Shown piece after piece: positions 1-57,229 of a DNA stretch of 57,229 nucleotides (within the stretch, counting starts at the first letter, position 1; each line of letters starts with the position of its first letter). Source of the stretch: Bacteroidales bacterium (GTDB lineage Bacteria; Bacteroidota; Bacteroidia; Bacteroidales; ML635J-15). The stretch covers positions 1-57,229 of the forward strand of contig JAQUBO010000001.1 of the NCBI GenBank assembly GCA_028686735.1. The letters run 5' to 3'. Made by a program: the position numbers and the translations under genes. The notes below the pieces were generated by a model. It saw only the letters and a list, made by a program, of their open reading frames with translations. It ran no database searches and was not told the DNA's origin.

Positions 1-1190
1 TTGTCAACAAACTCACTATAAACAAGGCCATAAACAGTAAATCGCTCACAGAATTCTCTATGCACACTAAGTTTCATTCCGGTTTCTACCCGTGTCTTAT
101 CATAACCAGTTTGGTTGGTGTTTTCAAAAATATGTACTCTGTGATAATTAAAATTTGCCATTCCTACAATTATAGTTTTAGTCCATGGTTCATATTCAAA
201 ACTATATTTATTAAAATAACTTTGAGTATTGCTTTTTGAATCATAGTTAATAAATACTCCTAACGGAGTGTTGTGTGCCAAATAATAATCAAGATTTGTT
301 TTAGAGTAACCGGAGCTTAATTCCGATTTAAATTTGTTTTTATATAATTTCCACTTTCCGCTAATTCTCAACTCAGCGTCTTGCTGATACTCGTCTCTAC
401 CAGTACCTTCATACGACATTATTGGCGGCAAATTTCTGTTTGCCACCTGCCCCCAAATATTAAGAGATATTAAATTGTTTTCACCAAGTCGATAGTAAGT
501 ATTTAGCAAAGCTCCGTTTTTCACATAATCTGCATTTTTCTGGTTTTCGTAATTAAACAGTCCATTTGCATTATTGTAAAACTGGAAATCGTTTTCAGAC
601 TGCTCGTGATACAATCTAAGGTCGAACAGAGTTTTATTTTTACATGCTGTTAATTTCATATAAGATTGATAAGTACCAAAACTACCAACTGTTTGTATCA
701 AATCAGCATTAAAACCTTTTCTCCAATCAGGCTCAGAATTTACAATAACACTTCCGCCAAGAGCTCCGCTTCCTTTTTGCATCGAACTACCACCATGAAA
801 AAGTAAAACTTCATCAATAAAATAAACAGGAATTAAAGAAAAATCGACCTGGCCCAGCATGGGATTATTAATATTTATTCCGTTCCATTCTACCTGAGTG
901 TGCGAAGCTGCTGTACCACGAAATGCGGCTGTTGCAAGTGATCCTTGCCCGTAAGATTTAATAAAAACAGATGTATGTTTCGATAAAAGCTCAGATAAAG
1001 ATGAATTTGCACTTTTACGCACTATAAGAGAATCTATCTTTGTAATATTTAGACCCCTTTCGTTAATGGTACGCTGAGCCTTAACTTCAACCTGATGCAA
1101 AATAAAAGTAGAATCTACTATTCCTTGTCCGTAAACTATTGCTGACAAAAAAATCAAACATAAACAATATGCAGATTTTAGTTTTATCAT
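1..1190 (-). CDS. TonB-dependent outer-membrane receptor, BtuB-like; C-terminal part lies beyond the window edge
   Basis: Not in the ORF track because it runs off the window. Manual translation from ATG 1190..1188 gives MIKLKSAYCLCLIFLSAIVYGQGIVDSTFILHQVEVKAQRTINERGLNITKIDS...SYGQGSLATAAFRGTAASHTQVEWNGI, i.e. a signal peptide plus a plug-type N-terminus. I spot-checked the frame at both ends and near 960, and it is open to position 3. The start overlaps the upstream stop (ATGA at 1187..1190). It is the last gene of the riboswitch-controlled operon. Confidence 0.75.
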   Translation of the reverse strand, partial: MIKLKSAYCLCLIFLSAIVYGQGIVDSTFILHQVEVKAQRTINERGLNITKIDSLIVRKSANSSLSELLSKHTSVFIKSYGQGSLATAAFRGTAASHTQVEWNGININNPMLGQVDFSLIPVYFIDEVLLFHGGSSMQKGSGALGGSVIVNSEPDWRKGFNADLIQTVGSFGTYQSYMKLTACKNKTLFDLRLYHEQSENDFQFYNNANGLFNYENQKNADYVKNGALLNTYYRLGENNLISLNIWGQVANRNLPPIMSYEGTGRDEYQQDAELRISGKWKLYKNKFKSELSSGYSKTNLDYYLAHNTPLGVFINYDSKSNTQSYFNKYSFEYEPWTKTIIVGMANFNYHRVHIFENTNQTGYDKTRVETGMKLSVHREFCERFTVYGLVYSEFVD

Positions 1191-2254
1191 TTTATAATAA
1201 TTTTGCTTGTGTTTTTTTTGCCGTCAGAATTAATTGTGTAAATAAAATATAATCCTGTTTTGAGGTATTGAGGTATTGATATTACACTATTCTCATAATT
1301 AATTTTTCCACTAACCACAGTACTTCCGTGATAATCAACAATTCTAAATTCTGTATCAGGAATTACAGTATTATTAAATGATTTAATATTTAAGACCCCT
1401 CCTGCAGATACAGGATTTGGCCACAAAATAAGATTATTAGGAGTAAGATTTTCTGTAACAATATTATTTTGCAATGAATTTATTACTCCAACAGCATTTA
1501 AGTCAAAACCACCAGTCCAAAATGCAGTAGGCCACGGATCGTTAATTATATTCCCTTGCGAATCATACGAAGAAAATTCTGAATTAATAATTCCGACAAC
1601 ATCAATTATTTTTATATGTGTAATATTATTAATATCTAAGCCTGTACTATCTTTCAAATCTTCTAAGTCAAAAGGGGTTCCGTAATCTGAAATATATTTT
1701 CCAGCAAGATTATGAATATATGTTGGATCTAACTGGTCAAATCCAGCCACTTGAGTTTCGGTTTGTGTTGCACTCACCGAAGGGAATCTCACAAAATTTT
1801 CCCCATCTGAGCTTACCTCCACAAATGCAAGTTCAAGAAAATATTGATATGGTGGGTTGCTTGCTTTTAATCCATTTTCAAATACAGCAAAATCATATCC
1901 ATTACCATTTTTTATCGGAAATGCAAACTCAAGAATTGCAGAACCTCCATCTCCTAAACTTACGGCAGTCATATTTGTTTCAGGATATCCTAATGCAAGA
2001 CTATCATATCCAAAAAACGTAAAATTTGATGTTACACCACTTTGCGTATAAGTTGCTGTAGTATCTACAATATTGATATAGCCACGTTCTACGACACAAT
2101 TAGTTGCCCAAGCTACAATAATCGAGCTATCCTTATGTATTGCAGTTGAGCCAGGTTCTCCTGCAGCTGGTGCATAAATTCCTTGTGCAGATATTGTAAA
2201 AGTACCTGTTAATGATAATAAAACTAATAATGCCAAGAACTTTGTCTTTTTCAT
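1187..2254 (-). CDS. Secreted protein of unknown function with a T9SS type-A C-terminal sorting domain
   Basis: 355 aa. Signal peptide MKKTKFLALLVLLSLTGTFTISAQ. C-terminal tail WPNPVSAGGVLNIK...GLYFIYTINSDGKKNTSKIIIK. The stop overlaps the receptor start. Confidence 0.7.
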   Translation of the reverse strand: MKKTKFLALLVLLSLTGTFTISAQGIYAPAAGEPGSTAIHKDSSIIVAWATNCVVERGYINIVDTTATYTQSGVTSNFTFFGYDSLALGYPETNMTAVSLGDGGSAILEFAFPIKNGNGYDFAVFENGLKASNPPYQYFLELAFVEVSSDGENFVRFPSVSATQTETQVAGFDQLDPTYIHNLAGKYISDYGTPFDLEDLKDSTGLDINNITHIKIIDVVGIINSEFSSYDSQGNIINDPWPTAFWTGGFDLNAVGVINSLQNNIVTENLTPNNLILWPNPVSAGGVLNIKSFNNTVIPDTEFRIVDYHGSTVVSGKINYENSVISIPQYLKTGLYFIYTINSDGKKNTSKIIIK

Positions 2255-2331
2255 AATATTATTAAAATATACTTTGCAAAATAAGAAAAAGAGGCTTGCC
2301 TTTAAGATAAAGACAAGTCCCCCAATATTTT

Positions 2332-3603
2332 TTAATTAATAATTAATCTCTTTACAGTTCGTCCAAAAGAGGTTTCAATACTCATGGTATATATGCCTGA
2401 TTTAAAAGAGCTTACATCAAGCGTTTCAGTATTATTAACAATTTGAGACAAGACTAAACGACCTTCAATGCTATAAATATTAACACTTACTTCTAATTGT
2501 GTTTCAACCATAATGTACGAGCTTGCAGGGTTTGGATAAACAGAAATATTTTCTGTAATATTTTCATCAATATCCACCACCTCATCATAAGCAAACATCA
2601 GATTATCAACACAAAAATAGCCAGGTGTATTCATTCCCCAATCTCCATTATCTGATGAGCTTAAACTAAATAAAAGAGTATCAACTTGACCTAAAGTACC
2701 TAAATCAACATATTGCCATGTTTCAATTATATAATCTTTGTTATTATCTTCAAAACGGTAATCTGCAAGATAATAGTCTATAGTCCCAGTTTCGCTACCC
2801 TGATATTTCCCAGTTATTGTTAACATAAACCAGTCTTCATCATTTCCACTTTCTCCCCCAAACTTCTTAGCAACACCATCTCCATTTTTCATTGATAGGT
2901 AGGCATAGGTAGAATTTGTAACATGAATTCCTTTCATATTATAGTTACCATCATCGGCAAAACTAATCACAGACTCCCCAAAAAGATAGCTAACACCATA
3001 ATTTGCTCCACCTGATGCAAGAGTATCTATTCCTTGCCCAGTATAAGCTGCATATTGATTTAAATATCCAGCAGTTTCAATATCATTAACATTTGAATAA
3101 GCCCAACCACTCCATGAACCCCAATCGCTATTGTAAGAGTTCTCAAAAATGGCCATTCCAGAATTAAAATATCCCGTTTCATCAGAACCGTTCCAAAAAG
3201 AATCCTCTTCAAGTACTAAATCTTCAAAATCTACAATACTAAATTCCCCTTCAATTACAGGAAGTACACCAATCACAATTGTGTCAAGAATGACAGTTTC
3301 TAAATATGTTGCACTAAATATAACTATTGATTGTCCATAAGAAATAAAATCTATTTCTAAATTTGCATCAGTAATAACAGCTACTGCAACATCTTGATTG
3401 GTATTATCAATCATTTGATAACTAACTTCATTTTCTCCTACTTGAAAATTCTCGTTTAAATTAATAACTAAATTTGCATCATTTTCATAAGCCCAAATAT
3501 TTGCGATTGGATTTTCGACCAAATCGGTTTTTACTTGTGCCAATAATACAGAATTCACCAATACTGCACATAATAATAACAATAATTTAACAGTGTTTTT
3601 CAT
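2332..3603 (-). CDS. DUF4465-like surface protein with a T9SS type-A C-terminal sorting domain (candidate corrinoid-binding accessory protein)
   Basis: 423 aa with a signal peptide. The block DFEDL..SFWNGSDETGYFNSG..NSDWGSWSGWAYSNVND..NQYAAYTGQG..GGANYGVSY fits my memory of DUF4465. C-terminal domain VYPNPASSYIMVE...GIYTMSIETSFGRTVKRLIIN. It is the first ORF downstream of the riboswitch. Confidence 0.65.
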   Translation of the reverse strand: MKNTVKLLLLLCAVLVNSVLLAQVKTDLVENPIANIWAYENDANLVINLNENFQVGENEVSYQMIDNTNQDVAVAVITDANLEIDFISYGQSIVIFSATYLETVILDTIVIGVLPVIEGEFSIVDFEDLVLEEDSFWNGSDETGYFNSGMAIFENSYNSDWGSWSGWAYSNVNDIETAGYLNQYAAYTGQGIDTLASGGANYGVSYLFGESVISFADDGNYNMKGIHVTNSTYAYLSMKNGDGVAKKFGGESGNDEDWFMLTITGKYQGSETGTIDYYLADYRFEDNNKDYIIETWQYVDLGTLGQVDTLLFSLSSSDNGDWGMNTPGYFCVDNLMFAYDEVVDIDENITENISVYPNPASSYIMVETQLEVSVNIYSIEGRLVLSQIVNNTETLDVSSFKSGIYTMSIETSFGRTVKRLIIN

Positions 3604-3784
3604 TTTTAATAGATTTAAATTAATAAATTTTACAACATATTTGCTTTGAGTACCTTATTTGATACGTATTATTATCTACACAATAATCTGTTATATTTTT
3701 CACACCAAAATAAGCATACATAATACTACAAGTTTTTGTTATTAATTTGGAACATACGGGGAAGAAAGGTATAACTACTGAATG

Positions 3785-3975
3785 TAATTTATCTCTCGCT
3801 TTTCACCCGAAAGCTACAATATTTTTGAATCGGCAGGTCTTCTGACTTGTTCTAGTTTTATCGCCTTCCCAACCGCCAGTCGGCAGTCAGTGGCAAGAGA
3901 GATAAAACCTTAATAGAACTTACAGCTACGGGGATAGTCCCTGATTTTCACAGGATTCCCTTTTAATCTATAAGA
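3785..3975 (-). promoter_or_regulatory. Cobalamin (B12) riboswitch
   Basis: The minus strand reads GGGAATCCTGTGAAAATCAGGGACTATCCCCGTAGCTGTAAG ... GCCACTG (3894..3888) ... TGGGAAGGCG ... B12 box AGTCAGAAGACCTGCC (3847..3832). All conserved cores are in canonical order. It lies about 180 nt upstream of the 2332..3603 start. Confidence 0.9.
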
Positions 3976-4106
3976 ACCGAATACATTTACAAATTAAGAC
4001 AAAAAAATTGGTATAAAATAATATTATGCGATTATTTTAAAATGTTTTTCAACAATTTTGGATCGGGTAAAGATTATATTGTGATTATTAGCGTATGTGT
4101 GTGTGA

Positions 4107-4419
4107 TTTAACCCGCATTGTTCATGCGATTAGCTTTGTGTAGATACACCTGTGCTGATCCGTCAGCTGACGGAGAAGTAAGGCGCCTAACTTTGCAGTT
4201 ATACAAATGTATTTACTCCCTTTGGTCGTGAGCTAAAGGTTCAATAAGTTAGCAACGCAGTAGATGCACAAAGACAATCGCAAGTAGCACCAAAATTTGG
4301 GTGCATTAATGACTTTTGATAAACAATATAAATGTTTGACAATCTGACATTTACTTACATATTCTACAAAAAGCGGTGAACGGCTTTAGCCCTCACCGAA
4401 GGTAATAATGCGGGTTAAA
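4107..4419. repeat. MITE-like structured intergenic element bounded by 13-bp perfect inverted repeats
   Basis: TTTAACCCGCATT (4107..4119) pairs with AATGCGGGTTAAA (4407..4419). A second nested inverted repeat is TGCGATTAGCTTTGTGTAGAT (4125..4145) against 4262..4282. There is a 14-nt perfect palindrome CCGTCAGCTGACGG at 4160..4173. No ORF is present. Confidence 0.6.
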
Positions 4420-4469
4420 AAATATTGACGTAACTATTGCTATGTCGCAATTTTTCGCCTTGCATATGC

Positions 4470-4508
4470 AAAAAATAATTACAACATCCAATAGGGTGTT
4501 TTGTAATT
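4470..4508 (-). terminator. Intrinsic terminator downstream of the VTC-type operon
   Basis: The minus strand reads ATTACAAAACACCCTATTGGATGTTGTAAT (an imperfect hairpin) followed by TATTTTTT. It lies about 100 nt after the stop at 4612. Confidence 0.5.
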
Positions 4509-4611
4509 TAATTGGTATTAGACTGTAGTGTGCAGTGTTCAATCTCAAGTTTAATCCAAATACTAATTCGTAATTTTATGTACTTAGTTGTTATTGGTTA
4601 CAATCACTTCA

Positions 4612-5274
4612 CTAAAACCTAAACTTATATCCTACTAAAAGCACAAAATCAGTAACAGGATTTTCCTCAAACACTTCTTTTTGTATCATATAACCTAAAT
4701 CGAAAGCATTATATTTATTAAGTGAATATTCAAGACCAATAACAGCTCTAAATTTTTCACAAGGTCTATATTCATCCTCAAAAAATGGGAGATACGCTTC
4801 AAATGACAAATAAGGCTCCCATTTTAAGTACTGATGACTCAGTTTAATTTTAGGTCTTAATGCAAAGTTTGAGTTAGAATCGAAGTCAAAAAAATAAGTG
4901 TTTTTTTGTTGTGTTTGTGCTCTAAGTCTAGCATTCAAATCGAACAATCCCAAATCAAATTCATGAGCATAATCCACATAAAATCGTCGTACTGGATAGT
5001 AAGAATTATCAAGTGCATGATTTAATTTAATACGATAAAAAAAAGAAATTTCATCAGTTTTACTGAAACTATAATTAATCCCAATTTCATTTACAATACT
5101 ACCTAATTCAGTAATATTCTCATCAAATCGTTCACAGTTTGCAAACTCAATAGAAAGTGATTGACTAAAGCGTTTTTCGACACTAATATCTAACCATAAA
5201 CCGGCATCATTTACTTGAGAATAAACAACTGGTGAAAGGGCTAATAGCAATACAACAATAATATTTCTAATCAT
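4612..5274 (-). CDS. Outer-membrane beta-barrel-like protein (possibly DUF2490)
   Basis: The ORF track gives 4612..5304. An internal Met at 5274 yields a clean signal peptide MIRNIIVVLLLALSPVVYSQ and an 8-nt overlap with the upstream gene. The sequence shows an alternating amphipathic pattern and a C-terminal F (GYKFRF). Confidence 0.55.
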   Translation of the reverse strand: MIRNIIVVLLLALSPVVYSQVNDAGLWLDISVEKRFSQSLSIEFANCERFDENITELGSIVNEIGINYSFSKTDEISFFYRIKLNHALDNSYYPVRRFYVDYAHEFDLGLFDLNARLRAQTQQKNTYFFDFDSNSNFALRPKIKLSHQYLKWEPYLSFEAYLPFFEDEYRPCEKFRAVIGLEYSLNKYNAFDLGYMIQKEVFEENPVTDFVLLVGYKFRF

Positions 5275-6052
5275 GATAATATATTTGAATTCGAGCAGAG
5301 TCACGTAAAAAATTTACTCCAGTTACACTTACATCAAAAATATCTAAACCTGTACGTTGTCGTAGATCTTCGATAAGTTTTTCTTTGTTTTCAGGTTTAG
5401 TTAGTTCAGTATTATCATAATCTATTTTTTTTACATTATAACGCTTAAAAAACAATTGGCTATCTAATACAAAAGTAAAGAGTATAATAATTGCGTTGAT
5501 TACAATCGTTTCATAAATTTCAAGATGAATTGCATTTAACAAACCCAGAGCTATAAAAATAAATAAGTAGGTCATATCTTTCATTGAAATTCCAGCAGTA
5601 CGATATCTTAACATTGAAAACACTGCAAAAAGTCCAAATGCCGCTCCCATACTAATTTTGACTTCATTAAGAACATAAGTAAGAAGAAAAATAATGATAT
5701 TAAAAAGTAGGAAAGTAAAAATATATCCTTGCCGTTTGTTATTTGGATAATATATTAAGAAAACGATTAACAAGACTGTAACTAAATTGATGCCCAGATT
5801 AAGAAAGAAATAACCACTAATCTCAACGGTCTCTTTTTTCTTTACTTTTTTAGGTTTATCAATATCATTCTTTATGTTAACTTTAGCATCTTTATTAACT
5901 ATTATCTGCACTGGCAAGGTATCATAAATTGCCTCTTCAAACTTGCTAAACTCTTCTTTAAGCTCACTTGGTTTTTGTGCATTTCCAGTATTGGCAGGCA
6001 ATAGCGGCCCCAAAAGAAAAAACCCCAGCAATAAAATTTTAAATATTTTCAT
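5267..6052 (-). CDS. DUF4956-like integral membrane protein
   Basis: 261 aa with a signal or anchor segment plus about 4 transmembrane segments. The motif FAVFSMLRYRTAGISMKDMTYLFIFIALG fits my recollection of DUF4956. The gene overlaps both neighbours. Confidence 0.6.
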   Translation of the reverse strand: MKIFKILLLGFFLLGPLLPANTGNAQKPSELKEEFSKFEEAIYDTLPVQIIVNKDAKVNIKNDIDKPKKVKKKETVEISGYFFLNLGINLVTVLLIVFLIYYPNNKRQGYIFTFLLFNIIIFLLTYVLNEVKISMGAAFGLFAVFSMLRYRTAGISMKDMTYLFIFIALGLLNAIHLEIYETIVINAIIILFTFVLDSQLFFKRYNVKKIDYDNTELTKPENKEKLIEDLRQRTGLDIFDVSVTGVNFLRDSARIQIYYHD

Positions 6053-6791
6053 TACAAAGTTTATTAATTAATCTAAATTTTTCGTTTATATTATTAGTTT
6101 TCACAGGATATAAAGATGCAATACCTAGGCAATATTTACTTAAAGCAGACTGATATACAAAGTTATCGTTTAAAATTTGACGTGCCTTAGATTTGGCTGT
6201 TTTATCCTGTTTAAGTTCTAATATTACCAGTTTAGGGTATTTTATTTCATTCTCATGGTTTTTATACCTTAAGCCTGTATCAATTGTGAGCCGCTCTGTA
6301 AAAGCCTTATTAACCAAACTTATACGTTCAAATTCAACCCATAATTTATCACTAAATTCTGAGATGTCTTTTTTTAATGTCGATTTTGCAAAATCAAGAC
6401 GTTTGGGAGACAATTCAAAATTTTTATCTGTTAATTTTATTCTAGTTTTTATTGTCTTTTTATGATTGTTCTTTTGTTTTACTTCGAAAAAGTATTTGTC
6501 AGTTTCAACATATTGGCGTGTACGCAATTTGAATCTATTTGCACGTCCAAATTGGTGAGTATAATAGCATATAAAATCATCAGAATCATAATACAAAGTT
6601 CTGTAAGCTAATTTGCGTTTTTTTGATATTTCTAGCACAAAATAGTCTTTTTGCAACTCGATTAATATCTCTGGCAAGCTATTTATGCTAAAAGGGAATT
6701 TAGAATCCATTCTATTCATAAGCTTAACAGCACTCATATCATCAAGAGAAACAGCATCAAACGTATCTAATATTTGGTCTAAGTTTTTCAA
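6039..6791 (-). CDS. VTC-domain (polyphosphate-polymerase-like) protein
   Basis: 250 aa. RMDSKFPF...LAYRTLYYDSDDF..YYTHQFGRANRFKLRTRQYVETDKYFFEVKQK matches the bacterial VTC/CYTH-like tunnel-fold family that usually sits next to DUF4956. Confidence 0.65.
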   Translation of the reverse strand: MKNLDQILDTFDAVSLDDMSAVKLMNRMDSKFPFSINSLPEILIELQKDYFVLEISKKRKLAYRTLYYDSDDFICYYTHQFGRANRFKLRTRQYVETDKYFFEVKQKNNHKKTIKTRIKLTDKNFELSPKRLDFAKSTLKKDISEFSDKLWVEFERISLVNKAFTERLTIDTGLRYKNHENEIKYPKLVILELKQDKTAKSKARQILNDNFVYQSALSKYCLGIASLYPVKTNNINEKFRLINKLCNENI

Positions 6792-7277
6792 TTATCGTAT
6801 TTCGTAAGTATATTTCTTTTCCCATTTAATCTCTCCACTAGGGCGATACTCAATGGCAGTTAGCTTTAATCCGTTATTATCGTAAGTAAATACTTGTTTT
6901 TCAATTTCATTGCCTTTTTCATCTGTTTTTATTATTTCAGTTTCATTACCAAAAGCATCATACTTATAGGTTTTTTTTACAGTTTTTGCTTTGTTTTGGT
7001 TGTATTCAAGTTCTTCGCTAACATTTCCAAAAGTATCGTATTTATATGCTTTTTTGCGTCGAACAACTCCACTCATGTCATATTTTATTTCAGTAATTGT
7101 TTTCCCATCTTTATTAAATTCTTCAAACGTATCGACATAAGTTATTATCAATGTATCAATTGCAATTGTCTTTGTAATTGTCTTTGAACTAATTTTGTTG
7201 TTTCGTACTTTTTTTGCACTTTGAGAATAACAAAACAAAGGTAAAACAACAATTACTATCAAAACTATTTTTTTCAT
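6792..7277 (-). CDS. Small secreted protein with YD-like repeats
   Basis: 161 aa with a signal peptide. Repeated YKYDTFGNVSEELEY / YKYDAFGNETEII / FTYDNNGLKLTAIEY. The stop abuts the VTC gene start (6792/6791). Confidence 0.5.
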   Translation of the reverse strand: MKKIVLIVIVVLPLFCYSQSAKKVRNNKISSKTITKTIAIDTLIITYVDTFEEFNKDGKTITEIKYDMSGVVRRKKAYKYDTFGNVSEELEYNQNKAKTVKKTYKYDAFGNETEIIKTDEKGNEIEKQVFTYDNNGLKLTAIEYRPSGEIKWEKKYTYEIR

Positions 7278-7284
7278 AATTTAA

Positions 7285-7692
7285 TTAATTAAATATTACT
7301 ATTTGTGGAACTAAACACATTCCTTTTGATTGGTTTATTTCAATGTTTTTGATTATTGCAATTTCTCCATTTACTGTTTCCATTGTAGAGTCTTTAGAAT
7401 AAACAAATATTGTATATTTCCCGGGACGTAGATAATTAAATTTGTAATTTCCGAGATAATCTGTTTTTGTTTTATCATCATATCCTATATTATCACCATA
7501 CACAATAAAAACATCTTCCTCCATTGCAGCATATTCTCCTCTATATTCTGTAAAAGTGCTATTGTAATCTTTAACCCAAACCGAACCTGCAATGGTAACA
7601 TTACCTCCTTCTCCAGGTTTTTTTTCGCAGGAAATCAGTGTTATCAAAATCGACAATAATAATATGTTTCTTACAAAACTTTTCATACTCAA
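7285..7692 (-). CDS. Small lipoprotein, carboxypeptidase-regulatory-like beta-sandwich
   Basis: 135 aa. Lipobox LISC. GNYKFNYLRPGKYTIFVYS is typical of CarboxypepD_reg-like folds. It is the first gene of the five-gene operon. Confidence 0.45.
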   Translation of the reverse strand: MSMKSFVRNILLLSILITLISCEKKPGEGGNVTIAGSVWVKDYNSTFTEYRGEYAAMEEDVFIVYGDNIGYDDKTKTDYLGNYKFNYLRPGKYTIFVYSKDSTMETVNGEIAIIKNIEINQSKGMCLVPQIVIFN

Positions 7693-7887
7693 TTATTTAT
7701 TTGCACAAATTTACAAGAATAATTCTTATCAGTACAATAAAAATTAAAAAACATAATATTCCCTACTGTCCAAATGTGTAATTTTTCGCAAAGTTTAACA
7801 AAGAATGTGAATATAAAACATGAAACACACAAGTGGCTTACAAATAGTAAAATCATTTTACTATTTTTGTGTTTTTATAACTGAAAT

Positions 7888-8481
7888 ATGATTGACATTG
7901 ACAATAAAATAGTTCATTTCGACATTCTGGAAAAGAATTTTATTTGTGATTTAAGCAAATGCAAAGGAATATGTTGTGTAGAAGGCGATTCTGGAGCTCC
8001 TTTAGAAGAAAAAGAAGCCGAGATTATAGAGAAACTATTACCAACAATTTACAATCGCCTTACAGCAGAAGGTAAATCTGAAATCGACAAAAAAGGCGTT
8101 TGGATGATTGACATAGAGGGCGATTTGACAACAACAATATTGAAAAATTCTGGTGCTTGCGTTTTTACTCAATACGATGATAAAGGAATTGCTTATTGTG
8201 CTATCGAAAAAGCGTGGGAAGAAGGTTTAGTCGATTTTCGAAAGCCCATTTCATGCCATCTTTATCCTATTAGAATAAAAAAATACAATGATTTTGATGC
8301 GGTGAATTACGATGTTTGGAGTATTTGTAAGGATGCAATAAAACTTGGAGATAAAAAAAATGTCAAAATATATCAATTTTTAAAAGAACCGCTTATCCGA
8401 AAATATGGAGAACAATGGTATGAGGATTTATGCAGTTGTGCCAAATTATTGGAAGAGAATAAGGAAGTCCCAAATAAATAA
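7888..8481 (+). CDS. Cys-rich DUF3109-like protein
   Basis: 197 aa. CDLSKCKGICCVEGDSGAPLEE plus downstream Cys residues. A TATTTTTG -7-type box lies at 7862..7869. Confidence 0.55.
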   Translation: MIDIDNKIVHFDILEKNFICDLSKCKGICCVEGDSGAPLEEKEAEIIEKLLPTIYNRLTAEGKSEIDKKGVWMIDIEGDLTTTILKNSGACVFTQYDDKGIAYCAIEKAWEEGLVDFRKPISCHLYPIRIKKYNDFDAVNYDVWSICKDAIKLGDKKNVKIYQFLKEPLIRKYGEQWYEDLCSCAKLLEENKEVPNK

Positions 8482-8547
8482 ATGTTCAAATTAAAACGAG
8501 TATAAAACTACATTTTTGTTATATTTGCTCAATAAACACATTAACTA

Positions 8548-9786
8548 ATGCAATATCCTCTGATATTTATATTTTGTATTTTTATAATTCCGTCAGTTAA
8601 TGCACAAGTAAAATGCTTATCGGGAGACTGTGAAAATGGCAGAGGTACTGCACAAATAAAAGAAGACAAAAAGAAAATATATTATTTTGGGAGTTTCACA
8701 GATGGAAAGTTTGATGGTTACGGTGAGTGGGAAACGAATGAAAAATCTTTTAAAATAAAATACAAAGGTAGGTTCAAACATGGAAAATTTGAAGGACAAG
8801 GCGAATACACCAAAGAATCTAATGATTATTTGTACAGATATGCAGGAAACTTCAAAGACTCAAAATATCATGGCAAAGGAATTTATGAGACACGAAACAA
8901 AAAATCTAAGCAATTTGAAATAAAAGAAGGAATTTTCTCTAACGACAGTTTAAACGGACTTGCAAAAGTTATTACACAAGATTTTACATATATTGGTAAT
9001 CTTAATAATGGTGCAAGACACGGACTGGGTCTTATAGTATTTAAAGACGGTGAGTCGTATAGCGGATTTTTTAACAAAAATAGATTTGCAGATTTTGGTT
9101 ACACAAGTTACAAAAATAGGTTTGGAGTTGCTGGTCAGATTATCGATGGAATGTGCTGCAGCGGATTTATCGTGTCCTATAATTCAAAAGGAGATTGCTT
9201 TGCAGGATTAAGCACAGACACAAATTTCGGTAAACAAATATATGCAAACTCTAACGATTATTATGTTGGATTACTCGAAAAAGGAGAAAAAAAAGGACTG
9301 GGTGTTTTATGGACAGGAGCTTCAGGACAATTCAAATCTTGGGAAGTTGAAGACTCTATTTATCCAAAGCCATTTTTCTTTTCAAAAAAAGACACTGCTT
9401 GCCTAACAGGAAATTGTAATAATGGCATCAATTTAATGATAAATAACAACATAAAACACACTGGTTATTTCACTAATTCTATTGCAGATGGCTTTGGAGT
9501 TCGCGAATTGCCCGACAGTACAACATATTATGCTTATTTTGACAACAAAACTGGAAACATACAAGATAGCATTTGCATAATCGAAAATCCTGATAAGTTT
9601 TTTATAGGCGAATGGAAAGATTCTTCTCTTTCTGGAAAAGGAATTATAATTGAAAAATCAGATAAAAGAGTGTATATTGGTGAAATATCGAACAATAGAC
9701 CTAATGGAGAAGGAATACTAGTCAGCGAAAAAAATCAAGTACTTCATATTGGAGAATTTGAAAATGGAGTGTTTGTGAGAAAATGA
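8548..9786 (+). CDS. Secreted MORN-repeat protein
   Basis: 412 aa with a signal peptide. Many Y-x-G-x-F-x-x-G-K-x-x-G-x-G units, for example YFGSFTDGKFDGYG and YAGNFKDSKYHGKG. Confidence 0.7.
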   Translation: MQYPLIFIFCIFIIPSVNAQVKCLSGDCENGRGTAQIKEDKKKIYYFGSFTDGKFDGYGEWETNEKSFKIKYKGRFKHGKFEGQGEYTKESNDYLYRYAGNFKDSKYHGKGIYETRNKKSKQFEIKEGIFSNDSLNGLAKVITQDFTYIGNLNNGARHGLGLIVFKDGESYSGFFNKNRFADFGYTSYKNRFGVAGQIIDGMCCSGFIVSYNSKGDCFAGLSTDTNFGKQIYANSNDYYVGLLEKGEKKGLGVLWTGASGQFKSWEVEDSIYPKPFFFSKKDTACLTGNCNNGINLMINNNIKHTGYFTNSIADGFGVRELPDSTTYYAYFDNKTGNIQDSICIIENPDKFFIGEWKDSSLSGKGIIIEKSDKRVYIGEISNNRPNGEGILVSEKNQVLHIGEFENGVFVRK

Positions 9787-9893
9787 TTTATCAGTTGATC
9801 AGGTTATCGGATTATCGGTTTATCATTTTCATTTAGATCCATTAATTATAGAGCTTTTGTGAGTATGTATTTAATTTTTAAAAGAGTAATTTT

Positions 9894-10526
9894 ATGAATA
9901 AAGTAAAAAACATTATTTTTGATTTAGGGAATGTGATATTAGACATTGATACCAAACTAAGCGAAGTTGCCTTTGCTAATAAAGGACTTGAGAACTTTGA
10001 GAATTTATATACTCTGGCAGCTCAATCGGAAATATTTGACAGATTAGAAGTTGGAAACATCACACCCAAAGAGTTTTACACTGAATTTCGACAAATAACT
10101 AACACCAATCTTACTGATGACATTATTACTGACTGCTGGAACGCCCTAATTTTAGACTATGAACCCAAAAGAATTGAGTTACTCAAAAAGCTTAAAACTA
10201 AGTATCGTACTTTTATATTGAGTAACACTAACAAAATACATTACGATTTTTATACCACTTTACTCAAAAAAACACAAAATATTAACGGACTGGAAAGCTT
10301 GGTTGAAAAAGCATACTTCTCTCATGAAATAAATTTAAAAAAGCCTGGACGAGAGATTTTTGAATATGTTCTGCAAGACGGCAATTTAATTACTAGCGAA
10401 ACCATCTTTATTGATGACAGTAAGCCAAATATAATTACCGCAAGGGAAATGGGTTTTAAAACAATTTTATTAAAAGAAGCCCCTCTGGAGGAGTTAGATG
10501 TTTTCAATAATTTTCAACAAGTATAA
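9894..10526 (+). CDS. HAD-superfamily hydrolase (subfamily IA-like)
   Basis: 210 aa. Motif I IIFDLGNVILDID, motif II ILSNTN, motif IV IFIDDS. Confidence 0.75.
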   Translation: MNKVKNIIFDLGNVILDIDTKLSEVAFANKGLENFENLYTLAAQSEIFDRLEVGNITPKEFYTEFRQITNTNLTDDIITDCWNALILDYEPKRIELLKKLKTKYRTFILSNTNKIHYDFYTTLLKKTQNINGLESLVEKAYFSHEINLKKPGREIFEYVLQDGNLITSETIFIDDSKPNIITAREMGFKTILLKEAPLEELDVFNNFQQV

Positions 10527-10532
10527 TCTTTA

Positions 10533-13022
10533 TTATTTTAATTTAACAATAGTAATTCCACTTCCGCCAAATTGAATATCCTCGTCATAACAATTTTGGA
10601 CTTGTGAAATTGTACGTAAAAAATCGCGTATATTTTTACGAAGTATTCCGTTTCCTTTGCCGTGTAATATTTTAAGTTCCTTAAATCCAAGCATCACAGC
10701 CTCATCTACAAGCTCAGTAATTTTTGCAACAGCCTCATCCACTCTTTCACCACGAACATCTATATATGGTTTAAAGTTCAACACCTTTTCGTTATAATTA
10801 AAATGTAATCCTTTAGCAGACCGATTTTGCTTTTTATATTCATCTTCGCTTACTTTTTGCAGTCTGCCTGTTGCGATACTTGTGTACATATTACCATAAC
10901 TTACGACTGCATTTTTTCTTCCAAGATCAATTACTTCACCAATAACCTCTTGCCCCTCAACACGAACTTTACTCCCAATATGAATTTGAGTCTTATCAAT
11001 TTTTACAAATTCAAGCTTTTTATTTTGTTCAAGATTACCAGTATCTTTGACTTGTTTTTTTCGTACTTTTTGTTCTTCCTGCTTTTTTTTATAATGTTGA
11101 TATTTCTGTCCTATCTCATCCTTTTGGTTTTCTGCTTTTATCTTAAAATCATTTTTAAAATCTTCAATTTCTTTACGTGCCTGTTTTGTTTTATCTTTAT
11201 TGGCGTTACTTTCTTTAATTTTTCTGATTGTATTCTCGATTTGCTTATTTACATCTTTAAGTAATTGCTCTGCCTCTTTTTGAGCCGCACCCATTATTTG
11301 CTTTTTCTTTAGCTTAAGGCTCTCTAACTCAATAATATTTTTTTCGATACTATCTTCTAGGATTTTTTCTTGTTTACGAATTTGTTGACGTTTCCTCTCC
11401 CAGTATTTTTTATCTCTCAGCACTCTTCTAAGAAACTTATCCATATTAGACTGATCGGTTCCTGCTTTCTCTTTAGTTTTTTCGATAATATTTTGCGGCA
11501 AACCTATTCTTTGAGCAATCTCAATCGCATAAGAGCTTCCTGGCATTCCAGACTCTAAAATAAAAGTAGGCTCCATTTTATTTTGGTCTATCAGCATGGC
11601 TGCATTTTGAATACCAGATGTATTAGAAGCCATAATTTTAAGATTTGAATAATGCGTAGTAATTATACCAAAACAATTTTTTGCATTTAACTCCTCGAGT
11701 ATTGCCTCAGCTATTGTTCCCCCAATAACTGGGTCTGTTCCAGATCCAAACTCATCAATAAGAATTAAAGTTTTATCATCTGCATTTTTCAAAAAATATT
11801 TCATATTTGTTAAATGTGAACTATAAGTGCTCAAATCGTTTTCTAAAGATTGTTGATCCCCTATATCCATAAAAATACCATCAAAAACCCCAATTACTGT
11901 TTGTCCTCCAACAGGTACGGGAAGCCCACATTGAACCATATATAAAATCAAAGCTGCTGTTTTTAAACTAACGCTTTTCCCTCCAGCATTAGGACCCGAT
12001 ATTAACAATATCCGATTATCAATATCAAGTTTAAAACTAGTAGGAACAATTTCCTTTTGCTCTTTTTTTAATGCAAGATAAAGAAGTGGATGTTTGGCGT
12101 TAAAAACATCCATTTGTGGACTTTCGTCAACAGCTGGTTTAATAGCTTGAATTGAAACCGAAAACACAGCTTTAGCACGCAACACATCTAGCTCAGCTAC
12201 CATATTAGCCATAGATACCAATTCATCTTGATAGGGTCTAAATTCGTTTGTAATGTCAAATAATATTTTTTGAATCTCCCTGTTTTCTTCAAATTCTAAT
12301 TCACGAATAGTATTATTTAATTCAACAACTTCGCGGGGTTCTATATAAGATGTTTTTCCACTTGCCGACTCATCGTGTATTAGTCCATCAATTTTTCTCT
12401 TAAAAGTTGATGCAATCGGAAGGACTAGTCTGCCGTTAACTAATGTCGCAGATAAATCACGATCTACCCAAGCTTTGTCTCTAATTTCAGTAAGAATATT
12501 ATTAAGACTTTTACTAACAGAGTTTTTTGATGCCAATAAGTTTTTTCGTATCTCTTTCAGTCTAGGAGAAGCATTATCTTTAATAGTCCCATTTTTTGAC
12601 AAAACGGCATCAATTCTATCAGAAAGATATTTTGGAAACACTAAACCTTTTATCTTATTCTGTAAGCTCGGAAACTCATTTTTATCATCTTTTTTAAAAA
12701 AGACTAGTAATGCTTTACTATTATCAAGCAAAATACGAATATCAATAAGCTCAGATACATTTAAAGTACTATGTTCTACTTTTAATTTAGATATTATTCC
12801 ATCTGTTTCGGGATACGCTTTTACCGGATAATTATCCTTAAGGTTATAAATTGCTATCATTTCTTGGATTTCGTCCAATACTAATCTGATAGAGTCAACA
12901 TTATTAGAGAACTGCATCTCATCAACTAATAGTTTTGCAGCACTACCCAAGCACGCAGCTTTTATCTTACTACGAATTATGTCAAACCCTATTTTGCTTT
13001 CAAAATTTTGTGGATATATCAT
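10533..13022 (-). CDS. mutS2: Endonuclease MutS2 (MutS domain V ATPase plus C-terminal Smr)
   Basis: 829 aa. Walker A GPNAGGKS, a K/E-rich coiled coil, and Smr tail DVRGERVDEA...LHGKGNGILR. Confidence 0.9.
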   Translation of the reverse strand: MIYPQNFESKIGFDIIRSKIKAACLGSAAKLLVDEMQFSNNVDSIRLVLDEIQEMIAIYNLKDNYPVKAYPETDGIISKLKVEHSTLNVSELIDIRILLDNSKALLVFFKKDDKNEFPSLQNKIKGLVFPKYLSDRIDAVLSKNGTIKDNASPRLKEIRKNLLASKNSVSKSLNNILTEIRDKAWVDRDLSATLVNGRLVLPIASTFKRKIDGLIHDESASGKTSYIEPREVVELNNTIRELEFEENREIQKILFDITNEFRPYQDELVSMANMVAELDVLRAKAVFSVSIQAIKPAVDESPQMDVFNAKHPLLYLALKKEQKEIVPTSFKLDIDNRILLISGPNAGGKSVSLKTAALILYMVQCGLPVPVGGQTVIGVFDGIFMDIGDQQSLENDLSTYSSHLTNMKYFLKNADDKTLILIDEFGSGTDPVIGGTIAEAILEELNAKNCFGIITTHYSNLKIMASNTSGIQNAAMLIDQNKMEPTFILESGMPGSSYAIEIAQRIGLPQNIIEKTKEKAGTDQSNMDKFLRRVLRDKKYWERKRQQIRKQEKILEDSIEKNIIELESLKLKKKQIMGAAQKEAEQLLKDVNKQIENTIRKIKESNANKDKTKQARKEIEDFKNDFKIKAENQKDEIGQKYQHYKKKQEEQKVRKKQVKDTGNLEQNKKLEFVKIDKTQIHIGSKVRVEGQEVIGEVIDLGRKNAVVSYGNMYTSIATGRLQKVSEDEYKKQNRSAKGLHFNYNEKVLNFKPYIDVRGERVDEAVAKITELVDEAVMLGFKELKILHGKGNGILRKNIRDFLRTISQVQNCYDEDIQFGGSGITIVKLK

Positions 13023-13395
13023 TAAAAACTATTTTTTACAAAAATATAAAATCTTTTCACAAAGAGTAGCGAGAAAAAGTATGCTTTCAATCTAAGCACA
13101 GACATTAGATTCTTTAGTGTGTGTCCATAATGTCCAATTTACTCACAATGGAATTTTAATTTAGCGGTGTTCGTGATACCGCTTCGCTAAATTCTGCAAT
13201 TCTCTGCTGGCTAGCAGATCAATGTATTGCGTTATGTTTGCATTGGTAATCAGTTACTCGTCAACTAACAGAGTAAACTACTGATTGCCAATACTTCGCA
13301 AACCTTAATCTCAAAGATTACAGATTAAACACTTAACTTTATTGACAAATATTAGAGATTAATCTCGTCCTTAAGCTAGCGGAAAAAAAATCGAC

Positions 13396-13562
13396 ATTAA
13401 TCCCATTTTTGTTGGAGAAGAAAAATAAAGATTAACCCCGTTTTTGTTGGAGAATAAAAATAAAGATTGACCCCGTCCTTTGTTGGAGAAGAAAATAAAG
13501 ATTAACCCCGTCCTTTATTGGAGAAGAAAAACAAAGATTAACCCCGTCCTTTAGGGCGGGGG
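13396..13562 (+). repeat. 35-bp micro-array, 4 contiguous units plus a terminal hairpin (macro-unit 1)
   Basis: Units resemble ATTAACCCCGTTTTTGTTGGAGAATAAAAATAAAG and have no spacers between them. The array ends in CCCCGTCC-TTTA-GGGCGGGG. Confidence 0.9.
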
Positions 13563-13991
13563 CAAGAACATAAACGAGAAAAAGGGCTTTAGCCCTGACA
13601 ATAATAAAAACTTTTAGGTTCTAAGTTCATGGCTAAAGCCAATAATAATTATAATTTATTCACCCCGACCTAAAGGTCAGGGTAAATAATAAATAGAAAA
13701 TAACAGTAAAATAATGTCCATCTATAATGTCAAATTTACTCACAATGGAATTTTAATTTAGCGGTGTTCGTGATACCGCTTCGCTAAATTCTGCAATTCT
13801 CCGCTGGCTAGCAGATCAATGTATTGCGTTATATTTGCATTGGTAATCAGTTATCCGTCAGCTAACGGAATAAACTCCTGATTGCCTATACTTCGCAAAC
13901 CTTAATCTCAAAGATTACAACTTAAACACTTAACTTTATTGACAAATATTAGAGATTAATCTCATCCTTAAGCTAGCGGAAAAAAATCGAC

Positions 13992-14193
13992 ATTAATCCC
14001 ATTTTTGTTGGAGAATAAAAATTAAGATTAGCCCCGTTTTTGTTGGAGAATAAAAATAAAGATTAACCCCGTTTTTGTTGGAGAAGAAAAACAAAGATTG
14101 ACCCCGTCCTTTGTTGGAAAAGAAAAATAAAGATTAATCCCGTCCTTTGTTGGAGAAGAAAATAAAGATTAACCCCGTCCTTTAGGGCGGGGG
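13992..14193 (+). repeat. 35-bp micro-array, 5 units plus a terminal hairpin (macro-unit 2)
   Basis: Same unit as above. The array is 35 bp longer than in macro-unit 1. Confidence 0.9.
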
Positions 14194-14622
14194 CAAGAAC
14201 ATAAACGAGAAAAAGGGCTTTAGCCCTGACAATAATAAAAACTTTTAGGTTCTAAGTTCATGGCTAAAGCCAATAATAATTATAATTTATTCACCCCGAC
14301 CTAAAGGTCAGGGTAAATAATAAATAGAAAATAACAGTAAAATAATGTCCATCTATAATGTCAAATTTACTCACAATGGAATTTTAATTTAGCGGTGTTC
14401 GTGATACCGCTTCGCTAAATTCTGCAATTCTCTGCTGGCTAGCAGATCAATGTATTGCGTTATGCTTGCATTGATAATCAGTTCCTCGTCAACTAACGGA
14501 GTAAACTCCTGATTGCCTATACTTCGCAAACCTTAATCTCAAAGATTACAACTTAAACACTTAACTTTATTGACAAATATTAGAGATTAATCTCGTCCTT
14601 AAGCTAGCGGAAAAAAATCGAC

Positions 14623-14859
14623 ATTAAGCCCATTTTTGTTGGAGAATAAAAATTAAGATTAGCCCCGTTTTTGTTGGAGAATAAAAATAAAGATTAACCC
14701 CGTTTTTGTTGGAGAATAAAAATAAAGATTAACCCCGTTTTTGTTGGAGAAGAAAAACAAAGATTGACCCCGTCCTTTGTTGGAGAAGAAAATAAAGATT
14801 AACCCCGTCCTTTATTGGAGAAGAAAAACAAAGATTAACCCCGTCCTTTAGGGCGGGGG
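14623..14859 (+). repeat. 35-bp micro-array, 6 units plus a terminal hairpin (macro-unit 3)
   Basis: Same unit as above. The array is 70 bp longer than in macro-unit 1. Confidence 0.9.
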
Positions 14860-15289
14860 CAAGAACATAAACGAGAAAAAGGGCTTTAGCCCTGACAATA
14901 ATAAAAACTTTTAGGTTCTAAGTTCATGGCTAAAGCCAATAATAATTATAATTTATTCACCCCGACCTAAAAGTCAGGGTAAATAATAAATAGAAAATAA
15001 CAGTAAAACAATGTCCACCTATAATGTCAGATTTACTCACAATGGAATTTTAATTTAGCAGTGTTCGTGACACCGCTTCGCTAAATTCTGCAATTCTCCG
15101 CTGGCTAGCAGATCAATGTATTGCGTTATGTTTGCATTGGTAATCAGTTACTCGTCAGCTAACGGAGTAAACTCCTGATTGCCAATACTTCGCAAACCTT
15201 AATCTCGAATATTACAACTTAAACACTTAACTTTATTGACAAATATTAGAGATTAATCTCATCCTTAAGCTAGCGGAAAAAAAATCGAC

Positions 15290-15456
15290 ATTAAGCCCAT
15301 TTTTGTTGGAGAATAAAAATTAAGATTAGCCCCGTTTTTGTTGGAGAAGAAAAATTAAGATTAATCCCGTCCTTTGTTGGAGAAGAAAAATAAAGATTAA
15401 CCCCGTCCTTTGTTGGAGAAGAAAATAAAGATTAACCCCGTCCTTTAGGGCGGGGG
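15290..15456 (+). repeat. 35-bp micro-array, 4 units plus a terminal hairpin (macro-unit 4)
   Basis: Same unit as above, with the same length as in macro-unit 1. Confidence 0.9.
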
Positions 15457-15931
15457 CAAGAACATAAACGAGAAAAAGGGCTTTAGCCCTGACAGTAATA
15501 AAAACTTTTAGGTTCTAAATTCATGGCTAAAGCCAATAATAATTATAATTTATTCACCCCCGACCTAAAGGTCAGGGTAAATAATAAATAGAAAATAACA
15601 GTAAAATAATGTCCATCTATAATGTCAAATTTACTCACAATGGAATTTTAATTTAGCGATGTTCGTGATACCGCTTAGCTAAATTCTGCAATTCTCCGCT
15701 GGCTAGCAGATCAATGTATTGCGTTATATTTGCATTGGTAATCAGTTACTCGTCAGCTAACGGAGTAAACTCCTGATTGCCAGCACTTCGCAAACCTCGA
15801 ACTCGAATATTATGAATCACACACTGAGTGTATTGACAAACACCATTTAATATCTGAGAAATAACAAATTCCTTTTTTCTACAACATAATTTTATAATTT
15901 TGTAAAATAAAATAAAATTTAGTCGAATAAA

Positions 15932-16336
15932 ATGAAACCACTCGAAATAATTAGCAAAACTGGTAAGATTTCTAACTCTGATGAACGAATTTTTAATTTT
16001 TTTGCAGATTTACGCAATATTTCCCGTTTAGTACCACCCGATGTACAAGACTGGGAAGCAAACGAAGATACTTGTAGTTTTTCAGTTAAAGGTCAAAAAA
16101 TGTCTTTAATTATTATCGAACGCACAGCCTATAAAACTATCAAAATAAAAGCGGCAGACAATTCTGCTTACAATTTAAATTTATGGATACAACTTAAAAG
16201 CATTTCGGCTTACGAAACTGCTGTACGTATAGTTATTAGAGCAAACCTTAATATGATTATGCGTGCTGCTGTAAAAAAGCCACTACAACAAGGGCTTAAT
16301 CAGATTATTGATTACATGAAACAACTGCCCTACTAA
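15932..16336 (+). CDS. Hypothetical protein (possibly an SRPBCC/START-like fold)
   Basis: 134 aa, clean ORF. A TAATTTTG -7-type box lies at 15895..15902. The fold guess is weak. Confidence 0.4.
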   Translation: MKPLEIISKTGKISNSDERIFNFFADLRNISRLVPPDVQDWEANEDTCSFSVKGQKMSLIIIERTAYKTIKIKAADNSAYNLNLWIQLKSISAYETAVRIVIRANLNMIMRAAVKKPLQQGLNQIIDYMKQLPY

Positions 16337-16484
16337 CAGCATAAGCCAGATATTTGCTTGCGTTTTTACAAAAAGTAATAAACAGCGAATTACTTAGTAA
16401 TAAGCGAAACTAAGCCCTCACTGAGAACAATAATACGAGTTAAATCACAATTTAGGCAATACGGGTAAACCAACAAAACACTAT

Positions 16485-16518
16485 AAAAAAGCTCTTAACA
16501 AAGTGTAAGAGCTTTTTT
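16485..16518. terminator. Bidirectional intrinsic terminator between convergent genes
   Basis: GCTCTTA (16491..16497) pairs with TAAGAGC (16506..16512). An A-run lies upstream and a T-run downstream. Confidence 0.7.
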
Positions 16519-16535
16519 ATTATAAACGTTTTATT

Positions 16536-19500
16536 TTACTGTTTTAAAATTTTCTTTACAAACCTTTGACCTTCTATATTTTCAATAATCAACAAATAAA
16601 ACCCTTTAGGTAAATCAGAAGTATTTATTTGTGAATTGTTAAAATTATTAAATTCTGTAATAATTTGACCTGTAATTGTTGTAAAAGAAATTTTACTTGC
16701 AGACTGATAATTATTAATGTAAAGTATGTCTGAAAAAGGATTCGGATATATGTCAAACTCTTCAATACTAAGCTCATCAATATTGGTCTGGTCATTAAAG
16801 TTCGCAGTCAATTCAACATTCGTATCAGTCATAATAAAAGAATATTCGGGATTAGTTGCAACCACATTAGAAGTAGCATCAGTCCAATTAATAAATTCGT
16901 ACCCCGTATTTTCGGTTAAATTAATTGTTACCGTTTCTCCAACGACATATTGCCCTGCCCCCATAAGGATGCCTGCACCAACAGGATTTGAAACAAGAGT
17001 AACATCATAAAGTGTTGCACTCTGAGGGACAAAATGTGCTGTAATATAAACATCATTTGCTGGCATATTAAACTCATAAGGATTATCATAGCTAACAATT
17101 ATTCCGTCAATTTTCCAACAATTAAAATCAAATCCCCAATTCGGATTTGCAAACAGGCTTACTACTTCGTCTAAAGAATATTCCCAAGCTCCTGAAACAT
17201 TACCACTACTTGCAGGATACACCTCAGAATAAACATAATAATACTCCTCAATTAAAACAAGATGATAAAATGCCGAAGCACCTACATCAAACTCTATTTC
17301 AACAGTCACATTATACAGATCTACGACTTTAGATGCGTTTGTTTGTTTGCCTTTAGCACCCACAAGAACCCGCAAATTAGCCGTTTCGGTATTTATTGGC
17401 GTTACAGTATAATCTGGAAAATCGTAGGATACTAAAGAGCCATTTTCTATCTCCCATATAGTGAGACTTAAAACAGATGAAGCATCATTCCATGTGATTG
17501 TTAAGTCAATATAATCTGGTATATCCGACTCATTATAAGTCTCTGATTCAGGGTCTATAGTTGCATTTACAATACCCGATTGAATTGCTGTAATTGTTAG
17601 GGTCGATACATCTTCGGTATCAAAAGTAATATCCAAACTTATTTCGTTTCCAACATTAGTTAAATGTGTACTAAGATATGAGTTTCTAATAAACAACCAA
17701 GAGCCTTGAATTTCATAATCTGTTCCTTCGATAAGATTTGAGGAGTTTAGTGAAACCGAACTGATTGATGCAGCTGTATTATAAATAATATTGGTAAACA
17801 CATCATTAGGATTGGATAAATCATAGTCAATCGCATTTGGTGTAATATAAGGAAGGGTAGTCTGTACAACATTAATTCTAAAGTCATCCCGCCATCCACT
17901 ATCAAATATTGCATAAAAACTCAACTCATCAGAAACTGTTGGGGATAAAGAAGATATAAAAGTATTTGTAATACTTAGAATATTTCCATCTACGAGATAG
18001 TCGGCTGGCGAGTTTAATTCAGTTTCTTGATAAAAGTTAAATTCATCCCAATAATAAAAATAAACAGAGGCAATTGAAGTATCTTCTCCCCAAACAACAT
18101 CAAAATCTACATTGTCGGGATTTCCCAAACTATAAACATTCTCTTCAGGATTTATTTGTCCATGTACATAATCTCCCCAACCCGTTGAAAAAACCATATT
18201 AAAAGGATTGTTCATATATTGTCCTGGATTTGCTGCACCTTCGACAGCTTCGGGAGGAATACTAAGAAAATATTGAGTATTAATATCCAATGGTAAATTA
18301 GGTTCAATCACTAAAATATTCCCCGACATAATTGAACAACTATTAATTGGCCATGGAGCTCCCATATTACCTTGAATGCTAATATCATCAAACCCGTTAT
18401 TTGTAGTTCCCTCAATAATGTCTCTGTCAAAGGTCAAATAAATGCTAGTATTAACATCAACCTCCGATTGTCCGTTTAGTGGATTAGAGTATAAAACAGT
18501 AAGATAATCAGACAAGAATACTGCATCAATAATTAAGTCATTAGCAGGCATATTAAAAGTGTAAGGATTATCTGTAACTTCTTGAGTTCCATTAATTATC
18601 CATTTACTAAAAGTAAACTCCGGATTACTAAAAGCTGATATAGTAAGCTCTTCACCAACATTATACTGTCCATCACCTTGAGTCCAACCCCCATCATAAG
18701 GAACACTACTTATTTGGACGTTATAATATTCATCATAAATTCCAAGAAATACATACACAGGACTACCTGCATCGAATATAATCTCTACTGAGACATATAG
18801 ATAGTCAATTGCTTTAGAAACAGAAGTTTTATTCCCTCCTATGTTAATTCTTAGAGTAGCTGTATTAACATTTATTGGTGTAACAGTATAATCATCGAAA
18901 GGAAAAACATTAGGAAATCCATTATCAACCATCAAAACACTCATAGACGAAATTGCTGAGGCACCATTCCATGTAATTATTGTCTCAACATAGTCTCCCA
19001 TATTATTTCCGTCAATATCAAACTCATTCTGACTAAGACTTGGATTAGTAATACCAGAATTTACTGCCTCAACAACAAAAGAATCAAATGAGCTCTCATC
19101 AAAACCGACACTTACGTTAATTGAATTTCCCGCAGCGAGTAAAACTGTATTCAGATAATCTTCTTTAAGATATAAATAATCCGCATTAATGATATAATTA
19201 GATGAAAGTATTGGTGTTCCGTCAACAGAAACAGAGCTTACTTCATCTCCTGCTGCCCATGCAATTGTAAAGAATACATCTTCTTTATTACTTAAATCAA
19301 ATACTTTAGACTCCTCAACAATAAAAGGATAGTAGGTATAAATCACTTCTATATTAAACTGTGAAAGATATCCGCTTCCAAACTCGGCTTCAAACCTAAT
19401 TTCCGAATGTGTTTCAGGCGATATAGATTCAATCCAAGTTCTAAAAATAGTAAGGCTATTTCCGGAGACAACATAGTCCGTGCTTTCACCCAACAATACT

Positions 19501-19727
19501 TCCTGATATTGGCCTAAATCATCCCAATAATAGAAAATAATAGATGTTATTTCAGATTCTCCATTCCAATTTATTGAAAATTGAACATCCTCTGGTTCCA
19601 AAACACTAAAAGTTTCGTACACAGGTGATATACTTTGACCAAAAGTGAAAATTGAAGAAATTACAGTAATTACAGTAAAAAGTATAATCTTCTTCAAAAT
19701 CTGGTTGTAATAGTAGTTAAGCTTCAT
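16536..19727 (-). CDS. Large secreted multi-Ig/InlB-B-repeat-like protein with a T9SS type-A C-terminal domain; internally duplicated
   Basis: 1063 aa. Two colinear ~480-aa halves. Three blocks of the type Y.V......P..GG...G.G.Y..GE.V...A....G..F..W......V...NPY.F.MPA.D. C-terminal domain IYPNPFSDILYINN...GFYLLIIENIEGQRFVKKILKQ. Confidence 0.7.
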   Translation of the reverse strand: MKLNYYYNQILKKIILFTVITVISSIFTFGQSISPVYETFSVLEPEDVQFSINWNGESEITSIIFYYWDDLGQYQEVLLGESTDYVVSGNSLTIFRTWIESISPETHSEIRFEAEFGSGYLSQFNIEVIYTYYPFIVEESKVFDLSNKEDVFFTIAWAAGDEVSSVSVDGTPILSSNYIINADYLYLKEDYLNTVLLAAGNSINVSVGFDESSFDSFVVEAVNSGITNPSLSQNEFDIDGNNMGDYVETIITWNGASAISSMSVLMVDNGFPNVFPFDDYTVTPINVNTATLRINIGGNKTSVSKAIDYLYVSVEIIFDAGSPVYVFLGIYDEYYNVQISSVPYDGGWTQGDGQYNVGEELTISAFSNPEFTFSKWIINGTQEVTDNPYTFNMPANDLIIDAVFLSDYLTVLYSNPLNGQSEVDVNTSIYLTFDRDIIEGTTNNGFDDISIQGNMGAPWPINSCSIMSGNILVIEPNLPLDINTQYFLSIPPEAVEGAANPGQYMNNPFNMVFSTGWGDYVHGQINPEENVYSLGNPDNVDFDVVWGEDTSIASVYFYYWDEFNFYQETELNSPADYLVDGNILSITNTFISSLSPTVSDELSFYAIFDSGWRDDFRINVVQTTLPYITPNAIDYDLSNPNDVFTNIIYNTAASISSVSLNSSNLIEGTDYEIQGSWLFIRNSYLSTHLTNVGNEISLDITFDTEDVSTLTITAIQSGIVNATIDPESETYNESDIPDYIDLTITWNDASSVLSLTIWEIENGSLVSYDFPDYTVTPINTETANLRVLVGAKGKQTNASKVVDLYNVTVEIEFDVGASAFYHLVLIEEYYYVYSEVYPASSGNVSGAWEYSLDEVVSLFANPNWGFDFNCWKIDGIIVSYDNPYEFNMPANDVYITAHFVPQSATLYDVTLVSNPVGAGILMGAGQYVVGETVTINLTENTGYEFINWTDATSNVVATNPEYSFIMTDTNVELTANFNDQTNIDELSIEEFDIYPNPFSDILYINNYQSASKISFTTITGQIITEFNNFNNSQINTSDLPKGFYLLIIENIEGQRFVKKILKQ

Positions 19728-20040
19728 GGCGATTTAATTTTATGATTAATAATAATACAAATATACGAATTAAAATAAATACAAACCGCCAATTATTACC
19801 AAAAAACAATGAGAAAAACAATTTGAGAAAAACAAGCAAATTCACTTTTAAACCACTACTATTTTTATAACTACAAATTATATACGATATAATGTAAAAA
19901 CAAGAATTTCCTTCTATTAAAGATTTAAAACATCTGCATTAACTCACCATAGAAAGTATCTTAAATAGTCTTTGACGTTTTATTACCTGTCTGCCGACAG
20001 GCAGGTCAAAGACACAAAAAGTGGTAGTTTTAGCTACGCT

Positions 20041-20184
20041 GCGATGTGCTGCGATGTGCTGAGCTTGTCGAAGTGAGCTTGTCGAAGTGCGATGTGCTGC
20101 GATGTGCTGAGCTTGTCGAAGTGAGCTTGTCGAAGTGCGATGTGCTGCGATGTACTGAGCTTGTCGAAGTGAGCTTGTCGAAGT
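20041..20184. repeat. 3 x 48-bp tandem repeat, each unit itself (10 bp x2)+(14 bp x2)
   Basis: The unit GCGATGTGCT GCGATGTGCT GAGCTTGTCGAAGT GAGCTTGTCGAAGT occurs at 20041, 20089 and 20137, with one substitution in copy 3. Confidence 0.9.
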
Positions 20185-20294
20185 AAGCTCGTAAACTCGG
20201 TACTTGCAGACACTAAATAATGGCTAAGGTTTTTATTGCCAATTAAACATATTGTTGTATTTTTATGCCCTATAAATATAATAGTAAAAAAGCT

Positions 20295-21557
20295 ATGACA
20301 CAAGATACATTAAATATTTCGGTAAACTCGGAAATAGGAAAACTAAAAGGAGTAATATTGCACACGCCAGGTCCCGAGGTTGAAAACATGACACCAGAAA
20401 ATGCTGAAAGAGCCTTATATAGTGATATTTTAAACCTACATGTTGCACAACAAGAATACTCTCAATTTTCTAGTGTTTTAGAAAAACTAACTAAACCCTA
20501 TCAATTAAAAAACTTATTAGGAGATATTTTACAAAATAACAAAGTTCGGATAAATCTTTTTGAAAAGATATACAAGAACGAAGGTGTCGAACTTAATCGT
20601 CAAACCATGGACAAACTTAACAATGTTGAGCTTGCCACACAACTTTTAGAGGGCATTTTAATGTCCAAAGACAATTTAACAGCATTTTTAAGTAAAAACA
20701 GATATACGTTAAAGCCATTACATAATTTCTTTTTCACCAGAGACGCATCTATTGCGATAAACGACAAAGTATTAATTTCAAAAATGGCGAATAAAGTTAG
20801 AGTTAGAGAATCGATTATTATGCAAGCTATCTTTGATTCTCATCCTGCATTTTCTACAACCACTATAAATCCGTACGAAAACATCAGTTTTAATCCAAAT
20901 ATAACAATAGAAGGAGGAGACGTTCTTGTTGCACGAGAAGATGTTTTAATAATTGGAATTGGTAGCAGAACAACACCGCAAGGGATAGATTATATCTTAA
21001 ATCATTTTAAAGGACAAAAAGAAAAGATGCATATAATTGTTCAGGAATTGCCACGTGAACCCGAGTCTTTTATTCATCTCGACATGGTTTTTACGTTCTT
21101 AGACAAGGATAAATGCATGATATATGAACCTATTATATCTCATCCAAACTGTTATCAAACAATTTTAATTACAGTAGATAATGGGATAGTTAAAATTAAA
21201 AAACAGCACAATTTATTAAACGCTTTAAAAGGACTTGGGTTTGACTTAAAACCATTTATTTGTGGGGGAACTTCTGACCCATGGACGCAACAACGAGAAC
21301 AATGGCATAGTGGAGCTAATTTTTTCGCTTTTGCCCCTGGTAAAATTATTGGTTATGAACGGAACATTTATACTGTTGACGAACTAAGTAAAGGAGGCTT
21401 CGAGATAATTAGAGCAAATGATATAATTAAAGGCACAAAACACCCTGACGATTACAAAACCTGTCTCGTTACAATAGAAGGCTCTGAATTATCGCGTGGT
21501 GGTGGAGGTGCAAGGTGCATGACAATGCCGATTTGTCGAGAAAACATTAATTGGTAA
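20295..21557 (+). CDS. Arginine deiminase-family (amidinotransferase superfamily) protein
   Basis: The track ORF starts at 20265. The Met at 20295 (MTQDTLNISVNSEIGKLKGVILHTPG) fits family N-termini. The catalytic tail is GGGGARCMTMPICRE. Confidence 0.75.
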   Translation: MTQDTLNISVNSEIGKLKGVILHTPGPEVENMTPENAERALYSDILNLHVAQQEYSQFSSVLEKLTKPYQLKNLLGDILQNNKVRINLFEKIYKNEGVELNRQTMDKLNNVELATQLLEGILMSKDNLTAFLSKNRYTLKPLHNFFFTRDASIAINDKVLISKMANKVRVRESIIMQAIFDSHPAFSTTTINPYENISFNPNITIEGGDVLVAREDVLIIGIGSRTTPQGIDYILNHFKGQKEKMHIIVQELPREPESFIHLDMVFTFLDKDKCMIYEPIISHPNCYQTILITVDNGIVKIKKQHNLLNALKGLGFDLKPFICGGTSDPWTQQREQWHSGANFFAFAPGKIIGYERNIYTVDELSKGGFEIIRANDIIKGTKHPDDYKTCLVTIEGSELSRGGGGARCMTMPICRENINW

Positions 21558-21626
21558 AATTGTAAAAACTTGTTAATAAGGTTCTTTTTTAAGCTAAACA
21601 AAAAAACTATATTTGCCCTATAATTA

Positions 21627-23120
21627 TTGTTAATGAAAAGAATCCATATCATAATTGTTTTGTCTATCTTTCTGACTTCACAAGTAGCTTATGCACAATC
21701 GTATCTTGAGCGAACGTATTTTGATATGCTTAAACATCACTTACAAACTCTGAGCGGATTTGATGACAAATTAAAACATTATTGTAACACAAGACAAGAA
21801 AACTTAAACCTATTTTCGGACTCGGAAAATCTTATAATACTTGGATCTGAAGAGTACCAGTTAAATAATGTTGCCCAGCACTACTACCAAGAGTTTCAAA
21901 GTCTTTCATATCTAAACAAATGCAAATTATTATATAGTTGGGACCAAGTCAGTAGTACTATTTATTATATCGCAAAGGAAAAGCAAGTTCCAACGGCTAT
22001 ATCTTACATTCCTGTTATCTATACTGGGTTAAACTCATATTATTCTGCAGAAAGCTACAAGTTTGGCTTGTGGGGATTACCATATTTGCCAGCCGTAAAA
22101 TATGGAATTATTGCAGACGAATATTACGACCAACGCCTCGACATCCATTTAAATGCAGATGCTGCTTTATCATATCTTAGCGACTTACACAAAACTTTTG
22201 GAACTTGGGATATGGCCGTAACAGCCTATTGTTGTGGTACAGCAAACCTGGTCAAAGCCGGTTATGGGACCTTATCATTTAATGAGATATATGAAAATCT
22301 TGAAAACCCAAATAAAGATTGCTTTTACCGTTTATTAGCTTTTACAAAATGGATGAATGAAAACGAAACCCTCGATTTTAGCTCGGTTAAAGAATTAACT
22401 ATCTCTGTTACAGATCATATTTTAATTAATTCTCTTATAGATTTTAGACAAATCTCAAGTGTTTTAAATATTAATATTGATGAGTTATATAATCTAAATC
22501 CCTTATTTACAGGTTCGGTAATAGATGGTAGAAAAAAACCAAAGATTATTTATTTGCCTGAAAATCAAACAGAGCAATTTTTATTATTACGTGATTCTAT
22601 TGAAAACTTTATGGATAGTGTTTATTTTCCAAAATATACGCCCTCTATTAATAATGGCAAAGATTATGAGACATACGTTCATGTTAGCATTAGTCCTGGA
22701 GATGATTATGAAGAACACAAATACACCATAGTTTCGGGAGATAATCTTGGAGTAATAGCACAGCGTTTTGGGGTAAGCTTAATAGATCTTAAAGACTGGA
22801 ATAACATAAAGGGTACAAATATTTATGCTGGCCAAATAATTAGTATATGGTTAAAAAAAGGTGCAAAACTACCCGAAACTGAACAAATACAAGCACAATC
22901 GAAAAAAAAGAAAGAAGAAACAGGGATGCAAAAGCACTTTGCAATGAGAGACTACGATTTTATAGAAACCTATGAGGTAAAATCGGGAGACTCCTTGTAT
23001 AAAATAGCCCTTAATTATGATTGGGCAAGTGCCGAAGATATTATGGAATGGAATAATATAAGTAATCCTTCTAAATTGCAAGTAGGTCAAAAGCTCAAAA
23101 TATTTAAATTAAAAAAATGA
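21627..23120 (+). CDS. MltD-like lytic transglycosylase with two C-terminal LysM domains
   Basis: 497 aa with a signal peptide. SLT-like core (AESYKFGLWGLPYLPAVKYG). LysM domains YTIVSGDNLGVIAQRFGV...W and YEVKSGDSLYKIALNY...GQKLKIF. Confidence 0.65.
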   Translation: MLMKRIHIIIVLSIFLTSQVAYAQSYLERTYFDMLKHHLQTLSGFDDKLKHYCNTRQENLNLFSDSENLIILGSEEYQLNNVAQHYYQEFQSLSYLNKCKLLYSWDQVSSTIYYIAKEKQVPTAISYIPVIYTGLNSYYSAESYKFGLWGLPYLPAVKYGIIADEYYDQRLDIHLNADAALSYLSDLHKTFGTWDMAVTAYCCGTANLVKAGYGTLSFNEIYENLENPNKDCFYRLLAFTKWMNENETLDFSSVKELTISVTDHILINSLIDFRQISSVLNINIDELYNLNPLFTGSVIDGRKKPKIIYLPENQTEQFLLLRDSIENFMDSVYFPKYTPSINNGKDYETYVHVSISPGDDYEEHKYTIVSGDNLGVIAQRFGVSLIDLKDWNNIKGTNIYAGQIISIWLKKGAKLPETEQIQAQSKKKKEETGMQKHFAMRDYDFIETYEVKSGDSLYKIALNYDWASAEDIMEWNNISNPSKLQVGQKLKIFKLKK

Positions 23121-24577
23121 AAGCAAAACACGTTCTATATTTTGTCGTAGGAGTATTAGCCATTTTAGGAATACTAATGGCGGTTTTCCCAAAAGATGGA
23201 ATACGCCTAAGCGATGAGTGGGTTTTATATTTCCCTTCATTTAAAGAAGTGTTTCATAAAGAAGATAAGGTTCTAATTGATACAGACTCAATTGTAGGCA
23301 ACCAGATTAATATAGACTCACTCATGCCATTAAACGATACGATAAAAGAAATTGATTTAGAAGAGCTAAAAAAACTGCTTACTCCCTTAGAATTTCCAGA
23401 AGACAAGCCCTATGCCCTTGATAATTTTTTTGCTAAAATAAATGATTTTGAAAATGAACAAAAAGTTCGCATTACCCACTATGGCGATAGTCAAATTGAG
23501 GGGGATCGCATTACTGCATATATACGAAACAAACTACAAGTAAGATATGGCGGATTTGGAATGGGCTTATGCTCACCTGTAGCGGTTTACTCACAATTTA
23601 GCATGATACAAGAAAACTCTCAAAATTGGAAGAGATATACCGGTTTTGGACTAATAGACGACAATGTTACTCACGACAAATACGGTCCAATGATAGCTTT
23701 TAATAGATTTGCTCCTATAACAGACTCTAGTTGGATGCCTCCCGATACCAAATATTCTGGCTGGCTAAGTTTTTCAAAATCAGATATTGGTTATAATAAC
23801 ACGAAAAAATTTAAAGAAATTTACATTTATTATGGTAATGCAAAAGTAAAATCTAAAATAAGCATTCTATCTAATAATGAGGTTTTGGTAAGCGATTCTT
23901 TGCAAAAAGGCGACAGTTTATTTGTCTATAAATATGTTTCAACTGATTATTTGGAAAACGTAAAGTTTGAGTTTGAGGGTTTTGATAGCCCTGATATTTA
24001 TGCAATCTCATTCGAAGACGTATCTGGAGTATATATCGACAACATAGCTCTCCGAGGCAGCTCCGGTACCGTTTTTACAACTACTAACGGCAGTTTACTA
24101 ATAGAGTCTTTTGCTGCATTAGGAACCGATTTATTTATTTTACAATTTGGGGGAAACTCTGTTCCGTATATTGCGGATAAAAAATCGGCAGAGCAATTCG
24201 CAAATTATTTTTATTACCAATTAGCTTTTCTTAAAAATGCAGTACCAAATGCTTGTTTTATTGTTATTGGTCCAAGCGATATGGCAGTAAAATTAAAAGA
24301 TGATTTTGAAACTTATCCAAACTTAGAAACCATAATTGAAGAAATTAAAAAAACCACTCACAAAGCAGGTGGAGTATATTGGGATATGTATAAAGCAATG
24401 GGTGGCAAAAACTCTATGAAGGCCTGGGTAAATGCAGACCCTCCATTGGCAGGCACTGATTACACGCACTTTACACCTTATGGAACTAGCGTAATAGCAA
24501 ATATGTTCTATAATGCATTTATTCTCGAAGCAACTGATTATACTAATAGGATAAAAAATGAACAAGTTGATAAATAG
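23117..24577 (+). CDS. Membrane-anchored SGNH/GDSL-like hydrolase or acyltransferase
   Basis: 486 aa. N-terminal transmembrane segment, block I HYGDSQIEG, block V DYTHFT. 4-nt overlap with the upstream gene. Confidence 0.6.
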   Translation: MKAKHVLYFVVGVLAILGILMAVFPKDGIRLSDEWVLYFPSFKEVFHKEDKVLIDTDSIVGNQINIDSLMPLNDTIKEIDLEELKKLLTPLEFPEDKPYALDNFFAKINDFENEQKVRITHYGDSQIEGDRITAYIRNKLQVRYGGFGMGLCSPVAVYSQFSMIQENSQNWKRYTGFGLIDDNVTHDKYGPMIAFNRFAPITDSSWMPPDTKYSGWLSFSKSDIGYNNTKKFKEIYIYYGNAKVKSKISILSNNEVLVSDSLQKGDSLFVYKYVSTDYLENVKFEFEGFDSPDIYAISFEDVSGVYIDNIALRGSSGTVFTTTNGSLLIESFAALGTDLFILQFGGNSVPYIADKKSAEQFANYFYYQLAFLKNAVPNACFIVIGPSDMAVKLKDDFETYPNLETIIEEIKKTTHKAGGVYWDMYKAMGGKNSMKAWVNADPPLAGTDYTHFTPYGTSVIANMFYNAFILEATDYTNRIKNEQVDK

Positions 24578-25829
24578 AGTACTAAACATATTGTTATGCT
24601 GCATCTGTTTGCTCAGCTGGAATGGACTATCAGCACAATATAGCAAAGTCCCATATTCAAAAAAATCATATACTTACATTCAGTACGACTCTTGTTATTT
24701 GGAGCACGCTTTAGAAAATCCAAATATGAATAATTTCTACAATAAATTAGATAAACTATATTTTTCTGGAACAGGGCAAGTAAAAATTATGCAAATTGGC
24801 GGCTCCCATATTCAAGCTGGCATTTGGTCGTTTGAGCTTCGAAAACACTTTGAAAGTTTAATTTCGAATATCGAGGGATATCCTGGCTTAGTGTTTCCAT
24901 TTAGTTTAGCAAAAACAAATCATCCTTTTTATTATCGTTCGGAGTGCGAAGGGGATTGGGAAATAAGTAAAGTTACCGATAAAGTACCTATCGACAGTAT
25001 CGGATTGTCGGGTATAACTGCCAGAACAAATGATAGTTTGGCATCAATAAAAATCATTTTTTATCCCATTGCAGATATTACAAAACGGAGTTTTGACAAA
25101 GTTTCTGTCTTCCATAATATTGAAGACACCTCATATCATTTATCAATTATGCCACTAGATGCTGTTGACACATCATTTGTAAATTATAAAACTCAAGCAA
25201 CAGAATTTTATTTAAAAAACAAATTAGACACTCTTGAAATAAGATTTGTAAAACAAGACACATCTAACAATCCACTAGTGTTTTATGGTGCATATTTAGA
25301 AAACTCATTGCCTGGAATTCAATACACAGGTATCGGAATAAACGGAGCTGCAACATCATCATATCTCAAAGCAGAGCTTTTCACACCTCACCTTAAAGTC
25401 GTTAAACCCGATTTAGTCATTTTTTCTATTGGCGTAAACGATGCAGCTGGAAAAAGCTTTACAAAGTGGACGTATATTAATAACTACAAAAAAATCGCCA
25501 GTAAAATATTAGAAGTTAATCCGGATTGTGCATTTATTTTTACAACTAATAATGACTTTTACCATTATCGAGGAGGTGTAAATCAGCACTACAAAGATGT
25601 ATATCAAGCTATGAAGTACTTATCTCAAGTTTACGATGCATCAGTGTGGAATATGTTTAAAGTTATGGGAGGTTATAAGTCTATAAACTACTGGCGTAAC
25701 GACAAATTAGGAAAAAGAGACAGAATACATTTTACAAAAGAAGGATATACAGTTGTAGCAGGCTTATTATTTGATGCTATAATGCACGATTACGAAAATT
25801 ACCTAGAAAAAAATGCTTCAAGCAAATGA
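24558..25829 (+). CDS. Secreted SGNH/GDSL-like hydrolase or acyltransferase
   Basis: 423 aa with a signal peptide. QIGGSHIQAG, FSIGVNDA, DRIHFTKEGY. 20-nt overlap upstream and 4-nt overlap downstream. Confidence 0.6.
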   Translation: MNKLINRVLNILLCCICLLSWNGLSAQYSKVPYSKKSYTYIQYDSCYLEHALENPNMNNFYNKLDKLYFSGTGQVKIMQIGGSHIQAGIWSFELRKHFESLISNIEGYPGLVFPFSLAKTNHPFYYRSECEGDWEISKVTDKVPIDSIGLSGITARTNDSLASIKIIFYPIADITKRSFDKVSVFHNIEDTSYHLSIMPLDAVDTSFVNYKTQATEFYLKNKLDTLEIRFVKQDTSNNPLVFYGAYLENSLPGIQYTGIGINGAATSSYLKAELFTPHLKVVKPDLVIFSIGVNDAAGKSFTKWTYINNYKKIASKILEVNPDCAFIFTTNNDFYHYRGGVNQHYKDVYQAMKYLSQVYDASVWNMFKVMGGYKSINYWRNDKLGKRDRIHFTKEGYTVVAGLLFDAIMHDYENYLEKNASSK

Positions 25830-27484
25830 TGGAGTATATTAAGGACATATTAACGTATAATCAGAGCTCGCCTTTGATTTTTACACGATTTTTCTTTTGG
25901 GGCTTTTTTGCCATAGTTTTACTTGGTTACACTTTTGTAGCAAATAAACGTGTCTCCCGCTCTTTATATTTACTTGTTATAAGTCTATTTTTCTATTATA
26001 AATCGAGTGGATTTTTCTTTTTTTTAATAATTTTTAGCACCCTTGTTGATTATTGTATCGGTTGGTGGATACACAATTCCGAAAACAGCAATACTCGGAA
26101 ATTACAATTAGCACTTAGCATATTTATTAATTTATTTGTACTATCATATTTTAAATATACCTTTTTCTTTACCAGTGCAATAAACGATATGTTTGGGACA
26201 AGTTTAGTGGCACATAATTATTTAGCTGAGTTCTCAAACCTATTTACTGGAACAAGTTTTGACACCGCTAAAATATTTTTACCTGTAGGCATTTCATTTT
26301 TCACTTTCCAAACCATGTCTTATACAATTGACATCTATCGAAGAGAGCTTAAACCAGTAAAAAGCATTATAGACTTTGGTTTTTACGTATCATTTTTTCC
26401 GCAACTGGTAGCTGGTCCTATTGTTAGGGCAAAAGACTTTATACCGCAAATTTATCAAAAATTCAAATTAAGTAGATATGAATTTGGGCTAGCCTTATTT
26501 ATGATACTTAAAGGTTTGATAAAAAAAATCATGATTGGTGATTATATTGCAGTCAATTTTGTTGACAGAGTTTTTTCAAATCCTGATATGTACACAGGTT
26601 TTGAGAGCCTTATGGCAATGATAGGCTACTCATTACAAGTATATGTAGATTTTTCGGGTTATACCGACATTGCAATTGGCGTTGCTCTTTTTATGGGCTT
26701 TAGATTAAATCAGAACTTTAATTCGCCTTATAAAGCAAAAAACTGTGGCGACTTTTGGAGTCGGTGGCATATTTCTTTATCATCGTGGCTAAAAGATTAT
26801 TTATATATCCCTTTAGGTGGAAACCGTAATGCCACAAAAGGGACCTATATAAATATCGCATTAATCTTAGGCGTGGTTATGCTATTGGCAGCAAATATGT
26901 GGGTAAGTATTGGCATTATCGCATCGGCAATTATTGTTTTACTTTTAATGCGATTTTCTCCTGCTGCAAAAAAAGGAATTGTACGAAACATAAATGTTAT
27001 GATAACAATGCTTTTCGGCGGCTTATGGCATGGCTCTAGTTGGAATTTCCTTATCTGGGGAGGACTAAATGGGCTTGGGGTTATTACTTACAAATATTGG
27101 CGAAAAATAAGCCCTTGGGAGAAATACAACAACCGAATTGCTACTATCTGGAAAATCACACTTACTTTTGGCTTTATAACTTTTACCAGAGTGTTTTTTA
27201 GAGCTCCAGATTATGAAACAGCAATCACAATGCTTAATAGAATAGGAACAGTGTTTACGCCGGAACTTATTCCTAATATTATAACTGGCTATTACAAGGT
27301 TTGGCTAATGATGCTTTTTGGTTTCATTACTCATTGGCTAAGCTACAATTTTAAAGATAAATGGCGAGATAAATTCATAAATTTACCTCATTGGTCGCAA
27401 GCAATAATATCAGCAATGGTAATATTTATAGTTTATCAATCTATTTGCTCCGATATGGTTGCATTTATCTACTTCCAGTTTTAA
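25826..27484 (+). CDS. MBOAT-family membrane O-acyltransferase (AlgI/PatA/DltB-like)
   Basis: 552 aa, polytopic. FWSRWHISLSSWLKDYLYIPLGGNR and the GGLWHG histidine motif. Confidence 0.85.
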   Translation: MMEYIKDILTYNQSSPLIFTRFFFWGFFAIVLLGYTFVANKRVSRSLYLLVISLFFYYKSSGFFFFLIIFSTLVDYCIGWWIHNSENSNTRKLQLALSIFINLFVLSYFKYTFFFTSAINDMFGTSLVAHNYLAEFSNLFTGTSFDTAKIFLPVGISFFTFQTMSYTIDIYRRELKPVKSIIDFGFYVSFFPQLVAGPIVRAKDFIPQIYQKFKLSRYEFGLALFMILKGLIKKIMIGDYIAVNFVDRVFSNPDMYTGFESLMAMIGYSLQVYVDFSGYTDIAIGVALFMGFRLNQNFNSPYKAKNCGDFWSRWHISLSSWLKDYLYIPLGGNRNATKGTYINIALILGVVMLLAANMWVSIGIIASAIIVLLLMRFSPAAKKGIVRNINVMITMLFGGLWHGSSWNFLIWGGLNGLGVITYKYWRKISPWEKYNNRIATIWKITLTFGFITFTRVFFRAPDYETAITMLNRIGTVFTPELIPNIITGYYKVWLMMLFGFITHWLSYNFKDKWRDKFINLPHWSQAIISAMVIFIVYQSICSDMVAFIYFQF

Positions 27485-27628
27485 AAACGATAAACTATAG
27501 GCAGTATTAATGTTTTTTAACGATGCAGATGCGAAAAATAATCAATTTATATAGAGTATTTTGTGATTATATTGGTATCAGAGTAGCTCAAAATATAAAA
27601 CAAATTTAAAATTTGATTTTGATGGACA

Positions 27629-28021
27629 CTATATATGCTTACTAATTTTATCTGCTAACCCTAAAAACTCTTGTGGTGTAAGTTTGACTCTAGGGTTTGA
27701 AAACGACAGATCTTTTTCTTCATCCATTGGGATTAAATGCATATGAGTATGAGGCACTTCAAGTCCTACAACCATAAGACCAATTCTTTTACAAACCACT
27801 TCTTTTTCAATTGCGCGAGCAACTTTTTTTGCAAAAACCATCATTTTTGCCAAAGTCTCGTCAGTATTATCAAATATATAATCAACTTCAATTTTAGGAA
27901 CTATTAAAGCATGACCTTTTTTAACTGGATTAATATCAAGAAAAGATATAAAGTCGTTATCTTCTGCTATTTTATAGCAAGGAATATCGCCATTAATTAT
28001 TTTAGTAAAAACACTTGCCAT
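27629..28021 (-). CDS. HIT-family nucleotide hydrolase
   Basis: 130 aa. Histidine triad HTHMHLIP. 1-nt overlap with the greA stop. Confidence 0.85.
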   Translation of the reverse strand: MASVFTKIINGDIPCYKIAEDNDFISFLDINPVKKGHALIVPKIEVDYIFDNTDETLAKMMVFAKKVARAIEKEVVCKRIGLMVVGLEVPHTHMHLIPMDEEKDLSFSNPRVKLTPQEFLGLADKISKHI

Positions 28022-28494
28022 TAAATCGAAATATCAACAATTTCAAATGAAATTATTCCACTAGGCACTTTTATTTCTACAACATCACCAACTTTTTTAC
28101 CTAAAATTCCTTGAGCAATAGGTGTATTTACAGATATCTTCATTTCTTTTAAGTTTGCTTCAGATTCTGACACGATACGATATATCATTTTTGCTTTTGT
28201 TTTCAAATTTTTTAATGTAACAACATTAAGAATTTGAACACTTTCAGTATCAATTTGAGACGGATCAATTATTCTGGCATTTCGAACAACTGCCTGCATT
28301 TTACTGATTTTCATTTCCAACAATCCTTGAGCCTCTTTTGCAGCATCATACTCTGCATTTTCAGACAAATCACCTTTATCTCGAGCCTCTGCTATTTGCT
28401 TAGAAATATTTGGTCTATCTATATTTACAAGCTTGCTTAACTCCTGTTTAAGTTTAGCTAATCCTTCCTCTGTTAAATATGAAACTTCTGACAT
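28021..28494 (-). CDS. greA: Transcription elongation factor GreA
   Basis: 157 aa. LTEEGLAKLKQEL...AEARDKGDLSENAEYDAAKE. Confidence 0.9.
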   Translation of the reverse strand: MSEVSYLTEEGLAKLKQELSKLVNIDRPNISKQIAEARDKGDLSENAEYDAAKEAQGLLEMKISKMQAVVRNARIIDPSQIDTESVQILNVVTLKNLKTKAKMIYRIVSESEANLKEMKISVNTPIAQGILGKKVGDVVEIKVPSGIISFEIVDISI

Positions 28495-28716
28495 ATCTAT
28501 AATCTTTTATTTTAAATACATATATAAAGAAAAAGAAACCCCCTTGTCAGAGATTTCCATAACACAAAACTAATCATTTTTTTAATACAAACATTAAAAT
28601 AACTAAAAAAAGTTATAAACATGTTATTAATACTGTCAATTTTATAAATTATATTGTGGAAATGTTAAATTTTAAGCTGTATAATAGGTTTATACTAGTT
28701 TTTATGTTTAAAGAAT

Positions 28717-31700
28717 TTATTCTTGATATCTGCTTCCGAACCATTTTAATACCTTCTCTCCAACACCAGGGACTTTAATATGAATAATATACATCCCGTT
28801 TGCAATAAGATTACCTCTTTTGTCGGTCATATCCCACTGGTAATAAGTATTACTGTCATTTTTTGTCAATCTATTAATCAATAATCCTGAAGCATTAAAG
28901 ATTGAAATCTCACAAATTTTTGGCAGATTTATAATTCTAACATAGTTGTCGTAAGTGTAATTCCCAGAGTGGTTTCCCCAATAATATGGGTTTGGAACAA
29001 TATTGATTATATCCAGAGCTTCGTTTAGAACTTCTGAATTTGAAGTTTCTGCTTGCAAACCATGTGTTGAGAATTTAAATACTGGCAAATTATCATTTTG
29101 CGGATTTTCAACTGCAAATTCATTCATTCCTTTATGATAAGGAGTTGCTACCCTAAGTTTGATTCTTATATCACAAGCAAGAAAATCAAATTCAGGATTT
29201 TGGATTGGAATTGCACACCACATTGCCGATGCCCATGCATAACTAAGTGATGTGTTACCACTACCCGTACTTTCATATTCAAGTAGGTTGTTATAAATCC
29301 ATTGACATGAATCGTAATGTGGTGCATTATATTGTGGGTTATTAAAATTTTGATTATTCCCCATAATATAAATATAGTGCTTGCCTCCGAATAGTGGTTC
29401 ATTTGTTACATCGACTCCAGCTGAGGGATTCCACATCATGTCTGTTCCGTTTTCACTTTTTAACCATGAATCTTCGCCATAAACAATATTTAGCCTTTCA
29501 CCCGTACGTTGGTCGATTGCATATCCAGGGAACCATCCCATACCGTGAGTGGCTGAATTATCTACATTTCCATTTTTATTAATAGACGCACTCTTACGAA
29601 GAGAAAATTTATGGGCATTACCTATTGAAAGATAGTTTTGGGTAGGAACCATTTGTTCTTGAAATCCATATTCATTAGTTATCCACTCGTTTTCGTGCAT
29701 TTCGACAACACATGATCGTGTCCATTTCGATTTGTCGTTTGTAATAATTAAATCTACGCTTGATAGTGGTTCATATCTGGCGATACTCTGGAAGTTTCGT
29801 GCTTTAGTGAGTGATGGACCATATTTGTAAGAACTAGCAAATTTGTATGGTGCCCAAGTTCCTCCAATAATATTCTCAAAATATTCATTATTATCATAGC
29901 CTAATAAATCATCATAACTTTTATCTGCTCCTCCTACATTAAATTCTCCAAGTTTATTGTAATAATTACCTACTCTAATCCAGTTGTAGGCATCAAAACC
30001 ATCGCGGTTTGCAATAAAATTAAGCCATGGTTTTTCGGGATTATCGAAAATAATCTCAGCCGATAATAATCCATTTTGAAATTCGTTTTGATCTTTATAT
30101 CCTGCAAAGTTTTGAGCAGTTATATTAATTGAAAATCCCCAATCTGGAAATATTTGTTCATAATTTTGGTTGTACTTTATTGTGTTATCGCTGTAGATTG
30201 TGTCTCCAGAAGAATTGTAAATATAATAATCAAAAGGAATAAAAAACAACTCTGATAATCCGGCGGATATTGTACCGCACATTCCGGTTGAATTTGTTTC
30301 AACATTACGGAACTTGAGAGTATAATTATCAGCTGGTAAATTTAAAGGGTCAATAATTTTTATAATAATTGGTCCTTTGCCACTTTTGTATGTTCTGTTA
30401 GCTATTTTCCAAGGATAACCCGACATTATTTCTAAAAGGCTTTCATTGGTTAATTCAATTATGCAATTAGCGTTGCCATGTCCTTCTGTCATTGTAATTT
30501 CTGGTTCAAAACCATATCCTGTATTAAAAACGGTTCCGTTATTTTCTATTGTTGGGTCGTGCGGAGTTGCTGTGTATGTTTTAATATTATTTTTTCCTAA
30601 TAGATAGCAGTTTTTGTTACCATACAAATCATTTATATTATTAGTATTAAATTGTAGTGTTTTGTTTGAAGCGTAAGCTATTACAGTGTACCAATAATCC
30701 TTTTGATTTATTAAGTTGTTGTTTTCAGAAAAATAATCTTTTTCAATAACAAAACTGTGAGAAATTCCCTCGTTATTACCGTCAACTTCTAACTGAGGCT
30801 TATATTCAGATGTTTGTGCATCAAAAGAGTAGTTAACGATACTACTTAAACTATCTTTAATGTCGCATTGAAAAACTTCACGGACAAGTTCAGTATTATA
30901 CCTTTCTTTTAGTAAATCAACATTTGGGTTTTTTAGCTGGAAAACCTGATATCCTTGAAAACGGAAATACTCATCGCAAGGCGATATACTGCCATCACAT
31001 TTTATATTATAGTCTCTTTCTTTGTATTGGTTTAGATAATTGTTAGAATTTGGATTATTAGATATATGGAATATCAGTTTTTTGTTTGTTTCAATAATTT
31101 TTAGTTCTGGTGCATCTGGCCCGTTAGTAATTCTAAAGCAATTATCGAACATATTTTGAGCTATGTCATCAACTCTTTTCATTACTTCTACTGATTTATA
31201 ATTTCCTCCGTTTATAGATCTTCCATAAACAGCACTCATTGTCAGACTATTTACTGCACCAGGCTTAAATGTAACAGGTCCAGTAGAAATAACAAAACGA
31301 ACATCTCTCGGTGCATTAGGAGTAGCATCTGGTCCTAATGGTTGTTCCTCTGACCAGCCTGACATAATAACTCCATTTTGTCCATAACCGCAAATATCGC
31401 TTGTAGGATTTCCTGAGTACATAAAATTTGTAGGCACATCTGTTGAACCGTCTGAATAATGTCCAGTACCTCCATACATTACATGCGTACCATCTAACCA
31501 ACGTGATGTTAAATAATAATAATAATGTTCTTTTTCAATTGGAAAAATAGTATTTAGATTAACTCCAGTACCTTGCCCATTAAAATGTAAAAAGTTTGTA
31601 GCTCCCCATCTTTCATTGTCTATAATTCCATCTTCAAAATTTTGTCCGTTGATATTTCCATTCATTATATCCCCTAAGCTACAATTCAGCACTTTTTGGC

Positions 31701-32829
31701 CGTCAATTATTTCATAGCTGGTTTCATTATCTTGACCGTCACTATCTTTAAACAGGCCTTCGAAAAAATCTAAACCCACAGCAGGAGGTGAATTTCCATA
31801 TCCTATTATGCCTTCAGCAGTTTGATCGTAATTGTCTCCATTATATATGTAGCCAAGTCCTCTACCAACATCACAGCCAATATAGTCATCTTTTGGATAT
31901 CCAATATCTGCATCTGTCCAAAATCCAACATAAGCATCATAAAGAGTTTGCGTTGATCTATTTATTATTTCATAATTATAAAAAGTGAGATCGTTAATAG
32001 GAGTATTTGTTGCATAAGCATAAGCCATAGCTCTTATTTCTAAACCAATTATTTGACTACCTGAGTTAGTGTGTGATTTTCCTGCATCATTAAAAACAAA
32101 CCAAATTGCTTGGTCTCCTTTTAGTGATTGCTGCTTATTTCTTGGTTTTAGACAATCAATATCATCTGTAATACTGTCTTCAGGGAATTCAAAATAAGGA
32201 AAGTCTCCGTCATAGGGATTATAATATCCATCCTTGTTATTATCCCAAAAAGGGGCAAGGTACATATCGTAACCTCCTTCAGGCCCATGAGCAGGCCAAT
32301 TTAAAATAACATCTGGTATTGTATAAGAAGAGTAATTTTTTGAGTCACAATTTGGGTCTTGTTCGCACTTCCACCACATCCTAAATTCGCTAACTTCAGC
32401 CTTTGTAATACTCCATAATTTATCGTATTGCCGGCAAATATCAATACTTGTTGCACCTATGTCTGAACCAGAAACAATTAGTGGTCCGGGAGCAAAATCG
32501 ACACCGCCTTGTCTAAACATTGTAGTAGCGACTTTTATTTGATTGTTTGCATCTTTCCCTCCAATCCATATTGATCCTGCAAATAATGCATGAGCACCAC
32601 CCCCTTTAGGAACTTCATAATTTGCTCGTCCGTTTAAATCCCACCACATATCGCCAACAGAATGAATTTGAGTTCTAACATTGTTTATGTTAAGTTCTGC
32701 TGAAGTTCTGCCTTCTTCACAATTTGCCGTTAATCTTGTTGGTATTGTGTGTTTTTTATTTTGTGAGACACAAATATTAGATAGAACTAGTAATCCAATA
32801 AACGGGATAATCTTAACAACTAGTTTCAT
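28717..32829 (-). CDS. Giant Cys-rich secreted protein, paralog B, with an atypical C-terminal sorting-type domain
   Basis: 1370 aa with a signal peptide. Colinear with 34186..38370 through long identical blocks (ILNWPAHGPEGGYD, GWFPGYAID.RTGERLNIV.GEDSWL, YDSCQWIYNNLLEYE, FAVENPQNDNLP). Tail VPNPYY...YVRIINLP..CEISIFNASG...QWDM...GMYIIHIKVPGVGEKVLKWFG. Confidence 0.8.
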   Translation of the reverse strand: MKLVVKIIPFIGLLVLSNICVSQNKKHTIPTRLTANCEEGRTSAELNINNVRTQIHSVGDMWWDLNGRANYEVPKGGGAHALFAGSIWIGGKDANNQIKVATTMFRQGGVDFAPGPLIVSGSDIGATSIDICRQYDKLWSITKAEVSEFRMWWKCEQDPNCDSKNYSSYTIPDVILNWPAHGPEGGYDMYLAPFWDNNKDGYYNPYDGDFPYFEFPEDSITDDIDCLKPRNKQQSLKGDQAIWFVFNDAGKSHTNSGSQIIGLEIRAMAYAYATNTPINDLTFYNYEIINRSTQTLYDAYVGFWTDADIGYPKDDYIGCDVGRGLGYIYNGDNYDQTAEGIIGYGNSPPAVGLDFFEGLFKDSDGQDNETSYEIIDGQKVLNCSLGDIMNGNINGQNFEDGIIDNERWGATNFLHFNGQGTGVNLNTIFPIEKEHYYYYLTSRWLDGTHVMYGGTGHYSDGSTDVPTNFMYSGNPTSDICGYGQNGVIMSGWSEEQPLGPDATPNAPRDVRFVISTGPVTFKPGAVNSLTMSAVYGRSINGGNYKSVEVMKRVDDIAQNMFDNCFRITNGPDAPELKIIETNKKLIFHISNNPNSNNYLNQYKERDYNIKCDGSISPCDEYFRFQGYQVFQLKNPNVDLLKERYNTELVREVFQCDIKDSLSSIVNYSFDAQTSEYKPQLEVDGNNEGISHSFVIEKDYFSENNNLINQKDYWYTVIAYASNKTLQFNTNNINDLYGNKNCYLLGKNNIKTYTATPHDPTIENNGTVFNTGYGFEPEITMTEGHGNANCIIELTNESLLEIMSGYPWKIANRTYKSGKGPIIIKIIDPLNLPADNYTLKFRNVETNSTGMCGTISAGLSELFFIPFDYYIYNSSGDTIYSDNTIKYNQNYEQIFPDWGFSINITAQNFAGYKDQNEFQNGLLSAEIIFDNPEKPWLNFIANRDGFDAYNWIRVGNYYNKLGEFNVGGADKSYDDLLGYDNNEYFENIIGGTWAPYKFASSYKYGPSLTKARNFQSIARYEPLSSVDLIITNDKSKWTRSCVVEMHENEWITNEYGFQEQMVPTQNYLSIGNAHKFSLRKSASINKNGNVDNSATHGMGWFPGYAIDQRTGERLNIVYGEDSWLKSENGTDMMWNPSAGVDVTNEPLFGGKHYIYIMGNNQNFNNPQYNAPHYDSCQWIYNNLLEYESTGSGNTSLSYAWASAMWCAIPIQNPEFDFLACDIRIKLRVATPYHKGMNEFAVENPQNDNLPVFKFSTHGLQAETSNSEVLNEALDIINIVPNPYYWGNHSGNYTYDNYVRIINLPKICEISIFNASGLLINRLTKNDSNTYYQWDMTDKRGNLIANGMYIIHIKVPGVGEKVLKWFGSRYQE

Positions 32830-32923
32830 AATTTTAAAGTGCTTTAAGGGTTTTCGCTATAAAAGGCTAAAATTATTGACTAATGCAATATAATCATTAT
32901 TTTTCTATTTATGATGTATATAT

Positions 32924-32951
32924 AGAAAAAAAATCTGCATAAAGCAGATTT
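32924..32951 (-). terminator. Intrinsic terminator after the PorV-like gene
   Basis: AAATCTGC (32931..32938) pairs with GCAGATTT (32944..32951). On the minus strand the hairpin is followed by a T-run (plus-strand A-run 32926..32933). Confidence 0.6.
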
Positions 32952-33010
32952 TCTTTTGTATTAGTATTTTTATTACAGGTTTTTTGCACTAAATGTGCAC
33001 TATCAAATGT

Positions 33011-34159
33011 TTATAATCTGCTAGAGCCCTTATCAGAAGCTTCTCCACCTAATGTAATTCTTGCACCAAATGTATGAATACCACCAAATGGGTTTGTAAA
33101 CCTATATGAATAATCAACAGCGATTACCGATTTCTTTTCTTTATTAATTGGGACTTGCAATGTTAGACCAGCTGTTGGTCCAGTTAAAGCTGTAGCTCGG
33201 GTGGCCACATCAAAAATACCGTCTTCATAAATAAAACCACCTCTTAAAAATAAGTAGTGTTTAAATCCGTACTCTAAACCTATATGATACTGGTCTTTAG
33301 TAAACGAGTTGGACGTAAAGTTTGCAGCCACAATTAAGTTATGATCTGAATATACCTCTTCTCTTACTTCATCAATTTTAGGAGCAAGTTTAAAGTGATA
33401 TGAAATTCCTATTTTTATAAGTGAAGGCAACTCAAACTCTTGACTTCTATGTTCAATGGTCATACTTGTTCCATTTTCAGAAAAACCAGTAAAACTCATT
33501 CCGTCTCCAGAATATTTCATTGTAGTTCCAACGTTTTTCATAGTTATACCAAATCGAAAATTATCTCGATTTCTATTCCCAGCTTTGTCTCTGCCAAGCC
33601 CAGTTACATATTGGATACCAGCATCTATTGCAAATCCAGAAGAACTAACGTTAAAAATATTTTGATTAAGCATTTTAACAGTGATTCCCCCATAAATACT
33701 ATTTGAAAATTCGCGTGCATATCCTAATCCAATCACATTATAGGTAGGACTAAAAGTACCAATACCACCTTCGGGTAAATCAGCAGTAGTAATTTCGATA
33801 TCCCCCCAATTCATGTTCATCACACTAACGCCAAGCACACCCGTTTCACCAACTTTTGCAGCAAAGCCTCCACTATTGATAACAACATCAGCTCCTCCTA
33901 ACCATTGAGTATTAGTAAAAGCAAATTCTGTTTTAGGAGTAAATGCTAATCCTGCAATATTTTGATGCATTGCTTCGAGTCCACCAACACATGCTACGTT
34001 TGCATCACCCCACCCTGAGCTTCGTGCCCATGGGTTTATCAACAATTCTGATGCTCCATTAGATCCTATACGCTGCTCATTACCAGCAAAGGTTTTTGTT
34101 GATATTAAGCTTATTGAAACTGTTATCAGTATTGCTGCAATTAAATATAATTTTTTCAT
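33011..34159 (-). CDS. PorV/PorQ-family (FadL-like) outer-membrane beta-barrel
   Basis: 382 aa with a signal peptide. GASELLINPWARSSGWGDANVACVGGLEAMHQNIAGLAF resembles the PorV N-terminal signature (..LLI.P.AR..G.GDA.VA.....A...N.A..AF). Confidence 0.65.
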   Translation of the reverse strand: MKKLYLIAAILITVSISLISTKTFAGNEQRIGSNGASELLINPWARSSGWGDANVACVGGLEAMHQNIAGLAFTPKTEFAFTNTQWLGGADVVINSGGFAAKVGETGVLGVSVMNMNWGDIEITTADLPEGGIGTFSPTYNVIGLGYAREFSNSIYGGITVKMLNQNIFNVSSSGFAIDAGIQYVTGLGRDKAGNRNRDNFRFGITMKNVGTTMKYSGDGMSFTGFSENGTSMTIEHRSQEFELPSLIKIGISYHFKLAPKIDEVREEVYSDHNLIVAANFTSNSFTKDQYHIGLEYGFKHYLFLRGGFIYEDGIFDVATRATALTGPTAGLTLQVPINKEKKSVIAVDYSYRFTNPFGGIHTFGARITLGGEASDKGSSRL

Positions 34160-34185
34160 ATCTCTTTATTTATCTTATACCAATT

Positions 34186-37100
34186 TTAGAAATTATTTAA
34201 GTCAATTGGACGCAAGGCTCCAAACCATTTCACTATTTTTTCTCCCACTCCAGGTACCTCAACATGTACAATGTAAACACCACTGGCAATACTAATACCG
34301 TAAGAGTTTTTCATATCCCACTGAATAAATGTATCTGAATTGTCCTTCGCATAACGACGCACTAATCCACCACTTGCGTTAAAAATAGATATAACACATT
34401 TTCGAGGTAGATTTGTTATTCTAACATAGTTATCTAACTGCGTATTCTCATAATATGAATTACCATAATATGGATTTGGAACAACTCTTATTAAATCAAG
34501 AGCATCTACTGCTTGATCGTGGTCGTCTCTAATGGTTTTTACGTCAGAAGTATTAAATGTAAACATTGGTAAATTATCATTTTGTGGATTTTCCACAGCA
34601 AACTCTTCTTTAGCCAAATGGTAAGGTGTTGCTACTCTAATTTTAATTTTCACATCTGTTTCAAGCAACTCAAAATTTGGATTTAACATTGGTATTGCAC
34701 ACCACATTGCAGATACCCAAGCTCTATTAAGAGAAGTAGATGCAAGTCCAGTGGTTTCGTATTCTAACAAATTGTTATATATCCATTGACACGAATCATA
34801 AGCAGGTGCATTATAATATGGATTAGAGAAGTTTTGATTATTACCCATAATATAAATAAAATGTTTACCTCCAAAAAGTGGACCAGTCCTTTCTTCATAA
34901 CCGCTTGTTGGATTCCAAAGCATATCCTGTCCATTTTCGCTAGCTAACCAAGAGTCTTCGCCAAAAACGATATTCAATCTTTCACCAGTTCTTACATCAA
35001 TAGCATATCCTGGAAACCAGCCTAAACCATGTGTTCCAGAATTATCTGGATTACCATCTTTGTCAACCGATGGGCTTTTACGTAAAGCAAACTTATGAGC
35101 CCCACCTATTGACCTATAATTTTCAACTGGGCTGCTTTCTAATAAGAAACCACATTCTTCATCTTTGGCCCATTCATTTTCACAAGTTTCAACAACACAT
35201 GATCTGGTCCATTTTGATTTATCACTTGTAATAACTAAATCGACACTAGAAATTGGTTCGAATCTTAGAATATTTTGGAAATTACGTGCTCCTTTTAGAG
35301 CCAGACCATGCTCAAATGCACTAACAAAACGATAAGGTGCCCAAGTACCATTAAGTATCTTTTCAAAATACTGTTTATTATCATACTCAATAATATCATC
35401 GTAACTATCATCAGCTCCACAAGTAGTCAATTCCCCTTCTTTATTTTTATAAGTACCTAATCTAATCCAATTAAAATAATCCTGTCCGTCGCCATCTGGA
35501 AGAAAACGCAACCAAGGTTTCGTTGGATCATCAAATGTAATCGAAGCTTGAAGAAACCCGTTTTGAAAATCGTTTCGACCTTTACCGCAAGCAAAATCTT
35601 TTTGAGCAATACTAATTGAAATACCCCAATCAATAAATAATTGTTCATTTGCATGACCATATTGAACAGCAATTTCACTATCAACAACATCGCCTGCAGA
35701 GTTTATTATCTCATAATCAAAAGGTACAAACTGCGAGAGAGACAATTCCGAAGATCTAACACCGCATATACCTGTAGAATTAACAGTAACATTTTTAAAT
35801 TTTAAAGTATAAGAATCTTCTGGTACGTTTAAAGGGTCAATTATTTTAACATTAATAGGACCTTTTCCGTTTTCATAAGTTCTATTTGTTGCTTTCCAAG
35901 GCGAGCCAGACATTATTTCGTCAATACTCTCCTGAGTAAGTTCAAGTATATTATTACCATTACCATGTCCTTCTATCATAGTTATTTGGGGTCCATAACC
36001 ATAATCACCCTGAACAATAGTACCTCCATTTTCGGGATCATTAATATGTGGAATAGCTGTATAACGTTTAATATTATTACGACCAGCCAAATATGGTTTT
36101 TTCTGCCCATTAAAGGTTTCCTGAACAGACTGATTATACAACAATGACTCGTTATAACCGTAAGCAAGTACAGAATAATAGTATTCTCTATTATTAATTA
36201 AACGAGGATCGCCACCAGTGGCAAATAAGTCGTTATCAAGTATAAAAGTATGAATAATGCCTTGATTTGTTCCATTAACCTCTTCTACTGGAACATTAGC
36301 CCCAAGCTCATCAGACCAAGTATAATTTACTATCTGTGTTATATTGTCTTTAATATCACACTGAAAAGCTTCACGAACCAAAGCGTCGTTATATCTATCA
36401 GAAATACTAACAGTTGGTCTTTTGTATTGGAATACCTGATATCCTTGAAATCTATAATATTCATCACATGGATCAATATCTGGAGTACATACAATTGATG
36501 GGTCTTTTTCGATATAAGCCTCAAGATAATTATTACTACTAGGTTTATTATATATATGGAAAATTAGTTTTTTATCCATCTCAATAATATTTAATTCTGG
36601 AGCATCTGGTCCATTAAGCACACGAAAACAGTTTTCAAATAGTATTTGAGCTTTATCGTCAGCTCTACGAACCGCTTCAACTGAAGCCCAAGGTCCACCA
36701 GATGGAGCACGAGCATAAACAGCTCCGATTGTAATATCGTTTACTGCACCTGGATATAAAGTAAAAGGTCCAGCAGACTGAACAAAACGTACATCTCTAG
36801 GTGAATTAGGAGTAGATCCAGGACCTAAAGGTTCTTCTTCGGACCAACTACCTTGGGGAATACCTCCCTGTCCCCAACCACAAGGGTCTGTTGTTGGAGT
36901 GCCAGGAAACATAAAATCAGTTGGCATATTAGTGTCAGCATTACCAGAAAAATGTCCAGTACCACCATAACAAAGCTCAGTATTATCTAACCAAAACCCT
37001 GTTATATAATTATAATGTTCTCCTGCTGTTACAGGGTCAAGAGTATTAGGATTATCTCCAGTACCACTATTATTAAAATACAAAAATCTACGCATACCCC

Positions 37101-38370
37101 AACGTTCGTTATCAACAACTCCATCTTCAAAGTTAAGACCATTAATATTTCCGTTTAAGATATCTCCTTTATCACAATTTAAGACCTTAACACCATTCAC
37201 GGTATCAAAACTTGTAGAATTATCTAATCCATCAGGATCTTGATAAGGACCTTCAAAAAAGTCAATCCCAATAGCTGGAGGCTGTTCACCGTAACCTTGA
37301 ATACCGTCTGCGGTCTCATCATTATTATCTCCATTATACATATACCCTAAACCACGTAAAACATCGCAACCGCAGAAATCATCTTTAGCATACCCAAGAT
37401 CCGCATCTGTCCAAACACCAAAATAAGTTTCAAACAAAGTATATGTAGATCTATTTATAATATTATAATTATAAAAAGTCATGTCATTAAGTTCATCATT
37501 TGTTGTAAAAGCAAACGCCTGAGCTCGAATTTCCATACCAATAGAGGCACCTCCTGTTTCTGTATGGATATTACCTTTATCATTATACACCCACCATAAA
37601 GTTTCGTCTCCAAAAAGTTTTGGTGCTCTATTACGAGGTCTTAAACAATCGGGATCGTCTGTTATACCGTTATTAACAAATTCATAATACGGAAAATCGC
37701 CCATAAGAGGATTATAATAACCATCGCCATCAACATCCCAAAACGGGGCTAGGTTATAATCATAACCACCTTCTGGTCCATGAGCAGGCCAATTTAATAT
37801 AATATCAGGAATACTATAACCTGGAAACTGTTCTTCGGTGTTACACTCAGGATCTTGCGAGCAAGCATACCACTCTCTAAATTCTTTCACCATTTCCTTA
37901 GTTATAAAAAAATGTTTATCATATTCGCGACAAATATCCTGCGTAACTGTTGCAATGGCCGACCCAGAGGTAATTAGTGGACCAGGCCAGTAATCGATAC
38001 CTCTCTGACGAAATTTTTGAGCAGCTAGTTTAAGCTGCCCATTAGCATCTTTACCACCAATCCAAATAGCTCCAGCAAAAAGAGCACTAGTTGTACCATC
38101 AGCAGGAACAATATAATATGCTTTACCTTGCAAATCCCACCACATATCACCAGCAGTATGGATTAAGGCTCTAACATTGTTTACACCAAGTTCAGTAGAT
38201 GTTTGCCCTGGCTCACACAACTCAGTTGCACGCGGAGTAGGGATAGCATCAGCCTGAGCACCTTGCCACTTATCAGCTAGCATGTAATTTGATATTACGC
38301 TCAAGACCGCAATAAATAATATTCTTTTTAGGCTTTTCATATCTCGTTTATTCTTATTCATTATAATCAT
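34186..38370 (-). CDS. Giant Cys-rich secreted protein, paralog A, with an atypical C-terminal sorting-type domain
   Basis: 1394 aa in the track. The Met at 38340 (MKSLKRILFIAVLSVISNYMLA) gives the cleaner signal peptide. Tail VPNPYYGNSYYE..YVRITNLPRKCVISIFNASG...QWDM..GVYIVHVEVPGVGEKIVKWFG. Confidence 0.8.
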   Translation of the reverse strand: MIIMNKNKRDMKSLKRILFIAVLSVISNYMLADKWQGAQADAIPTPRATELCEPGQTSTELGVNNVRALIHTAGDMWWDLQGKAYYIVPADGTTSALFAGAIWIGGKDANGQLKLAAQKFRQRGIDYWPGPLITSGSAIATVTQDICREYDKHFFITKEMVKEFREWYACSQDPECNTEEQFPGYSIPDIILNWPAHGPEGGYDYNLAPFWDVDGDGYYNPLMGDFPYYEFVNNGITDDPDCLRPRNRAPKLFGDETLWWVYNDKGNIHTETGGASIGMEIRAQAFAFTTNDELNDMTFYNYNIINRSTYTLFETYFGVWTDADLGYAKDDFCGCDVLRGLGYMYNGDNNDETADGIQGYGEQPPAIGIDFFEGPYQDPDGLDNSTSFDTVNGVKVLNCDKGDILNGNINGLNFEDGVVDNERWGMRRFLYFNNSGTGDNPNTLDPVTAGEHYNYITGFWLDNTELCYGGTGHFSGNADTNMPTDFMFPGTPTTDPCGWGQGGIPQGSWSEEEPLGPGSTPNSPRDVRFVQSAGPFTLYPGAVNDITIGAVYARAPSGGPWASVEAVRRADDKAQILFENCFRVLNGPDAPELNIIEMDKKLIFHIYNKPSSNNYLEAYIEKDPSIVCTPDIDPCDEYYRFQGYQVFQYKRPTVSISDRYNDALVREAFQCDIKDNITQIVNYTWSDELGANVPVEEVNGTNQGIIHTFILDNDLFATGGDPRLINNREYYYSVLAYGYNESLLYNQSVQETFNGQKKPYLAGRNNIKRYTAIPHINDPENGGTIVQGDYGYGPQITMIEGHGNGNNILELTQESIDEIMSGSPWKATNRTYENGKGPINVKIIDPLNVPEDSYTLKFKNVTVNSTGICGVRSSELSLSQFVPFDYEIINSAGDVVDSEIAVQYGHANEQLFIDWGISISIAQKDFACGKGRNDFQNGFLQASITFDDPTKPWLRFLPDGDGQDYFNWIRLGTYKNKEGELTTCGADDSYDDIIEYDNKQYFEKILNGTWAPYRFVSAFEHGLALKGARNFQNILRFEPISSVDLVITSDKSKWTRSCVVETCENEWAKDEECGFLLESSPVENYRSIGGAHKFALRKSPSVDKDGNPDNSGTHGLGWFPGYAIDVRTGERLNIVFGEDSWLASENGQDMLWNPTSGYEERTGPLFGGKHFIYIMGNNQNFSNPYYNAPAYDSCQWIYNNLLEYETTGLASTSLNRAWVSAMWCAIPMLNPNFELLETDVKIKIRVATPYHLAKEEFAVENPQNDNLPMFTFNTSDVKTIRDDHDQAVDALDLIRVVPNPYYGNSYYENTQLDNYVRITNLPRKCVISIFNASGGLVRRYAKDNSDTFIQWDMKNSYGISIASGVYIVHVEVPGVGEKIVKWFGALRPIDLNNF

Positions 38371-38374
38371 TTAA

Positions 38375-41300
38375 TTAAAAACTAAATTGTACACCTAATC
38401 TAATAGTTCTAGGTAAACTGTAATTGTAAGGTGAATTTATATACATAGCATAGTAATTTCTGTACGCTTCCTCATCATTTTGAGTGGCTATTGATGTTTG
38501 ATAATCCGCAAAGTTAAGAAAACCATCATCATCAGGGTTACCAGTATATTCATATAAACCCGTTACATTTGCGGTATTAAATAGATTTGAAATCTCTAAA
38601 TATATATTAAGGTATCCATATTTTTCTTTAGATCCATCCTCTTTCTTTTCAGCGAGTTTAAGTTTGATGTCCCGGTCTAAGCGCATATTAATTGTAGTTC
38701 TCCATGGCTTACGTGAACCATTAAGCGAACCTATAATAGTTCCATTATTTGGCTTATTACGTTTTGTATAAGGAGAACCAGACCCAGAATTAACAACAAA
38801 GTTAACTCCTGTATTAGCAAAAATACTTTTGCCACCAATTTTCGGTCCATTATAAGGAGTTCCAGATACTTTACCACCATAACGATAGTCTAGTGTAATA
38901 GCAAAGTTATTTCTTTGATCAAAGTCGAGTGGTATTGTTGTTCTTAAGTTTGGTTTATCTGATTTTACAATTGCTGCTCCAGACTCAAAACTCGAACCTG
39001 TACCATTAGCAAATTGCAATGTATAAGAGGCTCTTAATGTAACATTACCTGTTCTTCTAAGGTCATAAGTAACCCCAAAACCTTTAACTGTTCCAAAGTC
39101 TATATTTCCATAGGTGTAATAATTTACAGGATAGGCTCCATAAACAGCAATTGCCTGCTGCATATCACGCATCTCACGATAAAAGGCTGATAATTTAAGA
39201 GCTGATGTATTACCTAACTTTTGTTGAAAACCTAATTCATAATCAATTGTTTTTTCAGTTTTTAAGTTCGGGTTATTTAATAAATTATCATTATTCTGAC
39301 GTATAAATAAATAATCTAAAGGATTTAAACGTGCAGCATAAGATGGTCTTTTAGACAATATATCATAGTGAGCAAAAAACAAAGCTTCATCCGAAATAGG
39401 AAATGAGAATGACACACGTGGCATCACAACGATTTGAGGTTTATAGTCCTCAAAAGCACTAGAGTTTAATTGCTCTTTAGAATCCAACAAATACGGAGCT
39501 ATACCAGTTGAGCTAGAAATTTGTTTTGGATTTTCAATTTCGGCTCCTGTTGCGTCATACCAAACAGACCCAACTCTATACCCGTTAATAGCACTTGGCG
39601 ATGAAATATCATTTACATAAACAACGGCATTATCTGGAATATTACTAGGATGGTCTGTACTTGTAATAAGACCTCTTTCATCAGCATCTCCAACAGTATA
39701 TGCATCGTGTAATGTAAATTGGTCTTTGAGTACCATTTGATTAGCGTCATACCTATCAACACGAACACCTATATTAAATATAAGATCTTTAAATGCAAAC
39801 TTATCTTGTATGTAACCAGCAATATAGTTTGGCTCAAATGGAGCTATTGGACGAGCAAGATATCCTTCTTCAGTTGTTTTATTAAAAAAGTCGTCGAAAG
39901 TAGGTTTATAATTAAGTTTATCTCCTTTATAATCGTAACCATAGTATGCAACATAACTACTTCCTTGATTAAATAATTCGTCAGGACTAAACCAACTTAT
40001 ATCTAATGATTCTGGATCATAAGAATCTATGTCAATCCAATCAAGACTGTTAACTTCCAAACCTAAGCTTTCTCTTAATTTACGATCAAATTTAGATTGC
40101 GAAGAAGCATCATAAAGTCGTGGATAATCAATAGTATCTAAGAATATTCCATTTTCATCCCTATATTCTATTGGATTATTAAGGTCTCTTTCTAGAATAT
40201 GATAGTTAGTTAAACTTCGTGCAAGTGTCCATAATCCAAATGGAGAAACACCATAGTATGAATCGTTTCGTTGTTCAAATTCAAAACCAAGACTTATTTC
40301 ATGATTTTTTATGTCAGCAGATCCAGCAGCTGAAACTCTAAACTGAGTTGCATCACTCACAGTATAAGATGTATATGGATTTCCAGGACTAGCCCATAAA
40401 CCATAAATACTAGGAGCACCCATACCATTAAGTAAGCCTCCATTCTGCATTACAGATACAACATCTTTACGATACCTTTCATCAAAGTATTCAAAATACT
40501 GCTCGGTATATCTTGCAAGATCTGGATTTAATGAACCTGCTTCAAAATCTTTAATCTCATAAAACCATGTTTGCAGCAAATAGGCATCCTTACCTGTTAA
40601 AGTATCAGTTCCATAACCATAAAACTTTTCAGGGGTGGTATTAAATGTGCCAATATGACCATACTCAAAAAAGTTATCATCAAAATCTTTATTATAATAT
40701 TTTGAAAAAGTTTTTGAATAATCAACCTGTATAGTATAATAAGGATTTTTAATGATTGCTTCTTTCTCACTTTCCGAATTATCTCTAAATTTTTGAGTTA
40801 ATCTTCCATAAACTCTCCAGTTGTTATATTTCCAATTCCCATTATTTTCAGAATTAAAGAGTTGATTAGAATAAGAGTAAGCTCTTTGATCTCTATAATC
40901 GATAGTACCACCAAAAGTTAAGTTTAGATCCCTAATTGGAGAGATATCAATTTTTCCTGCTACATTAAAACTTTTGCTTTCAGCATTTTCTCTAGTTTTA
41001 TAGTTCTGAAAACCGTCATCTCTTATATAATCAGTATTTTGATAAATAATTGCACCTTCACTAGTTTGTACTAATTGTAAAGGATTATTTCTTATGTCCT
41101 CTAGCACATTTTCATTTGCTCTCCATTCACCAACAGATGAGGGACTAGGATCTTTAACAAGACTACCTTCAACTGACAGCAAAAAACCTGCAATAGTTCT
41201 TTTTCTGTTACTCCCCTCTTCTTCCACAGTCCAGATTGGTCCAGACAACATTAACCCACCAAGGTTATATCCATAAGGATCAAGGAATTGAGACGTTACA

Positions 41301-42007
41301 AGCTCCACCCCACCAAAATACTTAGAAGTAGGTCCTTTTGTTGTAATAGAAATTGCTCCACCGGTAGCATCACCATATTGAGCTGGCAAGCCTCCAGTAA
41401 TTACCTGAACCTGCTCAATCGCAGATTTTGGAACAGAACTTGAGCCTCTTACCTTTACACCGTCCACATAATACACAGTACCTTCAGAACGTGCACCTCT
41501 AATTGAGCCTACCTCACCATCTTCAGAATACACACCACCAACTGTAGTTGCAACTGCTGCAGCCGAACGCCCAGGCATTTTTGCTATATCCTCAGATCCT
41601 ACTGTTCCTCCTGATGCTGTTTGGTCTTTAGCAATTAAAGGCACCTTGTACTCCTTAATTTCTACTTCACCAAGTATCTCTGCCGAGGCGTTTAGTTTAA
41701 AATTCTGGAAAGTAATACTTCCTCCAGGAATTTGAACGCTATTGTACTGTAGTGTAGCATACCCCACATACGAGGCAGACACTGTGTACTTACCGGCTGG
41801 TATAGGTTTAATACTATAATTACCGTCAAAGTCGGTCATTCCTCCGGTAACAACATTGCCATTCTCTTCAATCGTCACGTTCGCAAACGGGATTGGCTCT
41901 CCAGTTGTTGCATCACTAATGGTACCATTTAATGTTCCCTGAGCAAACAACCCTACACTTGCCCCTGCAAGCGCCATAATAATTAGTAGTAATTTTCGTA
42001 TCATCAT
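38375..42007 (-). CDS. Oversized TonB-dependent-receptor-like protein (CarboxypepD_reg + plug + large barrel), not SusC-type
   Basis: 1210 aa with a signal peptide. GTLNGTISDATTGEPIPFANVTI..DFDGNYSI..GKYTVSASYVGY is the regulatory-like domain. GSIRGARSEGTVYYVDGVKVRG...GGLPAQYGDATGGAISITTKGP is the plug. The C-terminus is RLGVQFSF. Confidence 0.8.
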   Translation of the reverse strand: MMIRKLLLIIMALAGASVGLFAQGTLNGTISDATTGEPIPFANVTIEENGNVVTGGMTDFDGNYSIKPIPAGKYTVSASYVGYATLQYNSVQIPGGSITFQNFKLNASAEILGEVEIKEYKVPLIAKDQTASGGTVGSEDIAKMPGRSAAAVATTVGGVYSEDGEVGSIRGARSEGTVYYVDGVKVRGSSSVPKSAIEQVQVITGGLPAQYGDATGGAISITTKGPTSKYFGGVELVTSQFLDPYGYNLGGLMLSGPIWTVEEEGSNRKRTIAGFLLSVEGSLVKDPSPSSVGEWRANENVLEDIRNNPLQLVQTSEGAIIYQNTDYIRDDGFQNYKTRENAESKSFNVAGKIDISPIRDLNLTFGGTIDYRDQRAYSYSNQLFNSENNGNWKYNNWRVYGRLTQKFRDNSESEKEAIIKNPYYTIQVDYSKTFSKYYNKDFDDNFFEYGHIGTFNTTPEKFYGYGTDTLTGKDAYLLQTWFYEIKDFEAGSLNPDLARYTEQYFEYFDERYRKDVVSVMQNGGLLNGMGAPSIYGLWASPGNPYTSYTVSDATQFRVSAAGSADIKNHEISLGFEFEQRNDSYYGVSPFGLWTLARSLTNYHILERDLNNPIEYRDENGIFLDTIDYPRLYDASSQSKFDRKLRESLGLEVNSLDWIDIDSYDPESLDISWFSPDELFNQGSSYVAYYGYDYKGDKLNYKPTFDDFFNKTTEEGYLARPIAPFEPNYIAGYIQDKFAFKDLIFNIGVRVDRYDANQMVLKDQFTLHDAYTVGDADERGLITSTDHPSNIPDNAVVYVNDISSPSAINGYRVGSVWYDATGAEIENPKQISSSTGIAPYLLDSKEQLNSSAFEDYKPQIVVMPRVSFSFPISDEALFFAHYDILSKRPSYAARLNPLDYLFIRQNNDNLLNNPNLKTEKTIDYELGFQQKLGNTSALKLSAFYREMRDMQQAIAVYGAYPVNYYTYGNIDFGTVKGFGVTYDLRRTGNVTLRASYTLQFANGTGSSFESGAAIVKSDKPNLRTTIPLDFDQRNNFAITLDYRYGGKVSGTPYNGPKIGGKSIFANTGVNFVVNSGSGSPYTKRNKPNNGTIIGSLNGSRKPWRTTINMRLDRDIKLKLAEKKEDGSKEKYGYLNIYLEISNLFNTANVTGLYEYTGNPDDDGFLNFADYQTSIATQNDEEAYRNYYAMYINSPYNYSLPRTIRLGVQFSF

Positions 42008-42159
42008 AGAGTTTTACTTTATTCAATAACTTAACCCAATAAAAGCTGTAAATATAATACACAATTTAACATTGACCAAAATATTTAAACTTTAAAATCA
42101 TATTTTTTTTTTAATATATACTTAACATGTTCTAAATTAGACAAATTACAACAAAACAA

Positions 42160-42513
42160 TTACCTGTCTTTATTTACAGATTCTCGCTTAGATTTTTTCA
42201 TACGTCTCCAAGTTCGTTTACCATTAACTAAGTCTCTACCTCCCCCATTTATTTTTTTATTATGCTTTCTTACTGCTTTTTTATGTAATCTTCTTTCTTT
42301 TTTATCTTTTTTCTTTTTCTCTTTTATTGTCGCATCTTCTATTTTAATAATCCGTCTCTCTTCGCGTGTTGGTTTAATGCGCTTCGAGCGTTGCGATTTC
42401 ATATATTTTTCATTGTCAATACTACGATTTGATTGCGAAAAACCACTTATTGGCATCAAAATAAATACAACACAAGTTATTATTTGTAATAATTTAGTTA
42501 ATTTTGCAATCAT
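42160..42513 (-). CDS. Small, extremely basic (K/R-rich) secreted protein
   Basis: 117 aa. A hydrophobic N-terminus is followed by runs such as KEKKKKDKKERRLHKKAVRKHNKK. No family recognised. Confidence 0.4.
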   Translation of the reverse strand: MIAKLTKLLQIITCVVFILMPISGFSQSNRSIDNEKYMKSQRSKRIKPTREERRIIKIEDATIKEKKKKDKKERRLHKKAVRKHNKKINGGGRDLVNGKRTWRRMKKSKRESVNKDR

Positions 42514-42531
42514 AATTAAATTAAAATCAAA

Positions 42532-42966
42532 ATGAAAAATATTGCCTCAAAGATAGTAATTATTTTAACATCCGTTGTAATATTAAGTATTTTTCCGTCA
42601 TGTAACAAAGAGAATCGAATTCCTTATGTTCCAGTAAACTTTATTGTATATCCAGATTTACCTGAATATGTCAGCATAAAAACACCTGGAAATTTCCTGT
42701 ATCTAACTGGAGGAGTTAAAGGAATTATACTCTATTGCCAGTTTACGGACGAATATCTTGCTTACGAAAGAAATTGCCCAAACGACCCTTATGAAACAAA
42801 TTCAGTTTTAGATGTTGACTCAACGGGTTTTTTTCTTATTTGTAAAAATTGTGGGTCAAAATTCTCTATTCTAGATGGTTCAATTGTAGATAGCCCTTCA
42901 AAATACCCAGTTTTACGCTACCAAACTCACTTAGAAAACCAAGCTATATACATCTATAATCAATAA
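42532..42966 (+). CDS. Lipoprotein with a Rieske-like fold lacking the His ligands
   Basis: 144 aa. Lipobox FPSC. It has NCPND...(19 aa)...CKNCGSKF where a Rieske domain has CxH...CxxH. Confidence 0.4.
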   Translation: MKNIASKIVIILTSVVILSIFPSCNKENRIPYVPVNFIVYPDLPEYVSIKTPGNFLYLTGGVKGIILYCQFTDEYLAYERNCPNDPYETNSVLDVDSTGFFLICKNCGSKFSILDGSIVDSPSKYPVLRYQTHLENQAIYIYNQ

Positions 42967-42972
42967 AACACA

Positions 42973-43009
42973 ATAAAAAAAACGGGTTCTTTATAAAACC
43001 CGTTTTTTT
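42973..43009. terminator. Bidirectional intrinsic terminator
   Basis: AACGGGTT (42981..42988) pairs with AACCCGTT (42997..43004), with flanking A-run and T-run. It lies between convergent genes. Confidence 0.75.
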
Positions 43010-43039
43010 GTATTAAATATTTACTCCTATAGAGATTAA

Positions 43040-44455
43040 CTAGTAGCGATAGTGGTCAGGCTTATAGGGACCGTTGATTGGTACACCTAAATAATCAGAT
43101 TGCTCTTTAGTCATTTTTGTAAGTTTAACACCTATTTGCTCAAGGTGTAATCTTGCTACCTCCTCGTCAAGCTGTTTTGATAATCTTAAAACACCAGTTT
43201 CATAATCATGTTGCCATAAATCTAATTGGGCAAGAGTTTGGTTTGAAAAAGAATTACTCATCACAAAAGATGGGTGGCCTGTAGCACAACCTAAGTTTAC
43301 AAGTCGTCCCTGTGCTAGCATATAAATACATCTACCTGTTGGGAAAGTATATTTGTCAACCTGAGGTTTAATATTAATTTTTTCAACACCCTTAGCTTCA
43401 TCAAGAGCATCAACCTGAATTTCATTATCAAAGTGTCCTATATTACAAACAATGGCCTGGTCTTTCATTTGACTCATGTGCTCAAGAGTAATAACATGTT
43501 TGTTACCTGTAGTAGTTACAAAAATATTTCCCTCTTTAAGAGCCTCCTCAATTGTTGTAACTTCAAAACCTTCCATAGCCGCCTGTAAGGCACAAATTGG
43601 ATCTATTTCAGTAACAATCACTCTTGCACCATACCCTACCATTGATTTTGCAGATCCTTTACCAACATCACCATATCCAAGAACAACAACAACTTTACCA
43701 GCAATCATCACATCTGTTGCACGTTTAATACCATCAGCCAAAGACTCGCGACAACCATAAAGATTATCAAATTTCGATTTTGTTACCGAATCATTAACAT
43801 TTATAGCAGGGAAAAGCAAAGTGCCTTTTTCCATCATTTGGTAAAGACGATGTACTCCTGTGGTAGTTTCCTCTGAAGCACCTTTAAGTTCAGCAACTGC
43901 TCTAGTCCATTTTGAACTATCTTTAGCTAAAACTTTTTTTAATAATTCTAAAATAACTTTTTCTTCGTGATTTTCTGCTTTAACATTTAAAGTCTCTGCA
44001 TCTCTCTCTGCATAATATCCTTTATGTACTAATAATGTCGCATCTCCACCATCATCTACAATTAGTTGAGGTCCTTTACCATCGGGAAAAGATAAAGCCT
44101 GAAGTGCACACCACCAATACTCCTCCATAGTTTCGCCCTTCCAAGCAAATACAGGAACACCAGTTTTAGCAATTGCTGCAGCGGCATGATCTTGAGTAGA
44201 GAAAATATTACAACTCGCCCACCTAACATCTGCACCGAGTTCAACCAATGTTTCTATTAATACTGCGGTTTGGATTGTCATATGTAATGAACCAGTTATT
44301 CGAGCTCCTTTAAGTGGCTTCTCTGCAGAATACTTATTACGAATGCTCATTAGACCAGGCATTTCCTTCTCTGCTATTTCCATTTCTCTACGTCCCCAGT
44401 CTGCAAGACTAATGTCTTTTATTTTATAAGGTAAGTTACTAATTAATTCTTCCAT
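43040..44455 (-). CDS. ahcY: Adenosylhomocysteinase
   Basis: 471 aa. [39 protein letters not shown] motif, C-terminal KPDHYRY. Confidence 0.95.
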
Positions 44456-44488
44456 TTAATATGTCTTTTTTTTATTTATAAATCTGTG

Positions 44489-44519
44489 CAAAAATAATCA
44501 GTTTTAAGTAATTTGCAAA
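44489..44519 (-). promoter_or_regulatory. Bacteroidota sigma-A-type promoter for ahcY
   Basis: On the minus strand, TTTG (44519..44516) is followed by a 19-nt spacer and TATTTTTG (44496..44489). It ends 33 nt upstream of the ATG. Confidence 0.45.
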
Positions 44520-44520
44520 A

Positions 44521-45423
44521 TTATTTAAAATACTCTAAAGTATCTTCTTTATCTTTATGCAATTGTGCAATTAAATCATCAAGTTTGTCAAACTTTATTT
44601 CCTTTCGTATTTTTTTTAAAAAACTTATTCTAACTTCTTGTCCATATAAATCATCGGTAAAATTTGGAATATGAAACTCTACACTTAATTCTTTTCCATC
44701 AAAACTAGGCCGAGTACCGATATTCAACATAGCTGGAAAATTATTATTATTCACTTGTGCAATACATATATAAACTCCATTTGAAGGGATTTGTTTATAA
44801 TCTTCAATATTACCAATATTCGCAGTTGGAAAACCTATTGTCCTACCAATCTTATAACCACTAACAACCACACCAGCTATTGAATAATTATATCCTAAAA
44901 AACTGTTCGCATCTTCAATCTGACCTTTTTCTATTAGCGTACGAATTATTGAAGAATTGACTTTCTTTTGATTTTCAAGGGTAAATTCTTTTAAAAAAGA
45001 AACAGGAATATATGTCTGAATATCATCAAAATCAGTATCAGCTTTTTTTCCAAAAGAATTATTGTATCCTATAATTAATTCAGAAACGGACAATTTTTTT
45101 ATCAAAAGCTCATTTGTGAATTTATGACTTCCTGTATTTGCAAGATTATCATTAAATTCTAAAACTAACAGATTTTTTACACCTAATGATTCTAATAGTT
45201 GTAATTTCTCATCAAATGTGCTTAAAAGTTTTATTGGGCGTCCAAAATGAATCGAGGGGTGTGGCCACAAACTTATTACTAAGTCATCAGTTCCTTTAGA
45301 GATAGCCGTTTCTTGTAATTTATTAATCAAAAACCTATGTCCTAAATGTACTCCATCAAAAAAACCTACTGTACTAACACAATTCTTTGGGATATTTTCG
45401 TTTATATTTGTATATATTTTCAA
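44521..45423 (-). CDS. ribF: Bifunctional riboflavin kinase / FMN adenylyltransferase
   Basis: The track ORF starts at TTG 45459 and would overlap the divergent gene. An in-frame TTG at 45423 gives MKIYTNINENIPKNCVSTVGFFDGVHLGH, the usual spacing to the GxFDGxHxGH motif. Confidence 0.85.
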   Translation of the reverse strand: MKIYTNINENIPKNCVSTVGFFDGVHLGHRFLINKLQETAISKGTDDLVISLWPHPSIHFGRPIKLLSTFDEKLQLLESLGVKNLLVLEFNDNLANTGSHKFTNELLIKKLSVSELIIGYNNSFGKKADTDFDDIQTYIPVSFLKEFTLENQKKVNSSIIRTLIEKGQIEDANSFLGYNYSIAGVVVSGYKIGRTIGFPTANIGNIEDYKQIPSNGVYICIAQVNNNNFPAMLNIGTRPSFDGKELSVEFHIPNFTDDLYGQEVRISFLKKIRKEIKFDKLDDLIAQLHKDKEDTLEYFK

Positions 45424-45449
45424 ATCATATTTTTTTACAAATTTAAAAA

Positions 45450-46649
45450 ATGAAATCAATAATTATTCAATACAGACAACAAATAATCAAAATTATAATC
45501 TCATATATATTAATAGGTATAACAGTGTCTTGTCAGTATGGTTCACAAAACAGTATTACCATTAATGGACAAATAGATTCATACCCAAATAAAAACATAG
45601 TCTTAGAATCACTTATGCCTAATAAAATCGACACATTACTAATAACAAAAACAAATAAATACGGACATTTTGAGTTTACTCTCGACAGCAGTCCCAAGGG
45701 TTTTCAAAGAATTAAGATTGATAATAACAATATGATGTATTTGTATTTAAAAAATAATGATCAAATAACAATTACTGGCAGTTATCCCAATCTAGCAAGA
45801 ACATATCAAGTTAAAGGATCGGACGAATCACAGCTTTTAAAAGAAATGAACCACCGATTAATTGAAAGCACCGACAAGTTAAATAACTTAAAAACTCAAA
45901 TTCAAAAAGCCTCCATGATACCTGAATATAATATGGACTCCTTAATGCGTAAAACAAATATAAGAGCACAACATCTTTATGATACGGACAAACAGTTTTT
46001 AATAAATTTCATTTCAAAAAACCAATCTTCACCAGTTATTTATATGGCACTTTATCAATATATTGGTACAACTCCTATTTTAACACTGGAAAATGATATC
46101 GAAATATATGAATTAGTTTTGCAGAAACTTAAAGAAAATAATACTAGTTTTCCTCATATTACAATGCTTGAGTCTGCAATAAACAATCATAAATTACAAA
46201 TACAACATTTAAACCGTCAGAATGCAAACATTTCTATAGGCAATAAAGCTCCCAGTTTTGAACTCACAAATAACAAAGGCAATAAAATGTATCTTAGTGA
46301 TTACAGCGGAGAAAAAATAATTATCGCTTTTTGGTCATCATTAAATAAAACTTCAGTTAATAATATCAAAAAACTAAAAGACATCCAAAAAGCCTATAAT
46401 TATAAAATAATTTTAATTTCCTTAGACATAAATAAAGAAAAATGGCTTAATGCAATAAAATCAAATAAATTTGAAAGTTTTATAAATTTATGCGATTTTA
46501 AATCCTGGGAAAGTCCTGTTACAAAAATATACGCTTTAAAATCATTGCCAGCTTATGTTGTAATTGATGCAAAATCAACAATTCAATTTCTTACTGATGA
46601 CATCAACAAATTACAAGAAAACATTGTAAAACTCAATAATATCGAATAA
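45450..46649 (+). CDS. TlpA/thioredoxin-fold lipoprotein lacking the CxxC active site
   Basis: 399 aa. Lipobox ITVSC. The C-terminal fold KAPSFELTNNKGNKMYLSDYSGEKIIIAFWSSLNKTS has SSLNK where WCxPC is expected. Confidence 0.6.
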   Translation: MKSIIIQYRQQIIKIIISYILIGITVSCQYGSQNSITINGQIDSYPNKNIVLESLMPNKIDTLLITKTNKYGHFEFTLDSSPKGFQRIKIDNNNMMYLYLKNNDQITITGSYPNLARTYQVKGSDESQLLKEMNHRLIESTDKLNNLKTQIQKASMIPEYNMDSLMRKTNIRAQHLYDTDKQFLINFISKNQSSPVIYMALYQYIGTTPILTLENDIEIYELVLQKLKENNTSFPHITMLESAINNHKLQIQHLNRQNANISIGNKAPSFELTNNKGNKMYLSDYSGEKIIIAFWSSLNKTSVNNIKKLKDIQKAYNYKIILISLDINKEKWLNAIKSNKFESFINLCDFKSWESPVTKIYALKSLPAYVVIDAKSTIQFLTDDINKLQENIVKLNNIE

Positions 46650-46730
46650 TTATCTGCAAAAAATAAGATTTACATTATCTTTGGAAAAAATATAATTATT
46701 GATTGACATAAAAAAACGATATATATTATT

Positions 46731-47483
46731 TTGATAGGTAAAAAAAGATATTACATTTCGGATGCACACTTAGGTATAGATTCAGAATACACATCTGAGC
46801 AACGTGAGACTCTTCTGGTGCAGTGGCTTGATGAAATAAGTCAAAATGCAGCTGAAATTAACCTTGTTGGAGATATCTTTGATTTCTGGTTTGAATACAA
46901 ACATGTTGTCCCTGCTGGTTTTGTAAGATTGCTTGCCAAACTAAAAGAACTGTCAGACAAAGGAATAAAAATTAAATATTACACAGGTAATCATGATATG
47001 TGGATTTTTGGCTACCTGCCAAAAATTACTGGAGCTGAGATTATACGTGGTACAGAAGTTATCAATCTTGGAAAAGACTTATTATTTATTGGACACGGCG
47101 ATGGATTAGGCCCCTATGATAAAAAATATAATCTTCTAAAAAAGATTTTCAATTCAAAGTTTTTCCAATTCCTCTTTAAACTTGTACACCCCGAATTATC
47201 ATTTCGAATTGCATTAGCATGGTCGGCTACCAGTCGAAAATCGCATAAATATCCAACAAAAATAAATATAGAAGACGAATGCTTAGTAAAGTATGCTAAA
47301 ACCGTTTTAGAAAAACAGCACATAGATTATTTTGTATTTGGACATCGTCATATCCCACTAAAAATCTCTATTGGCAAAAAAACCACATTTATCAACCTCG
47401 GCGACTGGCTAATAAACTTTACTTATGCCGTTTATGACGGAGAAAAAATGGAATTACTTAGCTATAAAGACAAATTAAAATAA
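46731..47483 (+). CDS. lpxH: UDP-2,3-diacylglucosamine diphosphatase
   Basis: 250 aa. TTG start at 46731. Calcineurin-like motifs YYISDAHLG, GDIFDFW, GNHD, GHGD, GHRH. Confidence 0.85.
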   Translation: MIGKKRYYISDAHLGIDSEYTSEQRETLLVQWLDEISQNAAEINLVGDIFDFWFEYKHVVPAGFVRLLAKLKELSDKGIKIKYYTGNHDMWIFGYLPKITGAEIIRGTEVINLGKDLLFIGHGDGLGPYDKKYNLLKKIFNSKFFQFLFKLVHPELSFRIALAWSATSRKSHKYPTKINIEDECLVKYAKTVLEKQHIDYFVFGHRHIPLKISIGKKTTFINLGDWLINFTYAVYDGEKMELLSYKDKLK

Positions 47484-47520
47484 TTAAAAATTATTATTTC
47501 TGAATTATAAAACGACATAA

Positions 47521-47557
47521 AAAAACTCCTGCTTAAATCTGGCAAGAGTTTTTTTAT
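47521..47557. terminator. Bidirectional intrinsic terminator between lpxH and rpmA
   Basis: AAAAACTC (47521..47528) pairs with GAGTTTTT (47547..47554), with additional inner pairs and T-runs on both strands. Confidence 0.6.
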
Positions 47558-47570
47558 ATCGTAAAGTATT

Positions 47571-48191
47571 TTACTCTTCTTTTTTATCGTCTTTTTTTGC
47601 TGCTTTTGGCTTTTCAGTAGTAGATTTTGCCTCTGTTTTCTTAGCAGCAGGTTTTGCTTCTGTTTTCTTAGCAGCAGGTTTTGCTTCTGTTTTCTTAGCA
47701 GCAGGTTTTGCTTCTGTTTTCTTAGCAGCAGGTTTTGTCTCTGTTTTCTTAGCAGTAGGTTTTGTCTCTGTTTTCTTAGCAGTAGGTTTCGCCTCTGTTT
47801 TCTTAGCAGTAGATTTTGGTTTAGCTTCTTCAACTTTTTCCTCTTTAGTTTCGGCGTGTACAACTTGTACATCCTTAGACTCTTCAACTTTAGGTGCTTT
47901 AGCTTTATCTACTGGCTTAGTTTCTATAACAGTTTCAATTTCGGATAATATAGAAACAAACGATCTATTATTTCTTTTCTTTTGAAACTTAACAATCCCG
48001 TCTGTCAATGCAAAAAGAGTATGATCTTTACCCATTCCAACATTTTTACCAGGATGATGCGTTGTACCTCGCTGACGAACAATAATGTTTCCAGCTATAG
48101 CTTCCTGCCCACCATATATTTTAACTCCTAATCTTTTACTTTCGGATTCACGACCGTTACGCGAACTACCGGCTCCTTTCTTATGTGCCAT
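47571..48191 (-). CDS. rpmA: Ribosomal protein L27 with a ~115-aa K/A/E/T-rich repeat extension
   Basis: [29 protein letters not shown]...[18 protein letters not shown] is canonical L27 (about 90 aa). The ORF continues without a stop to 206 aa. Confidence 0.9.
47614..47829. repeat. About 8 x 27-bp in-frame tandem repeat inside rpmA
   Basis: TTAGCAGCAGGTTTTGCTTCTGTTTTC and variants occur from 47614 with a 27-bp period, encoding AKKTE[AT]KP[AT]. Confidence 0.9.
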
Positions 48192-48208
48192 TTCTAAATA
48201 ATTTTATA

Positions 48209-48520
48209 TTATGCGTTGATATCCTGAATTTCAATCTCTGTGTATTTTTGACGATGTCCGTTCAAAGTTTGGTATCCTTTTCTTCTTTTCTTCTTAAAGA
48301 CCATTACTGTATCGCCCTTAACATGTTGCAAGACTTTCGCTGAAACATTAGCTTTTGCAACCAAAGGAGTGCCAACTGTAACTTTATCATCTTTATCGAT
48401 CAAAAGGACTTTGTCAAATTTTAATTCGCTACCCTCTTCGTCTTGTAAACGATTAACAAAAATCTTGTTCCCTTTTTCGACTTTAAATTGTTGTCCTGCT
48501 ATTTCTACTATTGCGTACAT
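48209..48520 (-). CDS. rplU: Ribosomal protein L21
   Basis: The track ORF extends to 48571. The Met at 48520 gives the canonical MYAIVEIAGQQFKVE start, and a promoter -7 box lies inside the extension. Confidence 0.9.
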   Translation of the reverse strand: MYAIVEIAGQQFKVEKGNKIFVNRLQDEEGSELKFDKVLLIDKDDKVTVGTPLVAKANVSAKVLQHVKGDTVMVFKKKRRKGYQTLNGHRQKYTEIEIQDINA

Positions 48521-48568
48521 TGTTATACTATTTATTTTATATGTATTATAATCAAAAATTTCGGACTG

Positions 48569-48599
48569 CAAATGTAGAAAACTTATTTTGAATTACAAA
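48569..48599 (-). promoter_or_regulatory. Bacteroidota sigma-A-type promoter for rplU-rpmA
   Basis: On the minus strand, TTTG (48599..48596) is followed by a 19-nt spacer and TACATTTG (48576..48569). Confidence 0.45.
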
Positions 48600-48665
48600 A
48601 GAAAAATATTTATTTTTTAAATTATCTTCCAATTATACTATTTTTTTCAATTCACAGTTATATAT

Positions 48666-49427
48666 TTGTACAAAATTATAATTATAAAATTGAAAACACG
48701 AATATTTATATCGATTTTTTTGTTTGGATTTATAGCATCTTCCATTGGTCAAAAACAAACACCCATGAATTTACCAAAATTGGACAACCAGCTTGCTCAT
48801 TTTGGCTATTCGCTTGGATTAAACACAATGGATTTTGTAATAAGACCAGCCGATAATTTTTATACGGGTTTTGATTCGATTTATGCCGTTGAGATTGGCA
48901 GATTTGTAGGCTTTAACATAAATATGATTTCAAATTTAAGATTAACAAATTACTTAGATTTACGATTTTTACCTGGATTAACTTTTGGACAACGAGACCT
49001 AAATTATAAGTATGTAAAAAAAGGAGAATATCGTCGGCATACAATGATGATAGAGTCAACTTTCCTCGATTTCCCAGTGATGCTAAAATATCGAGCACAT
49101 CGAATAAACAACTGGCGTCCGTTTTTAATAGGAGGCGTGAACGCTCGCATTGATCTTGCCTCACAAAAAAAGATAAAACCTGAAGATAGACCAAAAATAC
49201 GACTACGAAGATTTGATGCATATTATGAAATAGGCGTTGGTACTGATTTCTTTCTTGAATATTTTATGTTCGGAATTGAACTTAAAGCATCATGGGGGGC
49301 ATTTAATATAATTGCGTATGACGACACTCAATTTAGTCAATATTTTAAAAGACTCAATTCTCACATGTTAATTTTGTCATTCCATTTTGAGGGTGGCAAA
49401 TTAGATAAAATTAAATGGTGGGAGTAA
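48666..49427 (+). CDS. Outer-membrane beta-barrel protein, PorT/SprT-like
   Basis: 253 aa. TTG start, with an alternative TTG at 48690. LPKLDNQLAHFGYSLGLNTMDF resembles the PorT-family N-terminus. The sequence has alternating strands. This call is tentative. Confidence 0.45.
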   Translation: MYKIIIIKLKTRIFISIFLFGFIASSIGQKQTPMNLPKLDNQLAHFGYSLGLNTMDFVIRPADNFYTGFDSIYAVEIGRFVGFNINMISNLRLTNYLDLRFLPGLTFGQRDLNYKYVKKGEYRRHTMMIESTFLDFPVMLKYRAHRINNWRPFLIGGVNARIDLASQKKIKPEDRPKIRLRRFDAYYEIGVGTDFFLEYFMFGIELKASWGAFNIIAYDDTQFSQYFKRLNSHMLILSFHFEGGKLDKIKWWE

Positions 49428-49431
49428 TTAT

Positions 49432-50988
49432 ATGAACAAAAAACTTGACTTTATTTTTTCGCCAGAACAAAGCTTTAATAAAAAGTATATTTTAACAGCA
49501 ATTGCTGAAAAACTTAATGTTCAAATCGAGGATATCAAAGATTATAGAGTTCTTAGACGGTCTATTGATGCACGAAAATCTGTAAAATATAATCTTAGAC
49601 TAGAAATTATCTTTGAAGGAGAAGAGTTTTCAGACGAAAAAGTAGAATTCGATTTTAAAAATGTTAACAATTCACATCAAGTTATTATTGTTGGTGCAGG
49701 ACCAGCAGGATATTTTGCTGCTCTAAATTGCTTGCAAAAAGGGATAAAACCAATTGTAATTGAGCGTGGAAAAACAATTGATGAAAGAAAACAAGATATC
49801 GCTTTAATAAACGATGAACAATTCCTAAACCCAGAATCCAATTATGCATTTGGAGAAGGTGGAGCAGGCACATATTCTGACGGAAAATTATATGTCCGAA
49901 ATAAAAAACGAGGCGATAACTTAAAAGTATTACAACTCCTGAGCTACTTTGGGGCTCCAAACAATATTATTATCGATGCTAATCCGCATATTGGAGGAGA
50001 TAAACTGCCTGCAATAATGAAAAATATTAGAGCAAAAATTATTGATTGTGGCGGAGAGGTACATTTTAATACTAAAATTGTTGATTTTATAGTAAAAAAT
50101 AATTCAATAAAATCACTTATTTGTGAAAATGGAAAAGAATTTATTACAAATAATGTAATACTTGCAACAGGACAATCGGCAAGAGATATTTATGAAATCT
50201 TACAGAATCGAAATGTTAGCTTTCAAGAAAAAAGTTTTGCAATGGGTGTTAGAATTGAACATCCGCAAGTATTAATTGACAGTATCCAATATAAACGGAA
50301 AGAAAGAGGCGATTTTTTACCTGCTGCAACTTACAATCTAGCTACACAAATAGAAAAACGATACGTAAACTCTTTTTGCATGTGTCCAGGAGGAACCATA
50401 GTAAATGCTTCGACAAATGCAAACCAAATAGTTGTTAATGGGACATCTGAATCATCAAGAAATTCGCCGTATGCAAACTCTGGAATAGTTGTAGAATTAC
50501 GTCCTGAAGATTTTGCAAACTATTCAGAAAACAAAAAACTATCTGGTTTAGAATTTCAAAAGACTCTTGAACAGATGACATATCAAAATAGTGCATCTGG
50601 ATTACGAGCACCTGCACAAAGACTTAGCGATTTTGTAAAAGGCAGAATATCTCATGGGCTTCCCAAAAACTCATATTACCCAGGATTGATAAATAGTCCT
50701 GTACATTTTTGGCTACCTGAAATAATCAGTTCAAAACTAAAAATAGCTTTTAAGGAATTTGATAAACGAATGAAAGGATTTGTTACAAACGAAGCTATTA
50801 TTGTTGGGGTAGAATCCAGAGTAAGCAGCCCTATTCAAATTATCAGAGACAAAGAAACTCTCGAAAGCGTTAGTCTTAAAGGACTTTACCCTTGCGGCGA
50901 AGGAGCTGGATATACTGGAGGTATTGTGAGTTCTGCAATAGATGGTATGCAAGTTGTAAAAAGCATTGCAGCAAAACTTAATACATAA
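49432..50988 (+). CDS. FAD-dependent oxidoreductase (COG2509-like)
   Basis: 518 aa. VIIVGAGPAGYFAA dinucleotide-binding motif and a C-terminal CGEGAGYTGGIVSSAIDG. Confidence 0.75.
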   Translation: MNKKLDFIFSPEQSFNKKYILTAIAEKLNVQIEDIKDYRVLRRSIDARKSVKYNLRLEIIFEGEEFSDEKVEFDFKNVNNSHQVIIVGAGPAGYFAALNCLQKGIKPIVIERGKTIDERKQDIALINDEQFLNPESNYAFGEGGAGTYSDGKLYVRNKKRGDNLKVLQLLSYFGAPNNIIIDANPHIGGDKLPAIMKNIRAKIIDCGGEVHFNTKIVDFIVKNNSIKSLICENGKEFITNNVILATGQSARDIYEILQNRNVSFQEKSFAMGVRIEHPQVLIDSIQYKRKERGDFLPAATYNLATQIEKRYVNSFCMCPGGTIVNASTNANQIVVNGTSESSRNSPYANSGIVVELRPEDFANYSENKKLSGLEFQKTLEQMTYQNSASGLRAPAQRLSDFVKGRISHGLPKNSYYPGLINSPVHFWLPEIISSKLKIAFKEFDKRMKGFVTNEAIIVGVESRVSSPIQIIRDKETLESVSLKGLYPCGEGAGYTGGIVSSAIDGMQVVKSIAAKLNT

Positions 50989-51012
50989 ACAACCCACAGG
51001 CAATAATACAAG

Positions 51013-51612
51013 TTATGGGCTTTTTTCTTTTACAATTATCTTAATTAATTTTGCTTTAAAACCTGCAATAATCTCTTCACTAAAAAGCTTAGGCTCAAAA
51101 ACATATTGCATCGAAAATCCTTTAAATAAAGAAAAAAACAAAACCATCTCTACTTCTGGATTTTCAAATCTTTCGGCAAAGTATTTATAAATTAATTGCT
51201 TACTTTTAATAGCTTTTTCACTTTGATTTTGCTGAGCCAAATAATCCAAAACATCCTTTTGCATAGATATTTGATAAAATAATTTCCATTGTTCAGCCTG
51301 TTCTTTAAGCGACTCAAATAATAATGTAAAAAAATCTCTCATTTCCAGACTTGTAATCTCATCATCATGATCTGGGTTCATCATATCCATTATATTTGTC
51401 GTTATCTCATCTGTAATAACATATAATAGAGCCTCTTTACTCTCAAAATAATTGTACATCAAACCTTTTGAGATTCCAGCTCGCTTAGCAATCATACTTA
51501 TTGATGTAGCATGATACCCTTTGTTCGCAAACAATACAAGAGCAGCATCAATAATTTGTTTCCTTTTATCGGCTCGTATATTCTCAAATTGCTTTGCTGT
51601 TCGTGGACACAT
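51013..51612 (-). CDS. TetR/AcrR-family transcriptional regulator
   Basis: 199 aa. HTH GYHATSISMIAKRAGISKGLMYNYFESKEAL. Confidence 0.85.
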   Translation of the reverse strand: MCPRTAKQFENIRADKRKQIIDAALVLFANKGYHATSISMIAKRAGISKGLMYNYFESKEALLYVITDEITTNIMDMMNPDHDDEITSLEMRDFFTLLFESLKEQAEQWKLFYQISMQKDVLDYLAQQNQSEKAIKSKQLIYKYFAERFENPEVEMVLFFSLFKGFSMQYVFEPKLFSEEIIAGFKAKLIKIIVKEKSP

Positions 51613-51767
51613 AATTCAAACCTATTGACTAAACGTTTGGTCAAATATAATACATTAATTCTCAGAATACAAAACTTAATTATTTTAACTAGCTTTATAA
51701 CATGATAAATATTTTTTTTTAGTTTTGCGAAAAATCTTAGATTTGTGCATAATAAAATTTTAAATCC

Positions 51768-52745
51768 ATGACAGATATAAAAAGAATACTAGTAATTGGT
51801 GCTGGGGGACAAATTGGCTCGGAACTAGTTGTTAAGCTTAGAGGTATTTACGGAAATGATAACATCGTTTCAGCAGATTTAAAGGATGAAGTTTGTCCTA
51901 TCCTTACCGAAACTGGATTATACGAACAACTCAACATCACTGATGCTAAGCGTTTGGCAGACATCGTTAAAAAGCATAAAATTGATGCAATTGTAAATTT
52001 CGCAGCAGTTTTATCTGCTGTAGGTGAGTGTTACCCTATGCGTGCGTGGGACGTAAACATTAATGGTTTTATAAATGTTATGGAGGTAGCACGTGAACTA
52101 AAATTAAAGCAGGTTTTAACTCCAAGTTCAATCGCAGCTTTTGGTCCTTCTACTCCTCGCGAAAACACTCCGCAAGAAACAGTTTTGAGACCAACAACTA
52201 TGTATGGTATTACTAAAGTTAGCGGAGAGCTATTAGCAGATTATTACGTGCAAAAATATGGACTTGATGTTAGAGGATTAAGATACCCTGGCATAGTCAG
52301 TCATGAAACAATGCCTGGTGGCGGAACTACTGATTATGCAGTGGCAATATATTTTGATGCAATTCAAAAAGGTAAATATACCTGCTTTGTTAACGAAGAC
52401 ACACGTTTGCCAATGATGTATATGCCCGATTGTCTTAAAGCCACAACTGATCTTATGCAAGCAGATTTCTCAAAATTAAAGCATCATGGTGATTTTAATG
52501 TTGGAGCGATGAGTTTCTCAGTCAAAGAATTGGCAGACGCCGTTGCGAAACGAGTTCCAGGTTTTGAAATTGAGTATAAACCAGATTATCGACAAGAAAT
52601 TGCCAATTCCTGGCCAATATCTGTGGATGATAGCGCCGCTCGACAAGAATGGGGCTGGAAACCTCAATATAATCTCGAAACAATGTCGGATGATATGATT
52701 AGAGCCATCAAAAAGAAAATAGAAAACAATAAGCTTAGTTGCTAA
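51768..52745 (+). CDS. tdh: L-threonine 3-dehydrogenase, SDR/epimerase type
   Basis: 325 aa. ILVIGAGGQIGSELVVKLRGIYGNDNIVSADL and YGITK catalytic motif. A TAGATTTG box lies at 51738..51745. Confidence 0.75.
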   Translation: MTDIKRILVIGAGGQIGSELVVKLRGIYGNDNIVSADLKDEVCPILTETGLYEQLNITDAKRLADIVKKHKIDAIVNFAAVLSAVGECYPMRAWDVNINGFINVMEVARELKLKQVLTPSSIAAFGPSTPRENTPQETVLRPTTMYGITKVSGELLADYYVQKYGLDVRGLRYPGIVSHETMPGGGTTDYAVAIYFDAIQKGKYTCFVNEDTRLPMMYMPDCLKATTDLMQADFSKLKHHGDFNVGAMSFSVKELADAVAKRVPGFEIEYKPDYRQEIANSWPISVDDSAARQEWGWKPQYNLETMSDDMIRAIKKKIENNKLSC

Positions 52746-54503
52746 CTAATTGATTATTACTAATTTTTTGGTGATAGATTCGTTATCAATATCTAGTTTG
52801 ATTGTATATATACCATTTGGCAGAAAACTAAAGTCAAATTCTTTATTTTGATTTACTTCTGTCTCAAAAACTTTGGTAGAATTATTATTGTAAATACTCA
52901 ATTTGCATAAGCGTTTATCAGACAACTGAATTGTAACCATCCCACTTGATGGATTTGGAAAAATGCTTGCGGTAATATAATTGTTTACTAAATTCTCAGT
53001 AATATCAACAGGATATGAATAAATTTTGTAAGGATTTTCCCAACTTGTTGAAGTCGCATTGCCAATAAGTTTTACATATATTTCATTGTCAGTTTCAGGA
53101 ATATTAACAAATGTCGTATCTACAATACTAGTAATATCTTTAGATAATAATAGATTCTCATTAAAATCATAAAATTCAATTGTGTTAACACCGGAGTCTT
53201 CGCCATTGTAAACAAAAGCAATTGTATTATTTTCTTCACAATGCAATTTAAATATATCTTCGTCTATGCTATCCCAGTCTTGTTGGTAGGTAACGTATCC
53301 AATAGTTTCCTGATTTAATTTTAATCCGTAAGCTAACGAAAATGTATTAGGCTCATCCATACCTCGTATTACGGTAGATGGCTCTTTTGGCACGCTTGTG
53401 TGAAACTGGTTTGTAAGTATTGTGTCAGTAATCCCAAAGGGAACGGGATTGTAGTTCTCATCGTAAAGCCATTGTCTATCAATTGCTACAGCACCATCAC
53501 CAACTAGCCCAACATCCCAGCCAATCCAAATAGATGTTACATAAGTGTATTTTATGTTTTCAGGTAATGGCATATCAGGATTATATGAAAAACTTTCAGG
53601 ACTTTCATTTATACCAATAATGTCGTCTGTTTCGCTACCGTTACAATTAACATCTACATTTTTAAAGGTACTATTCCCCAAAAGACCACCTTCACCTTTA
53701 ATACAATTCTCGTTCCCTCCAAACAAGTAAATACCTTGTGGATACCCTTCGCAGAAAGTATAATTATCATATTCATAAAGCAAATCTCTGTTTGCCTCGG
53801 TAGTACCCATTGCATTTGGAGTTGAAGATTTGGTGGGGTCAGGAGAAGTATTAGACCCAAGATGTGGTGTTCCAACAGTAATAACACGAGCAACTTTATG
53901 TCCATCTTCAGTAGTAGGATCAATCCAGTTTACATGAACATTATTTTCATCTGTCCGTTGAAGGTATTCGCGTATGCACAAACCTCCCATTGAATGCCCT
54001 ACTAAAATAACTTTTTCAGCACCAGTATAATTAAGCACTTCCTGTATCATTTTATTTAGTGCATATCCCTGCTTAAAAATTGCAGACTCATTACTTTGAT
54101 CAAAATAATCACCAAAAAAACCATTAGCACCTTCAATGTTTTCTTCCTTAAAATTTAAAGCAAAAAGATTTGAGTCTGTCCATTCATGCACATAATCGTC
54201 AATACTGCTAACAAAATTCCTACGTCCTAGTTTTATTTCTGTATCATCATAAATAAAATTTTCCCATTTAACATCTTCTGACATCAATGCAATTTCAGTA
54301 TTATCATCAGCATTTAAAACAATATCAAACACATTTATTTCGCCAAGATTATCATGATCGCGTAGATACTCTAATGTTTCACCAAAAGTATTTTCACTAC
54401 CAGCTAATCCATGAACAAATATAATAGGATATGGAAGTTTGTTTTGTGAATATATGTTAATTACCAGACACAAGAGAACAAATATGACCAAATACTTTTT
54501 CAT
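52746..54503 (-). CDS. Secreted alpha/beta-hydrolase lipase/esterase with a T9SS type-A C-terminal domain
   Basis: 585 aa. PIIFVHGLAGS, nucleophile elbow GHSMGG. C-terminal domain IFPNPSSGMVTIQL...GIYTIKLDIDNESITKKLVIIN. Confidence 0.75.
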   Translation of the reverse strand: MKKYLVIFVLLCLVINIYSQNKLPYPIIFVHGLAGSENTFGETLEYLRDHDNLGEINVFDIVLNADDNTEIALMSEDVKWENFIYDDTEIKLGRRNFVSSIDDYVHEWTDSNLFALNFKEENIEGANGFFGDYFDQSNESAIFKQGYALNKMIQEVLNYTGAEKVILVGHSMGGLCIREYLQRTDENNVHVNWIDPTTEDGHKVARVITVGTPHLGSNTSPDPTKSSTPNAMGTTEANRDLLYEYDNYTFCEGYPQGIYLFGGNENCIKGEGGLLGNSTFKNVDVNCNGSETDDIIGINESPESFSYNPDMPLPENIKYTYVTSIWIGWDVGLVGDGAVAIDRQWLYDENYNPVPFGITDTILTNQFHTSVPKEPSTVIRGMDEPNTFSLAYGLKLNQETIGYVTYQQDWDSIDEDIFKLHCEENNTIAFVYNGEDSGVNTIEFYDFNENLLLSKDITSIVDTTFVNIPETDNEIYVKLIGNATSTSWENPYKIYSYPVDITENLVNNYITASIFPNPSSGMVTIQLSDKRLCKLSIYNNNSTKVFETEVNQNKEFDFSFLPNGIYTIKLDIDNESITKKLVIIN

Positions 54504-54942
54504 GCTACATTCTAATTAAATACTTTAACAAAAATATCATTTTTGTTCAATTGTCCTGATTAAGACAGTTCACTTTATACAAACCAACACTAATACAAAC
54601 ACTATGCAGTCTTTTGATATACATAAACTTTAAAAATCTACATACTTCAATCATAATATAGCTTTCAATTACTCGCACAGTCTGGCTTTTGTCACAGTCT
54701 GGTTTTCGACTTACTCGAAAGCCAATAACTTGTGAGTAAAGGTTTTATTTAATTATCTAATTAGTCTTTGCAAGAACCGAGTTTACGAGCTCAGCGTAGC
54801 TAAAACGTCAAATTACTCATAAATATTTATACACTTTATGGGTATTCGTGAATCGCTACGCTTATTTCTGTGTTACACTAATTAGTAATAATTATTTTAC
54901 TGCAAATAAAAAATACTCTATATTTACAAAAAATAAAACATT

Positions 54943-55398
54943 ATGGTAGTTAACAATAAGATTGACAATACATTTGGACCAATTGGAGTTTTCGCAGGAA
55001 TAGTAATTCTTCTACTTGGCATTTACTCATGTTTTTACAATTGGATTGGATTAACAAGCGTGATTGTCGGTTGCTTTTTAGCTTTTTCAAGTACAAACAC
55101 ACAAATAGATTTTTCAAACAAACGTGTCAAATTCTCAAATAATATTTTTGGCTTATTAAAAATTGGTTATTGGACAGATATTAAACCCGAGATGAGTTTA
55201 ACAATTCATAAAACTCCCAGTAAGCACAAAGCTAGCCTCCAGGCTAACGAAACTCAAAACCAAACAGTTAAAGACTATAGGATAATGCTTATAGACGAAA
55301 AAGGGGTGCCAATTTTGGCACTTAAAAAATTTCGCGATAAAATAAAAGCCGAAACTTCATTAAAAGAATTAGCTGAAAAATTGAATATAAAAACATAA
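54943..55398 (+). CDS. Hypothetical small membrane protein
   Basis: 151 aa with two N-terminal transmembrane segments. No family recognised. Confidence 0.4.
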   Translation: MVVNNKIDNTFGPIGVFAGIVILLLGIYSCFYNWIGLTSVIVGCFLAFSSTNTQIDFSNKRVKFSNNIFGLLKIGYWTDIKPEMSLTIHKTPSKHKASLQANETQNQTVKDYRIMLIDEKGVPILALKKFRDKIKAETSLKELAEKLNIKT

Positions 55399-55412
55399 AA
55401 CAAAATATTTAT

Positions 55413-55443
55413 TTTGAATATTTAAAATAAATATATATTTTTG
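55413..55443 (+). promoter_or_regulatory. Bacteroidota sigma-A-type promoter for the tRNA
   Basis: TTTG (55413..55416) is followed by a 19-nt spacer and TATTTTTG (55436..55443). It ends 22 nt before the tRNA 5' end. Confidence 0.5.
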
Positions 55444-55465
55444 CAGTCTTGTTTTTTAAACAATG

Positions 55466-55539
55466 GGTCTCATAGCTCAGTTGGTTAGAGCACCTGACTC
55501 ATAATCAGGGGGTCCTAGGATCATGCCCTAGTGGGACCA
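55466..55539 (+). tRNA. tRNA with CAT anticodon (elongator Met or lysidine-dependent Ile2); no encoded CCA
   Basis: Hand-folded cloverleaf. Acceptor GGTCTCA/TGGGACC, D arm GCTC-AGTTGGTTA-GAGC, anticodon arm CCTGA-CTCATAA-TCAGG, variable loop GGGTC, T arm CTAGG-ATCATGC-CCTAG, discriminator A. It lacks initiator hallmarks. Confidence 0.8.
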
Positions 55540-55545
55540 CAGAAA

Positions 55546-55576
55546 AAAAGCTTTCAAGAAATTGAGAGCTTTTTTG
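55546..55576 (+). terminator. Intrinsic terminator after the tRNA
   Basis: GCTTTCAA (55550..55557) pairs with TTGAGAGC (55562..55569) with one G-U pair, followed by TTTTTT. Confidence 0.7.
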
Positions 55577-55666
55577 TGTTATTATTCTCAACTAACTACT
55601 CTTACACCAAATTATTACCTGTGATACGGGATTAGTAGATAATAGTGGTAAGAATAATATTTACGC

Positions 55667-56119
55667 TTAAAATCTGCCAATATCTTGTTTATGGTTTACT
55701 TTTATTCGTTTAAAAACGCCAAATTTTGCAACGGTAACTGTGCCTTTAATTTCGAGCCCAGGCTTACGTCCTTTTAGTTCGCCAACAAGATATAAAACAT
55801 TTGTTAAAGCTTCTTTTGGACTTATCTCAAATGAAACTGGATATATATCTTTTGAGTTTGCAGGAATTTTTACCTTATCAAGTTTTTTGATTTTTCCAAC
55901 ATCTCTGCCATTCACTAACAAATCTAAATTTGCATTTTTAATTTTAAAAGAAAAATTATTTGGATTTTCAATAGGTATAAAAACCTTTAATTTTATGGCT
56001 TTTAAATTTAACTCCTCGGCTTCGACACCACTTGGATTACTTATAACAACATTTTGTACCGAACAAGATGCTAAGCCTAAAAATAGTGTTAAAACAATTA
56101 TTGAAAGATATTTTTTCAT
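55667..56119 (-). CDS. LEA_2/NDR1-HIN1-like lipoprotein
   Basis: 150 aa. Lipobox LASC. LKVFIPIENPNNFSFKIKNANLDLLVNGRDVGK is typical of the LEA type-2 fold. Confidence 0.55.
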   Translation of the reverse strand: MKKYLSIIVLTLFLGLASCSVQNVVISNPSGVEAEELNLKAIKLKVFIPIENPNNFSFKIKNANLDLLVNGRDVGKIKKLDKVKIPANSKDIYPVSFEISPKEALTNVLYLVGELKGRKPGLEIKGTVTVAKFGVFKRIKVNHKQDIGRF

Positions 56120-56137
56120 TTTTTTAGATTAGGAAAC

Positions 56138-57229
56138 TTAATTAGTTATCAATTCTTCGGCAAACTTAACAAAATCTATTCCATTAAAATTGCCACTACT
56201 CATCATTAAAAGATTTGTATTACTAAAATTTTGCTCTACAAGAAAGTTTTTGAGCTTTTTAGTATCGGTAAAAACGACTGTCTCCTTACCAAAGGATTTT
56301 TGTACAAAATGCTCATCTATTTCGGGCAATTTTTTATGCTTAATGACTTCGTGACTATAATATACAATAGCAATATCAGCATTTGCCATGCAATTTTCAT
56401 ATTGCGGGATAAAGTTTTTTTGCAGACTCGAAAATGTGTGTAATTCGATGCAGGCTATAAGTGTCCGTTGTGGGTATTTTTGCTTTAAAGCATTAATTGT
56501 TGCTTTTAGCTTTGACGGTGCATGTGCAAAATCAATATAAAAAGAGGTATTATCGGTTTCTTTCACTAACTGCAATCTTTTTGCTGCACCCTCGAAACTT
56601 TGAATAGTTTCCCAAAACAGTGTTTCTTTTACGCCAGCCTCAATACATGCCAAACGTGCAGCGTTAACATTTTGCATATTATGATCACCAAAAACACTCA
56701 TTTTGTAAATTTTATTCTCAAATTTTACACAAACTTGCGAATTTTCATCAGTAAAATATTCATACTTATTGTATGAACTCGATTTGATTTTAGTGTTTTT
56801 ATTAGCGATTCTTTTTAGATCTTCGTCTTCCTCGAACCAAAAAAGCTTCCCGTTATCTTTTATTGTATTTATAAAAATCTCAAATTGACTGACATAGTTT
56901 TCAAAGGTCGGAAAAACGTTAATATGATCCCATGCGATACCAGTTAAAATTGCAATATCTGGCTTATACCAATGAAATTTTGGCGTAAGATCAATAGGAG
57001 ATGATAAATACTCATCTCCTTCGAGTACTGCAATTTTGTTATCTTCTTCAAGCTGTACCATTGTTTCAAAACCCTTGATATTTGCTCCAACCATGTAGTC
57101 GAAATTAATACCTGTACTTTTTAAAACATGCATTATCATTGATGTAATAGTTGTTTTCCCATGACTACCGCCAACTACAATTCGCTTTTTGTTTTTTGTT
57201 TGCTCGTAAAGATACTCGGGGTAAGAATA
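56138..57229 (-). CDS. mpl: UDP-N-acetylmuramate:L-Ala-D-Glu-mDAP ligase (Mpl-type Mur ligase); N-terminus beyond the window
   Basis: The track starts at the Met at 57139, but the frame stays open to 57229 and upstream codons read ...RIVVGGSHGKTTITSMIMHVL (Mur-ligase P-loop). Downstream motifs include GDEYLSS and ILTGIAWDHINVF. Confidence 0.8.
   Translation of the reverse strand, partial: YSYPEYLYEQTKNKKRIVVGGSHGKTTITSMIMHVLKSTGINFDYMVGANIKGFETMVQLEEDNKIAVLEGDEYLSSPIDLTPKFHWYKPDIAILTGIAWDHINVFPTFENYVSQFEIFINTIKDNGKLFWFEEDEDLKRIANKNTKIKSSSYNKYEYFTDENSQVCVKFENKIYKMSVFGDHNMQNVNAARLACIEAGVKETLFWETIQSFEGAAKRLQLVKETDNTSFYIDFAHAPSKLKATINALKQKYPQRTLIACIELHTFSSLQKNFIPQYENCMANADIAIVYYSHEVIKHKKLPEIDEHFVQKSFGKETVVFTDTKKLKNFLVEQNFSNTNLLMMSSGNFNGIDFVKFAEELITN

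Follow-up and report, generated by a model that had tools for sequence, protein, structure and literature searches.

A ~2.74-kb nested tandem array lies between the divergent mutS2 and SRPBCC-family genes of an uncultured Bacteroidales bacterium, and it looks like an unusual repeat of the REP/BIME type, not a new gene or RNA, because part of its unit belongs to a family that is found beside Y1 transposase remnants elsewhere. The reading that we favor, with some reserve, is that the interval consists of non-coding REP/BIME/BOX-type repeat DNA that was inserted and then amplified in this lineage, and is no gene array. The window, i.e., the whole stretch of 57,229 nucleotides analyzed here, is an entire MAG contig, and the copy numbers of the array are those assembled there.

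Organization of the array and its insertion site

The array is built from a hairpin-rich unit of ~600 bp, which is present in 4.4 head-to-tail copies, each with its own 35-bp mini-array, in the layout A-B-A-B-A-B-A-B-A'. As originally predicted, the anchor TTTACTCACAATGG occurs at 13138, 13735, 14366, 15032, and 15630, giving periods of 597, 631, 666, and 598 bp. The features of the locus are as follows.

10533 to 13022, minus strand: mutS2 (MutS_V + Smr), diverging from the SRPBCC gene
13039 to 13046, minus strand: Bacteroidetes-type -7 box of mutS2, TATTTTTG, gene-proximal and external to the array
13118 to 15856, no strand: entire inserted array (~2.74 kb), bordered by the promoter regions of mutS2 and of the SRPBCC gene, with flanks alignable to the relative L002
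13128 to 13724, plus strand: macro-unit 1, 597 bp (anchors, copy alignment)
13725 to 14355, plus strand: macro-unit 2, 631 bp (anchors, copy alignment)
14356 to 15021, plus strand: macro-unit 3, 666 bp (anchors, copy alignment)
15022 to 15619, plus strand: macro-unit 4, 598 bp (anchors, copy alignment)
15620 to 15850, plus strand: partial unit 5 (alignment of copies)
13725 to 13962, no strand: 5' module, copy 2 as the example, with four local hairpins and the palindrome GAGATTAATCTC
13128 to 13365, 14356 to 14593, 15022 to 15259, and 15620 to 15850, no strand: 5' module, remaining copies (structure, copy comparison)
13381 to 13551, no strand: micro-array 1, a degenerate unit and 4 units of 35-36 bp, the final unit merging into hairpin H1
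13978 to 14182, no strand: micro-array 2, 5 units, the unit at 14113 with GGAA in place of GGAG
14609 to 14848, no strand: micro-array 3, 6 units
15275 to 15445, no strand: micro-array 4, 4 units, with a composition unlike that of arrays 1-3
14166 to 14337, no strand: 3' module, copy 2 as the example, a head-to-head doublet [H1-spacer-H2][H3-spacer-H4]
13535 to 13706, 14832 to 15003, and 15429 to 15601, no strand: 3' module, other copies
14173 to 14192 (also at 13542, 14839, and 15436), plus strand: H1, CCCCGTCC-TTTA-GGGCGGGG, T.G at stem position 6
14215 to 14226 (also at 13584, 14881, and 15478), plus strand: H2, GGGC-TTTA-GCCC
14262 to 14271 (also at 13631, 14928, and 15525), minus strand: H3, GGC-TAAA-GCC, the inverted counterpart of H2
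14294 to 14313 (also at 13663, 14960, and 15558), minus strand: H4, CCCCGACC-TAAA-GGTCAGGG, the inverted counterpart of H1, T.G on the minus strand
15895 to 15902, plus strand: -7-like box of the SRPBCC gene, TAATTTTG, external to the array
15932 to 16336, plus strand: SRPBCC-family gene, 134 aa, the other flank of the array

The genes around the array are intact. In the relatives L002 and L003, whose SRPBCC protein is 87% identical to that of the window, the gap between mutS2 and the SRPBCC gene is 193 bp and shows no sign of the array. In L002, this region aligns with the window flanks up to ~13117 and resumes at ~15857, with no counterpart of the array in between; the array is thus a lineage-specific insertion. 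Comparison of the array boundaries with the empty site in L002 revealed neither a TIR nor a TSD, and a local alignment for a relic of the 5' module in that site was no better than those obtained with shuffled sequences.

The 5' module is a palindrome-rich segment of ~230 bp that makes up 40% of each unit. Every stem named in the original prediction, as well as the palindrome GAGATTAATCTC, was found in each copy; the arm given there as ~100 nt is actually a 52-nt hairpin at 13242-13293. The fifth copy is incomplete, as had been stated, and consists solely of a 5' module; it had been thought to break off near 15840 and extends to 15850, with a terminal ~60 bp that is ~70% identical to the other copies. 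No homologue of the 5' module was found in any collection searched. Exact-pattern scans returned 0 matches for a 22-mer of the module in the JGI metagenomes, and viral contigs likewise gave 0 for a 20-mer of the module and 0 for the pattern of the core; nhmmer gave chance-level matches only against all 16 fetched loci, and blastn of one unit matched nothing in plasmids and phages.

The micro-arrays were located by TRF at 13408-13552, 14004-14183, 14623-14844, and 15302-15446. Splitting by hand gives 4, 5, 6, and 4 units of 35 bp, each array being preceded by one degenerate unit, and these counts account for the differences in period between the macro-units, both in agreement with the prediction. 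The motif GGAG, said to be present in every 35-bp unit, is found in 18 of the 19 (the exception being the unit at 14113). The 35-bp piece corresponds to the 5' arm of H1 together with the A-rich sequence upstream of H1. Since the composition of micro-array 4 differs from that of arrays 1-3, units were gained and lost independently, and the variation in composition among the macro-copies shows that the arrays are still turning over. A CRISPR array was ruled out, as the 35-bp units are contiguous without unique spacers.

In the 3' module, a two-hairpin core, ATTAACCCCGTCC-TTTA-GGGCGGGG..AAGAACATAAACGAGAAA..GGGCTTTAGCCC, is doubled in head-to-head orientation. The model of this module matches itself in reverse, and the reverse complement of the right half aligns with the left half; when the module is folded as single-stranded DNA, H1 pairs with H4 and H2 pairs with H3 to form one long hairpin. 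H1 and H4 are 20 nt each, with 8-bp stems and one non-Watson-Crick position, while H2 and H3 are 10-12 nt. The 57-kb window has 14 GC stems that close on a TTTA or TAAA loop, and all of them fall within the array; a stem scan and nhmmer found no core hairpins in the remaining 54 kb of the contig. The T.G positions had been taken as a hint that the plus strand is transcribed. H1 and the long stem have T.G on the plus strand, and H4 has it on the minus strand (C.A on the plus strand); the positions cancel, and the hint fails because H3 and H4 are inverted copies of H2 and H1. An unpaired GTAG/CGTC tag (criteria of PMC3733652) is absent from the array, where CGTC occurs only within the H1 stem, i.e., paired.

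Relatives of the core and the Y1 transposase

The core, H1-spacer-H2, has conserved counterparts on at least four further Bacteroidales contigs. It is ~90% identical in the window and in the loci L001, L007/L011, L009, and L010, where the other intergenic DNA is unalignable, and H1 is conserved in L001, L007, L009, L010, and L011. The unpaired spacer of the core is conserved as strongly as the stems. Arrays recur in these relatives: L010 holds 60-bp arrays (x5.2 and x3.8) nested within a larger repeat, L009 holds a 57-bp array (x3.7), and L001 holds a 375-bp macro-array with a scaffold gap. An apparent 602-bp period in L001, which would have matched the unit of the window, is inflated by the 100-N scaffold gap; the true period is 375 bp. 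The related arrays lie mostly at contig ends, where the assemblies break.

In one MAG, the core adjoins pseudogene remnants of a Y1 (IS200-like) transposase. The arrays of L001 and L009 hold a pseudogene that matches the C-terminal half of Y1_Tnp, with an E value of 0.019 for the pseudogene alone against PF01797; a profile of three variants matched PF01797-annotated fragments with E values of 1.6e-15 to 2e-13. As a single sequence, the remnant matched nothing in the protein database and PDB, and the three-variant profile alone succeeded. The motif of the pseudogene is YI(I/M)(K/N)QDEHH, and Y---Q--HH is the signature of TnpA_Y1 subclass 1.2, a subclass of Bacteroidetes and Cyanobacteria (PMC6006769). 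Upstream of a Y1 gene in L012, a GC hairpin is followed after ~24 nt by GGGCTTTAGCCC, and a 12-mer identical to H2 lies ~50 nt upstream of that gene. In L016, a Y1 gene is flanked on both sides by hairpins with TTTA loops.

Alternative explanations and a proposed mechanism

The array had been described as non-coding, nested, and hairpin-rich, and this description holds. ORFs in the gap reach 46 aa at most, a length attained in one copy only, no ORF of at least 30 aa is conserved across the copies, and the only recurring small ORF (MSIYNVKFTHNGILI) encodes 15 aa, is non-hydrophobic, and is altered in copies 1 and 4. The earlier comparison with E. coli LDR repeats loses its basis here: although head-to-tail intergenic units of ~600 bp superficially resemble them, a row of type I toxin-antitoxin cassettes, or of other small-protein genes, is very improbable in view of these ORFs. 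A search of Rfam 15, as recommended with the prediction, gave no hit for the interval at the gathering score and nothing credible at E <= 10; RSV_PBS, the best hit below threshold, scored 21 bits against a 47-bit cutoff, with chance matches to H2..H4. Neither tRNA nor tmRNA was found in the gap.

It is doubtful that the units are structured non-coding RNA genes, in which an ornate 5'-module RNA would be transcribed together with 35-bp repeats acting as a protein sponge and GC hairpins forming the 3' ends. The repeats, GGAG- and A-rich on the plus strand and U-rich with CUCC on the minus strand, would then offer multiple sites to an RNA-binding protein. The modules do fold better than shuffled sequences (z = -5.0 on the plus strand and -3.0 on the minus strand for the 5' module as RNA; z = -4.5 and -6.6, respectively, for the 3' module as DNA). 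Eleven terminator-like sites were observed against 2.1 expected, all on the minus strand, where each unit ends in three such hairpins (H2, for example, is followed there by TTTTTCTCGTTT), but no U tails follow the hairpins on the plus strand. A -7-like box, TAAATTTG, is present on the minus strand in three of the five copies; however, no Bacteroidetes-type promoter with both boxes was found inside the unit, only half-sites, and sigma-70-type matches in the array (14 against 10.9 in shuffled sequences) were not above expectation. One hairpin of copy 2 retains its pairing through 2-3 coordinated changes, but the substitutions among the 5'-module copies mostly break pairs (~12 against 1 compensatory change) and show no strand bias. 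In the covariation analysis that had been suggested, the array copies differ too little, and such changes as they show appear neutral to pairing, while across genomes the core is too conserved to inform. That strong conservation of the core, including the unpaired spacer, favors a functional RNA, whereas the absence of the 5' module from the closest relative and from all collections searched, and the recent, lineage-specific insertion of the array, argue against one.

An array of sites for a DNA-binding protein, of the iteron, centromere, or nucleoid-structuring type, is unlikely. It would consist of a ~35-nt motif, TTGGNG(A/G)AAAAA..A(C)ATTAACCCCGTCC, in 4-6 repeats at 35-60 bp spacing; the same motif is repeated in three independent genomes despite unit lengths of 35, 57, and 60 bp, its unpaired sequence is conserved equally with the stems, and REP/BIME elements are known to bind IHF, gyrase, and Pol I (PMC3333891). 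The repeat spacing is out of phase with the DNA helix, however, and the analogy with iterons or an origin drawn earlier finds no counterpart in the locus: the array holds no DnaA boxes (<=1 mismatch), the cumulative GC skew is monotonic without an inflection, and no Rep, Par, or initiator gene lies nearby (Pfam of 26 contig ORFs). Moreover, the lack of the array in a close relative indicates that it has no essential chromosomal role. We also consider it quite unlikely that the true locus has one or a few units and that 4.4 x (4-6) results from mis-resolved metagenome repeats. The window is a MAG contig, the position of related arrays at contig ends or over an N gap indicates that assemblers struggle with the core family, and the homopolymer lengths, which differ between the copies, could reflect sequencing errors; on the other hand, each copy has distinct substitutions and its own micro-array composition, which collapsed or duplicated reads could not create, the neighboring genes are intact, and the nested arrays of the core family recur in independent assemblies.

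Several observations also stand against the favored reading of REP/BIME/BOX-type repeat DNA. Neither tblastn with the Y1 remnant nor Pfam analysis of the 26 ORFs revealed a Y1 gene, whole or decayed, on the window contig, the hairpins are not dispersed on the contig as classical high-copy REPs are, the unpaired tag is absent, and the 5' module is without a relative. Subclass 1.2 genes are reported to be generally without IS200-like terminal structures and REPs (PMC6006769). The equal conservation of spacer and stems also fits a functional RNA or a protein-binding site. Variable sites amount to 6/191 for the 3' module and to 23/283 for the 5' module (p = 0.03), and their relative scarcity in the former hints at constraint there.

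Each unit combines (a) the palindrome-rich module, (b) the 35-bp micro-array, and (c) the head-to-head core doublet, the core being a member of a small family in several uncultured Bacteroidales that adjoins or precedes Y1 HUH subclass 1.2 genes or remnants. The hairpins may serve as single-strand DNA recognition sites of a Y1 enzyme. Expansion and contraction at two scales could then proceed through strand cleavage by Y1 close to the hairpins and subsequent transfer, a route proposed for the tandem amplification of BIMEs (PMC3333891, PMC3116915; cf. BIME-2), and/or through replication slippage and unequal recombination between repeats. The layout with a diverged A' fits an origin in which two 5' modules that were already present underwent unequal exchange and were then homogenized. 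Locally, the array would keep the diverging mutS2 and SRPBCC genes apart with a spacer of 2.7 kb, and the stacked intrinsic-terminator-like hairpins on the minus strand could, as a side effect, stop read-through towards mutS2.

A bolder proposal, which we put forward tentatively, is that the core is the long-missing DNA partner of the uncharacterized TnpA_Y1 subclass 1.2, and that the nested arrays are in vivo footprints left by this enzyme as it nicks at hairpins and transfers strands in a rolling amplification. Alternatively, the units could be an expressed non-coding RNA or sponge array built from such modules. If the Y1 link is true, the TTTA-loop hairpins H1 and H2 offer a testable substrate for a Y1 HUH subclass without a known DNA partner, and genome structuring of the REP/BIME type would extend, as an unusual tandem form with two levels, to uncultured Bacteroidales. 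If the core is the partner of subclass 1.2, this would be a new REPtron-like system in Bacteroidales with tandem rather than dispersed products. In several Bacteroidales MAGs, the core family also accounts for contig breaks and for gaps in scaffolds. Should the array be only neutral amplified repeat DNA, it would be a curiosity whose effects are local, on how mutS2 and the neighboring gene are spaced and insulated.

Comparison with known repeat systems

The array shares tandem intergenic units of ~500-600 bp with the LDR repeats of E. coli, but it lacks a conserved small hydrophobic ORF and a recognizable promoter pair. With the IS200/IS605 family and PATEs it shares subterminal imperfect hairpins, a conserved non-Watson-Crick position, and strand asymmetry, and in the related L001 and L009 arrays a Y1 transposase remnant lies between hairpin modules. 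Unlike these elements, the window has no transposase, tnpB, or omega-RNA, its ends and target site are unrecognizable, and the copies are tandem, not dispersed. An autonomous IS200/IS605 element was rejected, since no ORF of the array exceeds 46 aa and tblastn with the Y1 remnant was empty in the window.

The original statement that no described element class has this architecture is too strong, because pneumococcal BOX elements share the arrangement module-(micro-repeat)n-module (PMC3049150) and BIME-2 elements are tandemly amplified REP doublets (PMC3333891). As in boxA-(boxB)n-boxC, fixed modules rich in stem-loops surround a variable micro-array; BOX elements reach ~640 bp, and the copy number of their micro-array is unstable (PMC3049150). 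BOX elements occur singly, as scattered insertions that have TIRs and TSDs, whereas the composite described here is itself tandem, with no TIR or TSD seen. BOX belongs to a different phylum, and a sequence relation is not expected.

REP palindromes measure 20-40 nt and form inverted doublets; H1 and H4 fall within this size, and the 3' module is such a doublet. The hairpins differ from those of REPs and REPINs in having no unpaired GTAG/CGTC tag and no high-copy dispersal on the contig, and homology with the Y and Z2 REPs of enterobacteria, a different phylum, is not expected. REPIN/RAYT and TnpA_REP systems are associated with a Y1 HUH transposase gene; for the core, such an association is seen in related loci and not on the contig of the window, and the Y1 concerned belongs to subclass 1.2 (Y---Q--HH) and not to the class 2 RAYTs. 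Compared with BIME-2, the macro-unit of ~600 bp includes an unrelated ~230-bp module, and amplification is nested at two scales. Short imperfect GC palindromes, inverted doublets, and conserved linkers are common to the array and the BIME-2 elements and REPINs of Proteobacteria, as are, for BIME-2, tandem amplification and variable copy number, the array containing four doublets with other modules interleaved. Among the four analogies originally offered, the evidence favors that with BIME-like mosaic repeats.

Genomic setting of the array

The window is a whole contig (57,229 bp) from a MAG annotated as 'Bacteroidales bacterium'; several of its proteins have type IX secretion sorting domains, which is consistent with this assignment. 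Two genes diverge from the gap that holds the array:

10533-13022, minus strand: mutS2
15932-16336, plus strand: SRPBCC gene (134 aa)

A Bacteroidetes-type -7 box is located near the start of each gene, and both boxes are outside the array. In the closest relatives found (L002 and L003), the SRPBCC protein is 87% identical, the mutS2-SRPBCC synteny is kept, and the intergenic region is 193 bp long and contains no array-like sequence. The flanks in the window align to this region until approximately 13117 and again from approximately 15857. From this array-free gap and the alignment on both sides, the array is read as a lineage-specific insertion and expansion of approximately 2.74 kb. Other features observed on the contig are as follows:

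2332-3603, minus strand: DUF4465 protein with a type IX secretion sorting tail
3815-3996, minus strand: cobalamin riboswitch (RF00174, 101.8 bits), upstream of the DUF4465 protein
28717-32829 and 34186-38370, minus strand: two very long ORFs, of 1370 and 1394 aa, with no Pfam match, adjoining a PorV-like protein (33011-34159) and a TonB-dependent receptor (38375-42007)
47571-48191, minus strand: 206-aa ORF with a ribosomal L27 domain confined to residues 2-81, the other ~125 residues being a C-terminal extension or read-through
55466-55540, plus strand: tRNA-Met (CAT), the sole tRNA on the contig

Anatomy of the macro-units

The originally described positions of the anchor TTTACTCACAATGG, 13138, 13735, 14366, 15032, and 15630, are its only ones, and they give periods of 597, 631, 666, and 598 bp. 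Tandem Repeats Finder recovered the 35-bp arrays within each macro-unit, and splitting by hand gave 4, 5, 6, and 4 units of 35-36 bp with one degenerate unit ahead; the macro-unit periods differ because these counts, which are those assembled in a MAG contig, differ. The window's four micro-arrays differ in their unit composition, and units were therefore gained and lost after macro-duplication. All of the stems named in the original prediction are found in each copy, and the gap without a tracked ORF was likewise borne out, the longest ORF being 46 aa and present in a single copy. The arm thought to span about 100 nt is actually a 52-nt hairpin (13242-13293), and the GGAG attributed to every 35-bp unit is present in 18 of the 19 micro-units and missing from one. 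The fifth copy, described as broken off, is indeed incomplete; it consists of the 5' module alone, the final ~60 bp of which are ~70% identical to the other copies. Both strands of the array modules fold far better than shuffled controls, as judged by folding energies. The 57-kb window has 14 GC stems whose loop is TTTA or TAAA, every one of them inside the array.

The 5' module accounts for ~40% of each macro-unit, and no relatives of it were found in any locus or collection searched. The RNAalifold structure of its five copies has one compensatory change versus ~12 broken pairs. On the plus strand, there are eight A.C mismatches (G.U if the minus strand is read) versus four new G.U pairs, and the module therefore shows neither a strand signal nor a sign of selection for pairing; in copy 2, one hairpin keeps its pairing via coordinated changes. 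Variation is denser in the 5' module, with 23/283 sites variable, than in the 3' module, with 6/191 (p = 0.03), which hints weakly at a stronger constraint on the family core or at its stronger homogenization. The modules alternate as A-B-A-B-A-B-A-B-A', and the terminal A' has partly diverged; this arrangement is consistent with an unequal exchange involving two older 5' module copies and subsequent concerted evolution.

The 3' module doublet and its repeat family

A model built from the 3' module also hits that module in the opposite orientation. Its left half, in which H1 (CCCCGTCC-TTTA-GGGCGGGG) is followed after ~22 nt by H2 (GGGC-TTTA-GCCC), aligns to the reverse complement of the right half (H3 and H4). 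The 3' module is thus a head-to-head doublet resembling a REPIN or a BIME unit, and as single-stranded DNA it is predicted to be able to form one long hairpin in which H1 pairs with H4 and H2 with H3. T:G positions had been taken as a hint of plus-strand transcription; the T.G of H1 lies on the plus strand and that of its inverted twin H4 on the minus strand, and this hint is void because the module is an inverted doublet.

With a degenerate core pattern, the core (H1-spacer-H2) was found in two other Bacteroidales MAGs (L007; L001, identical to L008; and L009) and in two JGI metagenome contigs (L010 and L011). It is ~90% identical across loci (ATTAACCCCGTCC-TTTA-GG(G/T)CGGGG..AAGAACATAAACGAGAAA..GGGCTTTAGCCCTGA), and the surrounding intergenic DNA cannot be aligned between them. 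The shared core makes the 3' module a member of a repeat family. L010 contains 60-bp units (x5.2 and x3.8) inside a larger repeat, L009 contains 57-bp units (x3.7), and L001 has a 375-bp macro-repeat broken by a scaffold gap (100 N at 3876-3975, within the repeat array). The repeated segment always includes one ~35-nt motif, TTGGNG(A/G)AAAAA..A(C)ATTAACCCCGTCC, which is an A-rich stretch plus the H1 5' arm; the 35-bp unit of the window is exactly that piece. The contigs of L007, L009, L010, and L011 all terminate in the repeats; with the gap in L001, these ends make the family a repeated source of broken assemblies among these MAGs.

L001 also contains a 237-bp direct repeat (2118-2354 and 4361-4597; 94% identical) that brackets the SRPBCC gene, a tRNA-Val, and the 375-bp-period array. 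Inverted termini of ~17 bp (GGCAAACGCATACTTTT / AAAAGTATGCGTTTGCC) close each copy, which has many internal hairpins and looks like a second, MITE-like element in this related MAG. An extra module, AAAGTTATCTATTTGAGGTTGGA(A/G)TTTCACC(G/A)CTCC..ATGA.TTT.TTG, is shared by L009 (540-620) and L001 (4300-4360) after the arrays in both STF1_21 contigs, which suggests larger composite elements.

Y1 transposases and interpretation of the array

The L001 macro-units and the L009 end contain a frame-interrupted reading frame (..FVLVDDYFAA*VSESQINKVRKYIIKQDEHHIKRHFTEEYDK..). A single frame matches only Pfam Y1_Tnp, and weakly (E = 0.019; profile positions 62-121 of 121); a profile of the three variants matches short proteins (E = 1.6e-15 to 2e-13) that carry PF01797 or adjoin a PF01797 ORF. 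No Y1 gene or remnant was found on the window contig. The frame carries the motif Y---Q--HH, by which TnpA_Y1 subclass 1.2 is recognized; this subclass occurs mainly in Bacteroidetes and Cyanobacteria and is reported to be low-copy and, in general, to lack IS200-like terminal structures or REPs (PMC6006769). In L012, a GC hairpin followed after ~24 nt by the identical 12-mer GGGCTTTAGCCC is located ~50 nt upstream of a Y1 subclass-1.2-type gene, and in L016, TTTA-loop hairpins lie on both sides of such a gene. Direct copies of CCACGATC-TTTA-GATCGTGG plus AAACCCAGTGGGTTT, at 915-980 and 1525-1585 of L016, flank this split subclass-1.2-like gene, an arrangement that runs counter to the published general absence of terminal structures.

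The array is best read as REP/BIME/BOX-type repeat DNA, modular and non-coding. It may instead be an ncRNA or sponge array or a protein-binding DNA array. No Rfam family was matched, even at E <= 10, and no tRNA was found in the gap; against an independently transcribed unit, no internal promoter with both Bacteroidetes boxes was found, and sigma-70-type promoter matches are at the level of expectation (14 versus 10.9 from shuffles). Terminator-like sites are enriched (11 versus 2.1 expected), all 11 on the minus strand, and mutS2 may be shielded by these stacked hairpins from antisense transcription arising upstream. A small protein or toxin gene was rejected for lack of small ORF conservation among the copies, as was a replication origin, there being neither DnaA boxes nor a skew inflection. 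No plasmid, phage, or viral-contig relatives were found.

In this array, the conserved core is probably the single-strand recognition structure of a subclass 1.2 Y1 HUH enzyme, and the array was probably amplified on two scales. Amplification could have proceeded by Y1 cleavage and strand transfer, which has been put forward as a model for tandem BIME-2 (PMC3333891), or by slippage and unequal recombination of the sort considered for boxB arrays (PMC3049150). Imperfect palindromes, inverted doublets, a variable internal micro-array, tandem amplification, and Y1 association are already known. The combination is unusual: a two-level nested array of ~600-bp composite units that is clustered rather than dispersed, that has no GTAG or CGTC tag, and whose apparent partner is a Y1 subclass until now described without cognate repeats.

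Follow-up and report, generated by a model that had tools for sequence, protein, structure and literature searches.

A conserved Bacteroidota operon combining a TonB-dependent transporter, a giant T9SS-type protein and a PorV/PorQ-family barrel

Introduction

Among described systems, the closest parallels to the locus analysed here are found in the PorU-PorV and PorZ-PorQ pairs, in which the C-terminal domain (CTD) of PorU stays bound to PorV and that of PorZ to PorQ, and where the cognate PorV-like barrels have been proposed to shield the CTDs from cleavage (PMC10202324). Another 14-strand FadL/PorV-like barrel, BamG, holds the surface protein BamH via its loops (PMC12578637, PMC12611786). 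[quoted passage not shown]

Here we analyse a locus in a 57,229-nucleotide stretch of DNA from a Bacteroidales bacterium (the window), in which genes for a TonB-dependent transporter (TBDT), a giant protein (giant A), a PorV/PorQ-family barrel and a second giant (giant B) lie on the same strand (Table 1). An earlier note on this DNA had called the cluster uncharacterised, which was borne out: the giants fall in no characterised family, and a literature search found no paper describing this operon, which has apparently never been studied. That note's overall interpretation stood in so far as the cluster is uncharacterised, is not a SusC/SusD PUL and consists of families that co-occur; it did not stand as to the near-identity of the giants, an analogy to SprF and type-B cargo, and an oversized transporter barrel.

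Table 1. Features of the locus, numbered by position in the window.
Feature	Coordinates	Strand	Remark
TBDT gene, 1210 aa	38375..42007	(-)	ORF coordinates unchanged from the earlier note
TonB-box-like motif LGEVEIKEYK, residues 112-121	41645..41674	(-)	between N-terminal domain and plug
Giant A gene, 1394-aa ORF	34186..38370	(-)	probable start Met11 (nt 38340)
Giant A CTD, about residues 1292-1394	34189..34497	(-)	type-A-like motifs
PorV/PorQ-family barrel gene, 382 aa	33011..34159	(-)	
Terminator-like AT-rich hairpin, then T-run	32922..32952	(-)	between PorV-like gene and giant B
Giant B gene, 1370 aa	28717..32829	(-)	own 181-nt upstream region

Results and Discussion

Gene order is conserved across orders

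The four minus-strand ORFs were found at the coordinates previously claimed for them, with the reported gaps of 4 nt and 26 nt between the first three and a 181-nt spacer before giant B. Since each has thousands of homologues, all four are real genes and not chance ORFs. All four products carry Sec signal peptides. Translation of giant A probably starts at Met11, because all homologues begin there in the alignment; with this start, 34 nt separate the TBDT and giant A genes, close to the median of 29 nt in other loci.

We kept 80 related loci, from genomes labelled Bacteroidales, Flavobacteriales, Lentimicrobiaceae and Chitinophagaceae and from the cultured Luteibaculum oceani, which was the single isolate among sources and named homologues that were otherwise uncultured MAGs. 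The same-strand order TBDT, giant, PorV-like gene occurred in 65/80 loci (61 with three intact ORFs), with median intergenic gaps of 29 nt and 28 nt, and the PorV-like gene always followed directly 3' of the first giant. The families thus co-occur in other genomes, a point on which the earlier interpretation had itself hung, and by gene order the trio is a tight, widely conserved predicted outer-membrane operon of hundreds of Bacteroidota species. Downstream of the trio, greA and a HIT-family gene are likewise conserved, so that conserved gene order here is not by itself proof of a functional link.

The trio occupies a fixed genomic position with housekeeping genes alongside, and 13 giants were located where neither a transporter gene nor a PorV-like gene was close by. 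About 19 loci have, immediately upstream and in the same orientation, genes for a sensor kinase (Reg_prop, Y_Y_Y, His_kinase) and a LytTR response regulator.

The first gene encodes a TonB-dependent transporter outside the SusC group

Pfam places CarboxypepD_reg (residues 25-105), Plug (128-218) and TonB_dep_Rec_b-barrel (551-1074) in the 1210-aa protein, with PF07715 at 35.1 bits (cut-off 23.9) and PF00593 at 44.7 bits (cut-off 27), so that the domain calls first made from the letters hold. From its signal peptide the protein runs through the N-terminal CarboxypepD_reg domain, a TonB-box-like motif and the plug to a barrel with long conserved loops, ending in ...GVQFSF. Its AlphaFold2 model (pLDDT 86.4, pTM 0.83) matched Cir, PhuR, PirA, FhuA and BtuB in Foldseek at E values of about 1e-24 over roughly 1140-1190 aligned columns, with target-normalised TM-scores of 0.6-0.78 against classical transporters, and the DSSP string of the model gives 22-24 strands. 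As modelled, we regard the protein as a genuine plug-plus-barrel TBDT. The description of its barrel as oversized needs qualifying: the extra length is real and lies in the N-terminal domain and in long conserved loops, but over its whole length the fold can be aligned with that of ordinary 22-strand transporters. These loops are as conserved as the strands (majority-residue frequency 0.67-0.69 versus 0.57-0.71).

The motif ahead of the plug, with the consensus LxEVEVKEYKVPLISKDQT in a 92-sequence family, is a putative TonB box judged by its position and similarity; at the corresponding position SusC proteins have the segment EVVVxGYG. Among NCBIfam models, the SusC/RagA models TIGR04056 and TIGR04057 gave no match to the 1210-aa protein at E<=0.01, and no SusD-like gene was present among the scanned window neighbours or in the Luteibaculum locus, the gene downstream of the TBDT being the giant. 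We therefore rejected a SusC/RagA transporter of a PUL, in agreement with the earlier statement that the protein is not of SusC type, has no SusD-like gene beside it and belongs to no classical PUL.

There are nevertheless likenesses to SusC/SusD and BtuB/BtuG, which also combine a TBDT carrying an N-terminal CarboxypepD_reg-like extension with the neighbouring gene of a surface-exposed partner; as at SusC/SusD loci, moreover, some lineages have an upstream sensor with Reg_prop and Y_Y_Y, typical of PUL regulators. Unlike in those systems, however, the SusC/RagA signature and the SusD gene are missing here, the closest PDB folds of the TBDT are the classical Cir, PhuR and BtuB rather than SusC, and the partner is no SusD- or BtuG-like lipoprotein but a 150-kDa T9SS-type protein with a putative barrel anchor of its own.

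The giants form a large family without a characterised relative

Giant A (about 150 kDa) begins with a signal peptide, continues with some 1250 residues in which no known domain was recognised, and ends in a divergent CTD resembling T9SS type A. It has at least 5150 homologues, and the giant family comprises 7111 clusters at 50% identity, with sequences 40-50% identical across orders over 1400 residues. For the body of the giants there was no Pfam domain and no NCBIfam model, and comparison with PDB sequences and by Foldseek pointed to no characterised family; a match to a well-characterised family, which the earlier note had named as a refutation, did not turn up. An AlphaFold2 model of residues 40-1239 of giant A (pLDDT 88.9) gave no real match in PDB or BFVD (query-normalised TM-score <=0.16), its structural similarities being limited to generic beta-sandwich and FN3-like parts. 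The giants are mostly beta-sandwich, FN3-like and loop-rich, with conserved cysteines and putative Ca-binding loops of the DxDxDG type; they contain no recognisable enzymatic motif, as the first reading of the sequence had it, and neither Pfam, NCBIfam nor structure matches identified a binding or catalytic role.

The CTD of giant A carries the motifs PNPYY, ISIFNASGGLVRR, GVYIVHV and GEKIVKWFG; after these comes an additional conserved tail, ALRPIDLNNF, which in the CTD alignment is absent from giant B. The type-A model TIGR04183 scores both giants below its cut-off of 23 (18.9 bits for giant A, 18.2 bits for giant B), and PF18962 matches weakly in 13/16 members of the family. The motifs align with the CTDs of ordinary cargos from the same window, and many homologues bear the NCBI name 'T9SS type A sorting domain-containing protein'. 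The PorZ model of NCBIfam covers residues 1286-1370 of giant A (E=3.6e-6), and the sole PDB profile match is the PorZ CTD 5m11 (E=0.17). Taken together, the CTD appears to be a divergent signal of T9SS type A whose nearest counterpart is the CTD of PorZ. Two further genes of the window code for ordinary T9SS cargos whose CTDs score strongly (46 bits), and a T9SS is therefore present. We rejected giant A or B as PorU or PorZ themselves: the PorZ similarity is confined to the CTD, and Pfam, NCBIfam and Foldseek gave no Peptidase_C25, PorU or PorZ-propeller match for the body.

The third gene encodes a PorV/PorQ-family barrel

The 382-aa protein, previously described as PorV/PorQ-like, matches the family model NF033709 (PorV_fam) at 146.9 bits against a cut-off of 90, which upholds that call; all 35 orthologues match the model as well (best E=1.5e-51), and the name under which NCBI lists the identical protein is 'PorV/PorQ family protein'. 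Its family profile finds F. johnsoniae PorV (6h3i_F, E=2e-16), to whose N-terminal half the barrel is 21-28% identical. The models for individual members of the family fit far less well: PorV (NF033710) scores 73.5 bits against a cut-off of 250 (best of 35 orthologues E=7.4e-26), PorQ (NF033711) 59.2 bits against 220, and PorV2 (NF052325) 54.6 bits against 325, while the PorP/SprF model TIGR03519 did not match the protein and matched 1/35 orthologues weakly (E=4.6e-6). By these curated models, whose PorV, PorQ, PorV2 and PorP cut-offs none of the 35 orthologues reaches, the barrel is a third PorV/PorQ subfamily, neither PorV, PorQ, PorV2 nor PorP/SprF. The protein is not the housekeeping PorV orthologue, because it and 34 orthologues fall far below the PorV and PorQ cut-offs; the possibility of its being the genome's housekeeping porV, which the earlier note had named as fatal to its idea, was accordingly not borne out by score (73.5 versus 250 bits). 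Given the co-occurrence of the families, giants outside any characterised family and a barrel that is not the housekeeping one, the natural reading is a putative cargo-dedicated PorV paralog.

This reading can be set against known barrel-partner pairs. PorU-PorV and PorZ-PorQ likewise join a 14-strand barrel of the PorV/PorQ family to a large protein of the cell surface whose T9SS CTD is atypical, and the gene order of porU-porV, big protein and then barrel, is that of the giant and the PorV-like gene. They differ in that the barrel here is neither PorV nor PorQ by curated models, the giant body resembles neither the peptidase of PorU nor the propellers of PorZ, a TBDT is co-encoded, and CTD retention, known for those pairs, is here proposed. 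The analogy previously drawn, to SprF/PorP proteins paired with type-B cargo such as SprB, survives as an idea, namely a cargo-dedicated outer-membrane barrel encoded beside a giant T9SS cargo, but fails in its particulars: the barrel is of the PorV/PorQ family and gives no TIGR03519 match, and the CTDs of the giants are type-A-like, not type B. With such a barrel and such a CTD, PorU-PorV and PorZ-PorQ are the closer analogies. BamG-BamH also pairs a 14-strand FadL/PorV-like barrel with a large extracellular protein; unlike that pair, the trio has no BamA context, and the 382-aa family profile, when compared with PDB sequences, found PorV and weakly TodX/TbuX but no chain named BamG.

A model for the operon and its alternatives

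We propose, as a plausible but tentative model in which our confidence stays somewhat below even, that the giant is exported by the T9SS, is held by its uncleaved CTD on the dedicated PorV paralog, and works for the TBDT at the surface, as its partner in capture or processing. The T9SS translocon would export the giant by its CTD; PorU would leave this CTD uncleaved, and it would stay on the PorV paralog as in PorU-PorV and PorZ-PorQ, anchoring the 150-kDa protein beside the TBDT. There, the giant would capture or process an extracellular substrate, perhaps a glycan, and pass it to the TBDT for import driven by TonB energy, taking the role that SusD-type or BtuG-type lipoproteins have in other Bacteroidota transporters. 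The two-component genes upstream would suit an uptake locus under inducible control; their absence from the window's own lineage counts against the model, as do the strong conservation and fixed position of the trio, which look more like those of a housekeeping machine than of a patchy nutrient locus. Also against it are the type-A scores of the window's giants, which lie below the cut-off, the giants located apart from transporter and PorV-like genes, and the failure of the domain and structure comparisons to point to a binding or catalytic role.

The giant and the PorV paralog could instead be a dedicated secretion and anchoring pair for a structural or adhesive element, such as a coat, an adhesin or an S-layer-like array, with the TBDT either a co-transcribed neighbour engaged in unrelated import or a membrane platform. 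A beta-sandwich, FN3-like, loop-rich protein with putative Ca-binding loops, cysteines and no enzyme motif would suit such a role, some giants do stand alone, away from transporter genes, and the unrelated greA and HIT genes are equally syntenic. We nonetheless consider this rather unlikely: across orders the TBDT gene is always immediately upstream, separated by a median of about 29 nt, the loops of the transporter are unusually conserved, a sensor kinase and regulator precede about 19 loci, and adhesins and coats, whose evolution is generally rapid, do not typically keep 40-50% identity between orders over 1400 residues.

Less probable again is that the trio belongs to the T9SS, or to outer-membrane biogenesis, as an accessory or housekeeping component (a second attachment or processing station, for instance) and is not a nutrient system. 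The order of giant and PorV-like gene mirrors porU-porV, the giant CTD is closest to that of PorZ, a TonB-receptor-like barrel, PG0534, figures among T9SS components (PMC5445135), and the trio is strongly conserved at a fixed position by housekeeping genes. However, the giant body resembles neither PorU nor PorZ (no Peptidase_C25/PorU model, no Foldseek match), the recurrent duplication of giants and the existence of lone copies are more readily expected of cargo than of machinery, and two-component genes in some lineages suggest conditional expression; the 80 loci kept and the named homologues seen, moreover, come from MAGs apart from L. oceani.

It is very improbable that the TBDT-like barrel acts outward as Oar does, helping to export or insert a giant that the PorV-like barrel would receive, with the SprA translocon bypassed or supplemented: the need of PopC for Oar, the immediate adjacency of the TBDT and giant genes, and an architecture of CarboxypepD_reg, plug and large barrel that we take to resemble Oar-type transporters speak for it, but the giants have Sec signal peptides and a T9SS-type CTD in a genome with ordinary T9SS cargo, and passage of a folded 150-kDa protein through a 22-strand barrel is implausible. 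Oar and PopC do set a precedent for a functional tie between a large TBDT and a secreted protein, but PopC has neither signal peptide nor T9SS signal, and there is no PorV-like partner.

Returning to the proposed uptake partnership, we are more doubtful of its broadest form, in which the trio would be a kind of outer-membrane machine not recognised before and would give a TBDT its surface partner by a third route: in place of a lipoprotein lid like SusD or BtuG, a T9SS-exported 150-kDa giant of new fold, permanently docked beside the transporter by a dedicated PorV paralog of a third subfamily. If true, barrels of the PorV family would serve generally as modular anchors for proteins with uncleaved CTDs, and there would be a direct link between T9SS secretion and import powered by TonB.

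The giants are among the larger protein families without a domain assignment and have a confidently predicted structure with no PDB relative; as the operon is fixed and its other two products are membrane components that are well understood, the function of the giants is approachable by experiment, and the cultured L. oceani, with the same locus, makes the system testable. Should the PorV paralog anchor the giant, the PorU-PorV/PorZ-PorQ principle would extend to ordinary surface proteins and would help explain how some T9SS cargos escape PorU cleavage. Should the giant serve the TBDT, Bacteroidota of the environment, the rumen and the gut would have an alternative to the SusCD model whose surface partner is not a lipoprotein.

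Giant B is a diverged duplicate

The two giants had been described as near-identical, with the PorV-like gene wedged between them. The first description is not supported and the second does not generalise: giant B is only 59% identical to giant A (809/1376), and a second giant occurs in only 11 of the loci, from separate duplications, so that the wedged arrangement is lineage-specific. Every outgroup giant is closer to giant A than to giant B, for which a clear orthologue was seen in one other locus alone (L013). By these comparisons it is an optional, lineage-specific, faster-evolving diverged duplicate, and it may have a different specificity.

The intrinsic terminator reported ahead of giant B is better described as plausible. 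An AT-rich hairpin with a T-run does exist there, but it is weak, with only three G-C pairs in its stem, and such sites are no more numerous in the region than in shuffled sequence. Giant B is probably transcribed separately.

Organization and conservation of the cluster

The cluster comprises four genes, whose coordinates in the ORF listing match the minus-strand positions given in the earlier note (table): a TonB-dependent transporter, a first giant protein (giant A), a PorV-like barrel and a paralogous giant (giant B), separated by gaps of 4, 26 and 181 nt. Alignment with homologues indicates that Met11 is most likely the start of giant A. In the spacer 3' of the PorV-like gene, an AT-rich hairpin leads into a T-run; the terminator proposed for this site is terminator-like in form but weak. 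A scan for promoter-like sites was uninformative (75 sites vs 71 expected). Housekeeping genes flank the cluster, with greA and a HIT-family gene downstream and ahcY and ribF upstream, and the NCBI annotation of the contig, a Bacteroidales MAG, names the cluster proteins 'hypothetical protein' and 'PorV/PorQ family protein'. The predicted lipoprotein gene divergent from the operon, which gave no family match, is kept upstream in most related loci.

Features of the cluster and of the remainder of the window
Feature	Position	Strand	Description
Cobalamin riboswitch	3815-3996	-	101.8 bits
Tandem repeats	13070-15930		~2.9 kb
T9SS cargo	16536-19727	-	1063 aa; Por_Secre_tail ~46 bits; Big_5, three CBM_X2, three InlB-B-repeat
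Envelope-related gene run	20265-27484	+	Adjoins the cluster
Giant B	28717-32829	-	1370 aa
PorV-like barrel	33011-34159	-	382 aa; PorV/PorQ family
Giant A	34186-38370	-	1394 aa
Transporter	38375-42007	-	1210 aa
Secreted protein	42160-42513	-	117 aa; lysine- and arginine-rich; conserved only in close relatives
Predicted lipoprotein	42532-42966	+	144 aa; CxxC-containing motif
T9SS cargo	52746-54503	-	585 aa; lipase-like alpha/beta hydrolase; Por_Secre_tail ~46 bits
tRNA-Met gene	55466-55540	+	

Scanning GTDB species-representative genomes, we confirmed at least 594 related loci and kept the best 80. The full trio of transporter, giant and PorV-like genes, ordered on a single strand, was present in 65/80 of these, with all three ORFs intact in 61 of the 65 and median gaps of 29 and 28 nt; the families grouped in the earlier note thus co-occur in other genomes. 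Two further loci of the 80 are truncated by contig ends and still contain the giant and PorV-like pair, and the remaining 13 hold a lone giant, one MAG carrying both a full trio (locus L026) and a lone giant (L068). Carriers are labelled Bacteroidales, Flavobacteriales (Crocinitomicaceae, Salibacteraceae, Weeksellaceae and Fluviicola), Lentimicrobiaceae, Salinivirgaceae and Chitinophagaceae, and include the cultured Luteibaculum oceani, where a 1243-aa transporter, a 1431-aa giant and a 343-aa protein are followed by greA. Since greA and the HIT gene usually lie 3' of the trio among the 80 loci, the block is old and vertically inherited; these neighbors being syntenic as well, preserved gene order by itself is no proof of a functional link. 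At one locus (L059, 6278-9991, on a 4.09-Mb polished long-read contig) the transporter orthologue is broken into three ORFs, whether because the gene has decayed to a pseudogene or because of homopolymer errors in the sequencing.

The envelope-related genes adjoining the cluster encode an arginine deiminase, a LysM/SLT transglycosylase, two GDSL-like hydrolases and a DltB/MBOAT-like acyltransferase; we saw no conserved link between them and the trio.

A distinct PorV/PorQ-family barrel

The PorV-like barrel scored 146.9 bits against the NCBIfam PorV/PorQ family model (cut-off 90) and stayed below the equivalog cut-offs for PorQ (59.2 vs 220), PorV2 (54.6 vs 325) and PorV (73.5 vs 250), the last of which rules out a housekeeping porV. 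All 35 orthologues matched the family model, none came near the PorV, PorQ or PorV2 cut-offs, and the PorP/SprF model was essentially unmatched among them, excluding a PorP/SprF assignment. A single-sequence search of the PDB gave no match; only the 35-orthologue profile reached PorV, retrieving that of F. johnsoniae (6h3i_F, E=2e-16), with weaker matches to the FadL-type channels TodX and TbuX. The barrel shares only 21-28% identity with F. johnsoniae PorV over the latter's N-terminal half, Flavobacteriales loci included. The failed equivalog cut-offs and this low identity thus define, at the level of sequence, a third subfamily, roughly as far from PorV as from PorQ.

A TonB-dependent transporter of ordinary fold

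Pfam identified CarboxypepD_reg, Plug and TonB_dep_Rec_b-barrel domains in the transporter, which gave no match in a single-sequence search of the PDB. Its AlphaFold2 model, built from 92 sequences (pLDDT 86.4, pTM 0.83), aligned end to end in Foldseek with classical 22-strand TonB-dependent transporters (Cir, PhuR, PirA, FhuA and BtuB; E ~1e-24, target-normalised TM-score <=0.78), and its top 50 matches contained no SusC structure. This alignment argues against a barrel with additional strands, and the oversized barrel described in the earlier note proves to be one of ordinary fold and no larger than usual. The added length consists instead of the N-terminal CarboxypepD_reg domain and long non-strand segments (model residues ~566-704, 733-835 and 1119-1178), two of the three being conserved to the same degree as the strands. 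Long segments of this kind in the TonB-transporter fold are extracellular loops, and their conservation points to a partner or ligand that does not vary. A conserved LGEVEIKEYK motif occupies the position expected for a TonB box, and the C-terminus reads ...GVQFSF. Both a SusC signature and a SusD gene are absent, which bears out the earlier view that this is not a SusC/SusD pair and rules out a classical PUL.

The body of the giant proteins

Neither giant contains a Pfam domain, nor does any of at least 5150 homologues in a 90%-clustered collection, all of them annotated either as hypothetical or as 'T9SS type A sorting domain-containing protein'. When residues 40-1239, which exclude the C-terminal domain (CTD), were searched exhaustively with HMMER, 7111 clusters (50% identity) were recovered at E<=1e-3, and 1900 at the stricter threshold of E<=1e-30. 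Pfam and NCBIfam searches found nothing besides the CTD, and a single giant searched against PDB sequences yielded only a noise match (oxalyl-CoA decarboxylase, E=0.17).

The AlphaFold2 model of residues 40-1239 (91 sequences; pLDDT 88.9, pTM 0.65) is confident and falls into three regions by its secondary structure. The N-terminal ~550 residues combine a beta-sandwich core with long loops and a few helices; an FN3/Ig-like sandwich spans ~residues 590-740, and the C-terminal region is loop-rich and modelled with very high confidence. Foldseek found no real relative in the PDB (best query-normalised TM-score <=0.16), its low-scoring matches being beta-sandwich parts of GH15-like, GH94 and GH116 enzymes, which at such scores we do not accept as evidence of a glycosidase; among the predicted viral structures of BFVD it found FN3-like domains only. 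With the CTD, generic folds and that noise match as the sole returns from Pfam, NCBIfam, PDB-sequence and Foldseek searches, the giants still stand outside the characterised families. Invariant features include eight cysteines and DxDxDG-like loops, and the densest invariant block is GWFPGYAID..RTGERLN..FGEDSW...GGKH (residues 1115-1173).

A divergent sorting domain

Two ordinary cargos in the window carry strong Por_Secre_tail domains (table), indicating a working-type T9SS signal repertoire in this organism. The ends of the giants match the NCBIfam type-A sorting domain weakly (18.9 and 18.2 bits; cut-off 23), and the NCBIfam PorZ model matches giant A only at residues 1286-1370; consistent with this, the sole match of the giant family profile among PDB sequences was the PorZ CTD (5m11, E=0.17). 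The giant CTD aligns with the genuine type-A domains of the two ordinary cargos, from which it is set apart by insertions and also by an extension conserved at its terminus, ALRPxDLNxF, lying past the end of the type-A domain in the last ~10 codons of giant A (34189-34220). The ordinary cargos end short of this position. First-copy giants retain the extension across orders (related loci L007, L013, L015, L017, L023, L030 and others), and it is missing from giant B and from the second copy at L007. It may be a determinant for the dedicated barrel or for escape from PorU cleavage.

A candidate model for the trio

A description of the trio was not found in the open-access literature or bioRxiv, and we know of no earlier report in which a TonB transporter is combined with a T9SS-type giant and a private PorV paralog. 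Two of the components, the transporter and the PorV-like barrel, add new subfamily members to known kinds of protein; the giants form an uncharacterised family, whose modelled fold is unmatched among the solved PDB and predicted viral structures searched.

Precedents exist for sorting domains that stay in place: the PorU CTD is kept and remains on PorV, the PorZ CTD is retained for PorQ binding, and cognate PorV-like barrels have been suggested to shield such CTDs from cleavage (PMC10202324). Similarly, BamG, a 14-strand FadL/PorV-like barrel of the Bacteroidota BAM complex, grips the surface protein BamH via its loops (PMC12578637). By analogy, the giant would be exported by the T9SS and retained by its divergent PorZ-like CTD on the dedicated PorV paralog, where, together with the co-transcribed transporter, it could act as a capture or processing partner for the imported substrate. 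We consider this the most economical account of the trio and advance it tentatively; domain assignments and operon structure apart, each of its steps is one that we infer.

In ~19 related loci, a sensor kinase (Reg_prop, Y_Y_Y, His_kinase) and a LytTR response regulator lie directly 5' of the transporter on the same strand (L030, at 2141-5822, L022, L025, L034, L036, L043, L044, L046, L051, L059, L061, L067, L072-L074, L076 and L077 among them), and at L014 a sensor kinase directly precedes a lone giant. This arrangement fits an inducible uptake system and hints, weakly, at a glycan-type signal; the window itself lacks such a pair. A surface complex of structural or adhesive nature, to which the transporter would be incidental, strikes us as rather unlikely. 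Still less probable is a housekeeping accessory machine of the T9SS or outer membrane, in favor of which TonB-receptor-like PG0534 is already counted among T9SS components (PMC5445135), and an Oar-like outward role of the barrel (PMC6434023) is very improbable.

The trio is widespread and conserved, can be tested in a cultured species, and is relevant to the question of how some T9SS cargos avoid being cleaved.

Repeated duplication of the giant

The two giants, previously described as near-identical, share only 59% identity over 1376 positions, giant B being the faster-evolving copy. Second giants occur in 11 of the 80 loci kept and, save in the close relative L013, have no specific similarity to giant B. 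The giant was thus duplicated repeatedly in separate lineages, which rules out an ancient A/B pair.

Five lone-giant loci of the Crocinitomicaceae/Fluviicola type (L035, L037, L049, L052 and L066) have an M28-family peptidase gene 5' of the giant and in the same orientation, as its immediate neighbor in four of them and at a distance of ~2.3 kb in L037; such synteny may be limited to one lineage.

Repeats elsewhere in the window

The repeat region (table) is almost devoid of ORFs of at least 40 aa and had no Rfam match. It is unlike a CRISPR array, having no spacers. A unit of 597-666 nt is repeated there in tandem ~4.5 times at 87-99% identity, and every unit contains 4-6 directly adjoining copies of the 35-nt repeat TTTGTTGGAGAAGAAAAATAAAGATTAACCCCGTCC.
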